A DNA stretch of 64,000 bases from contig JBMNIW010000004.1 in NCBI GenBank assembly GCA_050951325.1, forward strand, positions 105,173 to 169,172. The letters run 5' to 3'. Under the pieces are notes generated by a model. The model saw only the letters and a program-made list of their open reading frames with translations, was not told where the DNA came from and did not search any database. Source of the DNA: Clostridia bacterium. Its GTDB lineage: Bacteria; Bacillota; Clostridia; UBA1212; DUPL01. Shown in pieces: positions 1 through 64,000 of the stretch; position 1 is the first letter of the stretch; each line of letters opens with the position of its first letter. Position numbers and translations under genes: made by a program.

Positions 1-2
1 AT

Positions 3-1982
3 TACCTAAGAAATCTTGAAAGCAAAAAAGAAGAAGTAAAAAATCTGCTTGAAAAACAAGGCGTTCTGGATGAAAAATTGACTCAGGAAATCAACAAGGC
101 GGACACTTTGTCTGAAATTGAAGACATCTACAGACCCTATAGACCAAAAAGAAGAACAAGAGCCACTATAGCAAAGGAAAAAGGTCTTAATCCATTGGCA
201 GAAACAATTTATCAGCAGATAAGAATAGGCATGCCCTTGGAAGAATATATTCAGAAATTCATAGACGACAACAAGGATACCGTTACAGTAGAGTCTCTTG
301 AAGAAGCAATAAACGGAGTCAGCGATATAATTGCTGAATTTGTCAGCGATGATGCTGAAATCAGAAAAAGAGTAAGAGGCCACTTTATCCTAAACAGCCA
401 GATAGTATCAAAGGCTACCGACCCGGAAACGGATTCAGTTTACTCAAACTACTACGACTATACGGAATCAACAATAAAAATTGCAGACCACAGAATACTT
501 GCAGTCAACAGGGGTGAAAAGGAAGGCTTTTTAAAAGTCACAATCCAGGTTAACAAGGAAAATGTACTTAGACTAATAAACAACTATGTAATGAAAGAAG
601 ATTGCCAGTACCGTAACTTTATAGAAAGAGCCATTGAAGACTCCTATACCCGCCTCATAGAGCCCTCCATTGAAAGAGAGATAAGAAACTCCCTTACAGA
701 AAGGGCTGTTGAAGGCGCTATAAAAAACTTTTCCAAAAACCTCAAACAACTTCTTATGCAGAGGCCGCTGAAAGGTAAAGTTGTAATGGGAATAGACCCT
801 GCATACAGGACCGGATGCAAATTTGCTGTTTGTGATGACACAGGCAAAGTTCTGGATACAGGAGTCATCTATCCCACTCCACCCCACAACAAGGTTGAAG
901 AAGCTGCAAAAATGCTCAAAGCAGCAATCGAAAAACATAATGTAGATGTAATATCAATAGGAAACGGTACCGCTTCCGGTGAAACGGAGATGTTTGTTGC
1001 ATCACTGTTAAAGGATATTAAAAGAAACATCGGATACATCGTAGTAAACGAAGCCGGCGCCAGTGTTTACTCAGCCTCCGAACTTGCTGCAGAAGAATTC
1101 CCCGATTTCGATGTTGCATTAAGAAGTGCCGTATCCATTGCAAGAAGACTGCAGGACCCGCTGGCAGAGCTTGTAAAGATTGATCCAAAGGCTATTGGTG
1201 TAGGACAGTATCAGCACGACATGCCCACCAATCTTTTGGACTCCGCCCTGAAGGGTGTGGTGGAAGACAGCGTCAATACAGTCGGAGTTGACTTGAATAC
1301 CGCCTCCTTCTCCATCCTCTCCTATGTTTCCGGCATAAACACATCAGTTGCAAGGGAGATAGTAAAGTATAGGGAAGAAAACGGCAAGTTTAAAAACAGG
1401 AAAGAACTTCTCAAGGTTCCCAAACTTGGTGCTAAGACCTTTGAAATGTGCGCAGGTTTCTTAAGAATTCCAGAAAGCGAGGATTTTCTAGACAACACTG
1501 CAGTTCACCCCGAATCCTACGGACCTGCAAGGAAACTACTGGATATGTGCGGAATAGAGTCCACAAAGGACTTGAAACTGGTTGAGGAAAGAGCGAAAAA
1601 AATTGGAGTTGATAAAATAGCCAGGACCATTGAAGTGGGAGTCCCAACCCTTTCCGACATAATTGAGGAAATAAAGAAGCCAGGAAGAGATATAAGGGAT
1701 ACATTGCCCTCTCCAATTGTTCGCACCGAAATTCTCACCCTTGAAAACCTGAAGGAAGGCATGATTCTGACCGGAACTGTAAGGAATGTAATAGACTTTG
1801 GAGCCTTTGTAGACATTGGCGTTCACCAGGACGGTCTTGTGCACATATCTGAAATCTGCGATAAGTACATCAAACATCCCTCTGAAGTTCTAGGAGTGGG
1901 AGATATAATCAAAGTCAAGGTTATAGGTGTTGACATTGACAGAAAAAGAATATCTCTCAGCATGAAAAACATTCCACAATAG
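3..1982 (+). CDS. tex: Tex/YhgF transcription accessory protein with C-terminal S1 domain (5' end outside window)
   Basis: Frame is open from base 3 (YLRNLESKKEEV...). YqgF/RNase-H-like motif MGIDPAYRTGCK, HhH region, S1 motif GTVRNVIDFGAFVDIGVHQDGLVHIS. Confidence 0.95.
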   Translation, partial: YLRNLESKKEEVKNLLEKQGVLDEKLTQEINKADTLSEIEDIYRPYRPKRRTRATIAKEKGLNPLAETIYQQIRIGMPLEEYIQKFIDDNKDTVTVESLEEAINGVSDIIAEFVSDDAEIRKRVRGHFILNSQIVSKATDPETDSVYSNYYDYTESTIKIADHRILAVNRGEKEGFLKVTIQVNKENVLRLINNYVMKEDCQYRNFIERAIEDSYTRLIEPSIEREIRNSLTERAVEGAIKNFSKNLKQLLMQRPLKGKVVMGIDPAYRTGCKFAVCDDTGKVLDTGVIYPTPPHNKVEEAAKMLKAAIEKHNVDVISIGNGTASGETEMFVASLLKDIKRNIGYIVVNEAGASVYSASELAAEEFPDFDVALRSAVSIARRLQDPLAELVKIDPKAIGVGQYQHDMPTNLLDSALKGVVEDSVNTVGVDLNTASFSILSYVSGINTSVAREIVKYREENGKFKNRKELLKVPKLGAKTFEMCAGFLRIPESEDFLDNTAVHPESYGPARKLLDMCGIESTKDLKLVEERAKKIGVDKIARTIEVGVPTLSDIIEEIKKPGRDIRDTLPSPIVRTEILTLENLKEGMILTGTVRNVIDFGAFVDIGVHQDGLVHISEICDKYIKHPSEVLGVGDIIKVKVIGVDIDRKRISLSMKNIPQ

Positions 1983-1990
1983 GTGATATC

Positions 1991-4627
1991 ATGAGGTTTT
2001 CCACGGAAAGGTTGCTTTCTCTGACTTTCGTAATTGTTTTAGTTGTAATCATGCTTGTGTCCATCAGGCATGATTACGACAAAAAACCACCCACAGGTCA
2101 TTTGGAACTGACTGTGGGAGAGGTTTGCATATTTTCACTCATGGATAATAAATACATAAAATATAATCTTGAAAAGGACACTGAATACGAAATCTATCTT
2201 GACATGGATGCAAAAACCTTCACGGATACATACATAGGCCTTTCTATAGACAAAGGAAATATCCAAATTGACGGAAAAGACACAAACAATACCTTGGTTC
2301 CAATATCAAACAGCAAACCAATAACCATAAAATCAGACAGTGATGCAAACCTTACCGTCTCCGTCTTTACATACAACAAAAGCATAAACAAGGAAATACT
2401 ATATACCAGCAACTTTAATTTCCTAAGCAGTATCAATGACTTCTCCAACGAGAAAGAGGATTTGATTCTGGTTCTGACAGGAGATATCAAAACGACTGAA
2501 ACGTTGATTATTAAAAGACCCTGCGAATTCTTCTTGAATGGATTCAACTTTGAATCCACACAAGACTTCATTGTGGATTTTGAATCCACCAAACCATTTA
2601 TAATTCACATGAGAGATAAAAAACAGATCAGGGTTAATGCCTTCTATGCCAATACTCCAAACAGCGACATAACTATTGACAAGATCTTTTTCAAGGATGA
2701 GCCCGAATACGCAGTAAGAGCAAAGACCTTGAACGGAAAATCCATCGGCACAAAAACAACTGTAAAAAGTGCTGAAAAGTTCCTTCAGCTTTTAGATGAC
2801 AATCACTACCCTTACCTTTATCCGGATACAACAATTTCAGTTGGCAATTTTATTCTCGATAACAAGGCTGTTGAATCCTTTTACAACACTTTCAAGAAGG
2901 AAATAACAGTTACAAAGCCTGTCAGGCTCGTTATTAATAAAGGGTTTGAAATAAAGGATGTCGTGTTAAATATCCAAACGGATGAAAAAGGCACCTTGGT
3001 AGTTAATGTGGATGAAAATGCAAACTTCAGCTATCACCATATTTCAATAGATGCCCCAAACTGCTCCCTTTTATGGACAAATTCCGCTCCTAAAGAAGAT
3101 TATGTGGCAAAATACATGAATGTTCAAACATATCAGGGAAAGCCTGTAAACAGCTTTCTTGGCGGCAATGGAAAAGGAAGAATTATAGAATTTGCCAGCA
3201 ATGACTCTCTGGGTCTGGAGTGGGTGGTGAAGGGAAATGTAATTGAAGCACAAATCCCCTTTGATACCAGCGACATACAGCTTGCCGATATTGAAATAAG
3301 TTTTATGACAAGTGAAGGCACAGCTGAAATAGATAAGAAATATGTAAAAGATAATAATTTGGTAGATCTGCATGAATCCCCCTTGATTGTCGTTACCGAT
3401 GAAAAAGGCAAAACAAGAACTTACATGGTATCAGTAAAGAGAAAAGCAAACTCTCTTCCAATAATCTACATATACACCGATGACTATAGAACAATCGATT
3501 CAAAGGAAGAATACATACCAGGTTCCTTCATGATGGATGCGGACCATGTAGATGGGAACTATACAATTCCAACTACAAGTATGAATATTAGGGGGAGAGG
3601 CAATTCCACCTGGAGACTTTTTGACAAGAAACCATATAGAATCAAATTTGATGAAAAGGTATCTTTGTTTGGCCTTGCACCTAACAGGGACTGGGTGCTC
3701 CTTGCAAACTATGCAGACCACTCCCTGCTAAGAAATTACGTTGCCATGGAAATGGGCAAGAAACTTACAAACCTTGAATTCACACCTTCTTCCTACCCTG
3801 TTGACTTGTTTGTTAACGGTGAATACATGGGTGTGTATTCAATTGGCGAACAGATAGAAGTTGCAAAAAGCCGTGTTGATATTGACGAGGACTATGACGA
3901 TCCTGACACCGGATATCTCCTTGAGGTAGGAGGAACTGACAATGTCCTTGAACTGGGTGTCGACTTTTTCCACTCCATGCTTCTTAAGTGGGTCGCCATA
4001 AAGAGTCCGGACACAAGGGCAATGTCAAAAGAACACTTTGACTTCATATCGCAATTTACAAAGGATGCAGACAATGCCATAGTCAGAAATCTGGATTATG
4101 AAAACTATGTAGACATTGACTCGGTAATTGATTGGGTTATTCTACATGAATTTACCTGCAACCTCGATTCAGGATTTAGAAGAAGCTGTTTTCTTTACAA
4201 GGATAAAGGCGGAAAACTCCGCATGGGACCCATATGGGACTTCGACCTTGCCTTTGGCAACTACTTCAGAGACAACTCTTATGACACATGGTTTACCTGC
4301 GGTGGAGAAACTTTGGGAAGCACCTGGACTACTTTCCTTTACCAGTATCCTAAGTTTAACGAGAAATACAAAACGAGATGGAACGAGGTTAAGGATGTAC
4401 TAAAAGATACCGCCCTTTCTGCAGTCACCAACGGTAAAAACATGGTTTACAAGTCTGCAATGTACAACTTTGAAAAATGGAATAAGTTGCTTGGCAACAA
4501 AACTTCCCTGCAGCCTGAGCATATTAGGGAGATGAAAACCTATGACGACCATATCAACTATCTCCTAAATTTCATAAATACCCGTTTCGAGTGGCTTGAC
4601 AACGCTATAAACAACCTGCCCTCGTAG
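1991..4627 (+). CDS. Membrane-anchored/secreted CotH-family kinase domain protein
   Basis: N-terminal TM helix. C-terminal CotH motifs RGRGNSTW, KKPYRIKF, WVLLANYADHSLLRN, YMGVY and GPIWDFDLAFGN. Confidence 0.85.
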   Translation: MRFSTERLLSLTFVIVLVVIMLVSIRHDYDKKPPTGHLELTVGEVCIFSLMDNKYIKYNLEKDTEYEIYLDMDAKTFTDTYIGLSIDKGNIQIDGKDTNNTLVPISNSKPITIKSDSDANLTVSVFTYNKSINKEILYTSNFNFLSSINDFSNEKEDLILVLTGDIKTTETLIIKRPCEFFLNGFNFESTQDFIVDFESTKPFIIHMRDKKQIRVNAFYANTPNSDITIDKIFFKDEPEYAVRAKTLNGKSIGTKTTVKSAEKFLQLLDDNHYPYLYPDTTISVGNFILDNKAVESFYNTFKKEITVTKPVRLVINKGFEIKDVVLNIQTDEKGTLVVNVDENANFSYHHISIDAPNCSLLWTNSAPKEDYVAKYMNVQTYQGKPVNSFLGGNGKGRIIEFASNDSLGLEWVVKGNVIEAQIPFDTSDIQLADIEISFMTSEGTAEIDKKYVKDNNLVDLHESPLIVVTDEKGKTRTYMVSVKRKANSLPIIYIYTDDYRTIDSKEEYIPGSFMMDADHVDGNYTIPTTSMNIRGRGNSTWRLFDKKPYRIKFDEKVSLFGLAPNRDWVLLANYADHSLLRNYVAMEMGKKLTNLEFTPSSYPVDLFVNGEYMGVYSIGEQIEVAKSRVDIDEDYDDPDTGYLLEVGGTDNVLELGVDFFHSMLLKWVAIKSPDTRAMSKEHFDFISQFTKDADNAIVRNLDYENYVDIDSVIDWVILHEFTCNLDSGFRRSCFLYKDKGGKLRMGPIWDFDLAFGNYFRDNSYDTWFTCGGETLGSTWTTFLYQYPKFNEKYKTRWNEVKDVLKDTALSAVTNGKNMVYKSAMYNFEKWNKLLGNKTSLQPEHIREMKTYDDHINYLLNFINTRFEWLDNAINNLPS

Positions 4628-4632
4628 AAAAA

Positions 4633-4661
4633 GTAATATTTGCGAAAGCTTGTCATATAAT
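4633..4661 (+). promoter_or_regulatory. Possible sigmaE-type sporulation promoter
   Basis: GTAATATT-N13-CATATAAT upstream of the 4691 ORF, in a sporulation gene neighbourhood. Confidence 0.35.
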
Positions 4662-4690
4662 TTACCATAACTATTTAGTGAGGGATATGT

Positions 4691-5770
4691 ATGAGCTTTA
4701 ACAATGGATATTACTTTTTCGAGCATAGTGACAAAAGCGTAAGCGGGTATATCATGTTCAGAAAGTCAAACGGCTCTGTACGCGTTCAAGTTTTGGTTGA
4801 AGGACTTAACGTACCTGCTGACAAAGGACAAGTGTATCTATCAAATGCGCAGGGTGACAAGCTGCATTTGGCGGATGTGCCTTTGAGAAAGATGAAAAAC
4901 GGAAGAAGGAGCGTAAACTGCGACGTACGCTTCAATGAAAACAGGAAATCATTAAACAGTTTTGACTGCGCCCACATAGTTGTCAGGAACAAATCCGTCA
5001 TTGAAGCTTTTTCTGGGAAAGTTAGAAACTTTGACAGGGACATGTTCAACGACAATTACCAAAAGAAGCCTGAAAAAACTGCTGCTCCTGAGAAAAAGGA
5101 GTTGGACAAGATCGAAGAAAAACCAAAACCAGAACTCAAACCCATGCCAGAACCAAAACCGCTTGTTGATATTGAAACCAAACCCGAGATAAAAGAGGAA
5201 AAACCTCCCGAGCCGCAGAAAACTGCAAACGACACAACAAACGGCCGTACAATTGCGCCTTCAAAAACAGAGCAATTTACAAAACCGCAGAACATGGAAA
5301 AACCCAGCTTTGACTGGGATGAATTCCTGAACAAGGAGCTAAAGGCAGCCGACATAAACAAGGAAGTCAAGAAGGAAGAGAAATATCCTGACGACACCTT
5401 CAATGAAATGCTCCTTCCCTTTGATCCATTCAATACTACCAACAAGGCTTACAACTGGTGGGTTGCAGACAACTATCAGCAGGCATCCGACGCCTTCAAG
5501 GCAATAAATGTACTTATGCCCACAATAATAACAAAGTTTCTGTACAACAATATTGAAAACCACAAACATGCACTGATTGGCAGATACGAGCAGGACGGAC
5601 GGAAATTCGTAATACTGGGCATACCCTCTGCCAATGTCATAACCAACTCCGTTGCCCGCTGGATGAAGTGTTCCGTCTTTTATACGGATACAGAATATGT
5701 TGGGTATCTCCTCTACTACATAGACGCAAAAACATCTTCATTGGTAAAGGCGGTGCCCCAGGAAGACTAA
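4691..5770 (+). CDS. Hypothetical protein with central Pro/Glu/Lys-rich linker
   Basis: 359-aa ORF with GAGGG SD; two globular regions separated by a PEPK-rich linker. Confidence 0.75.
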   Translation: MSFNNGYYFFEHSDKSVSGYIMFRKSNGSVRVQVLVEGLNVPADKGQVYLSNAQGDKLHLADVPLRKMKNGRRSVNCDVRFNENRKSLNSFDCAHIVVRNKSVIEAFSGKVRNFDRDMFNDNYQKKPEKTAAPEKKELDKIEEKPKPELKPMPEPKPLVDIETKPEIKEEKPPEPQKTANDTTNGRTIAPSKTEQFTKPQNMEKPSFDWDEFLNKELKAADINKEVKKEEKYPDDTFNEMLLPFDPFNTTNKAYNWWVADNYQQASDAFKAINVLMPTIITKFLYNNIENHKHALIGRYEQDGRKFVILGIPSANVITNSVARWMKCSVFYTDTEYVGYLLYYIDAKTSSLVKAVPQED

Positions 5771-5772
5771 AA

Positions 5773-6297
5773 TCAAATACCAAAAATCAAGGATATGAAA
5801 ACCCCTGCATAGAAGGCGGAAACAAAACTTGCTACAAGAGCCGCTGTCAAAACATTGGGGGTTTTCCTTATTCTTGTATTCTGGGTGTATACAGTCAATG
5901 TATAAAGTATGGTTTCAGTAGAACCCATCATTACAGACGCAATCATGCCGGCTTTTGAATCCGCACCGTAAGTCTTGAATATGTCTGCAAGAAGTGCCAA
6001 TGAGCCGCTGCCAGACACTGGTCTCATTATCAAAAAAGGAACAAGGGCGTCATCAAGGCCAAGAAAGCTGGTAACAGGGTGTAAAAAAGAAACCAGAATA
6101 TCCAATGCTCCGGATGCCCTGAAAACGCTGATTGCTACAATCAGACCTACAAGGGAAGGAAGAAGCTTTACAATGGTGGTTGCTCCTTCCTTTGCTCCCA
6201 CTATAAAAGAATCAAAACATTTCACCTTTCTGAACACTCCGGAAACGAGAATTAAAAGCACCATTACCGGTATTACATAGGAGATGAATTGAGTCAT
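5773..6297 (-). CDS. spmB: Spore maturation protein B
   Basis: Hydrophobic protein with RPVSGSGS and GSTETILYTL motifs; coupled to spmA. Confidence 0.93.
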   Translation of the reverse strand: MTQFISYVIPVMVLLILVSGVFRKVKCFDSFIVGAKEGATTIVKLLPSLVGLIVAISVFRASGALDILVSFLHPVTSFLGLDDALVPFLIMRPVSGSGSLALLADIFKTYGADSKAGMIASVMMGSTETILYTLTVYTQNTRIRKTPNVLTAALVASFVSAFYAGVFISLIFGI

Positions 6298-6875
6298 TAC
6301 CGCTTCCTCCTTCCATCAAGGATAAAAAAAACAAGAAGAGCGGTTATAAGGGTAAGAACTGATGTAATCCATATAGGCACCAAAACATCTGCAGGATTCT
6401 TCGCTCCGAATGAATTTCTCAAGGCAATAATGGTTGTAGGTACAAGTTGAAGGCATGCGGAATTTACAACGAGAAACAAACATGTGCTTTTTCTGGCAGT
6501 GGTGTTTGGATTTGTCCTTTCAAGTTCATGGACTGCAGCAATTCCTGATGGAGTGGCTCCATTACCCAAACCTAGAAAGTTCGCTGTCAGGTTTGTGACA
6601 ATATGCTTTTCTGCTTCCTTGTTGTACCTTGTTTCAGGAAACAGTTTCCTAATAACGGGACTGATTAGTTTTGATATGAAGTTAATGCCTCCCGCATCCT
6701 GAAATATGCGCATCAAGCCACACCAAAGGGAAACCACTCCCAAAAGACCTATGCAGAAAGTAACCGCATCATTTGACGCATCCAACAAGGTTTTGCCAAC
6801 GGCATCAATTTTTCCGTTGGCAATACCAACGACCAGACCAACAATCAACAAAGCAACCCAGATATAATTTAGCAT
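6297..6875 (-). CDS. spmA: Spore maturation protein A
   Basis: MLNYIW start, LWCGLM and ANFLGLGNGATP motifs. Confidence 0.93.
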   Translation of the reverse strand: MLNYIWVALLIVGLVVGIANGKIDAVGKTLLDASNDAVTFCIGLLGVVSLWCGLMRIFQDAGGINFISKLISPVIRKLFPETRYNKEAEKHIVTNLTANFLGLGNGATPSGIAAVHELERTNPNTTARKSTCLFLVVNSACLQLVPTTIIALRNSFGAKNPADVLVPIWITSVLTLITALLVFFILDGRRKR

Positions 6876-6961
6876 ATTACCTACCCATTGGGATTCCTTT
6901 TTAATATATATGCCTGGACAATTCCAAATATTTGTTTAAATATTAATTTATCCTATTTCTA

Positions 6962-6990
6962 TTGACTTTAATTTACATCTAGGGTATGAT
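6962..6990 (+). promoter_or_regulatory. sigmaA promoter of abrB
   Basis: TTGACT-N17-TATGAT, followed by a GGAGG SD. Confidence 0.7.
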
Positions 6991-7029
6991 GATAGGTGTA
7001 AATATTTTTGTAAAGGGGAGGAGAATAAT

Positions 7030-7272
7030 ATGATGAAATCAACGGGTATAGTTAGACGAGTTGACGAGCTAGGTAGAGTTGTACTTCCCATTGAGCTTAG
7101 AAGAACACTCGACATCCAAGAAAAAGACGCTCTCGAGATCTACGTGGATGCCAATTCAATCATATTGAAGAAATATGAACCATCCTGTGTATTCTGCGGG
7201 AATGCCAGAGATGTGATTCAATACAAGGGAAAGAATATTTGCCCGGATTGCATTTATGACCTTAAGAAATAA
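7030..7272 (+). CDS. abrB: AbrB transition-state regulator
   Basis: MKSTGIVRRVDELGRVVLPIELRR with CxxC...CxxC C-terminus; convergent with rsmI as in Bacillus. Confidence 0.95.
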   Translation: MMKSTGIVRRVDELGRVVLPIELRRTLDIQEKDALEIYVDANSIILKKYEPSCVFCGNARDVIQYKGKNICPDCIYDLKK

Positions 7273-7290
7273 CATAATATATAGGCGCTA

Positions 7291-8127
7291 TCAAAGGGTA
7301 GTGCCTTTTTTTCTTTCATAAATTGCATAAACATCGTTTCTCGAAAGACCAGTTTCCTTTGCAACTTCTTTAATCGCATTGTTTCTCTTTAGACCACTTT
7401 CAATCTTTTCATTTACCATGTTGAATATTTCAACCTCTTCGTATTCTATTACTTCTTCTACTTCCCGATTCCCTTCAATAACGATAACGAACTCTCCTCT
7501 TGGATTGTTTTCTTCATAGAACCCAATCAAGCTGTCCACACTACCCCATTTCAATTCTTCAAACTTTTTCGTAAGTTCTCTGGCAAGGCAAATCTTCCTG
7601 TCTACTACATGTTCTTTCAATTCCTTAAGGGTGGAGAGTATGTTGTGTGGAGCCTCATAAAACACAAGTGTTCTTTTTTCATCAGAAATCCTTTTAAGGA
7701 CTTCCCTTCTCTTTTTCTTATCCTGAGGTAGGAATCCTTCAAAAACAAAACTTCTTGTATTGAAACCAGATAAAACAACACCCATTATCAAAGCGCAGGG
7801 ACCGGGTATCAGAGTATATTCAATACCATTTTCAATTGCGAGTTTCACCAAATCCTCTCCCGGATCAGAAATACCGGGAGTACCCGCATCGGTAACATAC
7901 GCAATGGATTCTCCGTTTTTCAGCTTCTCTATCAACTTTTCACCCAATGTATCCTTGTTGTGCTCATGGTAACTTACAAGAGGTTTTCTAATATCAAAAC
8001 GCATAAGAAGCTTTGCGGTATGCCTTGTATCTTCCGCTGCAATCAAATCCACACTCCTTAATGTATCAAGTGCTCTTATGGATATGTCCTCAAGATTCCC
8101 TATTGGTGTTGCAATTAAATACAGCAT
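7291..8127 (-). CDS. rsmI: 16S rRNA C1402 2'-O-methyltransferase
   Basis: LYLIATPIGNLEDIS, AAEDTR, DAGTPGISDPG and RELTKKFEE motifs. Confidence 0.96.
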   Translation of the reverse strand: MLYLIATPIGNLEDISIRALDTLRSVDLIAAEDTRHTAKLLMRFDIRKPLVSYHEHNKDTLGEKLIEKLKNGESIAYVTDAGTPGISDPGEDLVKLAIENGIEYTLIPGPCALIMGVVLSGFNTRSFVFEGFLPQDKKKRREVLKRISDEKRTLVFYEAPHNILSTLKELKEHVVDRKICLARELTKKFEELKWGSVDSLIGFYEENNPRGEFVIVIEGNREVEEVIEYEEVEIFNMVNEKIESGLKRNNAIKEVAKETGLSRNDVYAIYERKKGTTL

Positions 8128-8136
8128 TTTCTTCTC

Positions 8137-8856
8137 CTATAAATTAACTTTTTCCTCAATCATTTTGCACGACAGATTAGGGTCCACAAGTACGGGAGTA
8201 CCCACTTTCAAATTCTCACCACCATACAAGTTTGCCTTAAGCAAAAACAGTATGGGACTGCTTGAAAGCTTTGAATGTACAAACCTTATCAATTTAGGTT
8301 CTAGTTTGTACTTTCTTAATGCAACCAAAGTGTCGCACAGCCTGTCCGGTCTGTTCACCATATACAAGGTGCCTTTTGGCACCAGTACCTGAGCTGCTCC
8401 TTTTACAATATCCTCAATGGTGCAAAGAATCTCATGCCTGGCAGCAGCATTGCTTTCATTAACATTCATCAGACCAGTCCCAAGTTTTTTATACGGGGGA
8501 TTTGTAACAACCACATCGAAGCTGGCTTTAGGAAAGTAGTCAAGTATGTTTTTGACATCTCCCCTTACAATGGAAATCCTGTCGTTCAAATTGTTCAAAC
8601 TGACGCTTCTTGCTGCCATGTCGGCAATATGGTCCTGTATCTCAAGACCTGCAAATAAGCTTTCCAAGTTCTTGTATGACAAAAGTATGGGGATGATTCC
8701 TGATCCGGTTCCTATGTCAAGAACTCTTTGTTTTCCCTTCAGTTCTGCAAAAAGCGACAAAAGGATGCTGTCAGTACCAAATCTAAAACTGTCATTTTTC
8801 TGTATTATTCTTAAATTGCCAATCATCAAGTCTTCTATTCTTTCATCCGGATGCAT
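8137..8856 (-). CDS. tRNA1(Val) A37 N6-methyltransferase (YabB/TrmN6 family)
   Basis: FRFGTDSILL, LDIGTGSG, VTNPPY and ARHE motifs; syntenic with rsmI. Confidence 0.9.
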   Translation of the reverse strand: MHPDERIEDLMIGNLRIIQKNDSFRFGTDSILLSLFAELKGKQRVLDIGTGSGIIPILLSYKNLESLFAGLEIQDHIADMAARSVSLNNLNDRISIVRGDVKNILDYFPKASFDVVVTNPPYKKLGTGLMNVNESNAAARHEILCTIEDIVKGAAQVLVPKGTLYMVNRPDRLCDTLVALRKYKLEPKLIRFVHSKLSSSPILFLLKANLYGGENLKVGTPVLVDPNLSCKMIEEKVNL

Positions 8857-8874
8857 AAAAAAACCCCTTTAATC

Positions 8875-8908
8875 AAAAAAGCTTGCTTGAAACCAAGCAA
8901 ACTTTTTT
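8875..8908. terminator. Bidirectional intrinsic terminator downstream of ferredoxin
   Basis: A-run, TTGCTTG/CAAGCAA stem, T-run. Confidence 0.65.
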
Positions 8909-8935
8909 ATCCATTATTCCAAAGTCATGTACAAA

Positions 8936-9106
8936 TTAATCCTGTGGCTTTGGAGCATCAGTAGGGCATACAGCCGCGCAGCTACCACAATCTATGCATT
9001 GCTCAGCATCTATTACGTAAATATCACCCTCTGAAATGCAATCTGTTGGACACTCTGGCACGCACGCTCCGCATGCAATGCAGTCATCTGTAATATGATA
9101 TGCCAT
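8936..9106 (-). CDS. fdx: 2[4Fe-4S] clostridial-type ferredoxin, 56 aa (absent from ORF track)
   Basis: Hand translation MAYHITDDCIACGACVPECPTDCISEGDIYVIDAEQCIDCGSCAAVCPTDAPKPQD: two CxxCxxCxxxCP motifs; GGGGGTG SD. Confidence 0.95.
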   Translation of the reverse strand: MAYHITDDCIACGACVPECPTDCISEGDIYVIDAEQCIDCGSCAAVCPTDAPKPQD

Positions 9107-9159
9107 AAATACACCCCCAAATAATTTACGTACTATTTTATTTTACCACCAATTGCGTT

Positions 9160-10035
9160 TTAGTCAAGGTCTTCCTCTAAATCCTGTAAACCAAGTTTGA
9201 AATTATCCACATCGCAAACATCCGCATCCCTGATAACCTTGATTTCAGAAACCGAATATGTAGTGAGCTCGGTTTCGTTTTCCTTGTCCAGCCTTACCTG
9301 AACATTCTCCTTTAGAAGATTGGAAGAAACAACAACTCCATTACCGTCAGGAGTTTCCACCACCGCCCCTACCCCGGGCACTACGGACAACGCTTGTTCG
9401 TAAGCATCCTGCTCGTAATTCAGGCAGCACATGAGTCTACCGCAAGTGCCCGAAATTTTGTTTGGACTCAGGGAAAGTCCCTGCTCCTTTGCCATTCTTA
9501 TGGACACCGGCTGAAACTCACCAAGGCAAGAAGTGCAGCACAAAACTCTTCCGCACACTCCAAGGCCTCCAATGGTCTTGGCTTCGTCTCTTACTCCTAC
9601 CTGCCTGAGCTCAATACGGGTTTTAAATATTGCCGCAAGATCCTTTACAAGCTCTCTGAAATCTATTCGTCCATCTGCAGTGAAATAAAAGAGAAGCTTG
9701 TTATTGTCAAAGGTATACTCGCAGTCTATCAGCTTCATTGCAAGCCCGTGCTCGTTAATCTTGTCAAGGCAGATGCCGTGTGCTCTTTTTGCCTTCTCAA
9801 TATTCTTAAGATGTGTTTCATGGTCTTCTTCCGTAGCTACACGGACCACATCCTTCAGCGGAGGAACGATCTCCTCATCATCCACCATTCTGTGTGGAAT
9901 GACCACTTCCCCATACTCAAGTTCCCTGGAAGTTTCAACAATTACATATGTCCCTTTGTCAAACTTTTGACCTTTGGGATTAAAATAATATATCTTACCA
10001 TTCGGTCTGAATCTTACTCCTACTACCTCAATCAT
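9160..10035 (-). CDS. ricT: PSP1/YaaT (RicT) stage 0 sporulation family protein
   Basis: MIEVVGVRF start, RIDFRELVKDLA, CGRVLCC and SGTCGRLMCCL motifs. Confidence 0.93.
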   Translation of the reverse strand: MIEVVGVRFRPNGKIYYFNPKGQKFDKGTYVIVETSRELEYGEVVIPHRMVDDEEIVPPLKDVVRVATEEDHETHLKNIEKAKRAHGICLDKINEHGLAMKLIDCEYTFDNNKLLFYFTADGRIDFRELVKDLAAIFKTRIELRQVGVRDEAKTIGGLGVCGRVLCCTSCLGEFQPVSIRMAKEQGLSLSPNKISGTCGRLMCCLNYEQDAYEQALSVVPGVGAVVETPDGNGVVVSSNLLKENVQVRLDKENETELTTYSVSEIKVIRDADVCDVDNFKLGLQDLEEDLD

Positions 10036-11020
10036 TAATGACCTCCTGTAGTTTAACCAACATAAGTTCGCAAGACAGCTTGAAGTTGACATTTCTTCCT
10101 ATGCGTTTCCACGTAGCATCAACAACTTCAATGCACTCCTTGGCTTTATGGTAGCCTAGTTTGCGTGCAAGGCCGTAAAGCTCCTTATCGTAACCTGCAT
10201 TTTGTATTTTCACATTCCGTGAATATCTGGACATAATCATTATGTCCCTGTATATAGACATAAAGGTATAAAATACAAAATCCCTCTTATCCTGATATCC
10301 CTCAATAACCTTCATCGCTTGCTTTCTTTCAGCGACACCGCCGCTTGTAACCTTAACAACACTATTTATGATATCCTTTCTTAACACTTCCACATCAGAA
10401 TCAATAAGCGATAGAGCACGTCCGGGAATTCCGTCCGCATAAGAATATATCATGTCGTTAGATTCCACACCGTTTCTCTTAAATATTTCTCCTATCTCTT
10501 CGTCAGTATTCCTGGAAAAATCCATTCTGCTCAATCTTGATTTAACCGTCTCCAACAAAAGGGACACATTCTGGCAAACAAGCACAAGCACTACATATTC
10601 CGGCGGTTCCTCCAATGTTTTTAAAAGAGCATTCTGCGCCTGTACAGTCATTTTCTCCGCATTATTTATCACATAAAAACTCCTCCTCCCATAAAGAGGA
10701 GCTCTTGTCATCGATTCCTGTATTTCTCGTATCGCATCTATTCCAATAGCATTTTTGCCCTCAGGCTCGGATATAATTTTGTAGTCCGGATTCGTATCGC
10801 TTCCATGCAATTTACAGCTGGTGCAAACACCGCATACTTCGCCTCTATTTGTTGTTTCTCCCATGCACATAACCAGCTGGGCAAACCTTTTTGCGATGCT
10901 TTTACGACCAATCCCTTCAGGACCAACAAACAGATAGGCATGTCCTATCCTGCCCGACTCTGCAATATCGAGCAAGGTCCTTTTCACTTTATCCTGCCCT
11001 GCTATATCTTCAAAAACCAT
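10028..11020 (-). CDS. holB: DNA polymerase III delta' subunit
   Basis: HAYLFVGPEGIG, zinc motif CGVCTSC, AQNALLKTLEEPP; syntenic with ricT. Confidence 0.92.
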   Translation of the reverse strand: MVFEDIAGQDKVKRTLLDIAESGRIGHAYLFVGPEGIGRKSIAKRFAQLVMCMGETTNRGEVCGVCTSCKLHGSDTNPDYKIISEPEGKNAIGIDAIREIQESMTRAPLYGRRSFYVINNAEKMTVQAQNALLKTLEEPPEYVVLVLVCQNVSLLLETVKSRLSRMDFSRNTDEEIGEIFKRNGVESNDMIYSYADGIPGRALSLIDSDVEVLRKDIINSVVKVTSGGVAERKQAMKVIEGYQDKRDFVFYTFMSIYRDIMIMSRYSRNVKIQNAGYDKELYGLARKLGYHKAKECIEVVDATWKRIGRNVNFKLSCELMLVKLQEVIND

Positions 11021-11045
11021 GATATATCTTTAAATAATGCCTCCA

Positions 11046-11381
11046 TTAATACTTCTGAAATCTTTCAACATCAAGTACAAATACTGTCGCTCCGCCTACA
11101 GTTACTTCTACCGGGTATGACATGTATACCCCTCCTCCAATGGCGGAACTATTGGTGACTGAAGAATCTATAATCTGTTTTCGACTTCTTGATTTTGACT
11201 CAATTATCTGCAGCACCTGATCCACGCGGGACTCGTCAACACCAACCAGCAGTGTGGTATTTCCTGACTTCAAGAATCCACCTGATGAACACATTTTGGT
11301 TACCATAAAACCATTTTTATTTAGTTCATCCATTACTCTTGGTGCATCGTCATCGTGCACAATCGCCAATACCAGTTTCAT
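11046..11381 (-). CDS. darA: PII-like cyclic-di-AMP receptor (YaaQ/DarA)
   Basis: MKLVLAIVHDDD, SSGGFLKSGNTT and VGGATVFV motifs. Confidence 0.93.
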   Translation of the reverse strand: MKLVLAIVHDDDAPRVMDELNKNGFMVTKMCSSGGFLKSGNTTLLVGVDESRVDQVLQIIESKSRSRKQIIDSSVTNSSAIGGGVYMSYPVEVTVGGATVFVLDVERFQKY

Positions 11382-11410
11382 AAGCTTGCCCTCCTAACAT
11401 TGGATTAGCT

Positions 11411-12811
11411 CTATTTTATCACATTTATCCTTTCAATACAATAACTCCGACATATATCGGCATGGGCATCGTTTATTCTGTCATATGGGAAAATTACCGG
11501 TATTCCGGGAGGATATGGTATAACAAACTGACTGCTTATCCTGCCGACGGCTTCCTTAACATCAACAGTCTCATACTCAAGATTCATGTATGTTTCAAAG
11601 TTGGGAAGATTTATCTCCCTAATCTCGCCCTTGTACACCCTTATACTCTTCTCTTCAACCTCTACCTTTGACAGTTCGTCATAGACTGACACAAGAGTAT
11701 CAAAAAGCCTTTCAATAACATCTTTATCATCTGCGCATGTCAATATGAAAACAACGCAGTTGTCATTGTACATCTCGCAATATACTCCCCTGTCAGCCAG
11801 CATTCTTGCAAAATGGACGCCCTTCCCTTTTACACATACAACAAGCCTTGTAATGTCCTTTTCAAAGCCACAGCCGTCAAATATTATGTAATCCTCATAC
11901 TTCTCAAGACGTGAAACAAAGTCATTGAGGCTGTCTGCAAGCTCATCAAGTCTCTCTCTGCCCATATTTTTCATATACTCTCTTGTGAAATCCAGCGTGG
12001 CCAGTATTAAAAAGCTCGGGCTTGTCGTTTCTATAACCTTTAACGCCCTGAAAACCTTATCCTTGTACTTGTTGTCTGCAATATGCAAGAACGCACCCTG
12101 ATTCAATGACTGCAACGTTTTATGGGCACTCTGCACACACATGTCGCACCCCTGGCTCAGTGCACTTTCAGGAATTTTCTTGTTAAAACCAAAATGACCA
12201 CCGTGGGCTTCATCCACAAGAACCACGCCTTTATTCTCATGTATGATTTCTGATATGGCTGCCAGGTCTGCACAGACTCCGTAATAGTTGGGTCTTGTCA
12301 TAACAATCCCCTTTGAATCAGGAAACATTTCATACGCTTTTCTTACATCCTCCGGTGTAATTGCCAGTGGAATCAATGTATCCTCATCCACTTTAACAGG
12401 CACAACAACCACATTGCAGCCAGTTACCATTAAAGCATTGAATACGGACATATGACAGTCAGAAGATACAAAAACCGTATCCCCCCTTCTGAAGGATGAA
12501 TAAATCATCGCATGAACACCGCAGGTGGAACCATTCACCAAAAAGAAGGAAGATGCAGCACCATAGGTTGACGCTGTAAGTTCCATCGCCTTTAATATTG
12601 CACCTTTGGGGTCATGCAGACTGTCAACTCCTAATGTTTCAGTTACATCATGTTTTGCAACTTCCGCAAGATTTCTTAAAAAGGACGAGTATTCCTCTGT
12701 CAGGAAAGGATGGGAATAAGAAAAAAGCATGCCCGCTTTATGACCGGGCATGTGCATTGATATTTTCTCCTTTTTCGCATGTTGAACAAGCATGTCAACT
12801 ATTGGCATCAT
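11411..12811 (-). CDS. PLP-dependent Arg/Lys/Orn decarboxylase (YaaO-like)
   Basis: HMPGHK, FLVNGST, VDEAHG, QSAHKT (PLP lysine) and PYPPGIP motifs. Confidence 0.9.
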   Translation of the reverse strand: MMPIVDMLVQHAKKEKISMHMPGHKAGMLFSYSHPFLTEEYSSFLRNLAEVAKHDVTETLGVDSLHDPKGAILKAMELTASTYGAASSFFLVNGSTCGVHAMIYSSFRRGDTVFVSSDCHMSVFNALMVTGCNVVVVPVKVDEDTLIPLAITPEDVRKAYEMFPDSKGIVMTRPNYYGVCADLAAISEIIHENKGVVLVDEAHGGHFGFNKKIPESALSQGCDMCVQSAHKTLQSLNQGAFLHIADNKYKDKVFRALKVIETTSPSFLILATLDFTREYMKNMGRERLDELADSLNDFVSRLEKYEDYIIFDGCGFEKDITRLVVCVKGKGVHFARMLADRGVYCEMYNDNCVVFILTCADDKDVIERLFDTLVSVYDELSKVEVEEKSIRVYKGEIREINLPNFETYMNLEYETVDVKEAVGRISSQFVIPYPPGIPVIFPYDRINDAHADICRSYCIERINVIK

Positions 12812-13968
12812 ATTCTTGCTACACCTGTATCTCTTGCAGCCTGTGCTACAGCTTCCGCAACAACCCTTGCCACATCCTTGTTGAAAGGATCGGGTATTAC
12901 ATAATCGGGATTAAGCTCGTTTTCGTGAATCAGATCCGCCAAAGCCTTTGCTGCTGCAATTTTCATTTCATCATTTATATCGCTGGCCCTTACATCAAGC
13001 GCACCTCTGAAAATGCCCGGGAATGCAAGGACATTGTTAATCTGATTAGGAAAATCGCTTCTGCCGGTGCCAACCACACGGGCTCCTGCATTCTTTGCAT
13101 CATCAGGCAAAATCTCAGGAATGGGATTTGCAAGAGCAAATATCACAGGTTCCTCTGCCATGGACTGAACCATCTCAGGAGTAACCATGTTCGGACCCGA
13201 CACACCTATAAATACATCTGCGCCCTTGATTACTTCTGCAAGAGTTCCTTTTTTCATTTGAGTGTTGGTAATGTCAGCCATCATGACCTTTTCACTGTTC
13301 AAATCTTCCCTGCCTTTGTAGATGGCGCCCTTTCTGTCACACAGGACAACATTTTTAAGCCCCATGGACATGAGAAGCTTTGTAATGGCTATACCGGCAG
13401 CTCCACTGCCATTCACAACCACTTCGACATCCTCCAGCTTCTTGTTGACGATTTTAAGGCCATTCAACATGGCAGCAAGAACAACAACAGCCGTTCCATG
13501 CTGGTCGTCATGGAATATGGGGATATCGCATACTTCCTTCAACCTTCTCTCTATTTCAAAACATCTTGGTGCTGAAATGTCTTCCAGATTCACGCCGCCA
13601 AAACTGCCGGACAAAAGACTGATAGTCTTGACTATCTCATCCACATCTTTTGAGCGAATACAAAGAGGAATTGCATCCACATCTCCAAATTCCTTGAAAA
13701 GAACGCATTTTCCTTCCATAACTGGCATTCCTGCTTCAGGACCAATGTCGCCAAGGCCGAGTACGGCAGTACCGTCCGTTACAACACATACAGTGTTCCA
13801 TCTTCTTGTGTAAATATAGGATTTGTCAACATCCTTGCTTATTTCCTTGCAGGGCTCTGCAACTCCTGGTGTATAGGCCACAGCAAGCTCGTCTCTGTTA
13901 CTTACCTGCGCCCTTACCTTTACCTCTATTTTACCTTGCCATTCTTCATGCTTTTTTAGTGCGTCCAT
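12808..13968 (-). CDS. NAD(P)-dependent malic enzyme
   Basis: AYTPGVA, TDGTAVLGLGDIG, FHDDQHGTA and GRSDFPNQINNVLAFPGIFRG motifs. Confidence 0.95.
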   Translation of the reverse strand: MDALKKHEEWQGKIEVKVRAQVSNRDELAVAYTPGVAEPCKEISKDVDKSYIYTRRWNTVCVVTDGTAVLGLGDIGPEAGMPVMEGKCVLFKEFGDVDAIPLCIRSKDVDEIVKTISLLSGSFGGVNLEDISAPRCFEIERRLKEVCDIPIFHDDQHGTAVVVLAAMLNGLKIVNKKLEDVEVVVNGSGAAGIAITKLLMSMGLKNVVLCDRKGAIYKGREDLNSEKVMMADITNTQMKKGTLAEVIKGADVFIGVSGPNMVTPEMVQSMAEEPVIFALANPIPEILPDDAKNAGARVVGTGRSDFPNQINNVLAFPGIFRGALDVRASDINDEMKIAAAKALADLIHENELNPDYVIPDPFNKDVARVVAEAVAQAARDTGVARI

Positions 13969-13984
13969 AAATACCCTCCATAAA

Positions 13985-14275
13985 TTATAGTCCTAGCTTT
14001 AAAGCCATTATTTCTTTAATTTCCAAATCTATTTCCTTTTCTATTCTTGCTATATCTTTTGCAATATCTTCTATGGTTTCCTCAACCTTGATTTTTTTGA
14101 AATCTTTCGTGTGGGTCCGGGTTTGCTTGCCGGACTTTGCGTAGTTTTCATTTCTCCTTGCTCCAGAGACATTCTTCCTATTTTCGTTTATGCCCTGCTC
14201 GGTATCCTTATCCATTCTTCTTCTATGATTGGGAGCTCTTCGATTGTTCTTACCCCTGTTAATATTCTCCGACAT
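13985..14275 (-). CDS. Hypothetical basic protein with C-terminal coiled coil
   Basis: 96-aa ORF with GGAGG SD, overlapping the upstream ORF. Confidence 0.65.
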   Translation of the reverse strand: MSENINRGKNNRRAPNHRRRMDKDTEQGINENRKNVSGARRNENYAKSGKQTRTHTKDFKKIKVEETIEDIAKDIARIEKEIDLEIKEIMALKLGL

Positions 14276-14867
14276 CCAACTGCCTCCATTTCCTTATGGT
14301 AATAATCTCATTGTCATCATTGTTGATATATACATTAAATCTATTACACTCTTCTTTAATGTATTTTCCCTCTTCCACCAGCACGTCATAATATCTTTCA
14401 AGTGCCAAATCATCAAAAAACGAAAACTCTTCCCTTACTTTATACAACACCCTGTTCAAATACAAATTTTCAGAACAATCGTACAAAATGGGTTCGTCCC
14501 GCCTCCTGTCAAAATCCTCAATCTGATGTGGTAGCAAGGTGCATTGTATCAGGCATTCGGGTTTTCTGTAAGTACCGAGCCTGTACTCACGGATGGGAAC
14601 AAGACTTGATTCATAAAGAGACATATTCTCCTCATCATACAGCGCTCCTTCCGCTATGTAGGAAGCATCATCAGGCGCTTTTATTTTCACGGCCTTGTAG
14701 GTATCATCATAAAACTTTGTGCTGTCGGCAGGATGCAGATACGTGAGAAGAAATCTTTTTTTGAATTCATTTACCGTTATCTCCCTCTCGAAATACTGGT
14801 TCAGTTTTATGCCGCAATCCATTACTTCCTCAGCGCTGTCAATTTTTGTAAAATAAAACACCTTCAA
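14259..14867 (-). CDS. Hypothetical protein
   Basis: 202-aa ORF with TTG start and GGAGGAG SD. Confidence 0.75.
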   Translation of the reverse strand: MKVFYFTKIDSAEEVMDCGIKLNQYFEREITVNEFKKRFLLTYLHPADSTKFYDDTYKAVKIKAPDDASYIAEGALYDEENMSLYESSLVPIREYRLGTYRKPECLIQCTLLPHQIEDFDRRRDEPILYDCSENLYLNRVLYKVREEFSFFDDLALERYYDVLVEEGKYIKEECNRFNVYINNDDNEIITIRKWRQLDVGEY

Positions 14868-14938
14868 TGTATGACTCCTCCCATGCCGATCTCAATTAGA
14901 GATTATAGCAAAAACAAGGAGTTATTGCAAATAAAACG

Positions 14939-15430
14939 TCAAATATTAATGCTGAAACCCGATACACTTAAAAAACTTTCTTGTTCAGATACCAGAAATA
15001 CGTAAATGCCATCACCCAGCTCATTAAAAAAAGAATCCTCCACCCCATTATATGCAATTTCTATCCTCGCTGCCTTATCGATCAGCATATTCAAGACCCG
15101 GTTTACACAAACTGACCTTTCATCATCTTCAACATAAACAGTTTCTGATTCGCTTTCCGTCATGCCTGCAACAACGTCCTCGTAAACAAATATCATAACC
15201 TTGACATTTTGAGATGTAGGAAGAGCCTTCACACTTTCAAAGCATTTATCTCTGTCAAGCACCAGATTTCCGTCATCAAAGGAAATACAGTTAACAATCT
15301 CTCTGCCTAATAGATTCAAATTCCTTTTTTCGTCCCGCTTTAAAAATCCTTCATTAATAGTATTAATGCCCGTTAATGCAATCATCAAAAACATCCAGAT
15401 TGCAACAACCCATGCAACCAGCTGATGCAT
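14939..15430 (-). CDS. Pilin-like protein (single N-terminal TM), last gene of Tad-like operon
   Basis: N-terminal hydrophobic helix plus small soluble domain; operon context. Confidence 0.6.
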   Translation of the reverse strand: MHQLVAWVVAIWMFLMIALTGINTINEGFLKRDEKRNLNLLGREIVNCISFDDGNLVLDRDKCFESVKALPTSQNVKVMIFVYEDVVAGMTESESETVYVEDDERSVCVNRVLNMLIDKAARIEIAYNGVEDSFFNELGDGIYVFLVSEQESFLSVSGFSINI

Positions 15431-15438
15431 ATTACCAC

Positions 15439-15849
15439 CTACGCAATTATCGAAACCTTAACACCTGCAGGTCTTAAGACCACTCCGGTAACCTTTTCGA
15501 AAATGGAAGGCTCCAGGCTGTACGCCACAATCGTAAGCCTGTCGCCTGGATCAAGCTTTCTATTCAATATGTCTTCAATTTTGTAATATGTATCTGTCTG
15601 ACCGGCCATAACACAGACCTCCAGCTTCATTTCAACACAAAAGTCTCCCATTTTTGACAGGTCTTCGTTCAGATACGCCCAAACCTCGTCCGACAACATT
15701 CCTTTTGTGCTGACAGTTTCAGCCACATCAAACAAAAGATCGTTGGTTCTTTCATTGACACCCGCATATATGCAAAATGATACGCCCGACAATATCAAAT
15801 ACACAAATACGAATATCGAAAGAAAGTTAGCAATAACCTTGCCGGCCAT
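15439..15849 (-). CDS. TadE-like minor pilin
   Basis: MAGKVIA followed by a TM helix; operon context; GGAGG SD. Confidence 0.6.
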   Translation of the reverse strand: MAGKVIANFLSIFVFVYLILSGVSFCIYAGVNERTNDLLFDVAETVSTKGMLSDEVWAYLNEDLSKMGDFCVEMKLEVCVMAGQTDTYYKIEDILNRKLDPGDRLTIVAYSLEPSIFEKVTGVVLRPAGVKVSIIA

Positions 15850-15874
15850 CCAGACACCTCCCTAAAAAAATCGC

Positions 15875-16237
15875 CTACGCAGTTGCCTGTGATTCAATCA
15901 CAAACAGTATTTCCTTCAACGAACCGTCTTCCTTGTAGGTTTTGGTCATCCTGTACAGAGCGGTATCACTGACCTTATCAATGTCATCCATTGTCGCTTC
16001 CTGCTGGCTATCATCAAGATACACCTTTATGCCAAGCAATGCGGCATTCTTGATATAATATTTTACAGTATTCTTTGACACCAGCGAGCTGTCATTAATC
16101 ATCATGTTTAGCCTTGTCTGATCCGCACTCACAATGTCGGATGTGTCCCTAAAACCACTCATCTGTCCAATAACTGCATAACTTATCAAACCCAAAGTTA
16201 GAACAATAATAACTATGGAAGCAATTACCTTCTCCAT
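15875..16237 (-). CDS. Pilin-like protein (MEKVIA N-terminus)
   Basis: Start placed at the ATG of MEKVIA after an AAGGGGA SD; TM helix; paralogous to 16251-16661. Confidence 0.65.
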   Translation of the reverse strand: MEKVIASIVIIVLTLGLISYAVIGQMSGFRDTSDIVSADQTRLNMMINDSSLVSKNTVKYYIKNAALLGIKVYLDDSQQEATMDDIDKVSDTALYRMTKTYKEDGSLKEILFVIESQATA

Positions 16238-16250
16238 CAATATTCCCCTT

Positions 16251-16661
16251 TCAATTTGATTGATCAATCATGGTTACCTGGACACGAATCACTTTTCCAT
16301 CATGTCCGGTTTGCTTGTTCAACTTGAACATTGCTCTTGAAGACAGCGACTCCATGTCTTTTGCTATCACTTGCTTGAATTCATTGTTTATCACCGAGTC
16401 TGTGTTCGGTACTACAAAACACTTGATATTATTTGATTCATACACAAATTCATATTCAAGCTTGTCCATATTATCAAAATATCTTTGAACTTCCTCTTTA
16501 CCGATTATGCTCCCATCTTTTACTCTTAAATTTAGTGCAGATGCGTCACTGCCTATGTGGTCTGAAATGTCCTTGTACTGACTGTTGACCTGGAACAAGC
16601 CATATCCAATCAGGCCAACAGTAACAACCAGTAAAACACATAAAGCAATTACCTTTTCCAA
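16251..16661 (-). CDS. Pilin-like protein (MEKVIA N-terminus)
   Basis: TTG start after a G-rich SD; TM helix; paralogous to the downstream ORF. Confidence 0.65.
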   Translation of the reverse strand: MEKVIALCVLLVVTVGLIGYGLFQVNSQYKDISDHIGSDASALNLRVKDGSIIGKEEVQRYFDNMDKLEYEFVYESNNIKCFVVPNTDSVINNEFKQVIAKDMESLSSRAMFKLNKQTGHDGKVIRVQVTMIDQSN

Positions 16662-16767
16662 TTAGTACATCCCCCCGTATGTTTTTATCAGGTTTGGGAT
16701 ATACTTGCCAAGGACAAAGCTTCCCCCCAACAACTTCGCCTTCAGGCAAGCATCTCCAACAACCTTT

Positions 16768-17163
16768 TCATTTCATGGATGTAAACTCAATTTCGACAAT
16801 GCCGGCACTTTCATCAGAGCGCATTATCCTTACTTCAAACACACCCTGCGGGTCTATTGGATAAGTATCAGGATCGTATGCCTCCCCCTCATAAACACAA
16901 GATCCGTTTATCATATCCCAAACCCTTATAACCGCACCTCCTTTTAATTCATAATACCGGATTGCCGCTATTACATCCGTGCCCAGACATTTTGAGCCAT
17001 CCCGTAGATTGGGCAGCATCACCTCCTTTATCTTTTCACTGTAATCGGCCTTTTCAGCCATGGTATTCAGAAGGGCGCTGTTCTGCTGGTATAAAGGTAT
17101 GATAAATATTAATAAAGACAAAACCAGCGCACCTATTACCACCTCTGCCACAACCTTGTCCAT
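16768..17163 (-). CDS. Pilin-like protein (MDKVVA N-terminus)
   Basis: TM helix at the N-terminus; directly follows the TadC-like gene. Confidence 0.6.
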   Translation of the reverse strand: MDKVVAEVVIGALVLSLLIFIIPLYQQNSALLNTMAEKADYSEKIKEVMLPNLRDGSKCLGTDVIAAIRYYELKGGAVIRVWDMINGSCVYEGEAYDPDTYPIDPQGVFEVRIMRSDESAGIVEIEFTSMK

Positions 17164-17167
17164 AACA

Positions 17168-17815
17168 TCACCATCCAAAACCGCTAATTTCCAGCATCTC
17201 TATCCAAGGTGCCAGCAAATATAATACAAGCACCGTTAAGGCAACAAACAATCCCAACACTCCAACTATATTGATTATCTCAACTTTCTTCTTTACTTTC
17301 CTTATGCTCTCCCTTTTCTCCCTAGCAAAATCATCCTTTATAGTTTTTACTGACAAATCAAAATCATAGTTGCATGCCATGTCAAGTTTTTCATAAAAAA
17401 GCTTGACTTCCAAATCCTTTGCACTGGCCTTAAGTTCCTGGTAGAATATTTCAGTGTCAGTACTGCTTTTCTGGTGAGCTTCATATATCGCCACAAGATC
17501 CTTTTTAAAATGCTCCGACCTTGCTATCAGTGATTTCATGAGTTTTCCAAAGTCTACTGGTTTTACACTGCCGCATATAACAAACAGCTTTTTTAGAAAG
17601 TACAGCTCTTTTGCAAGTTTCGTCTTTAGATATACCTTTTTTAAAGACCTGTAGACCTCGGGCAAAAAGTAGCCAACACAGCTTGCAATAATGATTCTGT
17701 ATATGTAAAGTAACTTGTTAATACCATTATCCACCATCAAATCTGTAAAAAACATGGACAAGCCAAATATGAGACATACTCCCATACAAACAACATTCGC
17801 CTTTATACTTCTCAT
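17168..17815 (-). CDS. TadC-like platform membrane protein
   Basis: TM-TM-cytoplasmic helical domain-TM topology; second membrane gene after the ATPase. Confidence 0.6.
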   Translation of the reverse strand: MRSIKANVVCMGVCLIFGLSMFFTDLMVDNGINKLLYIYRIIIASCVGYFLPEVYRSLKKVYLKTKLAKELYFLKKLFVICGSVKPVDFGKLMKSLIARSEHFKKDLVAIYEAHQKSSTDTEIFYQELKASAKDLEVKLFYEKLDMACNYDFDLSVKTIKDDFAREKRESIRKVKKKVEIINIVGVLGLFVALTVLVLYLLAPWIEMLEISGFGW

Positions 17816-17818
17816 TCT

Positions 17819-18778
17819 CTACGACCTCTCTATAACAAATATGAGAAAAGCAAACCCAACAAGAATCGCATAGTACACAAGTCCAAGCATTATGCCTCCC
17901 CTGCCTGAATAAAACTGAATCGACTCCGCTCCTAATACCTTTTCATTAAAAATCCTCGCTGCAGGCACTGCAAAGGCAAAGGCAAGTCCCATTCCAATAT
18001 ACCCAAGAGCTGCAGCACTCAAGTCTTTACTGTTTTCTATGTCATCTATGATGTCTTCAAGCATGTCGTTGAACTGTCCCTTAACAACCTCGTCCCCGCC
18101 GTTGTAATATGCATGCCAGATAAGCTCCAGTAGAAGAGACATATGTATGTTGGAATACTTTCCATCAATAGCGCTGAAGGTGTCCTTTATCCTATCCATA
18201 TCATTCTGCTTCAGTGCATCGTATATCCTAATCATATCGCCCCTGATGCTCTTGTGGAAATCCTCGATGCTGACACCTATACACTTCACAATATTATTTA
18301 GGCTTGCATATCTTGCACTCAAAATCCTCAAGGTTTCAGGCATATGGCTTAAAAACCTTTTGTTGGCATACGACGCAAGGAATATAAGGCCGAGACAGAC
18401 AATGGATGCAAATAGAAGAAGGTAAAACATTGCAATATACCATAGAGGAAAGAACACCACTGTCAAAACGCCTGCAAGTATCAGAAAAACCAAGACAAAC
18501 AGAATCAAAAACAACGTAGCATATCTCATGTTCACTGCATAGGATTTGGCATTGAATATGGAGAGTTTTAGAGACAGATCTTTCATCAGCCTTGCCAGGA
18601 ATCTCGATCTGGCAAGAAAAGTACACATACTGTCAACTCTCTTTTCAAACAGGAGTTTTGAATCAACATTTCCATATTTTACTCTGTCTTTGAACTTGAC
18701 TGCATGATATACACCATATGAAATTACCATCACTCCACTTGTGGTGCATATGAATACCAAAGGCAAATACTCAACCAT
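17819..18778 (-). CDS. TadB-like platform membrane protein
   Basis: Multi-TM protein with a T2SSF-like cytoplasmic segment (FLSHMPETLRIL); directly follows the ATPase. Confidence 0.65.
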   Translation of the reverse strand: MVEYLPLVFICTTSGVMVISYGVYHAVKFKDRVKYGNVDSKLLFEKRVDSMCTFLARSRFLARLMKDLSLKLSIFNAKSYAVNMRYATLFLILFVLVFLILAGVLTVVFFPLWYIAMFYLLLFASIVCLGLIFLASYANKRFLSHMPETLRILSARYASLNNIVKCIGVSIEDFHKSIRGDMIRIYDALKQNDMDRIKDTFSAIDGKYSNIHMSLLLELIWHAYYNGGDEVVKGQFNDMLEDIIDDIENSKDLSAAALGYIGMGLAFAFAVPAARIFNEKVLGAESIQFYSGRGGIMLGLVYYAILVGFAFLIFVIERS

Positions 18779-20423
18779 TCACATGACTCCCTTCAAATAT
18801 ACTCAACCCTTCTTCCATTACTTCTGAACTTGCATACCTTGCCAGCTTGTCAAGATAGAAGTCTGATGGAGGCTCCACAAACACCCAATCCTCCCTTTCC
18901 ATGTCATAACAAACTATCTCCCTAAGGTGGTACCTTCTTCCAAGAACCAGATCCTTTAACGCCTTTATACCAAGAATGTACAACTTTTTCTCCATCTCCC
19001 GCATGTCATCCACATTTGAGCCGAACTCGCAGTCCTCTCTGTCTATACATATCTCATGTATGCTCATTACCTTAATCCTCCCATCCTTCAGCCTTCCCAG
19101 ATGAATAATCAAATCAATACTGCCCGCAATATCCTCTTCCGCTGTATTCTTGTCGTTGTACATGGATGTCCTAAGCATGAGATTCCGTAGGTTTGGAACA
19201 ACCTCTTGCGGTGAAAAAGAATGCATTGTGGCACAAACGCCAGCATTCAACCTCAATGCACTGTTTACAAGCTCCGCCACCTCTTCAGGCATTGTAATCT
19301 CACTGACACAAAGGACATCTCTAGATGTCTTTAAAAGATACGCAAAGCATTCGGAGAGGTTCTTTTTGTCATTCTCCACAAGAGTAATTACATTCTTTGA
19401 CGGATATTTCCTGCTTACCTGCAGCTCATTCTGTGGGTCCAGTATTCCAATTCCCCAGGAATCCGGGTACTTTTCCAGCATGGAAAGTAGAAAAGTGCTC
19501 TTTCCCACTCCCATGTCTGAGCCGGTGACAAAAAAGCTGCCTCTTCCCGCCTGATTCATAATAAGGAACCTGTAAATCCCATCATTGATTGTGTTATACT
19601 TGTCCCTCATTTCTTCAAGAGTAATATTCTTCAAATTGAATATTCTCTCATTGTAGTACGCATCATCCGTACTGGGAGTTACTTCGTATCCTGCCACACT
19701 TATTCTGTTAAAATTGTTCTTGGAAGTTACAACAATTGGATTTTGTCTGTCGTAGTTCAGTGATGAGTTCTGCGTTGTTTTCTTCTGAATGTTCAGTATG
19801 GTTCCGACACTGTCAAAGGACAAAAACACAAGTCTTATCTTTCTACCCTTGTATGTAATATAAACATAATCCTTGTTAAGGACACCTATTTCGTTAATAT
19901 CCTGGTTCTGCAAACTGTCTATGCAGTCCTGTCCATAGGCAAACGCATACAAAAGAATGGACAAAAATATGCATCTTTCCCTTTTGCTTTTGTATCTCCT
20001 TGTTATTGTGTCATCTTTATCCTCATTCCTTACTATCTCCCTTAGCTCCACCCAGGTAAGAACGTTTTCCACATGGTATTTGTCAATCATTTCTCCCAAT
20101 CTTCTATTCTCCAGGAGGAACTCAAACACTATCTGCGGTTCGTTGTCCAGAATGTTATCAAAGTTAATTATCCCCACCGTTTCCTTGTCCACATCAAATA
20201 GTTTACCGGATGACAACACCCTCACGTAATAGTCTATTATATTGTTCCTTGCGTCCGCATCTCCTCTTGCAGCCATATCCTTAAGCTCTGTCATCATATT
20301 TATGGCAGACTCCGCCTGTTTCAAATCTACATGGTAAACGGACATATACAACTCCACATCCGTAAGTATTCCCGAAACCTTGTTAAGAAGCCTTGTCCAC
20401 TTTATATCCCTTGAAAGACTCAT
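18771..20423 (-). CDS. CpaF/TadA (VirB11-like) pilus assembly ATPase
   Basis: Walker A variant GSDMGVGKST, Asp box LDPQNEL, Walker B VLCVSE, His box ATMHS, IDLIIHL. Confidence 0.8.
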   Translation of the reverse strand: MSLSRDIKWTRLLNKVSGILTDVELYMSVYHVDLKQAESAINMMTELKDMAARGDADARNNIIDYYVRVLSSGKLFDVDKETVGIINFDNILDNEPQIVFEFLLENRRLGEMIDKYHVENVLTWVELREIVRNEDKDDTITRRYKSKRERCIFLSILLYAFAYGQDCIDSLQNQDINEIGVLNKDYVYITYKGRKIRLVFLSFDSVGTILNIQKKTTQNSSLNYDRQNPIVVTSKNNFNRISVAGYEVTPSTDDAYYNERIFNLKNITLEEMRDKYNTINDGIYRFLIMNQAGRGSFFVTGSDMGVGKSTFLLSMLEKYPDSWGIGILDPQNELQVSRKYPSKNVITLVENDKKNLSECFAYLLKTSRDVLCVSEITMPEEVAELVNSALRLNAGVCATMHSFSPQEVVPNLRNLMLRTSMYNDKNTAEEDIAGSIDLIIHLGRLKDGRIKVMSIHEICIDREDCEFGSNVDDMREMEKKLYILGIKALKDLVLGRRYHLREIVCYDMEREDWVFVEPPSDFYLDKLARYASSEVMEEGLSIFEGSHVNG

Positions 20424-21103
20424 GGACCACTCACCTTGTTTACAAGATGCAGCCTTGTATCCAAATATCCTGTTAAAAGAGCATTGTTCAGCGTCCTGAA
20501 CTCCTCTTCATTCACTGCAAGAATTATGGTGTAAAATCCGTCACTGTCCTTCAAATACTCACATTTGCCATTTACATTGGTACACAATATGTCATAAATC
20601 CTAATCCTGCTTATGACTTCCTGGTAGGAACCGTCCGGGAATCTTGCAATTATGTCCACATAGGTTCCCTTCATTGCAAGTTCTCCCACCAGACTTTTAA
20701 CTTTGAATTCCTTAAGTCTTCTAGTGCTTGAGAACTCCTCCTCATCCTGTCCTACAAGGTCAAAAGATATCTGCTGCCCTTTAACAACCGTATACTTCAG
20801 CATCCTGTCTTTTATCAAATCAAAATCACAAACAGCATTCTCAACGATCAGGTTTGCGGGCACTTTAACAACCTCAAAATTATTCCTGTTCACATCAGTT
20901 AGAACCACTCCTGACATAAGAGGGGTTTCTCCCTTGTATGTCAACACATCAACAAATGCGCCCGTACTCTTTTTATACATCTCCTCGTACACAAGGGATG
21001 TTTTCTTCTTAACCTGAGGAATTATCAAAAAGGTGTACAACGCCGCCAAAAGAGCAAGAGATGCAAGATAAATTGCCACGGTAAAGAAAGCACTCTTCTT
21101 CAT
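20420..21103 (-). CDS. CpaB/RcpC-like SAF-domain pilus assembly protein
   Basis: N-terminal TM, SAF-like segment (VKVPANLIVENA...VVKGQQI), GTYVDII motif. Confidence 0.7.
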   Translation of the reverse strand: MKKSAFFTVAIYLASLALLAALYTFLIIPQVKKKTSLVYEEMYKKSTGAFVDVLTYKGETPLMSGVVLTDVNRNNFEVVKVPANLIVENAVCDFDLIKDRMLKYTVVKGQQISFDLVGQDEEEFSSTRRLKEFKVKSLVGELAMKGTYVDIIARFPDGSYQEVISRIRIYDILCTNVNGKCEYLKDSDGFYTIILAVNEEEFRTLNNALLTGYLDTRLHLVNKVSGP

Positions 21104-21107
21104 ACAA

Positions 21108-22709
21108 TCAACCTCCCACCCGCATAAGCTTTGAAATTACAGTATCATAGCTTGACGCAATGTCGCATACATCATCATTTACATAATAGCTTCCCTTGAC
21201 ATTTCTTGAAACAAGTCTTCTTCTGTCATATGGAATTGCGCCCAAATACTTGCTCCTACCCACAATCATGGAAATACCCGACTCAGGAAGACTTACCTTG
21301 TCTATGTAATCCCAGGCCACATACCTTAAATTTTCCTCCGATATGTATCCCTTTTGGGACAACCTGTGGTAATATGCACAGCACAATTGTATGTCGTCAA
21401 CATTGGCATAAGGAACTGCAATTACATAGTCTGAATTTAGCATCATTGCATTCTTTACTGGTGACATTAGTCTTTCTTCTGCCGCCACTATTACAAGGTC
21501 GAAATTGTTGTATGCCCAGTGACAGAAATTCCTCACATCCCTGACATCGTGAATTTCAAGTTCATCAAATATGCCACTTCGTGCAATATATAAATTACTG
21601 TTTGCGTCAAAGCTTTTTAAAAGGCCACGCCTTACCCATTCTCTTGCGCTTCTGCCAAGATACGTCTTCATCCCATAATTCAGGCTGAAGATATCGCTCT
21701 CCGATACATAGGATGCATTTGATGTGCCGGAAAGATAATATGTAATAATATTATCCGTATCTGCAAGTTCGAATATGGCTGTTTTGTAATTCAGGAAAGT
21801 AGCCGCCACATACGCAAGCTCGCAGGCAAAACCCATGTTCCCATCCACTGTAACAACAATTCTCTTGTACCGGTTTACATATCTCACACTATTTATTTTT
21901 GCATTCACAGAAGTACGGGCATTTTTCTCCCCTTCTTTAAGGAGTTTAATCTCCCTCTTAAGCTCTTTCACATCAGCAAACCTGTCTTCTGGCTCAAACT
22001 TCATGCATTTCTCAAGAACTTTTCCAAACTTCCCATATTCCTTAAGTCTCTTTCTGTTTACAGGAGGTTTTCCGGACATTGAATAAAGAAGCACTGCGCC
22101 TATTGAGTAAATGTCACTTGACAGCATGGGCTTGCCATACAAAACCTCCGGCGCTGAATATATTTCAGTCCCAAGAACCTTTGTCGTATATTCCTCAATA
22201 TTCACCGCATTTTCTGATATGTGATAAGAAGCTTCAAAGTCGCAAATCCAGATTCTTTCAAGCTTTGAATCCACCAGGATATTGGACGGCTTCAAATCTA
22301 CAAAAGCGTAGGGACCATCGGAGTGTTCATGCATTTTTTCAATTACGTCGCACAGAAGCAAACCAAAATCCATGCATTGTTTTCCATCAATGCATCCTTT
22401 TTCTTTTATGTACTCTTCCAAGGTAATGGCCTCAATCCATTCACGGACAAGATACCGAAAATCACCTTCTTCGAAGCTGCATATGAACTTCGGAACAAAA
22501 TCAAAGGAGAATGAACTAACTACTTTAACCTCATTAACTCCACAAAGGTCATCACGGTCCCAACGCTTGATGCAAACTTCCTTGTCTGTTGCCATATCAA
22601 TCGCCCGCTTAACCTTATCAGACGATGTATCGTCAATAACCCTAAAGCGCTCACTCAAGCATACTTTCAGCTCACTCACGAATAACCACCTGCTTCGGTT
22701 TTTAGTCAC
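21108..22709 (-). CDS. Ser/Thr protein kinase fused to degenerate TadZ/CpaE/MinD-like domain
   Basis: Kinase motifs VCIK, VDLKPSNIL, DFE, GTEIYSAPE, SDIYSIG. C-terminal ParA/MinD-like pattern (FACELAY...KTAIFEL, FDLVIV, SDYVIAV, LGAIPYD). Start codon uncertain. Confidence 0.75.
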   Translation of the reverse strand: MTKNRSRWLFVSELKVCLSERFRVIDDTSSDKVKRAIDMATDKEVCIKRWDRDDLCGVNEVKVVSSFSFDFVPKFICSFEEGDFRYLVREWIEAITLEEYIKEKGCIDGKQCMDFGLLLCDVIEKMHEHSDGPYAFVDLKPSNILVDSKLERIWICDFEASYHISENAVNIEEYTTKVLGTEIYSAPEVLYGKPMLSSDIYSIGAVLLYSMSGKPPVNRKRLKEYGKFGKVLEKCMKFEPEDRFADVKELKREIKLLKEGEKNARTSVNAKINSVRYVNRYKRIVVTVDGNMGFACELAYVAATFLNYKTAIFELADTDNIITYYLSGTSNASYVSESDIFSLNYGMKTYLGRSAREWVRRGLLKSFDANSNLYIARSGIFDELEIHDVRDVRNFCHWAYNNFDLVIVAAEERLMSPVKNAMMLNSDYVIAVPYANVDDIQLCCAYYHRLSQKGYISEENLRYVAWDYIDKVSLPESGISMIVGRSKYLGAIPYDRRRLVSRNVKGSYYVNDDVCDIASSYDTVISKLMRVGG

Positions 22710-22746
22710 AAATTAATGATATCAGGTGTTTTTTTCTAAGTCCAGC

Positions 22747-22854
22747 TTGGGCTTATTTCCCAAAAGTGATTTTTAGTTTTGCATTGTATGTAAATAAAAA
22801 AACACCGTATCCTCCAAGAAATACGGTGAAAAGGCTTTGGATTATTTCCCAAAA
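22747..22854. promoter_or_regulatory. Two copies of a TT(G/T)GG-N7-CCCAAAA box upstream of the Tad-like operon
   Basis: TTGGGCTTATTTCCCAAAA (22747-22765) and TTTGGATTATTTCCCAAAA (22836-22854). Confidence 0.45.
22796..22828 (-). terminator. Intrinsic terminator of cwlD
   Basis: CACCGTAT/ATACGGTG stem followed by a T-run on the minus strand. Confidence 0.7.
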
Positions 22855-22889
22855 CGCCATATTTTGTTTTTTATGAGTAAAAATTTTTA

Positions 22890-23687
22890 TTAATTTGGTT
22901 TGGAAGTTGCATTTGGCTTTGATGAGGGACCTGGTTTTGGTACATTAACTGTAAAATATTTGTCTATACCCAGCTTTATAGCATTTGCAAGCTTGGTCTG
23001 ATATGCCTCGTCTATTAACTTCTTCTCTTCCGCCTCATTAGACAGGAAGCCGCATTCAACTATAACTGTTGTAACCTTGCAATCCTTTGTGATGATAATG
23101 TCCTCGCTCTTCATAAGCGCTTCCCTCTTGTTGGAGGGATCCACATTCTCCCTCAAGGCATCCTGTATGCTAATTGCAAGCTTTTTGCTGGCAGGAGAAT
23201 TCTTTGTATAGAAGACTTGTGCTCCGGAATACTTCGTCTGCTTGAACCCATTCATATGAATACTTATAACAATATCGGCATTGGACTCATCCATTAATTT
23301 CTTCCTATGCAGCAAATCCTGCCTTCTTTTTGCAGTATTGGACAGATTATCCCCTTCATAAACCAGAACATCTTCCGTCCTTGTCATAATTACGGTATAC
23401 CCTGCTTTCTCAAGCAATTCCTTGAGCTTGAAAGCAATTGCAAGATTCAAATCCTTTTCCTTGGCCCCGCTGTACATGCTTGTGGCACCAGGATCTTCAC
23501 CACCATGCCCCGGATCCAGAACAACCACTTTTCCTTTAGTGTTTAATGTAGGTATTGTGGATGCTTCCACGCCATCCTTCTTGTTGCTTAGTCCCAAATT
23601 AACACCAACAATACCGAGTACAAGTACAAATATCAGAACACTCAGCATTATGTTGCTTCTTTTCAATATTACTATCAATGATGACAC
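22890..23687 (-). CDS. cwlD: N-acetylmuramoyl-L-alanine amidase (CwlD-like)
   Basis: Amidase_3 motifs LDPGHGGEDPGA, EKDLNL, SIHMN, GAQVFY, VECGFLSN; CwlD-typical KRRQDLLHR. Confidence 0.8.
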   Translation of the reverse strand: MSSLIVILKRSNIMLSVLIFVLVLGIVGVNLGLSNKKDGVEASTIPTLNTKGKVVVLDPGHGGEDPGATSMYSGAKEKDLNLAIAFKLKELLEKAGYTVIMTRTEDVLVYEGDNLSNTAKRRQDLLHRKKLMDESNADIVISIHMNGFKQTKYSGAQVFYTKNSPASKKLAISIQDALRENVDPSNKREALMKSEDIIITKDCKVTTVIVECGFLSNEAEEKKLIDEAYQTKLANAIKLGIDKYFTVNVPKPGPSSKPNATSKPN

Positions 23688-23737
23688 CCCCTGTCATACC
23701 TTTTGATAAAGCATATTCATAAGGGAGTGTAAATATA

Positions 23738-24649
23738 CTAGAAAATTTTCAAATCTTCAACATTTCCGCCCATTTGCTCTATGGTGTTAACCACACTGAA
23801 AAAGTACCAATTCTGTTCTTTCCTTTCCTCTTCGCTCATCTCGGTACTTATCACAATTCTATCTCTAAGATCTATGGCATACTTCCTTAAAAGAGGAACG
23901 GCTCTGGAATCACCGTAATCAGCTAACATATAGACAACGATATGTTTTACACTATCATCGTTTATACTCTTGAAGCATCTTCTCAGACATCTGTATGTAT
24001 CATCACTTTTATGTTTTGTTATTGCATGTAGAAGATTCAGATACTTCATATCAATTTCATCAATATCATTTAGAAAACCAATCACCTTGTCAAAAGCCTG
24101 CATTGTAACAAGGCTTTCAACAATATATTCCAGAATATTGTCATTGGCAGGATGGCACTTCTTGATACCTTCCAAAAGGTCATCCACCAAATCCTCATAA
24201 GCCTGGCTTAAAACCACCGCCTGCCTATATATTTCAAAAGCCTCATATTCATCCTTATCATTGTAAACCTCATTATATGGCTTTGCAATCACATCATCTT
24301 GCAGTATATTTTTCACACAGGGCTTGGTATACTCAATTTCACTCAAGTAGTCAACAAAAAACCTGGGGGCCAGAATAATAAGATTTAGAGAGACAAGCTT
24401 TATAACTTCATATGTCTCTTCCTCGTTTTCAGGTTTCTTTATACTGTACAAGTACTCCTTAGGAATACCACCCAATTCTTCATTAAAAGTATTAAACCAT
24501 TTTTCCGTAATTTCATCGAAATATTCGGTGTAATCGTCAAGACTGCCATCAAAACTTTCCAGCATTTCACTATTATGATACGGATTAATATCAGATATAT
24601 ATTTCGCATACTGCTTTACAAGTGTTTCCATCGTTCTGTTATCTTCCAT
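23738..24649 (-). CDS. Hypothetical alpha-helical protein with HEAT-like repeat
   Basis: LADYGDSRAVPLL HEAT/PBS-like motif; start placed at MEDNRT after a GGAG SD. Confidence 0.7.
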   Translation of the reverse strand: MEDNRTMETLVKQYAKYISDINPYHNSEMLESFDGSLDDYTEYFDEITEKWFNTFNEELGGIPKEYLYSIKKPENEEETYEVIKLVSLNLIILAPRFFVDYLSEIEYTKPCVKNILQDDVIAKPYNEVYNDKDEYEAFEIYRQAVVLSQAYEDLVDDLLEGIKKCHPANDNILEYIVESLVTMQAFDKVIGFLNDIDEIDMKYLNLLHAITKHKSDDTYRCLRRCFKSINDDSVKHIVVYMLADYGDSRAVPLLRKYAIDLRDRIVISTEMSEEERKEQNWYFFSVVNTIEQMGGNVEDLKIF

Positions 24650-24650
24650 C

Positions 24651-25229
24651 TTAGTCTCCTTTGTAAACAAGCTTCTTCTTAATGTCATCAAAATTCTTAT
24701 TTAAGAATTTCTTACCCCTGTATCCTCTCAAGTAACCAAAACCTGCCGTAGGAATTACCAAAAGACCAGGCACAATGCTGGTTAGATAATTGACCCTTGG
24801 TACAACATTCGGGTCAAAAATCTGGTACAGCCAGTAAAACGGCATGTACAGTATGATTCTTACATAGTTGTTTACGTTGTTTATAACGAGGTGGGGATGC
24901 TGTACAATAAAGTACTTGTCAGCTATAAGTATCATAATAACTTCAGCCAGCACCACCAACACGAATCCAACAGAAGCACATACAAAACCTTTGCCTTCGT
25001 AAGTTGCACCAATATCCGGGCTTCTGTCCTTCTCTCCCAAATCATAGAGATTGATGTATATGAAGGAAAGAAGCACCAAGGTTGTTATTATCGAATATAT
25101 TGACTGTGAAATCGCAAGAGGCACTGCAAATGTGAGGTGTATAAGCACCGGGTATGAAGCCCAACTCAGAAAAACACCTAACAGGTAGCAGTATATAAAC
25201 ATTTTTACAACTCGAATATGACCTTTCAT
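24651..25229 (-). CDS. Hypothetical multi-pass membrane protein
   Basis: Four to five hydrophobic segments. Confidence 0.75.
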   Translation of the reverse strand: MKGHIRVVKMFIYCYLLGVFLSWASYPVLIHLTFAVPLAISQSIYSIITTLVLLSFIYINLYDLGEKDRSPDIGATYEGKGFVCASVGFVLVVLAEVIMILIADKYFIVQHPHLVINNVNNYVRIILYMPFYWLYQIFDPNVVPRVNYLTSIVPGLLVIPTAGFGYLRGYRGKKFLNKNFDDIKKKLVYKGD

Positions 25230-25289
25230 AAAACCACCAGTTAATCTTCCATTTTAATACTATAGTATTCCTAATATACAGGAATATAT

Positions 25290-27809
25290 TTACCTTATTA
25301 CCACTTTACCTCTCTCGTCCATGTACAAAAGCTTTCTGGCAGTTAGATAAATGGGTATTCCGTTTAGAATGACGCCTTCTTTCTTGAGCCAGTTCCTTAC
25401 TTCAACAAGAGACTTGAAAGGCTTTTGTTCGTGTTGCAGCTTGATAATCCATCTTACTATTTCCTTGTAGTCATCGGCATATGGATTGTCGGACTTTACA
25501 AAGATACAGTTTGGCAAATTGAAATTTCTCGTAGGTATTTCCACAATGTTGATGTACTGCATGTAGTTTTGCACTATCGATATCAACAAAAACGGAGTCC
25601 ACTCAACACCCAAATCAGGAAACGCGGAAAAATCCTTAATGCCTATCAAAGCCATATACTTCTTTTCCTCGAGTATGTTCAACACTTCCAGCTTAATGGC
25701 AGTAAGCTTGTCCTCTGTCAAACCAAGTTTTGAAACATGGACAAGTTTGTTTACATCACTTCTTAAAAACTCATCAGACAAACGACTTATAAGTTTTGCC
25801 TTCTTCACAATCTTTATCTGATTATCCTCGCAAAACTCGAAAAGTTCGTTTATCTTAATTTCCTGCTTATCCCTCAAATATCTTTTCACTATTGTATAAT
25901 TGCATGCATCATTCGTGCCTTTTGCACCTATGTTTGGTCTTGAAAATTCATATTCTTCCTCAAACATATACTTAAGTATACCATAAAGTTTTGAATAGTT
26001 GGTAATACTATTTCTTTTTATAAAATCCGCAAAAGCAGATTCTTTTCGTATGACCCCGTATACCTTTCTGCAGGATACCGGTATCCCTTTGATAAGCTCG
26101 TCCAGCTTCTCACGAAGATTGATATAATCTTCCTGAGTTATGTTCAACCTGTCTGAATGCATGTATGTGTTGTAGTCTATTGTAATAATGTCCTTGCATC
26201 TTGCCATGGTCTGGGCCATCATGGAATCGGAAGTTCCCATGAAGTAGCTTTTTAGATCCTTCTTGGTCACCTCTCCATTTTTCCTTATGAACTCCTTCAA
26301 CTCATATGCAAAATCTATGCCCCGGTCTTTGGATATCAAATCCTTGGTAAAGTAATACTTGTTTTTGAGCTTGTACTTCAAAAACCCTTGCAGGAAATAT
26401 CTGTTGTCAATATTCGACCTTGCGAGAAGCTCTTCCTTGAAGGCTTCAAATACCTCAAGATATGACAGCGCAACCCTGTCGCTTTCATCAATAAACTCCT
26501 CTATCCTCTGAACAAGGTCGTCGGGTATGTATATGTAATCAGGATGAATGTAGGTACTCCTGTCACACAATACCGTAATTTCTACAATGCGTGCCTCCAC
26601 AGCCTTGTTGGACTGCGGCAGTTTTATATTCCCAAAGATATCCGTAATTCTTCTTCTAAATATCTCCATTTCCTCTTCATCCGAAACCTTGATTCCAAGA
26701 GGATAATATTTCTTCATGACAACCTCGTACTTGTCAGCAAGACTCATCTGGTTGTTGCAGTAAACCGTATCAAAGCATGTGTAGTTCTTTTCAATAACTT
26801 TTTCAACCAGAAGTGCAGGAATTTCAAGCTCTTTCGAAGTCTCTTCCACTACTTCATACAGCTCATCGCTCTTGAAATACGGAAGTGCCTCCGACATGTA
26901 TTTTTCAATATTGATATAGCTGAAATCGCCCGTCATTGAAAACAGACCGTACTTCTTGTTGTAACTCTGATGAGGCTTTAATGTGCTTTTGAGCAGGTAT
27001 ATGAATATGTCAACAATACTGTCATCAACCATATTGGTTATGACATTCTCAAGAGCAATATCAGTATTGTCTGAAATAGCTGCAAAAAGGTTAAGAAACC
27101 TCTTTCTTTTGTCGCATTGTACAAAACCCTTGAACATAATCTCTTCCAGCTGTCTTACCCTCTCTCTAGTAATACCGCTGTCCCTGCCAACATCCTCCAA
27201 TGGTCTGCCCTGAGAGCGACTTTGCAGTATGTACATACACCTTTCAGTACCTGCAATCTTTTCCAGAGCATCACTTACCATGTCGTTGACATCAACACTC
27301 AAATACCTGACAAAGCTTTTTACAACAAGCATCTCTTTCTCATCGCACTCAAATTCCTTTATGACTTTTTCAATATCTGACACGTACTCAAGCACACCAA
27401 AATATCTGTTAAGAACTTCCAGCGAATGGATGTTGTCAGTATATGCGATAATATACGGCTTGAGTTTTCTCTGTTTAACATGGTCGGGAATTGTTTCGAA
27501 ATGACTCAAAAGAAAATGGGTATCCCCCATGCCTTGATCATTCAATAGTTTCTGGGAATTCCTGTCTATAGCATTGACCTTTTCCCTGATTTCCTTCAAA
27601 CTACCCTTCCCCAGTCTGCTGATAGACAAAAGATCTTCGTCAGGCATTTCCTTAATATCATTTACAATTATAATATTATTCTCAATCAAACAGTTGTACG
27701 CTCTAGTAGACAAAAAAAGATCCTCAATGGTAAGTTCGCCTTTTGCATATATTTCCGCAATTTGTGGGTCGATATATTCTTCATTTCGTTTTATAGTTAG
27801 TTTTTTCAA
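25290..27809 (-). CDS. Large protein with RNAP alpha-CTD-like and sigma70 region-4-like domains
   Basis: TIEDLFLSTRAYNCL...LLSISRLGKGSLKEI (alpha-CTD HhH) and LEDVGRDSGITRERVRQLE (sigma region-4 HTH). Confidence 0.8.
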   Translation of the reverse strand: MKKLTIKRNEEYIDPQIAEIYAKGELTIEDLFLSTRAYNCLIENNIIIVNDIKEMPDEDLLSISRLGKGSLKEIREKVNAIDRNSQKLLNDQGMGDTHFLLSHFETIPDHVKQRKLKPYIIAYTDNIHSLEVLNRYFGVLEYVSDIEKVIKEFECDEKEMLVVKSFVRYLSVDVNDMVSDALEKIAGTERCMYILQSRSQGRPLEDVGRDSGITRERVRQLEEIMFKGFVQCDKRKRFLNLFAAISDNTDIALENVITNMVDDSIVDIFIYLLKSTLKPHQSYNKKYGLFSMTGDFSYINIEKYMSEALPYFKSDELYEVVEETSKELEIPALLVEKVIEKNYTCFDTVYCNNQMSLADKYEVVMKKYYPLGIKVSDEEEMEIFRRRITDIFGNIKLPQSNKAVEARIVEITVLCDRSTYIHPDYIYIPDDLVQRIEEFIDESDRVALSYLEVFEAFKEELLARSNIDNRYFLQGFLKYKLKNKYYFTKDLISKDRGIDFAYELKEFIRKNGEVTKKDLKSYFMGTSDSMMAQTMARCKDIITIDYNTYMHSDRLNITQEDYINLREKLDELIKGIPVSCRKVYGVIRKESAFADFIKRNSITNYSKLYGILKYMFEEEYEFSRPNIGAKGTNDACNYTIVKRYLRDKQEIKINELFEFCEDNQIKIVKKAKLISRLSDEFLRSDVNKLVHVSKLGLTEDKLTAIKLEVLNILEEKKYMALIGIKDFSAFPDLGVEWTPFLLISIVQNYMQYINIVEIPTRNFNLPNCIFVKSDNPYADDYKEIVRWIIKLQHEQKPFKSLVEVRNWLKKEGVILNGIPIYLTARKLLYMDERGKVVIR

Positions 27810-27983
27810 AAACTTTCAACCTCTTTCTGGATTATGGAAAGAAAAAATACAAACAAATCAATTCTACCACAGGAGGTACCTTTTATCAAGAAAGATTAAG
27901 CAAGTGAAATCAAACGTTTATATTGCATTTTCAATTTATTAATGGTATTATTAACTAAAATATGGAAGACAAGGTGGCTAATA

Positions 27984-29525
27984 ATGAAAAGTAAAAAAAC
28001 ATTTATCCTTTTAATTGCTACAGTAGCAGTATTAATCGTATGCATAACAGCAGTTATATTTATTACACTTCCCAACGATAAAAATACAAACGATGATAAC
28101 CCAAGCAAAACAGACAACAACAACAACAATGACGACGACAATAACAATGACAACGAGGATACCACTCTAGAAGGAACAAACATAGTCTATGTGAAGGACA
28201 ATGAGATTCATTACCTGAATCTAGACTCAATGTTTACAAAACAGGTAACAGAAAATCTGTACGAAACCGAAGAATTGTACTATGACAGTGTTTCAACTGC
28301 ATACTTGTTCTCACAAATAAGTTCCGACTTCAAATATCTTTTTTACACGGACCATGCACAAACAGGAACGGACAAATTCCCGCTGTACCGCCTTGACCTG
28401 TCAGACAAGAAAGCAAAACCCGAAAAAATTGCCGACAGTGTATATAGCTACAAAATTAACGAAAAGGGTACCATCGTTTACTACAGCGATGATGTTGATG
28501 TTGGATTAAACAGTCTATACAAGTACGATTTCAAGGAGACTGAGAAGATTGTTTCAAACATTATTGATTACCACATAAGCTCAGATGGTTCAAAACTCCT
28601 TTATTATGACGCTACAGGTGTTTACTTAAAAACCCAATCCGGCACCGAACAGATAACCGATTTGAACCTTGAAGCCATGGAAATACATAAAGTTACACCA
28701 AATCTTGATTTCTACATACAGATAAACTACGCACTGTATTATAAGCAGGATGGAAAGGACATGACCAAAATAGTTGATTCGGTTATTGGCATTGAAAAAA
28801 TCTACGATACTGGAGAAATATATTATAAAAACACGGATTATCAGCTATGCTATTACGATAAAAAAAGTATCACAGTACTCACATCACCTTCTTGGAACAA
28901 GATAAGCATAAATGAATCATCTCCTGTCATTTCATACTACGAAGACGGAAATACTTATGTTGCAAAAGGAGATGAAAAAATCAGCATAGATGGTGTTGTT
29001 CCTGACGTAAGCATATCTTCTGATACCGCATACTATTTTGTCAACTACGACAACGGATCAGGAGAATTGATTGCTCTTAATCTATCTTCAATGGAAAAAA
29101 CAATAATTGACGATGGAGTATACAAGATACTAACTGTTGAAGATAACACAGGCAAACTCTTTTATATGAAAAGCTCAACAGCTGCCGGTACCGGCGACTT
29201 GTACCATGACAAAAAGAAGATTGACTCCAATGTATCAGAAAGCCATTTGAGAATGGTTGGAGACAAACTTACATATATCACTCAAACTGGTGAAAACATG
29301 ACATACAAGGCGTACGACATGTCAGAGGTTTCTACAATTGCCAATAAAGTAGACACTTATTGCATCTCACTCCCAGAAGGAATTGCTTTCCTTAAAGATT
29401 ATTACGAAATTGGCGACATATACCTCTACGACGGAAACCAAGTAGTGAAAAAGCTGGTTTCAAAAGTACAATTCTTCAACATGTCTTTTCCCGTTTTCAA
29501 CTACGAATACGAACCCTGGTTCTAA
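27984..29525 (+). CDS. Membrane-anchored beta-propeller (TolB-like) surface protein
   Basis: N-terminal TM, Asn/Asp linker, repeated ISSDGSKLLYY-type blades. Confidence 0.7.
   Translation: MKSKKTFILLIATVAVLIVCITAVIFITLPNDKNTNDDNPSKTDNNNNNDDDNNNDNEDTTLEGTNIVYVKDNEIHYLNLDSMFTKQVTENLYETEELYYDSVSTAYLFSQISSDFKYLFYTDHAQTGTDKFPLYRLDLSDKKAKPEKIADSVYSYKINEKGTIVYYSDDVDVGLNSLYKYDFKETEKIVSNIIDYHISSDGSKLLYYDATGVYLKTQSGTEQITDLNLEAMEIHKVTPNLDFYIQINYALYYKQDGKDMTKIVDSVIGIEKIYDTGEIYYKNTDYQLCYYDKKSITVLTSPSWNKISINESSPVISYYEDGNTYVAKGDEKISIDGVVPDVSISSDTAYYFVNYDNGSGELIALNLSSMEKTIIDDGVYKILTVEDNTGKLFYMKSSTAAGTGDLYHDKKKIDSNVSESHLRMVGDKLTYITQTGENMTYKAYDMSEVSTIANKVDTYCISLPEGIAFLKDYYEIGDIYLYDGNQVVKKLVSKVQFFNMSFPVFNYEYEPWF
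28112..28156 (+). repeat. In-frame AAC/GAC trinucleotide low-complexity tract (poly-Asn/Asp linker)
   Basis: GACAACAACAACAACAATGACGACGACAATAACAATGACAAC. Confidence 0.7.
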
Positions 29526-29563
29526 TAAAAAATCCCATGCTTTAACGGCATGGGATTTTTTAT
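29523..29563. terminator. Bidirectional intrinsic terminator
   Basis: AATAAAAAATCCCATGC-loop-GCATGGGATTTTTTATT. Confidence 0.85.
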
Positions 29564-29662
29564 TCCAAATTTCTTTTCCCTTCCTTTCGCCTAATCCTGC
29601 TTTCTCCCATATTTAAAGACTAATTTTCCTCGATTCGCATATGATAGTAATTCATTCATTAT

Positions 29663-29885
29663 TTACGTTTTTAGATTTGCACGTATTGTCTGAGAACACC
29701 ATTTGCATATATCGTCTCCTTCTTTGTGATATCTGTAAAACCTGGTATCACCATTTTGTGCCTTGTATGCCGAAGGAGTAATTATCCTGCGTTCAGTTAA
29801 AATACTACTTATCTTCTTTGCCCCTTTTTCTGACAAAGCTAACCTGAAGATTTTTTACAACCTCACCCGGTTCGTCATCCGAGAG
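29663..29885 (-). pseudogene. Fragment of a large serine recombinase (Recombinase domain)
   Basis: Hand translation with one frameshift in the run at ~29851-29856 gives DDEPGEVVK/IFRLALSEKGAKKISSILTERRIITPSAYKAQNGDTRF...WCSQTIRA, matching the LSR pattern VVxxIFxxxxxGxGxxxIAxxLTxxxIxTPS...WxxxTVxxIL. Confidence 0.65.
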
Positions 29886-29921
29886 AACTCATTTTCAAGA
29901 TAATCTTCAAGGTTGAAATCA

Positions 29922-30460
29922 TTATCCTTCGCTGTGTTTGGCAAGTATAAATCCGTGCAGTGCGGAAGTAGCAGACAAGGCGTAGCTAATCTGACTCAGA
30001 TTGCCCATGACAGGCCCCATGATACCACCAAAGAATTGTGCTTTAATCTGCTTCTCCCTCAAGTCATCGCTGAGAATTTCAAACTCCTGCTTTGCTGTTT
30101 CTTCCTGGCAAAATACTTTCTCTGAGTAGTACCTTCTACTCATCTTTCCTAGCGTGTTGGCTGCATAGATCAATAAAGGCACCGTAACTATCGTAACTAT
30201 TGCGAGTATCCAGTTGGTAACGAACATAAGTACAATCGTACCAATGAGAGTTATGGTTCCCGAGAAAATCTGTGACATGGTACTGTTGAGCATCACACCG
30301 ACCGAGTCCAAATCATTTGTAAAACGGCTCATAAGGTCGCCATGAGTGTGAGTGTCCTGATATTTCACAGGCAGTCTCTGAATGCTTTTGAACAGTTCTC
30401 TTCTAATACGGGCAATGGCTTTCTGAGACACGCCAATCATTATTCTCTGCTGCAGGTACG
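29922..30460 (-). pseudogene. Internal fragment of a multidrug ABC transporter permease/ATP-binding gene
   Basis: YLQQRIMIGVSQK, THTHGDLMSRFTNDLD, AQFFGGIMGPVMGNL. No N-terminus or NBD; apparent internal deletion between RRYYS and KVFCQEE. Confidence 0.85.
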
Positions 30461-30876
30461 AATATATTTGAATTCAGTTTTTCAAGCAGTTGTAAAAAGT
30501 TTTTCTTCTCTTCCTCAGAAAACCCTTTAAAACACTTTTCATCCGCCATTTTGAATATCTTCTTGCTCTTTTCAACCACGCAATATCCTTTTTCAGTAAT
30601 GACAATCTGATTAAGCCGATTGTCCACATCATCAGTCTTTTTAATAATATATCCACCCTTCTCCAGCTTCTTTAAGGATACCGCAATGGTTGCGGAAGAT
30701 ACATCCATCTGTCTTTCCAGCTCAATCTGAGGCGCATTGGGGTTTCGTGATATTTCCATAAGCAGCCTGTGCTGCGCATGGTACACACCTGTGGCATCCA
30801 AATAGTTTTGCATTATTTTTCTGTGCTTAATCGCAAAAGTTATAAGCTGATGAATAATATGCTTATCCAAAGTCAT
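30403..30876 (-). CDS. MarR-family regulator (3' end fused to the ABC remnant)
   Basis: SSATIAVSLKKLEKGGYI...DNRLNQIVITEKG winged helix; the tail reads into ABC DNA in another frame. Confidence 0.85.
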   Translation of the reverse strand: MTLDKHIIHQLITFAIKHRKIMQNYLDATGVYHAQHRLLMEISRNPNAPQIELERQMDVSSATIAVSLKKLEKGGYIIKKTDDVDNRLNQIVITEKGYCVVEKSKKIFKMADEKCFKGFSEEEKKNFLQLLEKLNSNIFVPAAENNDWRVSESHCPY

Positions 30877-30900
30877 TTTATCACCTCATGAAAATAAATG

Positions 30901-30927
30901 TTAGCAAGCTAATAATTGGCTAGCTAA
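30901..30927. promoter_or_regulatory. Tandem palindromic MarR-type operators
   Basis: TTAGCAAGCTAA (30901-30912) and TTGGCTAGCTAA (30916-30927) just upstream of marR. Confidence 0.55.
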
Positions 30928-31032
30928 TTATTTAGTCTATCACTAAAACATTTCTTTGTATCAATCAGTGATATTTGACCAGAATAAATCAATTATGATA
31001 AACTTGTACAATAACAAATTGCAGGTGAGGTT

Positions 31033-31722
31033 ATGGAAAATTATCAGCATGTAATATCATTGGGTCATTTCTGTGCTGTTGCTTCAGAGCTTGAAAGACT
31101 GGGATATAGGGACGCAAGCCTTCCTTTTGACTGGCTTATAACTCCCTTTGAAAGCGTTATGCACATGATAGAAACAAACTTTAATGATTTTCTTGTCCTT
31201 GAAAATCTTAAAAGAGATGAAAAACGTAAATATATAATCAAGGACACAAAATACAATATAGCCTTTTACCATGACTATAAACCGAATCAATCCATTGAAA
31301 CACAGCATGAAATTGTAAAGGCAAAATACGATAGAAGAATAAAGAGGTTTTATGATTACATAACCGAAAAAACCCTGTTTATCCGCTACATTGAATCAAA
31401 AAAGGAATATGAATTCATTTGTGAAAACTACGACCACATAATGAGCGTGTTGCGGAAATACAATAAAGACAATGATCTTATGCTCGTGTCAAAGGATATT
31501 AAGGCTGTAGAACTGCCCATGCATACAATCTATCTTGACAATGTACCGTATAAAACTCCTCAGAAGTTTGCCAAGACCAATAAGGAGTTGTATAAGGTAC
31601 TAACTTCTATTCCCTATCCGGATGAGAAAAGGATGTTGAATATAAATAGATACAGAAAAAGCTTTCCAAAGCGCTTTTTCAACAGCTTAAGAAAGCTTTA
31701 TATCAAACTTATTTATAGCTAA
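31033..31722 (+). CDS. DUF1796-like putative papain-fold cysteine peptidase
   Basis: ISLGHFC...R..SLPFDW, FYHDY, KYDRRIKRF and LFIR motifs. Confidence 0.75.
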   Translation: MENYQHVISLGHFCAVASELERLGYRDASLPFDWLITPFESVMHMIETNFNDFLVLENLKRDEKRKYIIKDTKYNIAFYHDYKPNQSIETQHEIVKAKYDRRIKRFYDYITEKTLFIRYIESKKEYEFICENYDHIMSVLRKYNKDNDLMLVSKDIKAVELPMHTIYLDNVPYKTPQKFAKTNKELYKVLTSIPYPDEKRMLNINRYRKSFPKRFFNSLRKLYIKLIYS

Positions 31723-33202
31723 CAATATTTGAGAAATCAAAACTGAAGGTTGTATACTCATTTTCTTTGCTGTCCACAGTTACGGCAATATCATGTCTTA
31801 ATGCTATCTGCTTTGCAATAGCTAGACCAAGGCCGGTTCCTTCCTTGTTTTTCTCATCACGCATTTTGTAGAATCTGTCGAAGATATACGGGAGGTCTTC
31901 TTCCCTTATACCTTCTCCATGGTCTGTTATTGACAAGATAAAATTTCTGTACGTAATGTCAATAGTGGATCCTGTACTTGAAAACTTAATCGCATTGTCA
32001 AGGATAATCAGTATCATCTGTCTTAACCTGTCAAAATCACCATTTATCACTTCCACATCCATATCGCTTTCAAAGTTAATTGATATATCCTTTTCGGTAC
32101 AAAGCCTTCTTGCACTCCTGACAGACTCATGTACAATACTCAAGAGATTAACTTCTTCCTTGTTTAGTGAAAAATCAGCATTCTGAAGTCTTGAAAGGTC
32201 CAACAAATCATTAACAAGTCTTTGCAGATATATGCTTTCAGCAAGAAGATGAGAGTAGTATTCTTCCACCTGCTTTGGTTCCGTAACCACCTTGTCATGC
32301 AACGCTTCAACCGAACCTCTTATCACTGTAACAGGGGTCCTAAGTTCATGTGATATGTTGGCTACAAAATCCTTCCTCATCTTGTCAAGCTTTTCTCTTT
32401 CCCTGCTTGCCTCATTAAGCCTTTCACTTAATATATCTACAGCCTTTGCAACATCCCCTATTTCATCATCCTGGGATACATCCGTTTTAACCTCATAATT
32501 CCCTTTTGCCAGTTCCAGTGTAACATTCCGTATCTTGTCCATTGGTTTTGTAAAAGCCCAGGCAAAGGAAAAAGACAGAATCACAGACAAAACTAGTGCC
32601 AGCAGTATACTTATAACCAGCGTCTTGATACCCTGCTCTATCGCCTTCTGCATATAATCTATGGGACTGTGAAGCAGAACAACACCAATTACTTCTCCAT
32701 TCTGAGAAACAATAGGAACACCCACGGTGAGGGTTGGTGTTTCGAAGAAGTTGCCAAACACTTCGCTGAAGGTGGTTTCACCTTCGAACACCTTTTGTAT
32801 TACTTTCTCCGCATTATGCGGCAGCTCGCTGAATGTGTACACTCGGCTTCCATCGTAATATGATGTGCCTGTAGTGATAAAGTTGTAGTCCCTGTCAATT
32901 ATCCATACATTCGCCATTGTGATACTGTTCAAAAAACTTATATACACTTGGGCATCATTGGAGAAATAAAAGTTGTTTCTGTTTGGAAAGTCAAACAAGG
33001 GAAATCTTGAATACTGCATTCTGAAAGTGAATTCCGATAGTGTCTCTGAAACACCTACTGCGCTGTTTACAAGATTTCTTTTGTATAGGTCAACAGTATG
33101 GTTTCTAAAAAGGATTGTAAACACAATCCCTATACCTATTGACAGTATTAAAAGCACAATTGTAAAGTAGAAAGTTAGTTTGAAGACAAGCTTTTTTCGC
33201 AT
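31709..33202 (-). CDS. HAMP-domain sensor histidine kinase
   Basis: Two TMs, HAMP (DEIGDVA), H-box FVANISHELRTP, N-box ILDNAIKF, G-box GTGLGLAI; start placed at MRKKL. Confidence 0.93.
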   Translation of the reverse strand: MRKKLVFKLTFYFTIVLLILSIGIGIVFTILFRNHTVDLYKRNLVNSAVGVSETLSEFTFRMQYSRFPLFDFPNRNNFYFSNDAQVYISFLNSITMANVWIIDRDYNFITTGTSYYDGSRVYTFSELPHNAEKVIQKVFEGETTFSEVFGNFFETPTLTVGVPIVSQNGEVIGVVLLHSPIDYMQKAIEQGIKTLVISILLALVLSVILSFSFAWAFTKPMDKIRNVTLELAKGNYEVKTDVSQDDEIGDVAKAVDILSERLNEASREREKLDKMRKDFVANISHELRTPVTVIRGSVEALHDKVVTEPKQVEEYYSHLLAESIYLQRLVNDLLDLSRLQNADFSLNKEEVNLLSIVHESVRSARRLCTEKDISINFESDMDVEVINGDFDRLRQMILIILDNAIKFSSTGSTIDITYRNFILSITDHGEGIREEDLPYIFDRFYKMRDEKNKEGTGLGLAIAKQIALRHDIAVTVDSKENEYTTFSFDFSNIVSYK

Positions 33203-33204
33203 GT

Positions 33205-33903
33205 TTATCCCTTGCCTTCCTTGTATTCGGTAAATCTGTATCCAACTCCCCATATCGTGGTAACATCCCACGATTCATGCGGAAACGCATCAATTTTTGC
33301 TCTCAGCCTCTTTATGTGAGAATCCACAGTCCTCATGTCTCCGTAATAATCGTAACCCCAGAGCTTGTCAAGAAGATTCTCTCTTGAAAAGACTTTTCCG
33401 CTGTTAGATGCAAGAAGCCAAAGTATCTCGGTCTCCTTTTTAGTCAAAGACACCTCTTCATCGTCAATCATGACCTCATAGCTATCCATATTTATGTAAA
33501 GGTTTGCAATTTTCAATTCATGGCCTTCCGTTCTTCCTTCATAAGAGCATCTTCTTAATATCGCCCTTATTCTCGCCATTACTTCTCCACCAGAAAAAGG
33601 CTTTACAATATAGTCATCCGCCCCTATTTCAAGACCCATTATCTTTTCAAAATCTTCCCCTCTTGCTGTAACCATGATAACTGGAACATTGGACTTCTTT
33701 CTGATTTCCTTGCAAACATAAAAGCCGTCAAGCTTTGGCATCATCACATCAAGAAGAATAATATCGGGCATAAAGGATGAAAAGAACTCAAGAGCCTCTT
33801 CGCCATCATAAGCAACTTTCACTTTATACCCTTCTCTCTTGCAATACTCTTCCAATATGGACGTAATCTGTCTATTGTCATCGCATATAAGCACTTTAAT
33901 CAT
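33205..33903 (-). CDS. OmpR-family response regulator
   Basis: LICDD, LLDVMMP, GADDYIVKPF, RTVDSHIKRLR and TIWGVGY motifs. Confidence 0.95.
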   Translation of the reverse strand: MIKVLICDDNRQITSILEEYCKREGYKVKVAYDGEEALEFFSSFMPDIILLDVMMPKLDGFYVCKEIRKKSNVPVIMVTARGEDFEKIMGLEIGADDYIVKPFSGGEVMARIRAILRRCSYEGRTEGHELKIANLYINMDSYEVMIDDEEVSLTKKETEILWLLASNSGKVFSRENLLDKLWGYDYYGDMRTVDSHIKRLRAKIDAFPHESWDVTTIWGVGYRFTEYKEGKG

Positions 33904-34055
33904 TAAACAACACCTCTTAGCTATACTACATCATTTCTGTGTCTTTTTTATGGCAAACCCTGTGAATATATTTTAATACAAAAACCGTATAAAAAGAAAC
34001 CTTCGACCTGAAAAAGATCGAAGGCCTGTATCTATATATACCATTCACAACCTGA

Positions 34056-34352
34056 CTAGACTTGTTTCGAGGCACCATTGGCTCCACCGTTACCACCAGG
34101 TGAGCCTTCCGGAGATGTACCTGGACCTCCGGCACCTGGACTGCCTCCTGCACCCGGACTTACATCAGGACTAAGGTCAGGACTCAAGTCTGGGCTCAGG
34201 TCAGGACTCATGTCACCATCACCATCATCAGTCACGTTAGGACTGATTGTTATACCTGGTGATGGATCCAACAGTCCTCCATTTCTACATGCAGCAAATG
34301 AAAATATCATCATAATTGCAAGTAAGAATACTAAGATATATTTTGCTTTCAT
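34056..34352 (-). CDS. Small lipoprotein with SPDL and Pro/Gly repeats
   Basis: Lipobox FAAC; MSPDLSPDLSPDLSPDVSP then a Gly/Pro-rich tail; GGAGG SD. Confidence 0.75.
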   Translation of the reverse strand: MKAKYILVFLLAIMMIFSFAACRNGGLLDPSPGITISPNVTDDGDGDMSPDLSPDLSPDLSPDVSPGAGGSPGAGGPGTSPEGSPGGNGGANGASKQV

Positions 34353-34469
34353 TTGATATCCTCCCAAACTCTATTGAAAAAGATAAACTCTTTCTTTCAT
34401 ATTATTCTTAATATTGGCGATTTTAATACTTTTGTTTTTTTCCAATTTTACTTTATAGAATCTGGGAAT

Positions 34470-34500
34470 AAAAAAAGGCAGACAGTTTGCACCGTCCGCC
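34470..34500 (-). terminator. tuf terminator
   Basis: GGCGGACGG...CTGTCTGCC followed by T7 on the minus strand. Confidence 0.8.
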
Positions 34501-34519
34501 AAAAATCATCTGATTCCAA

Positions 34520-35719
34520 TTAGTCGATAATGGCTGTAACTGTACCGGAACCAACAGTCTTTCCACCTTCACGAATAGCGAAGCGGAGACCTTCTTCCAT
34601 AGCGATTGGAGTAATAAGTTCAACAGTAATTTCTACGTGGTCGCCAGGCAAGCACATGTCTACGCCTTCTGGAAGCTGGATAATACCGGTAACGTCAGTT
34701 GTTCTGAAGTAGAACTGAGGTCTGTAGTTGCTGAAGAAAGGCTTGTGTCTTCCACCCTCGTTCTGAGTAAGAACGTAAACCTGGCCCTTAAACTTTGTGT
34801 ATGACTTGATTGTACCAGGCTTGGCTATAACTTGTCCACGCTCGATATCTTCTCTTGTGATACCTCTCAAGAGAGCACCGATGTTGTCACCAGCATAAGC
34901 TTCATCAAGCTGCTTTCTGAACATCTCGATACCAGTAATAACTGTGCTCATGGTCTCATCTTTCAGACCAACGACTTCAGCCTGATCGCCAACCTTGATA
35001 GTTCCTCTCTCAAGTCTGCCAGTTGCAACTGTTCCACGACCTGTGATTGTGAACACGTCCTCAACAGGCATAAGGTAAGGCTTGTCAGTTTCACGCTCTG
35101 GCTCTGGAATGTAAGTGTCTACTGCTTCCATAAGCTCTTTGATTGGAGCGTAAGCAGAATCTGTTGGGTCGTCTCCAGCTTCGAGAGCCATCAAAGCAGA
35201 ACCTCTGATAACTGGCACGTCGTCTCCTGGGAAGTCATACTTGCTGAGAAGCTCACGAACTTCCATTTCAACAAGGTCAAGAAGCTCTGGGTCGTCTACC
35301 ATATCACACTTGTTCATGAAAACAACTATGTATGGTACGTTAACCTGACGAGCAAGCAGAATGTGTTCTCTTGTCTGAGCCTGTGGGCCGTCAGCGCCGG
35401 ATACCAGCAAAATCGCACCATCCATTTGAGCAGCACCAGTAATCATGTTCTTAACATAGTCAGCGTGACCTGGGCAGTCAACGTGCGCATAGTGTCTGTT
35501 TTCTGTCTGATACTCAACGTGGGAAGTATTTATTGTGATACCTCTTTGTTTCTCCTCTGGAGCATTGTCAATTTGGTCATATGCCTTTACTTCCGCATTA
35601 CCTACAAGAGACAAATATTTTGTAATTGCAGCAGTCAATGTTGTTTTACCATGGTCAACGTGTCCAATTGTACCAATGTTTACATGTGGCTTTGTTCTTT
35701 CAAACTTAGCTTTTGCCAT
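34520..35719 (-). CDS. tuf: Elongation factor Tu
   Basis: [34 protein letters not shown] and NKCD motifs. Confidence 0.99.
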
Positions 35720-35764
35720 TTTTATTTCCTCCTTAAAATTCTCATAATTATTAAAGTTTTTATT

Positions 35765-35793
35765 ATTTTACATAATATTTAGAAAATAGGCAA
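35765..35793 (-). promoter_or_regulatory. sigmaA promoter of tuf
   Basis: TTGCCT-N17-TAAAAT. Confidence 0.6.
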
Positions 35794-35852
35794 GTTTTTT
35801 TTGTTACTATTTTATATTTCCCTATTTCCTTCAATTTTATACATAAATTATA

Positions 35853-37925
35853 TTACTTTGACTTTCTTGAAAGCAAATCTTCCTGTATGTTCTTTGACAC
35901 TTCCTCGTAGTGGCTTGGCTGCATTGTAAATGAGCCACGGCCTTGTGTCATTGAACGCAGTGATGTGGTATAGCCAAACAGTTCCGCAAGAGGAGCTACT
36001 GCCTGTATATCCTTGGAGCCAGCGTTGTCTTCCATGCCCTCAATGCGGCCTCTGCGGGCTGACACTGAGCTTATGACATCACCAAGGTAATCCTCAGGTG
36101 TGTTGATGCTAACCTTCATAATAGGTTCAAGCAAAACTGGTTCCGCATTTTTCAAAGCTTCCTTGATTGCCATGGAACCTGCAATCTTGAAGGCCATCTC
36201 CGATGAGTCAACCTCATGGTATGAACCGTCAACCAGTGCAACCTTTATGTCGACTACCGGATACCCACCCAGTATACCACTTTGCAAAGCTTCCTTGATT
36301 CCTGCATCCACTGCCGGGATATATTCTTTCGGAATTACACCGCCAACAATCTTGTTAACAAACTCGTAACCAGTTCCTCTTTCCTTGGGTTCAACCTCGA
36401 TAACGCAGTGACCGTACTGGCCTCTACCGCCGGATTGACGGACAAACTTGCCTTCAACCTTGACAGCTTTTCTAATACCCTCTTTGTATGCAACCTGGGG
36501 ATTTCCTACGTTTGCTTCAACCTTAAACTCCCGAAGCAGTCTGTCAACAATAATCTCAAGGTGCAGTTCACCCATACCCGAAATGATTGTCTGACCGGTT
36601 TCCACATTAGTATGAACCTTGAATGTTGGGTCCTCTTCAGCGAGCTTCTGCAGCGCAACTCCCATCTTGTCTTGTCCAGCCTTTGTCTTAGGCTCAACAG
36701 CAACAGAGATAACCGGCTCAGGGAACTCCATCTTCTCAAGGATAATCGGCGCTTTGTCTGAGCACAACGTGTCGCCTGTGGATGTATCCTTCAGACCAAC
36801 TGCAGCGGCTATATCACCGGCATAGACCTTGTCAACCTCTTCCCTGTGATTCGCATGCATCAGAAGAATTCTTCCGATACGCTCCTTGCTTCCCTTGGTC
36901 ATGTTCATGACATAGGAACCGGATTCAAGAACACCTGAATAAACTCTGAAGAAGCAGAGCTTTCCTACGTATGGGTCAGTCACGATCTTGAACGCAAGGG
37001 CTGAGAAGGGTTCGTCATCGCTAGGATGTCTTTCATCTTCCTCGCCATCCATATTGACTCCCTTGATAGCAGGGATATCCAACGGTGATGGCAGGTAGTC
37101 AATGACGGCATCGAGCAGTTGCTGAACACCCTTGTTTCTGTAGGAGGAGCCACACATTACAGGAATAATCTGTACAGCCAGTGTCGCATTTCTTATAGCA
37201 GCCTTGATTTCCTCTTCGGTAATTTCCTCGCCCTCCAGGTACTTCATCATTATATTTTCATCGAAATCCGCAAGTGCTTCAATCATTTTGTCCCTGTATT
37301 CAACAGCCAGGTCCATCATGTCCGCTGGGATATCGATTTCTTCAACGATTTCACCCTTGTCGCCCTTGTATTGAAGAGCGTCCATTTTAACGAGGTCGAT
37401 TATACCTATAAAGGTATCTTCGCTGCCAATTGGCAACTGGATCGCAACAGGATTCGCACCAAGTCTAGTCCTAATCATGTCCAAAACCCTGAAAAAGTTT
37501 GCACCGGTTATGTCCATCTTGTTTACATAGGCAATTCTTGGTACCTTGTACTTGTCAGCCTGTCTCCAGACAGTTTCGGACTGAGGTTCTACACCTCCTT
37601 TTGCACAGAATAAGGTAACACTACCGTCCAATACTCTCAAGGATCTTTCTACTTCCACGGTGAAGTCCACGTGACCAGGTGTGTCAATTATGTTTACTCT
37701 GTAATTCTTCCAAATGGCTGTAGTAGCAGCGGAAGATATGGTGATACCTCTTTCCTGCTCCTGAACCATGAAGTCCATGGTTGCGTCACCTTCGTGGGTC
37801 TCACCCATTTTGTGTGTCTTTCCCGTGTAGTAGAGTATTCGTTCGGTTGTGGTTGTTTTTCCTGCATCAATGTGTGCCATGATGCCTATATTTCTTGTAT
37901 TCTCAAGTGAATAACTTCTTGGCAT
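35853..37925 (-). CDS. fusA: Elongation factor G
   Basis: [15 protein letters not shown] and DTPGHVDF motifs; str operon position. Confidence 0.99.
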
Positions 37926-38006
37926 TGGAGCCTCCTTCTTAAAATTCCAATTTCAAAAATACTAATTGTATGATAACCTTGATTCAATAAATTTATTAGC
38001 ACAAAA

Positions 38007-38477
38007 TTACCAGCGATAGTGAGCAAATGCACGGTTCGCCTCTGCCATTCTGTGCATTTCTTCCTTACGCTTGAATGCACCACCTGTTTGATTCAATGCA
38101 TCAAGTATTTCATTCGCAAGTCTTTCAGCCATGGTTCTTTCACCACGATTTCTTGCATAAACAACAAGCCATCTGAGACCAAGAGTCTGCCTTCTTTCAG
38201 GCCTTACTTCTACTGGAACCTGATAAGTCGCACCACCAACTCTTCTGGCCTTTACTTCCAATTGTGGCATAATATTATTTAAAGCCTCTTTAAATACTTC
38301 AAGAGCGTCTCTTCCAGTCTTCTCCTGAACTATGTCAAAAGCTTTATAGCAAATCTTCTCTGCCGTACCTTTTTTTCCGTCAAGCATGATGTTGTTGATA
38401 AGTTTTGTAACGAGTTTTTCATTGTATCTTGCGTCGGGTAAAACTTCCCTTTTAGCAATGTATCCTTTTCTAGGCAC
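38007..38477 (-). CDS. rpsG: 30S ribosomal protein S7
   Basis: GTG start (MPRKG) after a GGAGG SD; [11 protein letters not shown]; AFAHYRW end. Confidence 0.98.
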
Positions 38478-38613
38478 TTTCCTTCCCTCCTTTTCATGAG
38501 ATAAAAATTCATCGGTACTCATCAATGAATGATGTCAGTGCTGGTATCTATTCAATTATATATATATAAAAGACACCTAACACCTTCTGAGATGTCCCGT
38601 TTCATTTCTTCTG

Positions 38614-39027
38614 TTATTTCTTAGGTGCTTTGGCGCCGTATTTTGATCTTCCCTGTTTACGGTTTGCAACACCTGCGGTATCCAATGTACCTCTAATAAT
38701 GTGATATCTTACACCTGGCAAATCTTTTACTCTTCCGCCTCTTATCAGAACAACGCTATGTTCCTGCAGGTTGTGTCCAATTCCTGGAATGTATGCTGTA
38801 ACTTCCATTCCATTTGTAAGACGCACCCTCGCAATCTTACGCAGAGCGGAGTTGGGCTTCTTTGGAGAAGTTGTCCTAACAACAGTGCAAACACCCCTCT
38901 TCTGAGGACTGCTTACGTCCGTACTGCGCTTGTTAAGAATGTTGTAGCCCTTCTGCAATGCAGGCGCATGTGACTTTTGCTGAAATGTTTTTCTACCTTT
39001 CCTAACCAGCTGATTAAATGTTGGCAT
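38614..39027 (-). CDS. rpsL: 30S ribosomal protein S12
   Basis: [20 protein letters not shown] and GRVKDLPG motifs. Confidence 0.99.
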
Positions 39028-39108
39028 CTTGGCTTTCACCTCCCAGTTTTATATCCTTTATTAATTAAGCTTTGCAGGTGTCAAAAAAGCCACCTGCACA
39101 GCCAACTA

Positions 39109-39137
39109 ATACTACACCAATATGATTATGTTGTCAA
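39109..39137 (-). promoter_or_regulatory. sigmaA promoter of the rpsL operon
   Basis: TTGACA-N17-TAGTAT, followed by a TGCAGGTG/CACCTGCA leader hairpin. Confidence 0.7.
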
Positions 39138-39147
39138 GTTATTTTCT

Positions 39148-42100
39148 TTATTCATCAAAATCATCGACATCAGGCATGCCCGAATCGTCTACGAGAACTT
39201 CCTCAAAAATATCCTCTTCGTCGGCAATCTGCTTTGTGGGGATAGTATCCTCCACACCATCATCCAGTCTTTCCACCATAATCTCAATATCCTTGTATCT
39301 GCTCATGCCGGTTCCAGCAGGAATGAGTTTTCCGATGATTACGTTCTCCTTCAGACCAAGCAATGGATCCTTCTTCTGCTTGATGGCTGCTTCCGTAAGA
39401 ACCCTTGTGGTCTCCTGGAAGGATGCTGCAGACAGGAATGAATCGGTGGCAAGGGATGCCTTTGTAATACCAAGCAGTACCCTCTTTCCTATTGCCGGGG
39501 TCTTGCCCAAAGATTCAGCTCTCCTGTTGACAGCCTCAAACTCGTGAATATTGACAATGCTGCCTGGGAGAAGCGGTGTATCTCCGGGTTCGTCAACCTT
39601 TACTTTCCTGAGCATCTGCCTTACGATAACCTCGATATGTCTGTCGTTAATCTTAACGCCCTGCATGTTGTAAACTCTTTGTACTTCCTCAATAATATAC
39701 TTCTGTACACCATATACACCCAGTATTCTAAGTATGTCATGAGGATTAATCGAACCTTCAACCAGAAAGTCGCCCTTATTGACATGGTCTCCTTCGCTGA
39801 CCTTGAACTTTGTGCTGTCTATAAATGACAAGGTCTTTGATTCGCCATCATCAGATGTAATGGTAAGGTCCACTTTCTTACCGTTGTTTGAGAAGGACAC
39901 AATACCATCAAGCTCGGATATTGTAGCAAGTCCTTTTGGCTTTCTCGCCTCGAAAAGCTCCTCGACTCTTGGGAGACCCTGTGTGATGTCGTCCGCTGTA
40001 GCAACACCGCCGGTGTGGAAGGTACGCATTGTAAGCTGTGTTCCGGGCTCTCCGATGGACTGGGCTGCAATAATTCCTATTGCATCGCCAATGTTGCAGG
40101 GTTCGTTTGTTGCCAGGTTTGAACCGTAGCACTTTGCACAGACTCCATGCTCGCAGTCGCAAACCAGTACGGAACGAATCTTGACTGTATCATGGCCCGC
40201 TTTTTCAATGGCACTTGCCTGTAAATCTGACAGCAAATCGCCCTTCTTAGCCAGCAGTTCGCCACTTTCAGGATGTACGATATCTTCTGCAATATATCTT
40301 CCGGTTATTCTTGCGCTCAATGGAACGATTGGCTCTGCATCCGCATCGTCGGAACTCATAATTGGAGATATCTCAATATAATCCTCGGTGCCGCAGTCGT
40401 TCATACGAATAATAACTTCCTGACTTACGTCAACAAGCCTTCTGGTCAGATAACCGGAGTCAGCGGTTCTCAAAGCGGTGTCGGAAAGCGTCTTTCTCGT
40501 ACCGTGGCTGGAGATAAAGAACTCTAGCACGTCAAGACCTTCTCTGAAGTTGGCCTTGATAGGTATCTCCAGGGTCTTACCTGATGTATCGGACATGAGA
40601 CCTCTCATACCCGCCAGCTGTTTAATCTGGTTTATGTTACCTCTTGCACCGGAGTCGCTCATCATGTTGATTGGGTTCAACATGCCCATGCTTTCCTTGA
40701 GCACTTGAGTAAGGTTGTCGATGGTCTGGGTCCATACCTTGATAACGTTTGCGTATCTCTCATCCTCGGTAATGAGACCTCTTCTGTACTGCCTTACAAT
40801 CTTGTCAACAACCGCATCCGCCTGTTTAATAAGTTCATTCTTTTCAGGTGGAACAACGATATCCTCAATACTTACAGTTATGGCGCCTCTTGTTGAATAC
40901 TCAAATCCCATTCTCTTGATTTCGTCAAGAACAATGGAAGTTCTTGTAGAGCCATGAACCTTTATGCACCTGTCAATAATGTCGCTCAAAGTGCCTTTCT
41001 TGACAAGCTCATCTATTTCCAGATTGCATACATTTTCCCTCTTGGTTCTGTCAACAAAACCCAGGTCCTGTGGGATAGGCTCGTTGAAAAGGAGTCTTCC
41101 CATTGTAGTGTTGATTATCTTGGACACTCTTTCACCGTTAAAGTATGCAACTCTCCTTACCTTGATTGGTGTGTGTATCTTGATTCTGCCAAGATCGTAT
41201 TCCATCTTTGCCTCTTCATAGTTTGCATAAATAGGTGCGTTCTCCCAATTGGTATCAGGCTGGATTGTCATATAGTAGCATCCAAGAACCATGTCCTGGG
41301 TCGGTACCACGATAGGCTTTCCATCCTTTGGAGCCAGCAGGTTGTTTGTAGGCAGCATCAGAAAACGGGCTTCTGCCTGTGCTTCTGCTGACAGTGGAAC
41401 GTGCACAGCCATCTGGTCACCGTCAAAGTCGGCGTTGTAAGCGGTACATACCAATGGATGCAACTGTATCGCCCTACCTTCAACCAGAACAGGCTCGAAG
41501 GCTTGGATACCCAGTCTGTGGAGGGTTGGAGCACGATTTAGCAGAACAGGATGATCCTTGATTATCTCTTCAAGGATATCCCATACCTGCAGGCTTGCCC
41601 TGTCAACCATCTTTCTTGCGCTCTTTATGTTTGCTGCAAGATTCTTGGTCACAAGCTTGTGCATTACAAACGGCTTGAACAACTCAAGCGCCATTTCTTT
41701 AGGCAAACCGCACTGATATATTTTAAGCTCAGGACCAACAACGATAACGGACCTTCCTGAATAGTCAACACGCTTTCCAAGCAGGTTCTGACGGAATCTT
41801 CCCTGCTTTCCTCTTAGCATGTCGGACAAGGACTTGAGAGGCCTGTTTCCAGGACCTGTTACAGGTCTTCCCCTTCTTCCGTTGTCCATCAGTGCGTCCA
41901 CAGCTTCCTGAAGCATCCTCTTTTCATTACGTATAATTATCTCAGGTGCGTGAAGATCCTGAAGTCTTTTAAGTCTGTTGTTTCTGTTTATAACTCTTCT
42001 GTACAGGTCATTCAGATCCGATGTGGCAAATCTGCCACCGTCCAACTGAACCATCGGACGCAAATCGGGTGGAATGACTGGAATCACAGAAAGGATCATC

Positions 42101-42810
42101 CATTCAGGCTTGTTGTCGGACTGTCTGAAAGCCTCAACAACCTCAAGACGCTTAATAAGTCTCATCTTCTTCTGACTAATGGTCTGACCGCCTTTTTCCT
42201 TCTCCTGAATGGTAAGTCTCTCTATTCCATCATTAAGCTCTTCTGCAAGCTCATCCAAATCTATCTGCTGAAGCAATTCCTTAATGGCTTCTGCGCCCAT
42301 GCCCGCTCTGAAGGCATTCTCTCCAAAGCTTTCAACAGCTTCCTTGTAGTCCTTGTCGGAAAGAATCTGTTTTCTTTCAAGGGTAGTATTACCCTCATCA
42401 AGAACAACGTAAGATGCAAAATATAATACCTTTTCAAGCTGGCGTGGTGCCATATCCAAAAGAAGTCCCATCCTGCTCGGAATTCCTCTGAAGAACCATA
42501 TATGGGAAACAGGAGCGGCAAGCTCTATGTGACCCATTCTTGTACGGCGCACCTTTGAAGAAGTAACCTCAACGCCGCACTTGTCACATACAACTCCCCT
42601 GTACCTGTTTTTCTTGTATTTACCACAGTGACATTCCCCATCCTTTGTAGGGCCAAATATTCTCTCGCAAAAGAGACCGTCCTTTTCAGGCTTCAGTGTT
42701 CTATAGTTTATGGTCTCCGGTTTCTTAACTTCTCCATGAGACCAGGATAAAATTGTCTCGGGTGATGCCAGGCCAATTTGAATTGAATCAAAATAATTAA
42801 AATCTACCAT
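39148..42810 (-). CDS. rpoC: RNA polymerase beta' subunit
   Basis: NADFDGDQM catalytic motif and zinc finger; start at MVDFNYF after a GGAGG SD. Confidence 0.99.
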
Positions 42811-42829
42811 GTTCCGCCTCCCTTTACTA

Positions 42830-45800
42830 CTACTCCTCAACCTTTTCAGCATGCTTCAAATACGTTTCCTTAATAAGTTCCGCACTTAGATCGCCGCCAT
42901 CTGCAAAGTCATCATCGCCAGACACATCATATTCCAAATCCTTGGTCAACAAATCAGCATTGTCATCTTTCATTTCCACCAAATCAGGATTTTCCTCTTC
43001 CCTCTTGGGTCGGTACTTGTCCGGATTCTTGATATAGTCTTCCTCGGTTTCCTTAATCGGAATTTCTTCTCCTTCTTCAGTGAAGATCTTCACATCAAGG
43101 GCAAGGCTTTGCAGTTCCTTGACAAGAACCTTGAACGACTCTGGTATTCCTGGTTCAGGAACATTTTCTCCCTTGACAATCGCTTCGTATGTTTTTACTC
43201 GTCCTACCGTATCGTCGGACTTGATTGTCAGAATCTCCTGCAATGTGTAAGCAGCTCCGTAAGCTTCGAGAGCCCAAACCTCCATCTCTCCGAAACGCTG
43301 GCCACCAAACTGGGCTTTTCCACCAAGAGGCTGCTGGGTTACAAGTGAGTATGGTCCGGTGCTTCTTGCGTGAATCTTGTCGTCGACCAGATGGAAGAGC
43401 TTCATGTAGTACATGTATCCGACTGTTACGGAGTTGTCAAACTCTTCTCCCGTTCTGCCGTCTCTGAGTATGGTCTTTCCGTGCTCGGGGAGACCCGCCT
43501 TGCTCAGAGTATTCATGATGTCATCCTCGGTAGCACCGTCAAATACTGGAGATGCAACCTTCCAGCCCAGCGCTCTTGCTGCATATCCCAGGTGAACCTC
43601 CAGAACCTGACCCAGGTTCATTCGTGAAGGAACGCCCAGAGGATTCAATACAACATCCAATGGAGTGCCGTCCGGCAGGAATGGCATATCCTCTTCAGGA
43701 AGTATTCTGGATATAACGCCCTTGTTACCGTGACGTCCCGCCATCTTGTCGCCAACTGAAAGCTTTCTCTTTTGTGCAACATATACTCTAACAAGCTTGT
43801 TTACGCCAGGTGCAAGATCATCGTCATGCTCCCTTGTGAACACCTTGACATCCACAACGATACCTGACTCTCCATGAGGCACTCTGAGGGAAGTGTCTCT
43901 TACATCCCTTGACTTCTCACCGAAGATTGCACGCAAGAGTCTTTCTTCAGCTGTAAGTTCGGTCTCCCCTTTTGGAGTAACCTTTCCTACTAGAATGTCT
44001 CCTGCCTGAACTTCAGCACCGATGTGAATGATACCTTCATGGTTGAGATATCTCAAAGCGTCCTCGCCTACGTTGGGTATTTCGTTTGTGATCTCCTCAG
44101 GACCAAGCTTGGTATCCCTGGCTTCGCATTCATACTCTTCTATGTGTATTGATGTGTATACGTCTTCTTTTACCAATCTCTCGCTTATAAGGACGGCGTC
44201 CTCATAATTGTAGCCTTCCCATGTCATAAACCCTATAAGCACGTTCTTTCCAAGGGCAATCTCGCCATTGTCGGTGGATGGACCGTCAGCAATTACTTCG
44301 TCCTTCTTAACCCTTTCGCCAATCCTTACAACAGGCTTCTGATTTATGCAGGTTCCCTGGTTGGAACGCATGAACTTCAGCATATTGTATGTGTCAATCT
44401 TGCCATTGTCTCTTCTTATGGTTATATAGTTGCTGGTAACGTCAACAACCTCGCCGTCTGCCTTGGCAATGACAACGGCTCCGGAGTCCCTTGCAGCCTT
44501 GTATTCAATACCAGTAGCAACAATGGGTGCCTCACTGCGGAGAAGCGGCACTGCCTGCCTCTGCATGTTGGAGCCCATGAGTGCACGGGATGCGTCGTCG
44601 TTCTCAAGGAATGGAATCATTGCTGCTGCTACGGAAACAACCTGTTTTGGCGAAACGTCCATGTAGTCAACCTTGTCAGATTCAACCTCTATAAACTCAT
44701 CCCTGAAACGGCAGACAACCTTCTTGTTTACGAATCTGCCTTCTTCGTCCAGAGGTTCGTTTGCTTGTGCAATTACATAGTTGTCCTCTTCGTCAGCCAT
44801 CAGGTAATGTATCTCGTCTGTTACCTTGCCTGTTTCCTTGTTAAATTTACGATAAGGGGCCTCAATAAATCCGTACTCGTTGATTCTCGCGTATGTACTC
44901 AGCGAGCCAATAAGACCGATGTTTGGACCTTCAGGTGTCTCAATTGGACACATCCTGCCATAGTGCGAGTAGTGGACGTCACGAACCTCAAAGGTTGCCC
45001 TGTCCCTATTCAAACCACCAGGTCCCAATGCACTGAGTCTTCTTTTGTTCGCAAGTTCAGCAAGCGGGTTTGTCTGATCCATGAACTGTGACAGCTGGCT
45101 GGAGCCAAAGAACTCCTTGATAGCTGCAGTTACAGGTCTTGTGTTGATGAGAGCCTGTGGAGTAACGGCATCCATGTCCTGCATTGCCATACGCTCCTTT
45201 ACAACACGTTCCATTCTGGACAAACCAATTCTAAACTGGTTCTGTAAAAGCTCTCCTACCGCCCTTACTCTTCTGTTGCCTAAATGATCTATGTCATCTA
45301 TTTGTCCCAAATCATACTGCAAGCACAGCATGTAGTTAATTGTGGCTACTATGTCTTCTCTTGTAATATGTTTTGGAATCAGCTCGTTAATTCGTGTTTC
45401 AAGTTGAACCTTGAGCTCATTCTCATCGTCGGTTGATTCAAGTATTTCCATAAGCACGTCAAAATAGACATGCTCGTTTATTCCCACTTCAGCAGGATCA
45501 AAATCGAGATATGCCTTTGCATCAACCATCTTGTTGCCGATGATCTTTACAGGTCTGTATGGAGTCATTACATTAACTTCATTAAGACCACTGTTTTGTA
45601 TATCCCAAGCTGTTTTTTCGTCAATCAGCTTGCCAGCCTCAACAAGAATCTCTCCTGTTTGAGGATCTACAATATCACCTGCCGCTGCCTTTCCAGTTAT
45701 TCTTGCAGCAAGTGAAAGCTTTTTGTTAACTTTGTATCTTCCAACCCTTGCAAGGTCATATCTTCTTGGATCGAAAAACATGCTTTCAAGCAGTGTCCTT

Positions 45801-46642
45801 GCATTGTCAACCAGAGCGGGCTCGCCTGGACGGAGTCTCTTGTATATCTCAATAAGGGCTCTGTCTTCTCCATTGTCCTCCGCAGAATCCTTGTCAAGAG
45901 TATTCATTACACGCTCGTCTTTAATCCAGCCGTCATCGGAATCGTCAAAGCCGTCAGCTGTTGCTTCTTCCTTGTTAACGGACAAAAGCTCTATGATCTG
46001 GTCATTGGTTCCGTAACCAATAGCCCTCAAGAGCTGGGTTGCAGGCATTTTTCTATTCCTGTCAATCCTAACGTATATGACATCGCTATGATCAATTTCG
46101 AACTCAAGCCATGCTCCTCTGTTTGGTATGAGGGTTGATGTTGTGATGTACTTACCCTTGGTCTTGTCGTATGTTCTGTCAAAATACACGCCTGGAGACC
46201 TTACCAGCTGGCTAACTATTACCCTTTCGGCGCCATTCATAATAAATGTACCGTTTTCCGTCATCAGCGGAAACTCACCAAAGTATATAGTGTCGGTTTC
46301 TTTTACAATACCTGTCAGTTTGTTCAGAATACGGGCTTTTACCCTGAGAGGAGCCGCATAAGTTGCGTCTCTTTCCTTGCACTCCTCTATTGTATAAGGA
46401 GCCTTGTCTTCCTCTATAACGTAATCGACAAATTCGAGCACCAAATTACCGGAATAGTCCGTTATAGGTGATATGTCTCTAAAAACTTCTTTAAGTCCAA
46501 CATCCTTAAAATGCTGATATGAATCTTTCTGAACAGCTATAAGGTTGGGCATCTCAAGAATTTCGTTAATCTTGGAATAACTCTTTCTTGTAGTTCGGCC
46601 GTACTGTACATCCTTAACATTAACATCAACATCTTGCACCAT
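42830..46642 (-). CDS. rpoB: RNA polymerase beta subunit
   Basis: [25 protein letters not shown] and the RRDR region. Confidence 0.99.
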
Positions 46643-46766
46643 ACTGATTGTTCACCCCAAATTCAATTTTTTGCTACCATACCTTATTATTCCACATTAT
46701 TCCTTGTGTTAAACAAGCTATTTGGTTGATGTTCATACAAAAATATGTCAGAACAAATATTTTTTA

Positions 46767-46795
46767 TTGCCATCTATATTTTTGTGTGCTATAAT
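46767..46795 (+). promoter_or_regulatory. Near-consensus sigmaA promoter antisense to the rpoB leader
   Basis: TTGCCA-N17-TATAAT with extended TG; no + strand gene follows before the IS. Confidence 0.55.
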
Positions 46796-46867
46796 ATCCT
46801 TGTAACTTCACCATATTTAACTTAAAAACATAATAAAGCCTAAAAAGAGATTGCAGCGCAGTTTATT

Positions 46868-46897
46868 ATTCTATCACTTAAATAATAACAAAGTCAA
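46868..46897 (-). promoter_or_regulatory. sigmaA promoter of rpoBC
   Basis: TTGACT-N18-TAGAAT with extended TG. Confidence 0.65.
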
Positions 46898-46940
46898 CAG
46901 GTAATAATTAAAAACCTGCTGATTAATTGTTAACATTCTA

Positions 46941-47162
46941 TTAACTCTTTTCATCTGGGAACCGTTTATTAGCTTGTTTTACTGCAATGATAGTTGCTAT
47001 GATAAAACTAGCTATGCTGGACAAAATAAATGCCAATGTCCAGTTGAAGCCTTTGCCATCTCCATTATCCTCTGGTTCAGGTGAAGTATCGGCATTTGCC
47101 GCCACTGGCATCATATTAACGAATAAAAAAAGAACCAACAATATTGAAACTGTTTTAGACAT
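46941..47162 (-). CDS. Small membrane protein (signal peptide plus one TM)
   Basis: 73 aa, GGGGG SD, own promoter at 47198-47226. Confidence 0.65.
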   Translation of the reverse strand: MSKTVSILLVLFLFVNMMPVAANADTSPEPEDNGDGKGFNWTLAFILSSIASFIIATIIAVKQANKRFPDEKS

Positions 47163-47197
47163 ATAGCCCCCGATATTATAATATTGGATACTAACCT

Positions 47198-47226
47198 ATA
47201 ATATCACAATTAAAAAAAATATACAA
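47198..47226 (-). promoter_or_regulatory. sigmaA promoter (extended -10) of the small membrane protein gene; IS1634 target
   Basis: TTGTAT-N17-TATTAT with TG at -15/-14. Confidence 0.65.
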
Positions 47227-47407
47227 CATAAATTTTTCTATAAAAAAAAGAGGTGGATTTCCACCTCAATTCGATAGTTTGACACTTGCTCACATATCCG
47301 ATTTTCAGAAAAGCTCATATTATGACAATGTCATTAACTTAAGAGATCGCAATACATGTTTTGTTGCGATCTCTTAGTTTATTTCAAATCTTAAATTAAC
47401 TGGCACG
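47203..47407 (+). repeat. 205-bp target-site duplication of IS1634-a (second copy 49444-49649); the first 69 bp are also the duplication of the composite element (third copy 60084-60152)
   Basis: Direct comparison: identical except one extra G in the A-run of the 49444 copy. Confidence 0.95.
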
Positions 47408-49443
47408 CCCTAGTTTAACAGTTAATCTTTCAATTTAAATTGCATAAATGCCCTAAATAACGCCAATTTGGCGCTTTTTTTATGTCAAATAATTTACATT
47501 TTTATGTTGACAATAGTTGACAATTATGATATAATGTAACCGACTATTTCTTGGAGGTGCTGTTGGATGTTTCTGAGAATAACCAAGCAGAAGAACGGCA
47601 GGATTAATCTATGTTTCGCTGAAGGATATCGTGACCCTGTCACAAAAAAAGTTAAACATAGGATTATCGAGAATCTGGGCTATTTGGATGAATATATTGA
47701 TCGTTACGAGGATCCAATAGCGCATTTTAAAGAGATTGCACGCATTCGCACCCAGGAACTTAACGAGGAAAAAAGGAAAAAGGAAATATTTCTGGGTACT
47801 ATTTCTGAAGGCGAGACCATGGAAGTGAACGAAGATTCCTTGCAGCACATGGGATTCCTTCCTCTAAGCTCAATTTACCATCAGTTAAAAATCGACAAAT
47901 TCATTATCAATCGTCAACGAAGCCTGTCCATGGATTATTCGCTAAACGATGTTATGCAATTGTTGGTGTATACAAGGATTCTATCTCCAGGATCCAAGAT
48001 AGACAGTTACAGACAAAAAGAACGTATGGCTAAAGATTTCAAATGTGATTGGTATGATGTTTATCGTGCATTGGACTATTTTGCATCTTTTCGAGATGAC
48101 CTTCTCCTCCATCTTCACGAGCAGGTCAGAATCAACTATCAACGTAAAACTGATGTTGTTTTTTACGATGTCACAAACTTTTACTTTGAGATTGACAAAG
48201 AGGATGAATTTCGTCGCAAGGGTTATTGCAAGCACAATACACGAAATCCGCTAGTGCAAATGGGACTGCTTCTTGATTCTGATGCTATTCCAATAGCGTA
48301 TCAGTTATTTAAAGGGAACACCCATGACAGTCAGACAATGATGCCGCTGTTGCATAAAATACGTGCCAGTTATGGACTGGGTAGAATAATTACCGTAGCA
48401 GACAAAGGATTGAATAGCGGAGACAACATCGCATTTCTCATGGCCAAAGGAGATGGATTCATATTCTCTCAGAAAATACGGGGAGCTTCCAAAGATCTGC
48501 AAGACTATGTTTTTGATCAGTCAGGATATGTAGATGTGCACGGGATAGTAAAACATGCTGATGCATGGAACGAAAGGAATGGCAACCAAGACAGCGGATT
48601 GTTCCGCATGAAATCACGACTATATCCACAGGAATTCTGGGTAACTCATGCAGATGATGTCAAACGCAAAATACCGTTGGATGTAAAACAGATTGTATGT
48701 TACAACGAGCTTTATGCAAGACGCCAGAAGCACAAGAGGGCTGAACTTATTGCCAAGGCCAAAAGAATCATAGAAAATCCCAAACGCTATGATAAGAGTG
48801 AGGCAGGTGGGGCATTACGATATGTAAAAAACATTGAATATGACCCGGAAACTGGTGAGTACATTAAAACCAGGCGTTTACCCAGCCTGGATGAAGACAG
48901 GATTGCGGAAGACGAAAAGTATGATGGCTACTATGCAATCATTACAAGCGAACTGGATATGCCAGACCATGATGTCGTCAAAGCATATCACGGTCTTTGG
49001 GAGATAGAACATAGTTTCAGGATTACTAAAAGCGATATTGAAGCCAGACCTGTTAATGTTACACTCGAGCAAAGGATAGATGCCCACTTTCTTACATGTT
49101 TTATAGCATTGCTAGTCTTAAGGCTTTTGTGTAAACGACTGGACGGAAAGTATGCCCCTGAACAGGTACTCAAATCTTTGAGAAATTATCAGGTTTGTTG
49201 GATTAAGGACAATGTATACAAGGCAACCTACTATGACCGAAATACTAAAAGATTTGGGTGAGGATTTGAATTTGAGACTGGATAGACGCTTCCTAAAAGC
49301 AGGCGACATCAGGCAACTGATTGCAGATACCAAAAAGTGACCATAAATACACAACATTTTTCTGAAATAAATAAAACCTCACAAACCCACTAATTACAAG
49401 GGTTTATGGAGGTTTTTTCTAAATTCTAACTGTTAAACTCAAG
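47408..49443 (+). mobile_element. IS1634-family element (IS1634-a)
   Basis: Imperfect 17-bp TIRs CCCTAGTTTAACAGTTA / TAACTGTTAAACTCAAG; 205-bp DR; promoter TTGACA-N17-TATAAT at 47507-47535. Confidence 0.93.
47567..49340 (+). CDS. IS1634-family DDE transposase with a 1-bp frameshift near the C-terminus
   Basis: FYDVTNFYFE, VADKG, DGYYAIITS, YHGLWEIEHSFR. Track ORF ends at 49261; another frame continues ILKDLGEDLNLRLDRRFLKAGDIRQLIADTKK* to 49340. Confidence 0.9.
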
Positions 49444-49567
49444 ATCACAATTAGAAAAAAATATACAACATAAATTTTTCTATAAAAAAAAGAGGTGGAT
49501 TTCCACCTCAATTCGATAGTTTGACACTTGCTCACATATCCGATTTTCAGAAAAGCTCATATTATGA

Positions 49568-51276
49568 CAATGTCATTAACTTAAGAGATCGCAATACATG
49601 TTTTGTTGCGATCTCTTAGTTTATTTCAAATCTTAAATTAACTGGCACGGTATTTTATTGATCCTTCTAATACACTTTATCTTTGTCTTGTTACAGATTT
49701 AAAAAATGACATAAAAAAGTTAAGTTATAGTTTATAACAATAACTCTTGCTATGTAAATATTAGGAATATGGAAAACTAGGAGTTTCTTTTAATATTATT
49801 AAAGAACCTCTTGCTTTTTGCATTTTTGTGTCTGTTGAAAGAACGCCCTTTTCTTACAGGTATAAGTTCTGATTGTATTTCTTTTATGACTTTCTCGAAT
49901 AAGATTCTGCGTTCAACATCACTATCAGTTGCTACAAATCCTATTAGTTCATCCCTCATTACTCCGATTGCGAAGTTTTTATTTATAGTCATAACATGTT
50001 TGTATTTGTTAAGTTTTCCCTCACGCTTTAACGATTCTTCGGCATCTCGAATAACATCTTGGATAATGTTACACAGATATACTGTCGCATATATATCTTG
50101 TTCTATAAGTAACGGTTTTGTTCCTGTAAAATTTTCGATTTCTAATTTGTTTTTTAAGGTATCATATACTGTTTCTATTGCCCATCGCATAAAATACAAG
50201 TCCGAAATTTCTTTGGTATTGAACTCTTCTTGGCTTAAATTAGTAGCAAGATACTCAGTTTCACCGGAAGATAAATGCACGCGTACAAATCTTACAAACA
50301 TAGAACCAACAGTACGTAGTTTCTCTGCAAACTTTGTATTTCGATAAGGGTTAATACGGGTCTGATCAAATTTTATCTCAATAATTTCATCATCGGAAGT
50401 CATAGACGATTGCTCTCTTTTGAACTGCGAAGAGCTTAACCTCATGAGAAATTTTTGTCCCTTCTCGAATCGATTAAGCATATTTTCAATTGAAGGATAA
50501 CCTCTATCAAACAAAACGATAAAGGCTTTGTCTTCAATAATTTCAGCAATGTTATCAATATTCTTCTCGGCAGCAGCACGTTCGTCAAAATTATTCCTGT
50601 TAATAGATATATCTAAAATAAATTCATTACACACATCGTATATACAAGAAAGACCAATCTGTGCAGTAGGCTTTGCAGATGGCACCGAGGAGTTACCATA
50701 TAATTCTAGAGTTTCTTTATTTGTGGGTATAGTAATATTACTACCGTCAACAGCGAGAACTAAATAATTCTTAATTGTTCTTGCTGTCTCTTCGTTGTAG
50801 AAATTCTTTAAATGAAAGCTATTCAAAGCGAGAAAAGCTTTGGGATCAAGCTTTAAACGTTGTTTTAAATACGCTACTTTTGATACAGTTTTGTCATCTT
50901 GTTTCATCTTTAAATATCTCCTGATTTCAAGTTTCAATGAAAAACCAACTCGAGTAATGGTAGATAGAATGATATCAAACATAGTTAACTTCCTTTTTCT
51001 TGTGAAGTCAGTGCTTTTTTGCCTATATGTTTTTTTGAACTCTTCTTTCTGCGCATACTCCAGGTCTTTTTCTAATCTAATCTTAGATAATAATTTTAAC
51101 ATCTTATACTCCCCATTTCTAGCAAAATCGAGAGTATTAAATAATATTTAAAATTTAACAACTCTGTATTATTTTATCATATTTGTTTTAAAATGTAAAA
51201 CTGAAAATGTGATAAAAAGACCCTAACCGAATAAGTTAGGGTTCTTTAAAACGAGTTTCTTAAGTTAATGACATTG
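49568..51276 (-). mobile_element. IS4-family element
   Basis: Perfect TIRs CAATGTCATTAACTTAAGA / TCTTAAGTTAATGACATTG; 10-bp TSD CATATTATGA at 49558-49567 and 51277-51286. Confidence 0.95.
49777..51102 (-). CDS. IS4-family DDE transposase
   Basis: FTRKRKL, LAVDGS, FDRGY and YFMRWAIETVYDTLK (YREK motif). Confidence 0.95.
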   Translation of the reverse strand: MLKLLSKIRLEKDLEYAQKEEFKKTYRQKSTDFTRKRKLTMFDIILSTITRVGFSLKLEIRRYLKMKQDDKTVSKVAYLKQRLKLDPKAFLALNSFHLKNFYNEETARTIKNYLVLAVDGSNITIPTNKETLELYGNSSVPSAKPTAQIGLSCIYDVCNEFILDISINRNNFDERAAAEKNIDNIAEIIEDKAFIVLFDRGYPSIENMLNRFEKGQKFLMRLSSSQFKREQSSMTSDDEIIEIKFDQTRINPYRNTKFAEKLRTVGSMFVRFVRVHLSSGETEYLATNLSQEEFNTKEISDLYFMRWAIETVYDTLKNKLEIENFTGTKPLLIEQDIYATVYLCNIIQDVIRDAEESLKREGKLNKYKHVMTINKNFAIGVMRDELIGFVATDSDVERRILFEKVIKEIQSELIPVRKGRSFNRHKNAKSKRFFNNIKRNS

Positions 51277-51997
51277 CATATTATGAGCTTTTCTGAAAAT
51301 CGGATATGTGAGCAAGTGTCAAACTATCGAGTTATATTTTTTAGTTTACAATCTTTTTATACGTTAATGTTATGATTATTCACAAGAATTCATAGAAAAT
51401 CTGTCTTAAGTATATTGACATTCATTGGTGTAGTGTGATAAATATATGTGTGAAAAAGTAATTAAATTTATCGAGGAGGTATGGCAGCTATGTACATTTT
51501 TTATTCAAGCAGTGGCGGTTTATCAAATGATCTGAGATGCCTCCGTGTAGATGAAGTGAGGTACAATCTTCTTATCATTTCTTAGGCGCATAAACCGCTG
51601 ATTCGGACGGTTTATGCGTTTTTTTCTTCCGAATATTGCAATAGTTTTATTTTCGTTTTATTTCGATTTATATTTTTGAATAAGGAGGCACACGATGAAA
51701 CATAGGTTATTTTCTCGTTCTATAGCTTTGCTCGTTGTTTTCGGGTTATTGCTGACTGGCTCTATTTTGCCAGTTTCGGCAACTACAATTTCCGAAGTTG
51801 TCGATTCATCGAACAATCTCATTCTTGATGGAGATTTGATCAAAGATGACAACTTTATAATTTCCGATGAAATCATTCTTCGCGCAGATGATCCAAGCAT
51901 TGCGGAAGAAAGTATGATTTTGAAATACGTTGACAGTGCGCAGTTTAATGCAGCACGCCATACTCAACGACTCACAGATTTGGAAGATCTAAATACA
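51277..51997. repeat. 721-bp inverted repeat; partner arm 57446-58166
   Basis: Reverse complement of 57446-58166: 53 bp of the IS1634-b left end, promoter/leader and the first 101 codons of the large cargo gene. Confidence 0.95.
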
Positions 51998-52015
51998 CAG
52001 AACTGTAGGATGTAA
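51695..52015 (+). pseudogene. Truncated inverted duplicate of the 5' end of the 57748 cargo gene
   Basis: First 101 aa identical (MKHRLF...EDLNT), then QNCRM* past the junction. Confidence 0.9.
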
Positions 52016-52033
52016 TGTCAATTTTTAGAGCAT

Positions 52034-52072
52034 AAAAAACGCCAGCTCTGAGTGTAAACTCGGAGCTGGCGT
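52034..52072 (-). terminator. Terminator of the cargo genes
   Basis: ACGCCAGCTC(C)GAG-loop-CTC(A)GAGCTGGCGT followed by a T-run on the minus strand. Confidence 0.85.
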
Positions 52073-52087
52073 CATATTGGTATCCAT

Positions 52088-53506
52088 CTATAAAAGTATT
52101 AACTCTACTGATTGGTCAATAACGATATCTTCTTTGATAATAAAATAAAGCATTGACCTTAAATCCGATTGATCAATATGCTTCAAAATAATTGTTGAAA
52201 TTATGCAACGATCGGCATCGTTTTCGAGTTCCGGGTAGTTTTCCAGATCCTCCGGGGAATAAGTAAGGATCAAATTTTTTACAGCAGAATTGAGTGTTCC
52301 ATTCTTAATTTCAAATTGGATACCGACTGTTTCGCCATTAGCCAGAGAATTCTGTACTTTTTCGATAGCACTGTCAATATACGTTTCAAGCATATTGTCA
52401 GGAATATCCTTTGAAATTCCTGCCCGATAATCATCAATGACAGATAAATATAGCTGCACACGCTGATCTTCGCTCATTCCGGTTTCACAATAAGGAAGCT
52501 TGGTTCGCTGATTGGTATAGTTATGCTGGCAAAACATTTCGACTTCGCCTGTCATGCCCCAGGAATTATTGCTTGCGAGAGAGTCGTATCGTTCTTGTGT
52601 GCTGAATGCGAAATAATCCATATTGTCGTGGGCAAGGTGTGGTGCCTGCCAACAAGCATCAAAGTGATACCACTGTCCTCCTATGCAAATCATCGACCAT
52701 GCGTGGTCTGCTCCTTCGAATCCGTCTTTTCCCAAAGAGCGGGCCAAGATTGTTTCGAATCCGATCTGGTTTGCAAGCATATTCAGATAGCTGGCATATT
52801 CTACACATTCGCCCATTTTATAGATGATGCAGTTATACAAATCGGGGTGAACACCGTAAGTCTGGTAGGGGGAGCCATAAATCATGTGCTCTGAAACATA
52901 CAAATACAGCTTTGCAATGCGCGACCAATCACTGTCGTCTTCCTGAATCAGCGATAGTGCTTCATTCATGATTTTTTCAAAGGAACGATAATTTTCTTCG
53001 CAAATTACTTCGTTTGCTTTGAATTTTAGTATTAAAGTACTGTTTTCGTATAAAAATGGTTCGCTGGAATCAGCGTAGGTTTGAATCAGGCTTCTTACCG
53101 GAACAAATTCAGAAAGTAAAAAACGCCAAAGCTTCCATGCTTCATCTTCCGATGCAAGGCCTTCCACAACGCCGTTGTAAGACAAAATGGAATCTATCAT
53201 TTTACAATAGAGCGAATATTCTCGCTCCGTATAATACGACTGCGCATCGGCAGATATCATATACGGATCATATTGGAACAACGGCTCCGAATCGGCTGGG
53301 GGCGGATCAGGGATCGTTGGCGTTGTGGGCAGAGAAGTTTCCTGCGTTGGTTCGCTGCCTTGAGATTCATAGCCGGAAGAAGGGCAACTGCTCATTTGCG
53401 AGGGGACAGAAGTGTTTGGGGTATTGTCGATTTGTGCGCTATTACACCCCGTTACAGATGCCAAAATCAATATAAGGGACAGTATTATTGTCAAGATTCT
53501 TTTCAT
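52088..53506 (-). CDS. Transglutaminase-like domain lipoprotein
   Basis: Lipobox VTGC, Ser/Pro/Thr linker, catalytic triad motifs GECVEYA, HAW and WYHFDACW. Confidence 0.85.
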   Translation of the reverse strand: MKRILTIILSLILILASVTGCNSAQIDNTPNTSVPSQMSSCPSSGYESQGSEPTQETSLPTTPTIPDPPPADSEPLFQYDPYMISADAQSYYTEREYSLYCKMIDSILSYNGVVEGLASEDEAWKLWRFLLSEFVPVRSLIQTYADSSEPFLYENSTLILKFKANEVICEENYRSFEKIMNEALSLIQEDDSDWSRIAKLYLYVSEHMIYGSPYQTYGVHPDLYNCIIYKMGECVEYASYLNMLANQIGFETILARSLGKDGFEGADHAWSMICIGGQWYHFDACWQAPHLAHDNMDYFAFSTQERYDSLASNNSWGMTGEVEMFCQHNYTNQRTKLPYCETGMSEDQRVQLYLSVIDDYRAGISKDIPDNMLETYIDSAIEKVQNSLANGETVGIQFEIKNGTLNSAVKNLILTYSPEDLENYPELENDADRCIISTIILKHIDQSDLRSMLYFIIKEDIVIDQSVELILL

Positions 53507-53876
53507 AACTATACCTCTCAAGATATCCAAATTAAAATACATTTCTTATACGCTCTATTGTGTACTCATGTTTTATCATTTGCTGCTCGATCTATATTAC
53601 GCTTTATAATCAGTTCCTTTGCAGCTAACGATAATATTTGGGGCGTATCCTGCAGGGGTAATAACAATATCAGAGTAATATTCACGCTCATTTTCTCGAA
53701 GTGCCGAAGACAACTCATTACTGGATTTGCTAATTTTCAAGCAGTTAAATAATTAATCCTGTCTAATCCTTTGGGTTCAATTCAAAAAATATATCCGTTT
53801 TTTAGTTGATATTTTTGATATTCACAAAAAAATATGCCAAGGCTTCTCTTTTGGAACAAAGACACTTGACAGACTA

Positions 53877-53911
53877 TACAGTCTCACGCAACATTGTTGC
53901 GTGAGACTGTA
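53877..53911. repeat. 35-bp palindrome (17-bp arms, 1-nt centre)
   Basis: TACAGTCTCACGCAACA-T-TGTTGCGTGAGACTGTA. Confidence 0.9.
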
Positions 53912-53979
53912 ATTAGCGACACAGAAGTTTTGCTACCATAGTCTATGTGTCTGAATTTTTACAGCTAAATCGCTTTGGG

Positions 53980-54480
53980 TTAATTTTTAGTAACATGATA
54001 CCACCCACCTTGAATTGATTTCACTTTCACTTTTGAATTTTCGCTTGGGGAATTCACCCACGATGGCTTTTGGTCGGGAGAATATACAAGAGCATATTCT
54101 CCGTTAGAAATACAAAATGAAATCCGATTCTCATGAATCCTAATGGTATCAAAAATCGAATCCTTGTCAGGAAATGCATTGTTGCGTATTGAAGTAAGAG
54201 ATGATACGACATCACTTGGTAAGATTAAATAACTTTTAGTTTCCGGATCAAATAATGTAACTTCTCCATTCCCATCATTTGAAACAGATAGCCACTTGTC
54301 AGATTTGTCAGGAAATGCTTCGGTAATATAATTTTTAACCAAATCAAAGTCATTTGCAAACTTTTCATAATCAGCAGAGTATTTCCAAAAATGATTATAA
54401 CTGACTATCATCAATTCAATACCGAAGATCGCAATAACGCCTATCATCAGCGTTGTTAAAATCCAGATTATTTTTTTCAT
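53980..54480 (-). CDS. Membrane-anchored hypothetical protein (candidate immunity/partner protein)
   Basis: N-terminal TM; AAGGGG SD; lies about 50 bp downstream of the DUF3289-like gene. Confidence 0.7.
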   Translation of the reverse strand: MKKIIWILTTLMIGVIAIFGIELMIVSYNHFWKYSADYEKFANDFDLVKNYITEAFPDKSDKWLSVSNDGNGEVTLFDPETKSYLILPSDVVSSLTSIRNNAFPDKDSIFDTIRIHENRISFCISNGEYALVYSPDQKPSWVNSPSENSKVKVKSIQGGWYHVTKN

Positions 54481-54530
54481 AGAAATATTGGCCCCTTTCC
54501 ATATTTGAATTTGTGCATATTTGTAAACAC

Positions 54531-57500
54531 TTATGAAATTGTTCCGGATACCCTGACATCAAATTCAATCATAGTTAGAAAAGGTTTATATGCTGAGTCA
54601 TATGCTGCATAATGTTGTAACACATACCACGAGCGAAACCAGCCAATGGACCGTATTTTTCCACATCTGCTTGATCTAAACCAAAATGGTCATATAAGGT
54701 GTAGTGTAGCGTGTATGAATAACTGTTTCCACTAATGTTGTACGAAGTTACTTCAATTTTGTTGCCCCACAAACCATCTATGCATATAGTCAATCCGTTG
54801 ATTTTATCAGATGCAGTATTGTAAACCGGTTGATATACATTATTAGCTTTTAGTGCTATAATTAAAGGATTTGATTCTCTATTGTTGGCGGTATATGCAA
54901 ATTCTGAGATATCTCCATTATATGTGTTAAGCAACGTTTCAAGCTGTTCCTCAACATTTTTAATGTATTCCTGAGTAGAGTTATGTTCATAAGCTTTCTG
55001 TGTCAAAACACTATTACTATACGTTGAGCCAGTTCCATCCATAAAATGGTCAATCATATCAAGAACAACCGTTTGAAGTTCCCCCGTAGAGAAAAGCGAA
55101 GTACACATATATTCCCAATCAGCTCTGTGAAGCGCAGGTGTATAGCCGGTGAAATCAATCCAGCTGACCCAGTCTAATGCACCAAGCTCGTCTTTCGTCA
55201 TATCACCGCACGTTAAATCTTCTGCATAATTACCATTTGCATCATGATAGTATGTGTTTTCAGTTTGATATATTAGCAAAGCAGAAACATTTACCGTATA
55301 ACTAACATAGTGATATGCGCTGTTTCTGTACACACGACCAGTAATGGTTGCTTTACCAGTGGAAACACCTGTAACGGCACCGTTAGAATCAACTGTAGCA
55401 ACGGTGGTATTACTGGAACTCCAAGTAAAGTTCTGACTAAGATTTGTTCCAGAGTAAGCAACAGCACTCAACTGTAGAGTCGAAAGACTTTTGGTTGTTC
55501 CGACATCAACAGCTCTTGTGGCGGTAGTGACAATTGCTTCTTTCGATGTGTCATATAAATATGCTCCGGCGGGAGGCGAGGAAACCTTAGTCAATCCCCA
55601 ACGACAATTCGTACTGGTCGAATATGTAGAGGCTATAACGGTTGCTCCAGACGAAGTAGATGCATTTTCAATTTGCATTGTCTTGCTATCGCTGCCATTA
55701 TTCTTGAATACATATCCTGTAGAATACCAACTAATTGTCCATTCACCATAAGACGGCACACTGGATAATGTATCGGATGTACCGATGTTGTAGATATCTA
55801 CATTGCTCCCAGTAACATCCAAACCCTTGTCTAATTTGTTCAAAGGCCTAATGCTATAGCGACCGTTCCCTAAATAATATGTTTTCCACATCTGACGAAT
55901 TCTATAATTGTTGCTTGTGGAATCAGAATATTTTGAGAATTGATATACATCAGTGAAATTTGCAATTCCACCATATTTTACATGCAAATAGTAATTCGAA
56001 TTCAGATTTTTAATATGGTAAACTCCATTAGCAATATATACATATACCGTACATGTGGCCGTGCGTGTTATGCCATCGGCGTCAACCATGCTGGCTGTGA
56101 TGGTAACGGTTCCTGCTTTTTTGGCAGTTACAACACCGGAAGAACTAACTGTTGCAATGCTACTGTTGCTTGTAGTCCATGTTACAGTCTGTCCACTCGG
56201 TTTTGTGGTTGCTACAAGAGTCCTTGTTCCTCCTTCTACAATCGAAGCACTTGTATAATTCAAAGAGATTGCCGTATCATATGTCATAACGACATATGGA
56301 CGGGAAGAGGAAGTGGAATACTCAGAAGAACAGAAGCATTTGTCATTTGCCTCATTTTCATTTGTCATAATGAAGCCGGCATTCGCTGAATATGTTCCGT
56401 TTTTCCATGCCTTAACCAAATTGGTTATGTCAAACGCCGTCCATTGACCGTTGTACATCGTATTTCCATAGTTAACCGATGTAGTATGAGAGCCAATATT
56501 ATTCCATGTTACTGATGTTTCTGTCCAAGTCGTATTGCTTGTAAGCGGATATAGGTTTATGTAATGAGTTGTTCCACCAGACGCTTCTTTGGCATAGAAT
56601 GTTACGTTTGTAATTTGATTTGCAGTAATGGTTTGATATTCATTCGAACTTGTCAAACCGCTGAGTTTTACTACGGTTCTTCCGATTCCGTATGCTTCGG
56701 AAGGTGTTCCGACACGATTGTATACGTATGTGCCGAAATTTCTGTCGGGATAGCCTTCAAAAATCGGAGAATCAATAATCGAGCCACTTGTATCTCTGTC
56801 AGAAACGGTAATTGAAGGATCCACGGTAACAGGGTACACAGTAGTAGGATCAGAGAGAAATTCATCATTGGCAATAACAGTCAACAAGTATTCTTGCCCC
56901 TCTGATATTGTCTCAACCGTCATAGTTCCTATGTCCGGCTTGCCAACGGCATCGTAAATAAGAATTTCACCGAGATAGAATACCGGATCAGCTTTAACGC
57001 TGTCAGCCAAATAATAACCGTTGTCACCGTTATAAAGAGTCAGCCCATCAGTTTCCAACACAAAGGTATAGGTTGCATCATCTGTGTATTCAGTTAAAAC
57101 AATGTCCTCTTTTACGCCCGAAAGCATCGGCGTATACACCAGTTTAGTGTTCTCACCGTATGCTTCATCGTATACGACTGAATTATCAGACTGAACTGCG
57201 GATGCAGCGGTTGCCAATCCTTGCGGAGTCAGTTTGATAGCAAAACTGGAATACTCAAAATCGATGCCGTGTACAGGATTGGTAGGAATAAGCAACTCTA
57301 TATTGCTTTGAGTAATTCCGAAGCCGCCAGCCTTGTTTATCAGAGAAATATCCTTTTCTTTGATAACTCCGTTCTTGTCTATGTATTTCACATTTTCATG
57401 CATCATATAGACAGAACGAGTTCCATCGGCGTTAGCAAATACATATGTATTTAGATCTTCCAAATCTGTGAGTCGTTGAGTATGGCGTGCTGCATTAAAC

Positions 57501-57748
57501 TGCGCACTGTCAACGTATTTCAAAATCATACTTTCTTCCGCAATGCTTGGATCATCTGCGCGAAGAATGATTTCATCGGAAATTATAAAGTTGTCATCTT
57601 TGATCAAATCTCCATCAAGAATGAGATTGTTCGATGAATCGACAACTTCGGAAATTGTAGTTGCCGAAACTGGCAAAATAGAGCCAGTCAGCAATAACCC
57701 GAAAACAACGAGCAAAGCTATAGAACGAGAAAATAACCTATGTTTCAT
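54531..57748 (-). CDS. Secreted multidomain protein: DNRLRE-like, Big_2 Ig, ricin-type lectin, Ig and C-terminal DUF3289-like domain (1-bp frameshift near the end)
   Basis: Signal peptide; GVKEDIVL...YPVTVDPS; FDITNLVKAW; VTWTTSNSSIATVSSSGVVTAKKAG; YHIKNLNS...QMW; YDHFGLD. Shifting frame at ~54636 gives GF-RSWYVLQHYAAYDSAYKPFLTMIEFDVRVSGTIS* ending at 54531. Confidence 0.8.
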
Positions 57749-57817
57749 CGTGTGCCTCCTTATTCAAAAATATAAATCGAAATAAAACGAAAATAAAACT
57801 ATTGCAATATTCGGAAG

Positions 57818-57856
57818 AAAAAAACGCATAAACCGTCCGAATCAGCGGTTTATGCG
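57818..57856 (-). terminator. Intrinsic terminator in the leader of the cargo gene (copy at 51587-51625 +)
   Basis: CGCATAAACCG-N10-CGGTTTATGCG-T7. Confidence 0.8.
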
Positions 57857-57857
57857 C

Positions 57858-57953
57858 CTAAGAAATGATAAGAAGATTGTACCTCACTTCATCTACACGG
57901 AGGCATCTCAGATCATTTGATAAACCGCCACTGCTTGAATAAAAAATGTACAT
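57858..57953 (-). CDS. Putative 31-aa leader peptide (copy at 51490-51585 +)
   Basis: GAGGAGGT SD 9 nt before ATG; MYIFYSSSGGLSNDLRCLRVDEVRYNLLIIS*; stop abuts the terminator. Confidence 0.5.
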   Translation of the reverse strand: MYIFYSSSGGLSNDLRCLRVDEVRYNLLIIS

Positions 57954-58113
57954 AGCTGCCATACCTCCTCGATAAATTTAATTACTTTTTCACACATATA
58001 TTTATCACACTACACCAATGAATGTCAATATACTTAAGACAGATTTTCTATGAATTCTTGTGAATAATCATAACATTAACGTATAAAAAGATTGTAAACT
58101 AAAAAATATAACT

Positions 58114-60083
58114 CGATAGTTTGACACTTGCTCACATATCCGATTTTCAGAAAAGCTCATAATATGAGCTTTTTTTATATATTTTTTGTCAAATTTCCCT
58201 AGTTAGCTATTGCGTAATGTCTCGTAATGTGATATAATATCAGGTATTGGAGGTGTCATTATGGCTATTAGAGTATCAATATCTAAATCAAAAAATGCCA
58301 AGTCATACTATCTGATAGAAGATGTTGTGAAAAATGGAAAGAGAACAACGCAGATAAGAGAAAAACTTGGCACTCATGAGGAACTGCTTAAAGAACTTAA
58401 CGGACAAGATCCGTATGAATGGGCTAAGAAATACGCCGAGGAACTAAATAGAAAAGAAAAAGAAAACAAACAGGAAAAGAATATTATCGTTAAGTATTCC
58501 CCCACCAAGCAAATTATGAAGAATAAACAGAATACATTTAATGGCGGTTACCTGTTCTTGCAGAAAATCTATTATGAACTGGGTTTGCATAAGATTTGCG
58601 ATGAAATATCTGAAAAATACAAGTTTGAATATGACTTGAACTCAATACTCTCGAGACTACTATACAGTAGAATAATATACCCTTCCTCAAAACTATCTAC
58701 GTATAAATTATCAAAAAGATTTTTTGAGCAGCCCAATTTTGACTTGCATCATATATACCGGGCCTTAAGTGTTTTGGCGGAAGAAAATGATTTCATACAA
58801 GCCACAATCTATGAGAACAGTAAAAAAATATGCAATAGAAATACCAAAATACTATACTACGACTGTACAAACTATTATTTTGAAATTGATTACGAGGAAG
58901 ATGACAAGAGGTATGGTTATGGGAAGGATCATAAGCCAAATCCCATAGTGCAAATGGGACTGTTCATGGACGGAAGCGGCATCCCTCTTGCTTTTAGCAT
59001 CAATAGAGGTAATGCCAATGAACAAACAACAATGGTACCACTGGAAGAAAAGATACTATCTGACTTTAATCTGGCAAAATTTATTGTTTGTACAGATGCC
59101 GGATTGTCATCAACAGCAAACCGGAAATTCAACGACAAAGGCGACAGGGCTTTTATCACAACCCAGTCTGTAAAAAAACTAAAAGAACACTTGAAAAACT
59201 GGGCCTTGAAACCGACGGGATGGAGTTTGCCAAATGACAGTACAGAATATGACATCAGCAAACTTGATGAAGAAGAATACAAGGACAAGGTCTTTTACAA
59301 AGATCGTTGGATTAAGGAAGACGGTTTGGAACAGAAGCTAATAGTGACATTTTCATTCAAGTACAGAAAATATCAACAGCAAAAGCGCCAAGTTCATGTC
59401 GAAAAGGCATTAAGCTTGCTTGAAACAGAACCGCAAAAATCAAACAAGAAGCGAAACAGCGACTACAAACGTTTTATCAAAAGCGTTAATTGCACAGAAA
59501 GTGGAGAGATAGCCGATAATGAAGTTTATTATATTGACGAAGAACTTATTGCCAACGAGCAGAAATATGATGGGTTCTATGCGGTATGCACAAACCTTGA
59601 TGATGATGCTTCAGAAATTGCAAAAATCAACCATAGACGCTGGGAAATAGAAGAATGTTTTAGAATAATGAAAAGTGAGTTCAAAGCCAGACCTGTTCAT
59701 TTGAAAGACAAGGATAGGATACTTGCACATTTTGCTACATGTTTTATGGCATTAATTCTGTATAGAATACTCGAGAAAAGACTTGAAGAAAAATATACAT
59801 GCTGTGAAATTATTCAGTGTTTGAGAGATATGAATTTTACAGACGAAAATGGGTACGGATACAAACCTTGTTATACAAGAACCGACTTGACTGATGATTT
59901 GCATAACGTTTTCGGATTCAGGACTGACTATGAAATAATTACAGAGAAAGAGATAAAAAAAATATTCAAGCTCACTAAAAAGTAAAAACATTACGCATTT
60001 TTATTGACACATTAAGAAGTCTACAAACCCACTAAATACAAGGGTTTGTAGACTTTTATCTTTCTACAAGTGTCAAAGATGAG
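58114..60083 (+). mobile_element. IS1634-family element (IS1634-b)
   Basis: Imperfect TIRs CGATAGTTTGACACTTG / CAAGTGTCAAAGATGAG; promoter TTGCGT-N17-TATAAT at 58210-58238. Confidence 0.93.
58261..59985 (+). CDS. IS1634-family DDE transposase (intact)
   Basis: YYDCTNYYFE, CTDAG, DGFYAVCTN, HRRWEIEECFR and AHFATCF motifs. Confidence 0.95.
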   Translation: MAIRVSISKSKNAKSYYLIEDVVKNGKRTTQIREKLGTHEELLKELNGQDPYEWAKKYAEELNRKEKENKQEKNIIVKYSPTKQIMKNKQNTFNGGYLFLQKIYYELGLHKICDEISEKYKFEYDLNSILSRLLYSRIIYPSSKLSTYKLSKRFFEQPNFDLHHIYRALSVLAEENDFIQATIYENSKKICNRNTKILYYDCTNYYFEIDYEEDDKRYGYGKDHKPNPIVQMGLFMDGSGIPLAFSINRGNANEQTTMVPLEEKILSDFNLAKFIVCTDAGLSSTANRKFNDKGDRAFITTQSVKKLKEHLKNWALKPTGWSLPNDSTEYDISKLDEEEYKDKVFYKDRWIKEDGLEQKLIVTFSFKYRKYQQQKRQVHVEKALSLLETEPQKSNKKRNSDYKRFIKSVNCTESGEIADNEVYYIDEELIANEQKYDGFYAVCTNLDDDASEIAKINHRRWEIEECFRIMKSEFKARPVHLKDKDRILAHFATCFMALILYRILEKRLEEKYTCCEIIQCLRDMNFTDENGYGYKPCYTRTDLTDDLHNVFGFRTDYEIITEKEIKKIFKLTKK

Positions 60084-60122
60084 ATCACAATTAAAAAAAA
60101 TATACAACATAAATTTTTCTAT

Positions 60123-60148
60123 AAAAAAAAGAGGTGGATTTCCACCTC
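60123..60148 (-). terminator. rplL terminator (duplicated at 47242-47267 and 49484-49509)
   Basis: GAGGTGGA/TCCACCTC stem followed by T8 on the minus strand. Confidence 0.85.
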
Positions 60149-60170
60149 AATTTTTGTTACATCAAAATAA

Positions 60171-60557
60171 TTACTTGACTTCTACTTCAGCTCCAGCTTC
60201 CTTAAGCTTCTCTGCAATTGAATCAGCTTCTTCCTTGGAAACATTCTCTTTGATTTCCTTTGGAGCACCATCAACGATAGCCTTAGCTTCCATCAATGCA
60301 ACGCCAGTAACTTCCCTAACTGCCTTGATAACATTCATCTTGTTAGGACCAACGTTTTTCAGAACTACTGTAAACTCAGTCTGCTCAGCTTCTGCAGGAG
60401 CGTCAGCACCTGCTGCAGCTGCTGGTGCCGCAACTGCTACTGGAGCTGCTGCTGATACACCAAACTCTTCCTCTAATGCCTTTACGAGCTCTGCAAGCTC
60501 AAGTACTGTCAATGCCTTTACATCTTCAATCAATTTTGTAACTTTCTCACTAGCCAT
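60171..60557 (-). CDS. rplL: 50S ribosomal protein L7/L12
   Basis: [23 protein letters not shown]; EQTEFTV. Confidence 0.99.
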
Positions 60558-60619
60558 TTTTATATTCCTCCAATTTTATTTTTTAGTTTAATAATGTAAG
60601 TTTTTAATTTTTATTTTTC

Positions 60620-61153
60620 TTAGGCACCCTGCTTCTGTTCTTTTATAGCATTGAGCGCCACTACCAGTCCTCTGATATTTCCGTTAAGAACATTTACGAA
60701 ACCAGTAATCGGGGCGTTGAATCCACCGAGTACCTTGGCAATAAGAACTTCCTTTGTTGGAAGCGAAGCCAAAGCCTTAACACCATCCACACCAACTACT
60801 TCACCTTCAAGGATTGCTCCTTTCAGTTCGAGCTTCTTATGCTCCCTTGCAAAGTTAGACAGAATCCTTGCCGCCACTGCCACATCCTCTTCATGAGTTG
60901 CGATGGCTGTAGGTCCTGTAAACAGTAAAGTACTGTCAGCTACACCTATTTTTTCAGCTGCCTTGATAGCCAGAGTGTTCTTTGTAACCTTGTAGGTTAC
61001 GCCACTCTTTCTCAATTCAGCTCTCAGTTTTGTATCTTCCTCAACTGTCAGGCCTCTGTGGTCAACCACGACAATTGCAGGTGATTGTGAAAACCTTTCA
61101 GCAATCTTATCTACTTCTGCTTGTTTTTGTTTTAAAATTCTATCACTTGGCAC
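60620..61153 (-). CDS. rplJ: 50S ribosomal protein L10
   Basis: GTG start after a GGAGGTG SD; RGLTV, KNTL and FTGPTAIA motifs. Confidence 0.97.
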   Translation of the reverse strand: MPSDRILKQKQAEVDKIAERFSQSPAIVVVDHRGLTVEEDTKLRAELRKSGVTYKVTKNTLAIKAAEKIGVADSTLLFTGPTAIATHEEDVAVAARILSNFAREHKKLELKGAILEGEVVGVDGVKALASLPTKEVLIAKVLGGFNAPITGFVNVLNGNIRGLVVALNAIKEQKQGA

Positions 61154-61171
61154 TAATAACACCTCCTTAAT

Positions 61172-61270
61172 AAAAAACCCTTCTCGAACATACACAAAGA
61201 CACACGAAAAGGGCTAACAGGAAACATCCCTCGGCAGGAATTACGCATGTTCTGCACCTGCTGTCTTCGG
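61172..61270 (-). ncRNA. L10 leader (ribosomal protein autoregulatory RNA)
   Basis: CCGAAGACAGCAGG...AATTCCTGCCGAGG followed by a terminator-like hairpin and T-run upstream of rplJ. Confidence 0.85.
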
Positions 61271-61303
61271 TATGCCGAATATTCAGTTATATCTATACTA
61301 AAA

Positions 61304-61990
61304 CTATTTGCCGGAATTAACTTTTACACCAGGTCCCATAGTGGATGCAAATACAATACTTCTGAAGTATTGACCCTTTGCAGCTGCAGGTTTTGCTCTC
61401 AAAACTGCATCGTACAGAGCTCTAAAGTTCTCTTCAAGCTTTTCAACTCCAAAAGACACTTTACCTATTGGGCAGTGCATAATGTTTGATTTATCAAGCC
61501 TGTACTCAATTTTTCCAGCCTTGAGTTCCTCAACAGCCTTCTTTACATCCATGGTTACAGTACCGGATTTTGGGTTTGGCATTAATCCTTTTGGACCCAG
61601 TACCCTACCAAGGCGTCCTACAACTCCCATCATGTCTGGTGTTGCAACTACTACGTCAAAATCGAACCAGTTTTCCTGCTGAATCTTGGCAACCAGTTCT
61701 TCTGCACCTACATAATCAGCTCCTGCTTGTTCAGCTTCCTTGGCTTTATCACCTTTTGCGAAAACAAGAATCTTCTTTTCCTTACCTGTTCCGTTAGGTA
61801 ATACTACCGCACCTCTGACTTGCTGGTCGGCATGTCTCGAGTCAACGCCAAGTTTGATATGACATTCAACGGTCTCGTCGAACTTGGCCTTAGCGGTCTT
61901 TATAACCAATTCAAGAGCTTCAGTAGGATCATACAATTTGGTTCTATCTACAAGTTTAGCGCTTTCCTTATACTTTTTTCCTCTGAACAT
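61304..61990 (-). CDS. rplA: 50S ribosomal protein L1
   Basis: KFDETVE, DQQVRG and [11 protein letters not shown] motifs. Confidence 0.99.
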
Positions 61991-62032
61991 TTCTCTCACT
62001 CCTTTATGGTTTATTCATTACTTTGCCGCTTG

Positions 62033-62458
62033 TTACCCCTCGACAACGATGCCCATGCTTCTTGCTGTTCCAGCAATCATGCGTGCAGCTGCTTCGATGT
62101 CTGTTGCATTAAGGTCCGGCATTTTCTTTTCAGCGATTTGCATAAGATCTGCTTTTGAAATCTTGGCTACCTTATCCTTGTTTGGCACACCAGATCCACT
62201 CTCAATCTTGCATGCTTTCTTAAGCAATACAGATGCCGGCGGGGTCTTCGTAATGAATGTGAAAGTCCTGTCAGAATAAACAGTTATAACAACTGGTATT
62301 ATCAATCCTACTTCATTCTTGGTCTTTTCATTAAATTCCTTACAGAATCCCATAATATTTAGGCCATGCTGACCTAAAGCTGGTCCAACCGGTGGAGTGG
62401 GGGATGCTTTTCCTGCAGGTATTTGCAGTTTAATCAATGCAGTTACTTTTTTTGCCAT
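62033..62458 (-). CDS. rplK: 50S ribosomal protein L11
   Basis: [18 protein letters not shown] and GTARSMG motifs. Confidence 0.99.
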
Positions 62459-62489
62459 AAATTCCACCTCCCAAAATTACATGTATGAG

Positions 62490-63029
62490 TTAAAATATTT
62501 TTTGCAATTGATCATATTCCAGTTCCGCAGATATTTCCCTGCCGAACATGGAGACGAGTACTTTGACTCTTTCCTTTTCCACGTTGATTTCTTCAACTAT
62601 TCCTGTAAAACTCTCAAGAGGACCTGAAACAACCTTGACAGTGTCGCCTACATCGTAATCAACAACAGTCTCCGTATACTCAACACCAAGAGCTCTAACT
62701 TCCGTATCGCTAAGTGGTATTGGTTTCGAACCAGGTCCAACAAATCCGGTCACACCGCGGATATTTCTAACGAGAGACCATGAGTCGTCGGTAAGTATCA
62801 TTTTAATAAGAACATAGCCGGGGAAAATCTTCTTGAGAGAGGATTTTTCACGACCATCCTTGATTTCAACTTCTTCCAGCATGGGAATAATGATATCATA
62901 AAAATAGTCATGCATACCCCTGTTTTCAATAACGCTTTCAAGACTTGCTTTTACTTTGTTCTCGTAACCTGAATATGTGTGAATAACATACCAGTGCGGC
63001 TCATTTGCAACATTATTTTCTATATACAC
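62490..63029 (-). CDS. nusG: Transcription termination/antitermination factor NusG
   Basis: WYVIHTYSGYENKV, FPGYVL, KOW motif; secE-nusG-rplK synteny. Confidence 0.98.
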   Translation of the reverse strand: MYIENNVANEPHWYVIHTYSGYENKVKASLESVIENRGMHDYFYDIIIPMLEEVEIKDGREKSSLKKIFPGYVLIKMILTDDSWSLVRNIRGVTGFVGPGSKPIPLSDTEVRALGVEYTETVVDYDVGDTVKVVSGPLESFTGIVEEINVEKERVKVLVSMFGREISAELEYDQLQKIF

Positions 63030-63045
63030 TCTACCACACCTCTAA

Positions 63046-63279
63046 TCAACCGTAAATCAGTCTTACCAAAGTCTCAAGCAGAAAATCCACAATCCAAATC
63101 AAGCCTCCCACAAGCAGGCAAAAAAGAAGTACCGAACCGGTGTTCTGGACAACTTCCTTCTTTGTAGGCCAGGTCACCTTTTTTAGTTCAGTTGACAAGT
63201 CCTTAAAAAACTTCTTCACCCTACGAGCGACATTTTTGATTGGATTACTTCTGTTCCTTGCTTTCTTGTTGTCAGCCAT
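63046..63279 (-). CDS. secE: Preprotein translocase SecE
   Basis: ELKKVTWP motif plus TM helix. Confidence 0.97.
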   Translation of the reverse strand: MADNKKARNRSNPIKNVARRVKKFFKDLSTELKKVTWPTKKEVVQNTGSVLLFCLLVGGLIWIVDFLLETLVRLIYG

Positions 63280-63295
63280 TTTGTCTACCTACCTT

Positions 63296-63445
63296 TTATT
63301 TTGTCTCTCTGTGCGCAGTGTGTTTCTGGCAGAACTTGCAGTATTTGCTGAGTTCAAGCCTGTCCGGATTGTTCTTTTTGCTTTTCTTGCTTGTGTAATT
63401 TCTTCGCTTGCATTCCGTGCATGCAAGTGTAATGTTAACTCTCAC
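63296..63445 (-). CDS. rpmG: 50S ribosomal protein L33, zinc-binding type (absent from ORF track)
   Basis: Hand translation from GTG: [49 protein letters not shown]. Confidence 0.97.
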
Positions 63446-63480
63446 TTAATACACCCCCAATAAAATAAAGCGCACTGTAT

Positions 63481-63509
63481 AATCTAACATAATCCAATAT
63501 GAATGTCAA
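63481..63509 (-). promoter_or_regulatory. sigmaA promoter of rpmG-secE-nusG
   Basis: TTGACA-N17-TAGATT with extended TG. Confidence 0.7.
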
Positions 63510-63580
63510 CAACACAATTTTTTAATAAAGTGTGAAACACACCGTATCATAATACAACATATTGATTAAAAAATCAACTA

Positions 63581-64000
63581 CTAAAACAAGCGTGCAGCAA
63601 AAATTTTTAACTTTGAAATAATGTTTGCCAGAAAATTCTTCTCAAAGAACAATTTCGCAATTGAAGACTCCTCTATCTTTTGCACTAGTGGTGCAAGACT
63701 TTCCCTTGAAGAGAACATGTATATGAAAAGAAGCACAACAGATACAATCAAAATTCCTTCCAAAACTCCTAGAAGAACACCACCCACCGAATCAACCTGT
63801 TTAATAACTGGCAGTTCTCTTGCAAACTTGATGATACGTTTCAAAACAAGCATAATAATCAAAACAAGAATAAACGTTATCAAAAAAGCAAAAACACTGA
63901 CAATAAACGCAGTTACCTTGTCGCTAATGCTTTCTGCAAGAGCTTCAAACGCACCTTCCCCTGTTTGGATATTCTTCTTAAGAAAATTTTCAATCAGTGA
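63581..64000 (-). CDS. CvpA-family membrane protein (5' end outside window)
   Basis: LPVIKQVDSVGGVLLGVLEG...IEESSIAK pattern; frame open to the window edge. Confidence 0.75.
   Translation of the reverse strand, partial: SLIENFLKKNIQTGEGAFEALAESISDKVTAFIVSVFAFLITFILVLIIMLVLKRIIKFARELPVIKQVDSVGGVLLGVLEGILIVSVVLLFIYMFSSRESLAPLVQKIEESSIAKLFFEKNFLANIISKLKIFAARLF

Follow-up and report, generated by a model that had tools for sequence, protein, structure and literature searches.

IS1634-family elements with one end fixed beside a TATAAT-like hexamer: a survey of 66 insertions and a base used twice between rplL and rpoB

Introduction

Insertion sequences of the IS1634/IS1549 type are known for long direct repeats of variable length, with a range of 8–514 bp, for which, in the portion of the source available, "no mechanistic model" was proposed (PMC2266710). 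As far as that portion describes them, the founding members, IS1634 from Mycoplasma mycoides and IS1549 from Mycobacterium smegmatis, have their transposase family, a size of ~2 kb, imperfect terminal inverted repeats and long variable direct repeats in common with the two elements at the centre of this study, IS-a and IS-b. The literature searched yielded no account, for IS1634/IS1549, of a right-end junction tied to a TATAAT-like hexamer or of variability confined to one side. According to the accessible parts of the sources, more typical members of the family, e.g. ISGka5 and ISPfe2, generate AT-rich duplications of 5–6 bp (PMC2266710, PMC8024623, PMC3281130). These share the family and the AT-rich target with IS-a and IS-b, and the hexamer described below may be the same canonical 5–6-bp target; however, their second cut falls at the far side of the hexamer, whereas here it lies 33–417 bp away.

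Target-specific insertion is also described, again in the parts of the sources available, for the IS1202 group at dif/pdif sites and for IS elements in REP sequences (PMC10132070, PMC1525189), which likewise keep their orientation and distance constant with respect to a short stretch of host DNA. Their transposases belong to other families and their targets are few and specialised, whereas the motif used by elements of the IS-a/IS-b type is common to most promoters and the length of the duplication is not fixed.

Results and discussion

Layout of the region between rplL and rpoB

The window analysed here is a stretch of 64,000 nt from a Clostridia bacterium (GCA_050951325.1, contig JBMNIW010000004.1, positions 105,173–169,172, forward strand), and all coordinates below refer to it. 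A 12.8-kb block separates rplL (L7/L12, 60171–60557, minus strand, assigned by Pfam; rplJ follows at 60620–61195) from rpoB (42830–46642, minus strand, Pfam RNA_pol_Rpb2 domains), an essential gene that lies downstream of the target. Between rpoB and the block, a 72-aa ORF on the minus strand (46946–47162), for which a Pfam search returned no match, is preceded by a GGGGG ribosome-binding site and has its start codon ~40 nt from the junction discussed below. The block comprises IS-a (47408–49443, plus strand, 2036 bp), IS-b (58113–60083, plus strand, 1971 bp, transposase at 58261–59985), and a third element, IS-c, along with cargo genes and a perfect inverted repeat of 721 nt. The cargo genes, read from ORFs and Pfam matches, occupy 51998–57445 on the minus strand and encode a transglutaminase-like protein (52088–53542), a 166-aa ORF and a 1057-aa Big_2/ricin-lectin/DUF3289 protein (54575–57748).

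IS-a and IS-b, together with IS-d and IS-e of the same genome, are IS1634-family elements; their transposases score 372, 363, 321, 295 and 369 bits against the family model NF033559 (cut-off 100), and the Pfam domain DDE_Tnp_1 is matched as well. The IS-a transposase ORF (47567–49261) is shortened by a 1-nt difference at 49239. As the earlier note had stated, the two elements differ in both transposase and ends: the proteins are only ~33% identical, and the cores of the terminal inverted repeats read AGTTTAACAG and TTTGACACTTG. IS-a is present in four full copies in the genome and IS-b in three full and two partial copies, with ends identical among copies, and the direct repeats of the IS1634-family elements in this genome measure 51, 74–76, 205, 68–69, ~252, 84 and ~344 bp. 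A 31–39-nt match 741 nt upstream of an IS-b copy on another contig (C8) was rejected as a duplication, being a similar paralogous region. IS-c is an IS4-family element (NF033592, 150 bits, cut-off 115) with an 18-nt perfect inverted repeat at its ends and 10-bp duplications at two copies.

Two elements joined to the same base

Direct reading of the sequence shows that the right ends of IS-a (...CTCAAG, last base 49443) and IS-b (...GATGAG, last base 60083) both continue into ATCACAATT, which in the left copy has its first base at 47203, directly after ...CCTATAAT. The base preceding the shared sequence changes across the three contexts (T, G, G), and the boundary is therefore unambiguous: the same phosphodiester of the rplL–rpoB spacer, 47202|47203, was used by both elements. 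Under random site choice, such a coincidence would be expected in ~1 in 10^6 per insertion. The fusion of both right ends to base 47203 was the starting observation of the earlier note, and the direct repeats bear it out, as they do the reported difference in duplication length (205 versus 69 bp). The IS-a duplication is 205 nt on the left (47203–47407) and 206 nt on the right (49444–49649), with 99.5% identity and one indel or substitution in an A-run. The IS-b duplication (47203–47271, identical to 60084–60152) is 69 nt, or 68 nt if the T common to the three IS-b left ends is assigned to the element; its left copy holds the rplL terminator hairpin (47250–47267) and its right copy runs straight into the 3' flank of rplL.

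The left copy of the 69-nt repeat adjoins a mere 55-nt fragment of the IS-b left end (positions 1–55, at 47271–47325, plus strand; BLAST, 98% over 55 nt), which is cut at the centre of IS-b's own hairpin. IS-c is inserted within this fragment and IS-a within IS-c, such that the first 82 nt of IS-c (47326–47407, plus strand, 100% identical to other copies) are split off from the remainder (49650–51276, minus strand; transposase at 49777–51102, minus strand). In the left copy of the 205-nt repeat, the 69 nt are thus followed by the IS-b fragment and then by 82 nt of IS-c. The complete IS-b is situated 10.8 kb farther right, beyond the 721-nt inverted repeat (57446–58166 and its 100% identical inverted copy at 51277–51997, minus strand, from a repeat search and BLAST), which contains positions 1–54 of the IS-b left end and 667 nt including the first 101 codons of the 1057-aa gene. 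The most likely order of events is IS-b, rearrangement, IS-c, IS-a. A metagenome contig with 99.5% identity, a single contig from one metagenome scan that covers the left side only, has the left end of an intact IS-b attached to the 69-nt repeat, with neither IS-c nor IS-a. The IS-b left end at 58114, which the earlier note had put forward as weaker support for promoter targeting, is in the light of this contig a secondary junction. A standard replicative inversion was considered as the origin of the 721-nt repeat but does not fit, as each of the two arms adjoins a left end. Over 46300–60700, contigs from one RNA run and three DNA runs ended within the 69-nt repeat; none bridged the 12.8-kb block, and no empty site was recovered. 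The 30 closest genomes compared belong to the same order only, with ~75% identity in rplL, and are uninformative for the spacer.

The presence of the 69-nt repeat in three copies, and the heavy rearrangement of the block, which includes a hairpin-centred palindrome besides the 721-nt repeat, raise the question of whether the two junctions are independent. The IS-a junction could have been derived from that of IS-b by recombination, via a hybrid element or a shared intermediate, in which case no targeting would be needed at this locus; formally, 47272–49443 can be taken for a single unit that has its left end from IS-b, its right end from IS-a and the 69 nt on either side. We regard this as very improbable. 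The right ends differ over their last 20–25 nt, and no homologous exchange can create the junction IS-a|ATCACA. Moreover, the IS-a repeat contains IS-b and IS-c sequence, and IS-a therefore arrived later, at the left copy, in which base 47203 bears no mark of an earlier event. The repeats of IS-a elsewhere in the genome, 51 and 74–76 bp, are ordinary.

The right end is fixed at a hexamer, the left end is not

Loci with a full transposase gene and at least 300 nt of flank were collected from three IS1634 clades (51, 40 and 33 loci, 124 in total). Clean long repeats abutting both conserved ends were found at 25, 19 and 16 of these, and six further targets from the source genome brought the set to 66 independent insertions. 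All 66 targets are distinct, without target duplicates. As samples of transposase behaviour, sites that share a genome, or that were used by related elements, are not fully independent. A perfect AT[T/C]ATA (TATAAT on the other strand) lies within 2 nt of the right-end junction in 28/66 insertions, and a match of at least 5/6 in 50/66, against null frequencies of 0.7% and 8.7%, respectively, at 513,077 positions of the same AT-rich flanks. Conversely, the left-end junction is at background, with 2/66 perfect and 9/66 matches of at least 5/6. The offset profile at the right end peaks sharply at 0 and -1, and 16/66 targets are misses that match at no more than 4/6 positions.

Taken together, the element's right end, which lies away from the transposase start, is attached immediately 5' of AT(T/C)ATA on the joined strand, i.e. 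directly downstream of a TATAAT-like -10 hexamer on the other strand. Its left end attaches to the opposite strand at a distance of 33–417 bp, always on the promoter-upstream side. The outcome is a long direct repeat that starts with the hexamer. IS-a, IS-b and their kind are thus target-site-specific insertion elements, in which one end keeps a set distance and orientation relative to a host motif. The idea in the earlier note that right-end transfer is fixed at a -10-like box and the second transfer varies upstream holds across the survey: the targets begin at the -10-like hexamer at the right junction, and a -35 at 16–18 nt is enriched. The position of the cut had been placed between T-12 and A-11, and here the survey disagrees; the usual cut is directly 3' of the hexamer (-7|-6, give or take one base by clade).

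That the repeats are genuine target duplications is evident at one tRNA locus (d_C5), where the right copy continues into an intact tRNA gene and the left copy holds the 3' piece of the tRNA only. Among the 124 loci with good flanks, about half (23+18+16) have no long repeat, and two-end scoring is impossible there; no short duplications were seen at those inspected. Copies without a detectable repeat also carry the motif, as in a_C1 (followed by ATTATA), d_C12 (followed by T and ATTATA) and several other loci. No helical phasing of repeat lengths was detected (best Rayleigh R 0.23 at 10.3 bp, P = 0.65).

The position of the IS-b left end, 3–4 nt from the rplL terminator hairpin, and the AT-richness of target regions in general could suggest that targeting follows one of these features rather than a -10-like box, and the earlier note had named terminator tracking as a way in which its proposal might fail. 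However, a minus-strand terminator-like hairpin occurs in only 7/66 repeats, and in only 2/66 does the edge of a hairpin come as close as 15 nt to the left junction. AT-richness fares no better, given that the motif null was drawn from the same AT-rich flanks and that the left junction, in the same regions, is without the motif. This explanation is close to refuted and is the least probable of those considered.

Transposase readout or promoter complex

The right-end pattern differs between the clades (|ATTATA, A|TTATA and |TATYATA), one of which, the d-clade, prefers TATGAT-like boxes, with T-10 more conserved than T-7. Because both the exact offset and the preferred variant depend on the clade, the hexamer appears to be read by the transposase itself; the variation points to the transposase rather than RNA polymerase. 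We consider it probable that IS-a and IS-b belong to a large group within the IS1634 family with asymmetric integration of this kind, at a -10-like hexamer read by the transposase. The second strand transfer would then be uncoupled or delayed, and gap filling would produce the repeat. Real promoters would be the main reservoir of good sites, preferentially used or retained. With one strand transfer fixed at the -10-like box and the other variable upstream, the downstream gene would retain a whole copy of the promoter, and the other, truncated copy would presumably fire into the element, antisense to the transposase gene.

Promoter context was assessed by comparing 49 site hexamers with 1877 non-ORF control hexamers of equal quality, the controls being defined by a crude ORF mask. 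A TG extension is found at 11/49 sites versus 130/1877 controls, a TRTG extension at 8/49 versus 21/1877, a -35 with a match of at least 5/6 at 16–18 nt spacing at 10/49 versus 44/1877, and a gene start within 150 nt at 25/49 versus 481/1877. The enrichment is 2–10 times (Fisher p 6e-4 to 3e-7) and persists with perfect hexamers alone. A factor beyond the hexamer thus matters, which could be polymerase, DNA state or later selection.

These figures are what would be expected if the promoter complex were the physical target, with the transposase recognising a melted or sigma/RNA polymerase-bound -10 box or a transcription-dependent DNA state. The first strand transfer would be fixed by the complex, and the second end would land where free duplex begins upstream. 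Several observations are in line with such a mechanism: sites with poor hexamers (L080, L076, L019, L138, d_C5 and the window's own site) lie inside strong-looking promoters, the shortest repeat in the survey is 33 bp although repeats of 14–18 bp would have been detectable, and two different elements chose the same base upstream of rpoB despite a weak hexamer. Still, we hold this mechanism to be unlikely. It does not readily accommodate the clade-specific offsets and hexamer variants, and the most conserved letter of the site hexamer overall is the equivalent of A-8, where the conservation of sigma-70-type -10 boxes is not known to peak. About half of the sites with good hexamers have neither TG nor a good -35. 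The cut strand is the template strand at -7/-6, a position that is buried in the open complex. Later selection could equally enrich promoters, e.g. if an antisense promoter silences the element. On the same doubtful footing, the long variable repeats might be footprints of promoter complexes and the IS1634-type elements self-insulating "promoter duplicators"; hot promoters, such as that before rpoB, would then be hit again at the same base.

In the elements surveyed, the variability of the IS1634/IS1549-type repeats is one-sided, one end being base-precise beside a TATAAT-like box while the other wanders, and a feature that had no proposed mechanism can thereby be cast as a two-step model amenable to testing. 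Duplication of the promoter region would leave the regulation of neighbouring genes as before, a safe-insertion strategy that would explain why an element is tolerated between rplL and rpoB. Ty3-type retrotransposons, which integrate at the transcription start sites of RNA polymerase III, resemble the elements described here in that insertion falls one or two bases from a promoter landmark and leaves the gene usable. Ty3 is, however, a eukaryotic retroelement tethered by transcription factors. In practice, the rule is useful for annotating such elements and their true ends, and predicts insertion places. If polymerase is involved, the elements would in addition mark active promoters in uncultured bacteria.

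The window site

The site that gave rise to the earlier note, and served there as the model of the rule, turned out to be an outlier. Its hexamer, ATCACA (TGTGAT when read on the opposite strand), is degenerate: it matches the consensus at 4/6 positions and comes 17th among the 254 positions of its own 127-bp spacer when these are scored with a matrix from the other 49 sites. A perfect ATTATA 25 nt from the junction was left unused. Sequence preference alone therefore fails to predict a double insertion there; shared specificity accounts for the choice of the same kind of place, but only partly for the same exact base being used twice. None of the three right junctions of IS-b in the source genome matches the consensus well.

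A flipped site was considered, as the minus strand has a perfect ATTATA whose first base is 47202 and which begins at the very step of the junction. It was dismissed: only 4/50 targets have a TATAAT-like hexamer on the top strand immediately ahead of the cut, a frequency not above that at adjacent offsets, and no simple rearrangement was found that would turn a canonical minus-strand insertion into the observed structure.

One RNA contig spans 46300–47270, although contigs cannot show transcription starts. The degenerate hexamer overlaps a predicted TRTG-type promoter on the minus strand (47198–47226), TTGTAT-N17-(TGTGa)TATTAT, in which the shared junction follows the first T of the -10 box. 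The string given in the earlier note, TTGTAT-N17-T|ATTAT, is indeed present; as a candidate promoter it scores 8/12 against the consensus, below the listing threshold of the consensus scan, and it is preceded by the TGTGA extension.

Two elements joined to one target base

Two IS1634-family elements, IS-a (47408-49443) and IS-b (58113-60083), were delimited by reading of 46800-49800 and 57700-60700 together with a repeat search. Identical sequence lies directly to the right of both, beyond the end distal to the transposase start, and its leftmost copy starts at 47203; since the preceding base is different in each of the three contexts, the boundary is exact. IS-a is flanked by a direct repeat of 205/206 nt (47203-47407 and 49444-49649, 99.5% identical) and IS-b by one of 68-69 nt (47203-47271 and 60084-60152). 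The two transposases share 33% identity and score 372 bits (IS-a) and 363 bits (IS-b) against the curated IS1634-family model (cut-off 100). An earlier note had reported that both right ends are fused to the same base despite differing transposases and unequal duplications, and this observation is confirmed.

According to De Palmenaer et al. 2008 (PMC2266710), members of the family mostly generate 5-6-bp AT-rich duplications, with 8-514 bp for IS1549 and IS1634, and those long duplications are without a mechanistic model. IS-a and IS-b deviate from the family norm as described there and resemble IS1549 and IS1634 in their long, variable repeats. Duplications of 6 bp, clamp binding and intergenic insertions are mentioned across passages of PMC8024623, PMC3281130, PMC4549789, PMC11004492 and PMC11448079, and no target motif is described in these passages. 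Likewise, no TATAAT- or promoter-directed rule for the IS1634 family was found in full-text searches of the literature, although an earlier description may exist.

The window copy of IS-a probably carries a frameshift close to the 3' end of its transposase gene: its ORF has 564 aa, whereas that of the C12 copy has 590 aa, and all four public runs covering the region have one base fewer at 49239. A promoter-like minus-strand string (49423-49450, 9/12) arises at its right junction, with a -35 TTGTGA from the target and a -10 TAGAAT within IS-a, directed into the element and antisense to the transposase gene.

A -10-like motif at the right junction

Related insertions were collected from one-genome-per-species contigs using an alignment of four transposases in three scans with different lead sequences, each returning 80 loci, with 13 more from an earlier scan. 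Only loci with a complete transposase gene and 300 nt or more of flank on each side were considered, and direct repeats were sought abutting both ends. The IS-b clade provided 51 loci with good flanks and 25 retained repeats (three touching contig ends were dropped), the IS-a clade 40 and 19 (L165 and L173, at contig ends, and L145, a 17-nt 94% match, were dropped), and the clade of IS-d, a third IS1634-type element of the same genome, 33 and 16 (L199 was dropped). Including six from the window's genome, and with the window site counted once, this gave 66 targets, all mutually distinct; about half of the usable loci had no long repeat and stand outside the 66. Repeat lengths ranged from 33 to 417 bp (median ~118), and no helical periodicity was found in these lengths.

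A perfect AT[T/C]ATA hexamer lies within 2 nt of the right junction in 28/66 targets, and a match of at least 5/6 in 50/66, against a background of 0.7% and 8.7%, respectively, at 513,077 positions of the same flanks. With the stricter ATTATA, the first 50 targets gave 20/50 perfect and 37/50 with at least 5/6 (background 0.4% and 6.0%). The offset profile shows a sharp peak, the register being clade-specific: |ATTATA in relatives of IS-b, A|TTATA in those of IS-a and |TATYATA in those of IS-d. The left junction, examined in the equivalent geometry, does not rise above background (2/66 perfect, 9/66 with at least 5/6). The asymmetry proposed in the earlier note, a fixed right end and a variable left end, is therefore real and general. 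The motif is often present also at copies where no repeat is detectable. Tracking of a terminator hairpin, considered as a general targeting rule, was excluded across the survey targets.

The repeat extends to the promoter-upstream side in every case. The arrangement proposed for the window, with a right end fixed at a -10-like box, a variable left end and a preserved promoter copy, holds across the 66 insertions. The cut between T-12 and A-11 proposed along with it does not describe the general register: read on the opposite strand, the motif is TATAAT followed immediately by the cut, and the window junction lies five bases upstream of that position. The earlier interpretation is therefore supported in part, while neither its exact register nor a role for RNA polymerase follows from the data.

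Hexamer or whole promoter

The surroundings of 49 sites were compared with those of every equally good hexamer elsewhere in these loci that lay outside ATG-initiated ORFs of at least 100 aa. TG at -15/-14 was found at 11/49 sites and 130/1877 controls, TRTG at 8/49 and 21/1877, a -35 match of at least 5/6 at 16-18 nt spacing at 10/49 and 44/1877, a -35 match of at least 4/6 at 22/49 and 289/1877, and an RBS-led ORF start within 150 nt downstream at 25/49 and 481/1877 (one-sided Fisher p for promoter features, 6e-4 to 3e-7). Among perfect hexamers only, the enrichment was retained, with, for instance, 15/28 vs 42/178 for a -35 match of at least 4/6 and 17/28 vs 59/178 for a gene start. Some sites with a poor hexamer lie within strong-looking promoters, at other offsets. 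This enrichment indicates that real promoters are over-represented beyond the contribution of the hexamer itself.

The excess over hexamer-matched controls could reflect the polymerase, or the state of the DNA, during insertion. As the reader of the site, however, the polymerase fits poorly with registers and hexamer variants that are clade-specific, with a conservation pattern differing from that generally known for -10 boxes, and with a cut on the template strand at -7/-6. Alternatively, the excess could result from later selection, as the truncated promoter copy is predicted to drive antisense transcription into the element, and the copy serving the gene would lose its -35 element if the repeat were below ~30 bp.

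The target site in the window is itself a modest match. Its hexamer, ATCACA, agrees with the consensus at 4/6 positions and at 5/6 with ATCATA, a variant frequent among IS-d relatives; a matrix from the other 49 sites places 47203 only at rank 17 among the 254 positions of the native spacer (127 bp), and neither element used a perfect ATTATA located 25 nt away. In the best predicted promoter, TTGTAT-N17-TATTAT extended by TGTGa, the junction immediately follows the first T of the -10 box, and a comparable arrangement, TTGTAT-N17-TA|TAAT, is found for IS-d on contig C5. Common specificity accounts for the type and orientation of site chosen by both elements, but not fully for the identity of the exact base. 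A hot, heavily used putative promoter ahead of rpoB would fit the double insertion. One contig assembled from an RNA run spans 46300-47270.

Assembly of the compound block

On the minus strand, rplJ, rplL and the rplL terminator (within the 69 nt) are followed by a 72-aa ORF and rpoB, a gene order identifying 47272-60083 as a 12.8-kb insert between rplL and rpoB. After the left 69-nt copy, IS-b is represented by its first 55 nt only. This fragment breaks off halfway through a hairpin belonging to IS-b, and the IS4-family element IS-c (47326-47407 and 49650-51276; 441-aa transposase) is inserted there, exactly at the loop near the IS-b left end. IS-c has terminal inverted repeats that match perfectly over 18 nt and is flanked by a 10-bp duplication. 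At least three further copies of IS-c are present in the genome (contigs C8, C11 and C12). IS-a entered 82 nt into IS-c, and its 205-nt repeat consequently consists of the 69 nt and the fragment of IS-b together with the first 82 nt of IS-c.

Beyond the far side of IS-c come an inverted IS-b left end and 667 nt pairing with the sequence that precedes the full IS-b, giving a 721-nt, 100% identical inverted repeat (51277-51997 and 57446-58166: the first 54 nt of IS-b plus the flank, which includes the first 101 codons of a 1057-aa gene). Prior to IS-c, the pair of IS-b left ends met in a palindrome that had the hairpin loop at its centre; a hairpin-mediated template switch and recombination between two IS-b copies are candidate origins of the inverted repeat. 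The inverted arms enclose three cargo genes (51998-57748): one for a transglutaminase-like protein, an ORF of 166 aa, and the gene for the 1057-aa protein, which is secreted-looking and combines Big_2, DUF3289 and ricin-type lectin domains. The rplL-rpoB interval is an unusual location for accessory genes.

In L024, a metagenome contig that is 99.5% identical to the genome, rpoB and the spacer are present and the 69 nt lead directly into an intact IS-b; IS-c and IS-a are both missing there. The likely order is therefore IS-b, rearrangement, IS-c and finally IS-a, which implies that IS-a took base 47203 where the earlier insertion had left no physical mark.

Further copies in this and other genomes

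The genome (12 contigs, 3.08 Mb) contains 20 matches to IS1634-type transposases. IS-a has three further full copies, with repeats of 51 bp, 74-76 bp and none, and IS-b two, one with a ~252-bp imperfect repeat and one with none. The ~252-bp repeat (C1:285224-287194, L030) is 94.7% identical, while the IS-b copies are 99.6% alike, and paralogous sequence 84% alike lies nearby; these identities suggest that paralogues have undergone conversion or that the repeat arose in a non-standard way. IS-d has repeats of ~344 and 84 bp and a third copy with no simple repeat. On contig C5, the right-hand repeat copy of IS-d leads into a tRNA gene that is intact, and in the left copy only the 3' piece of that gene is present, showing that the repeats are true target duplications.

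The organism occurs in digester communities. In digester metagenomes, further IS-a and IS-b insertions with different flanks (loose ends at 47408, 49445, 49510 and 60083) were observed, including an IS-a copy with a ~30-nt repeat in run X1, so both elements look active in these communities. Elements of spirochaetes (L016-L019, L178 and L246) share the long-repeat behaviour, which thus extends beyond Firmicutes; in one Sphaerochaetaceae genome the repeats measure 271-415 bp.
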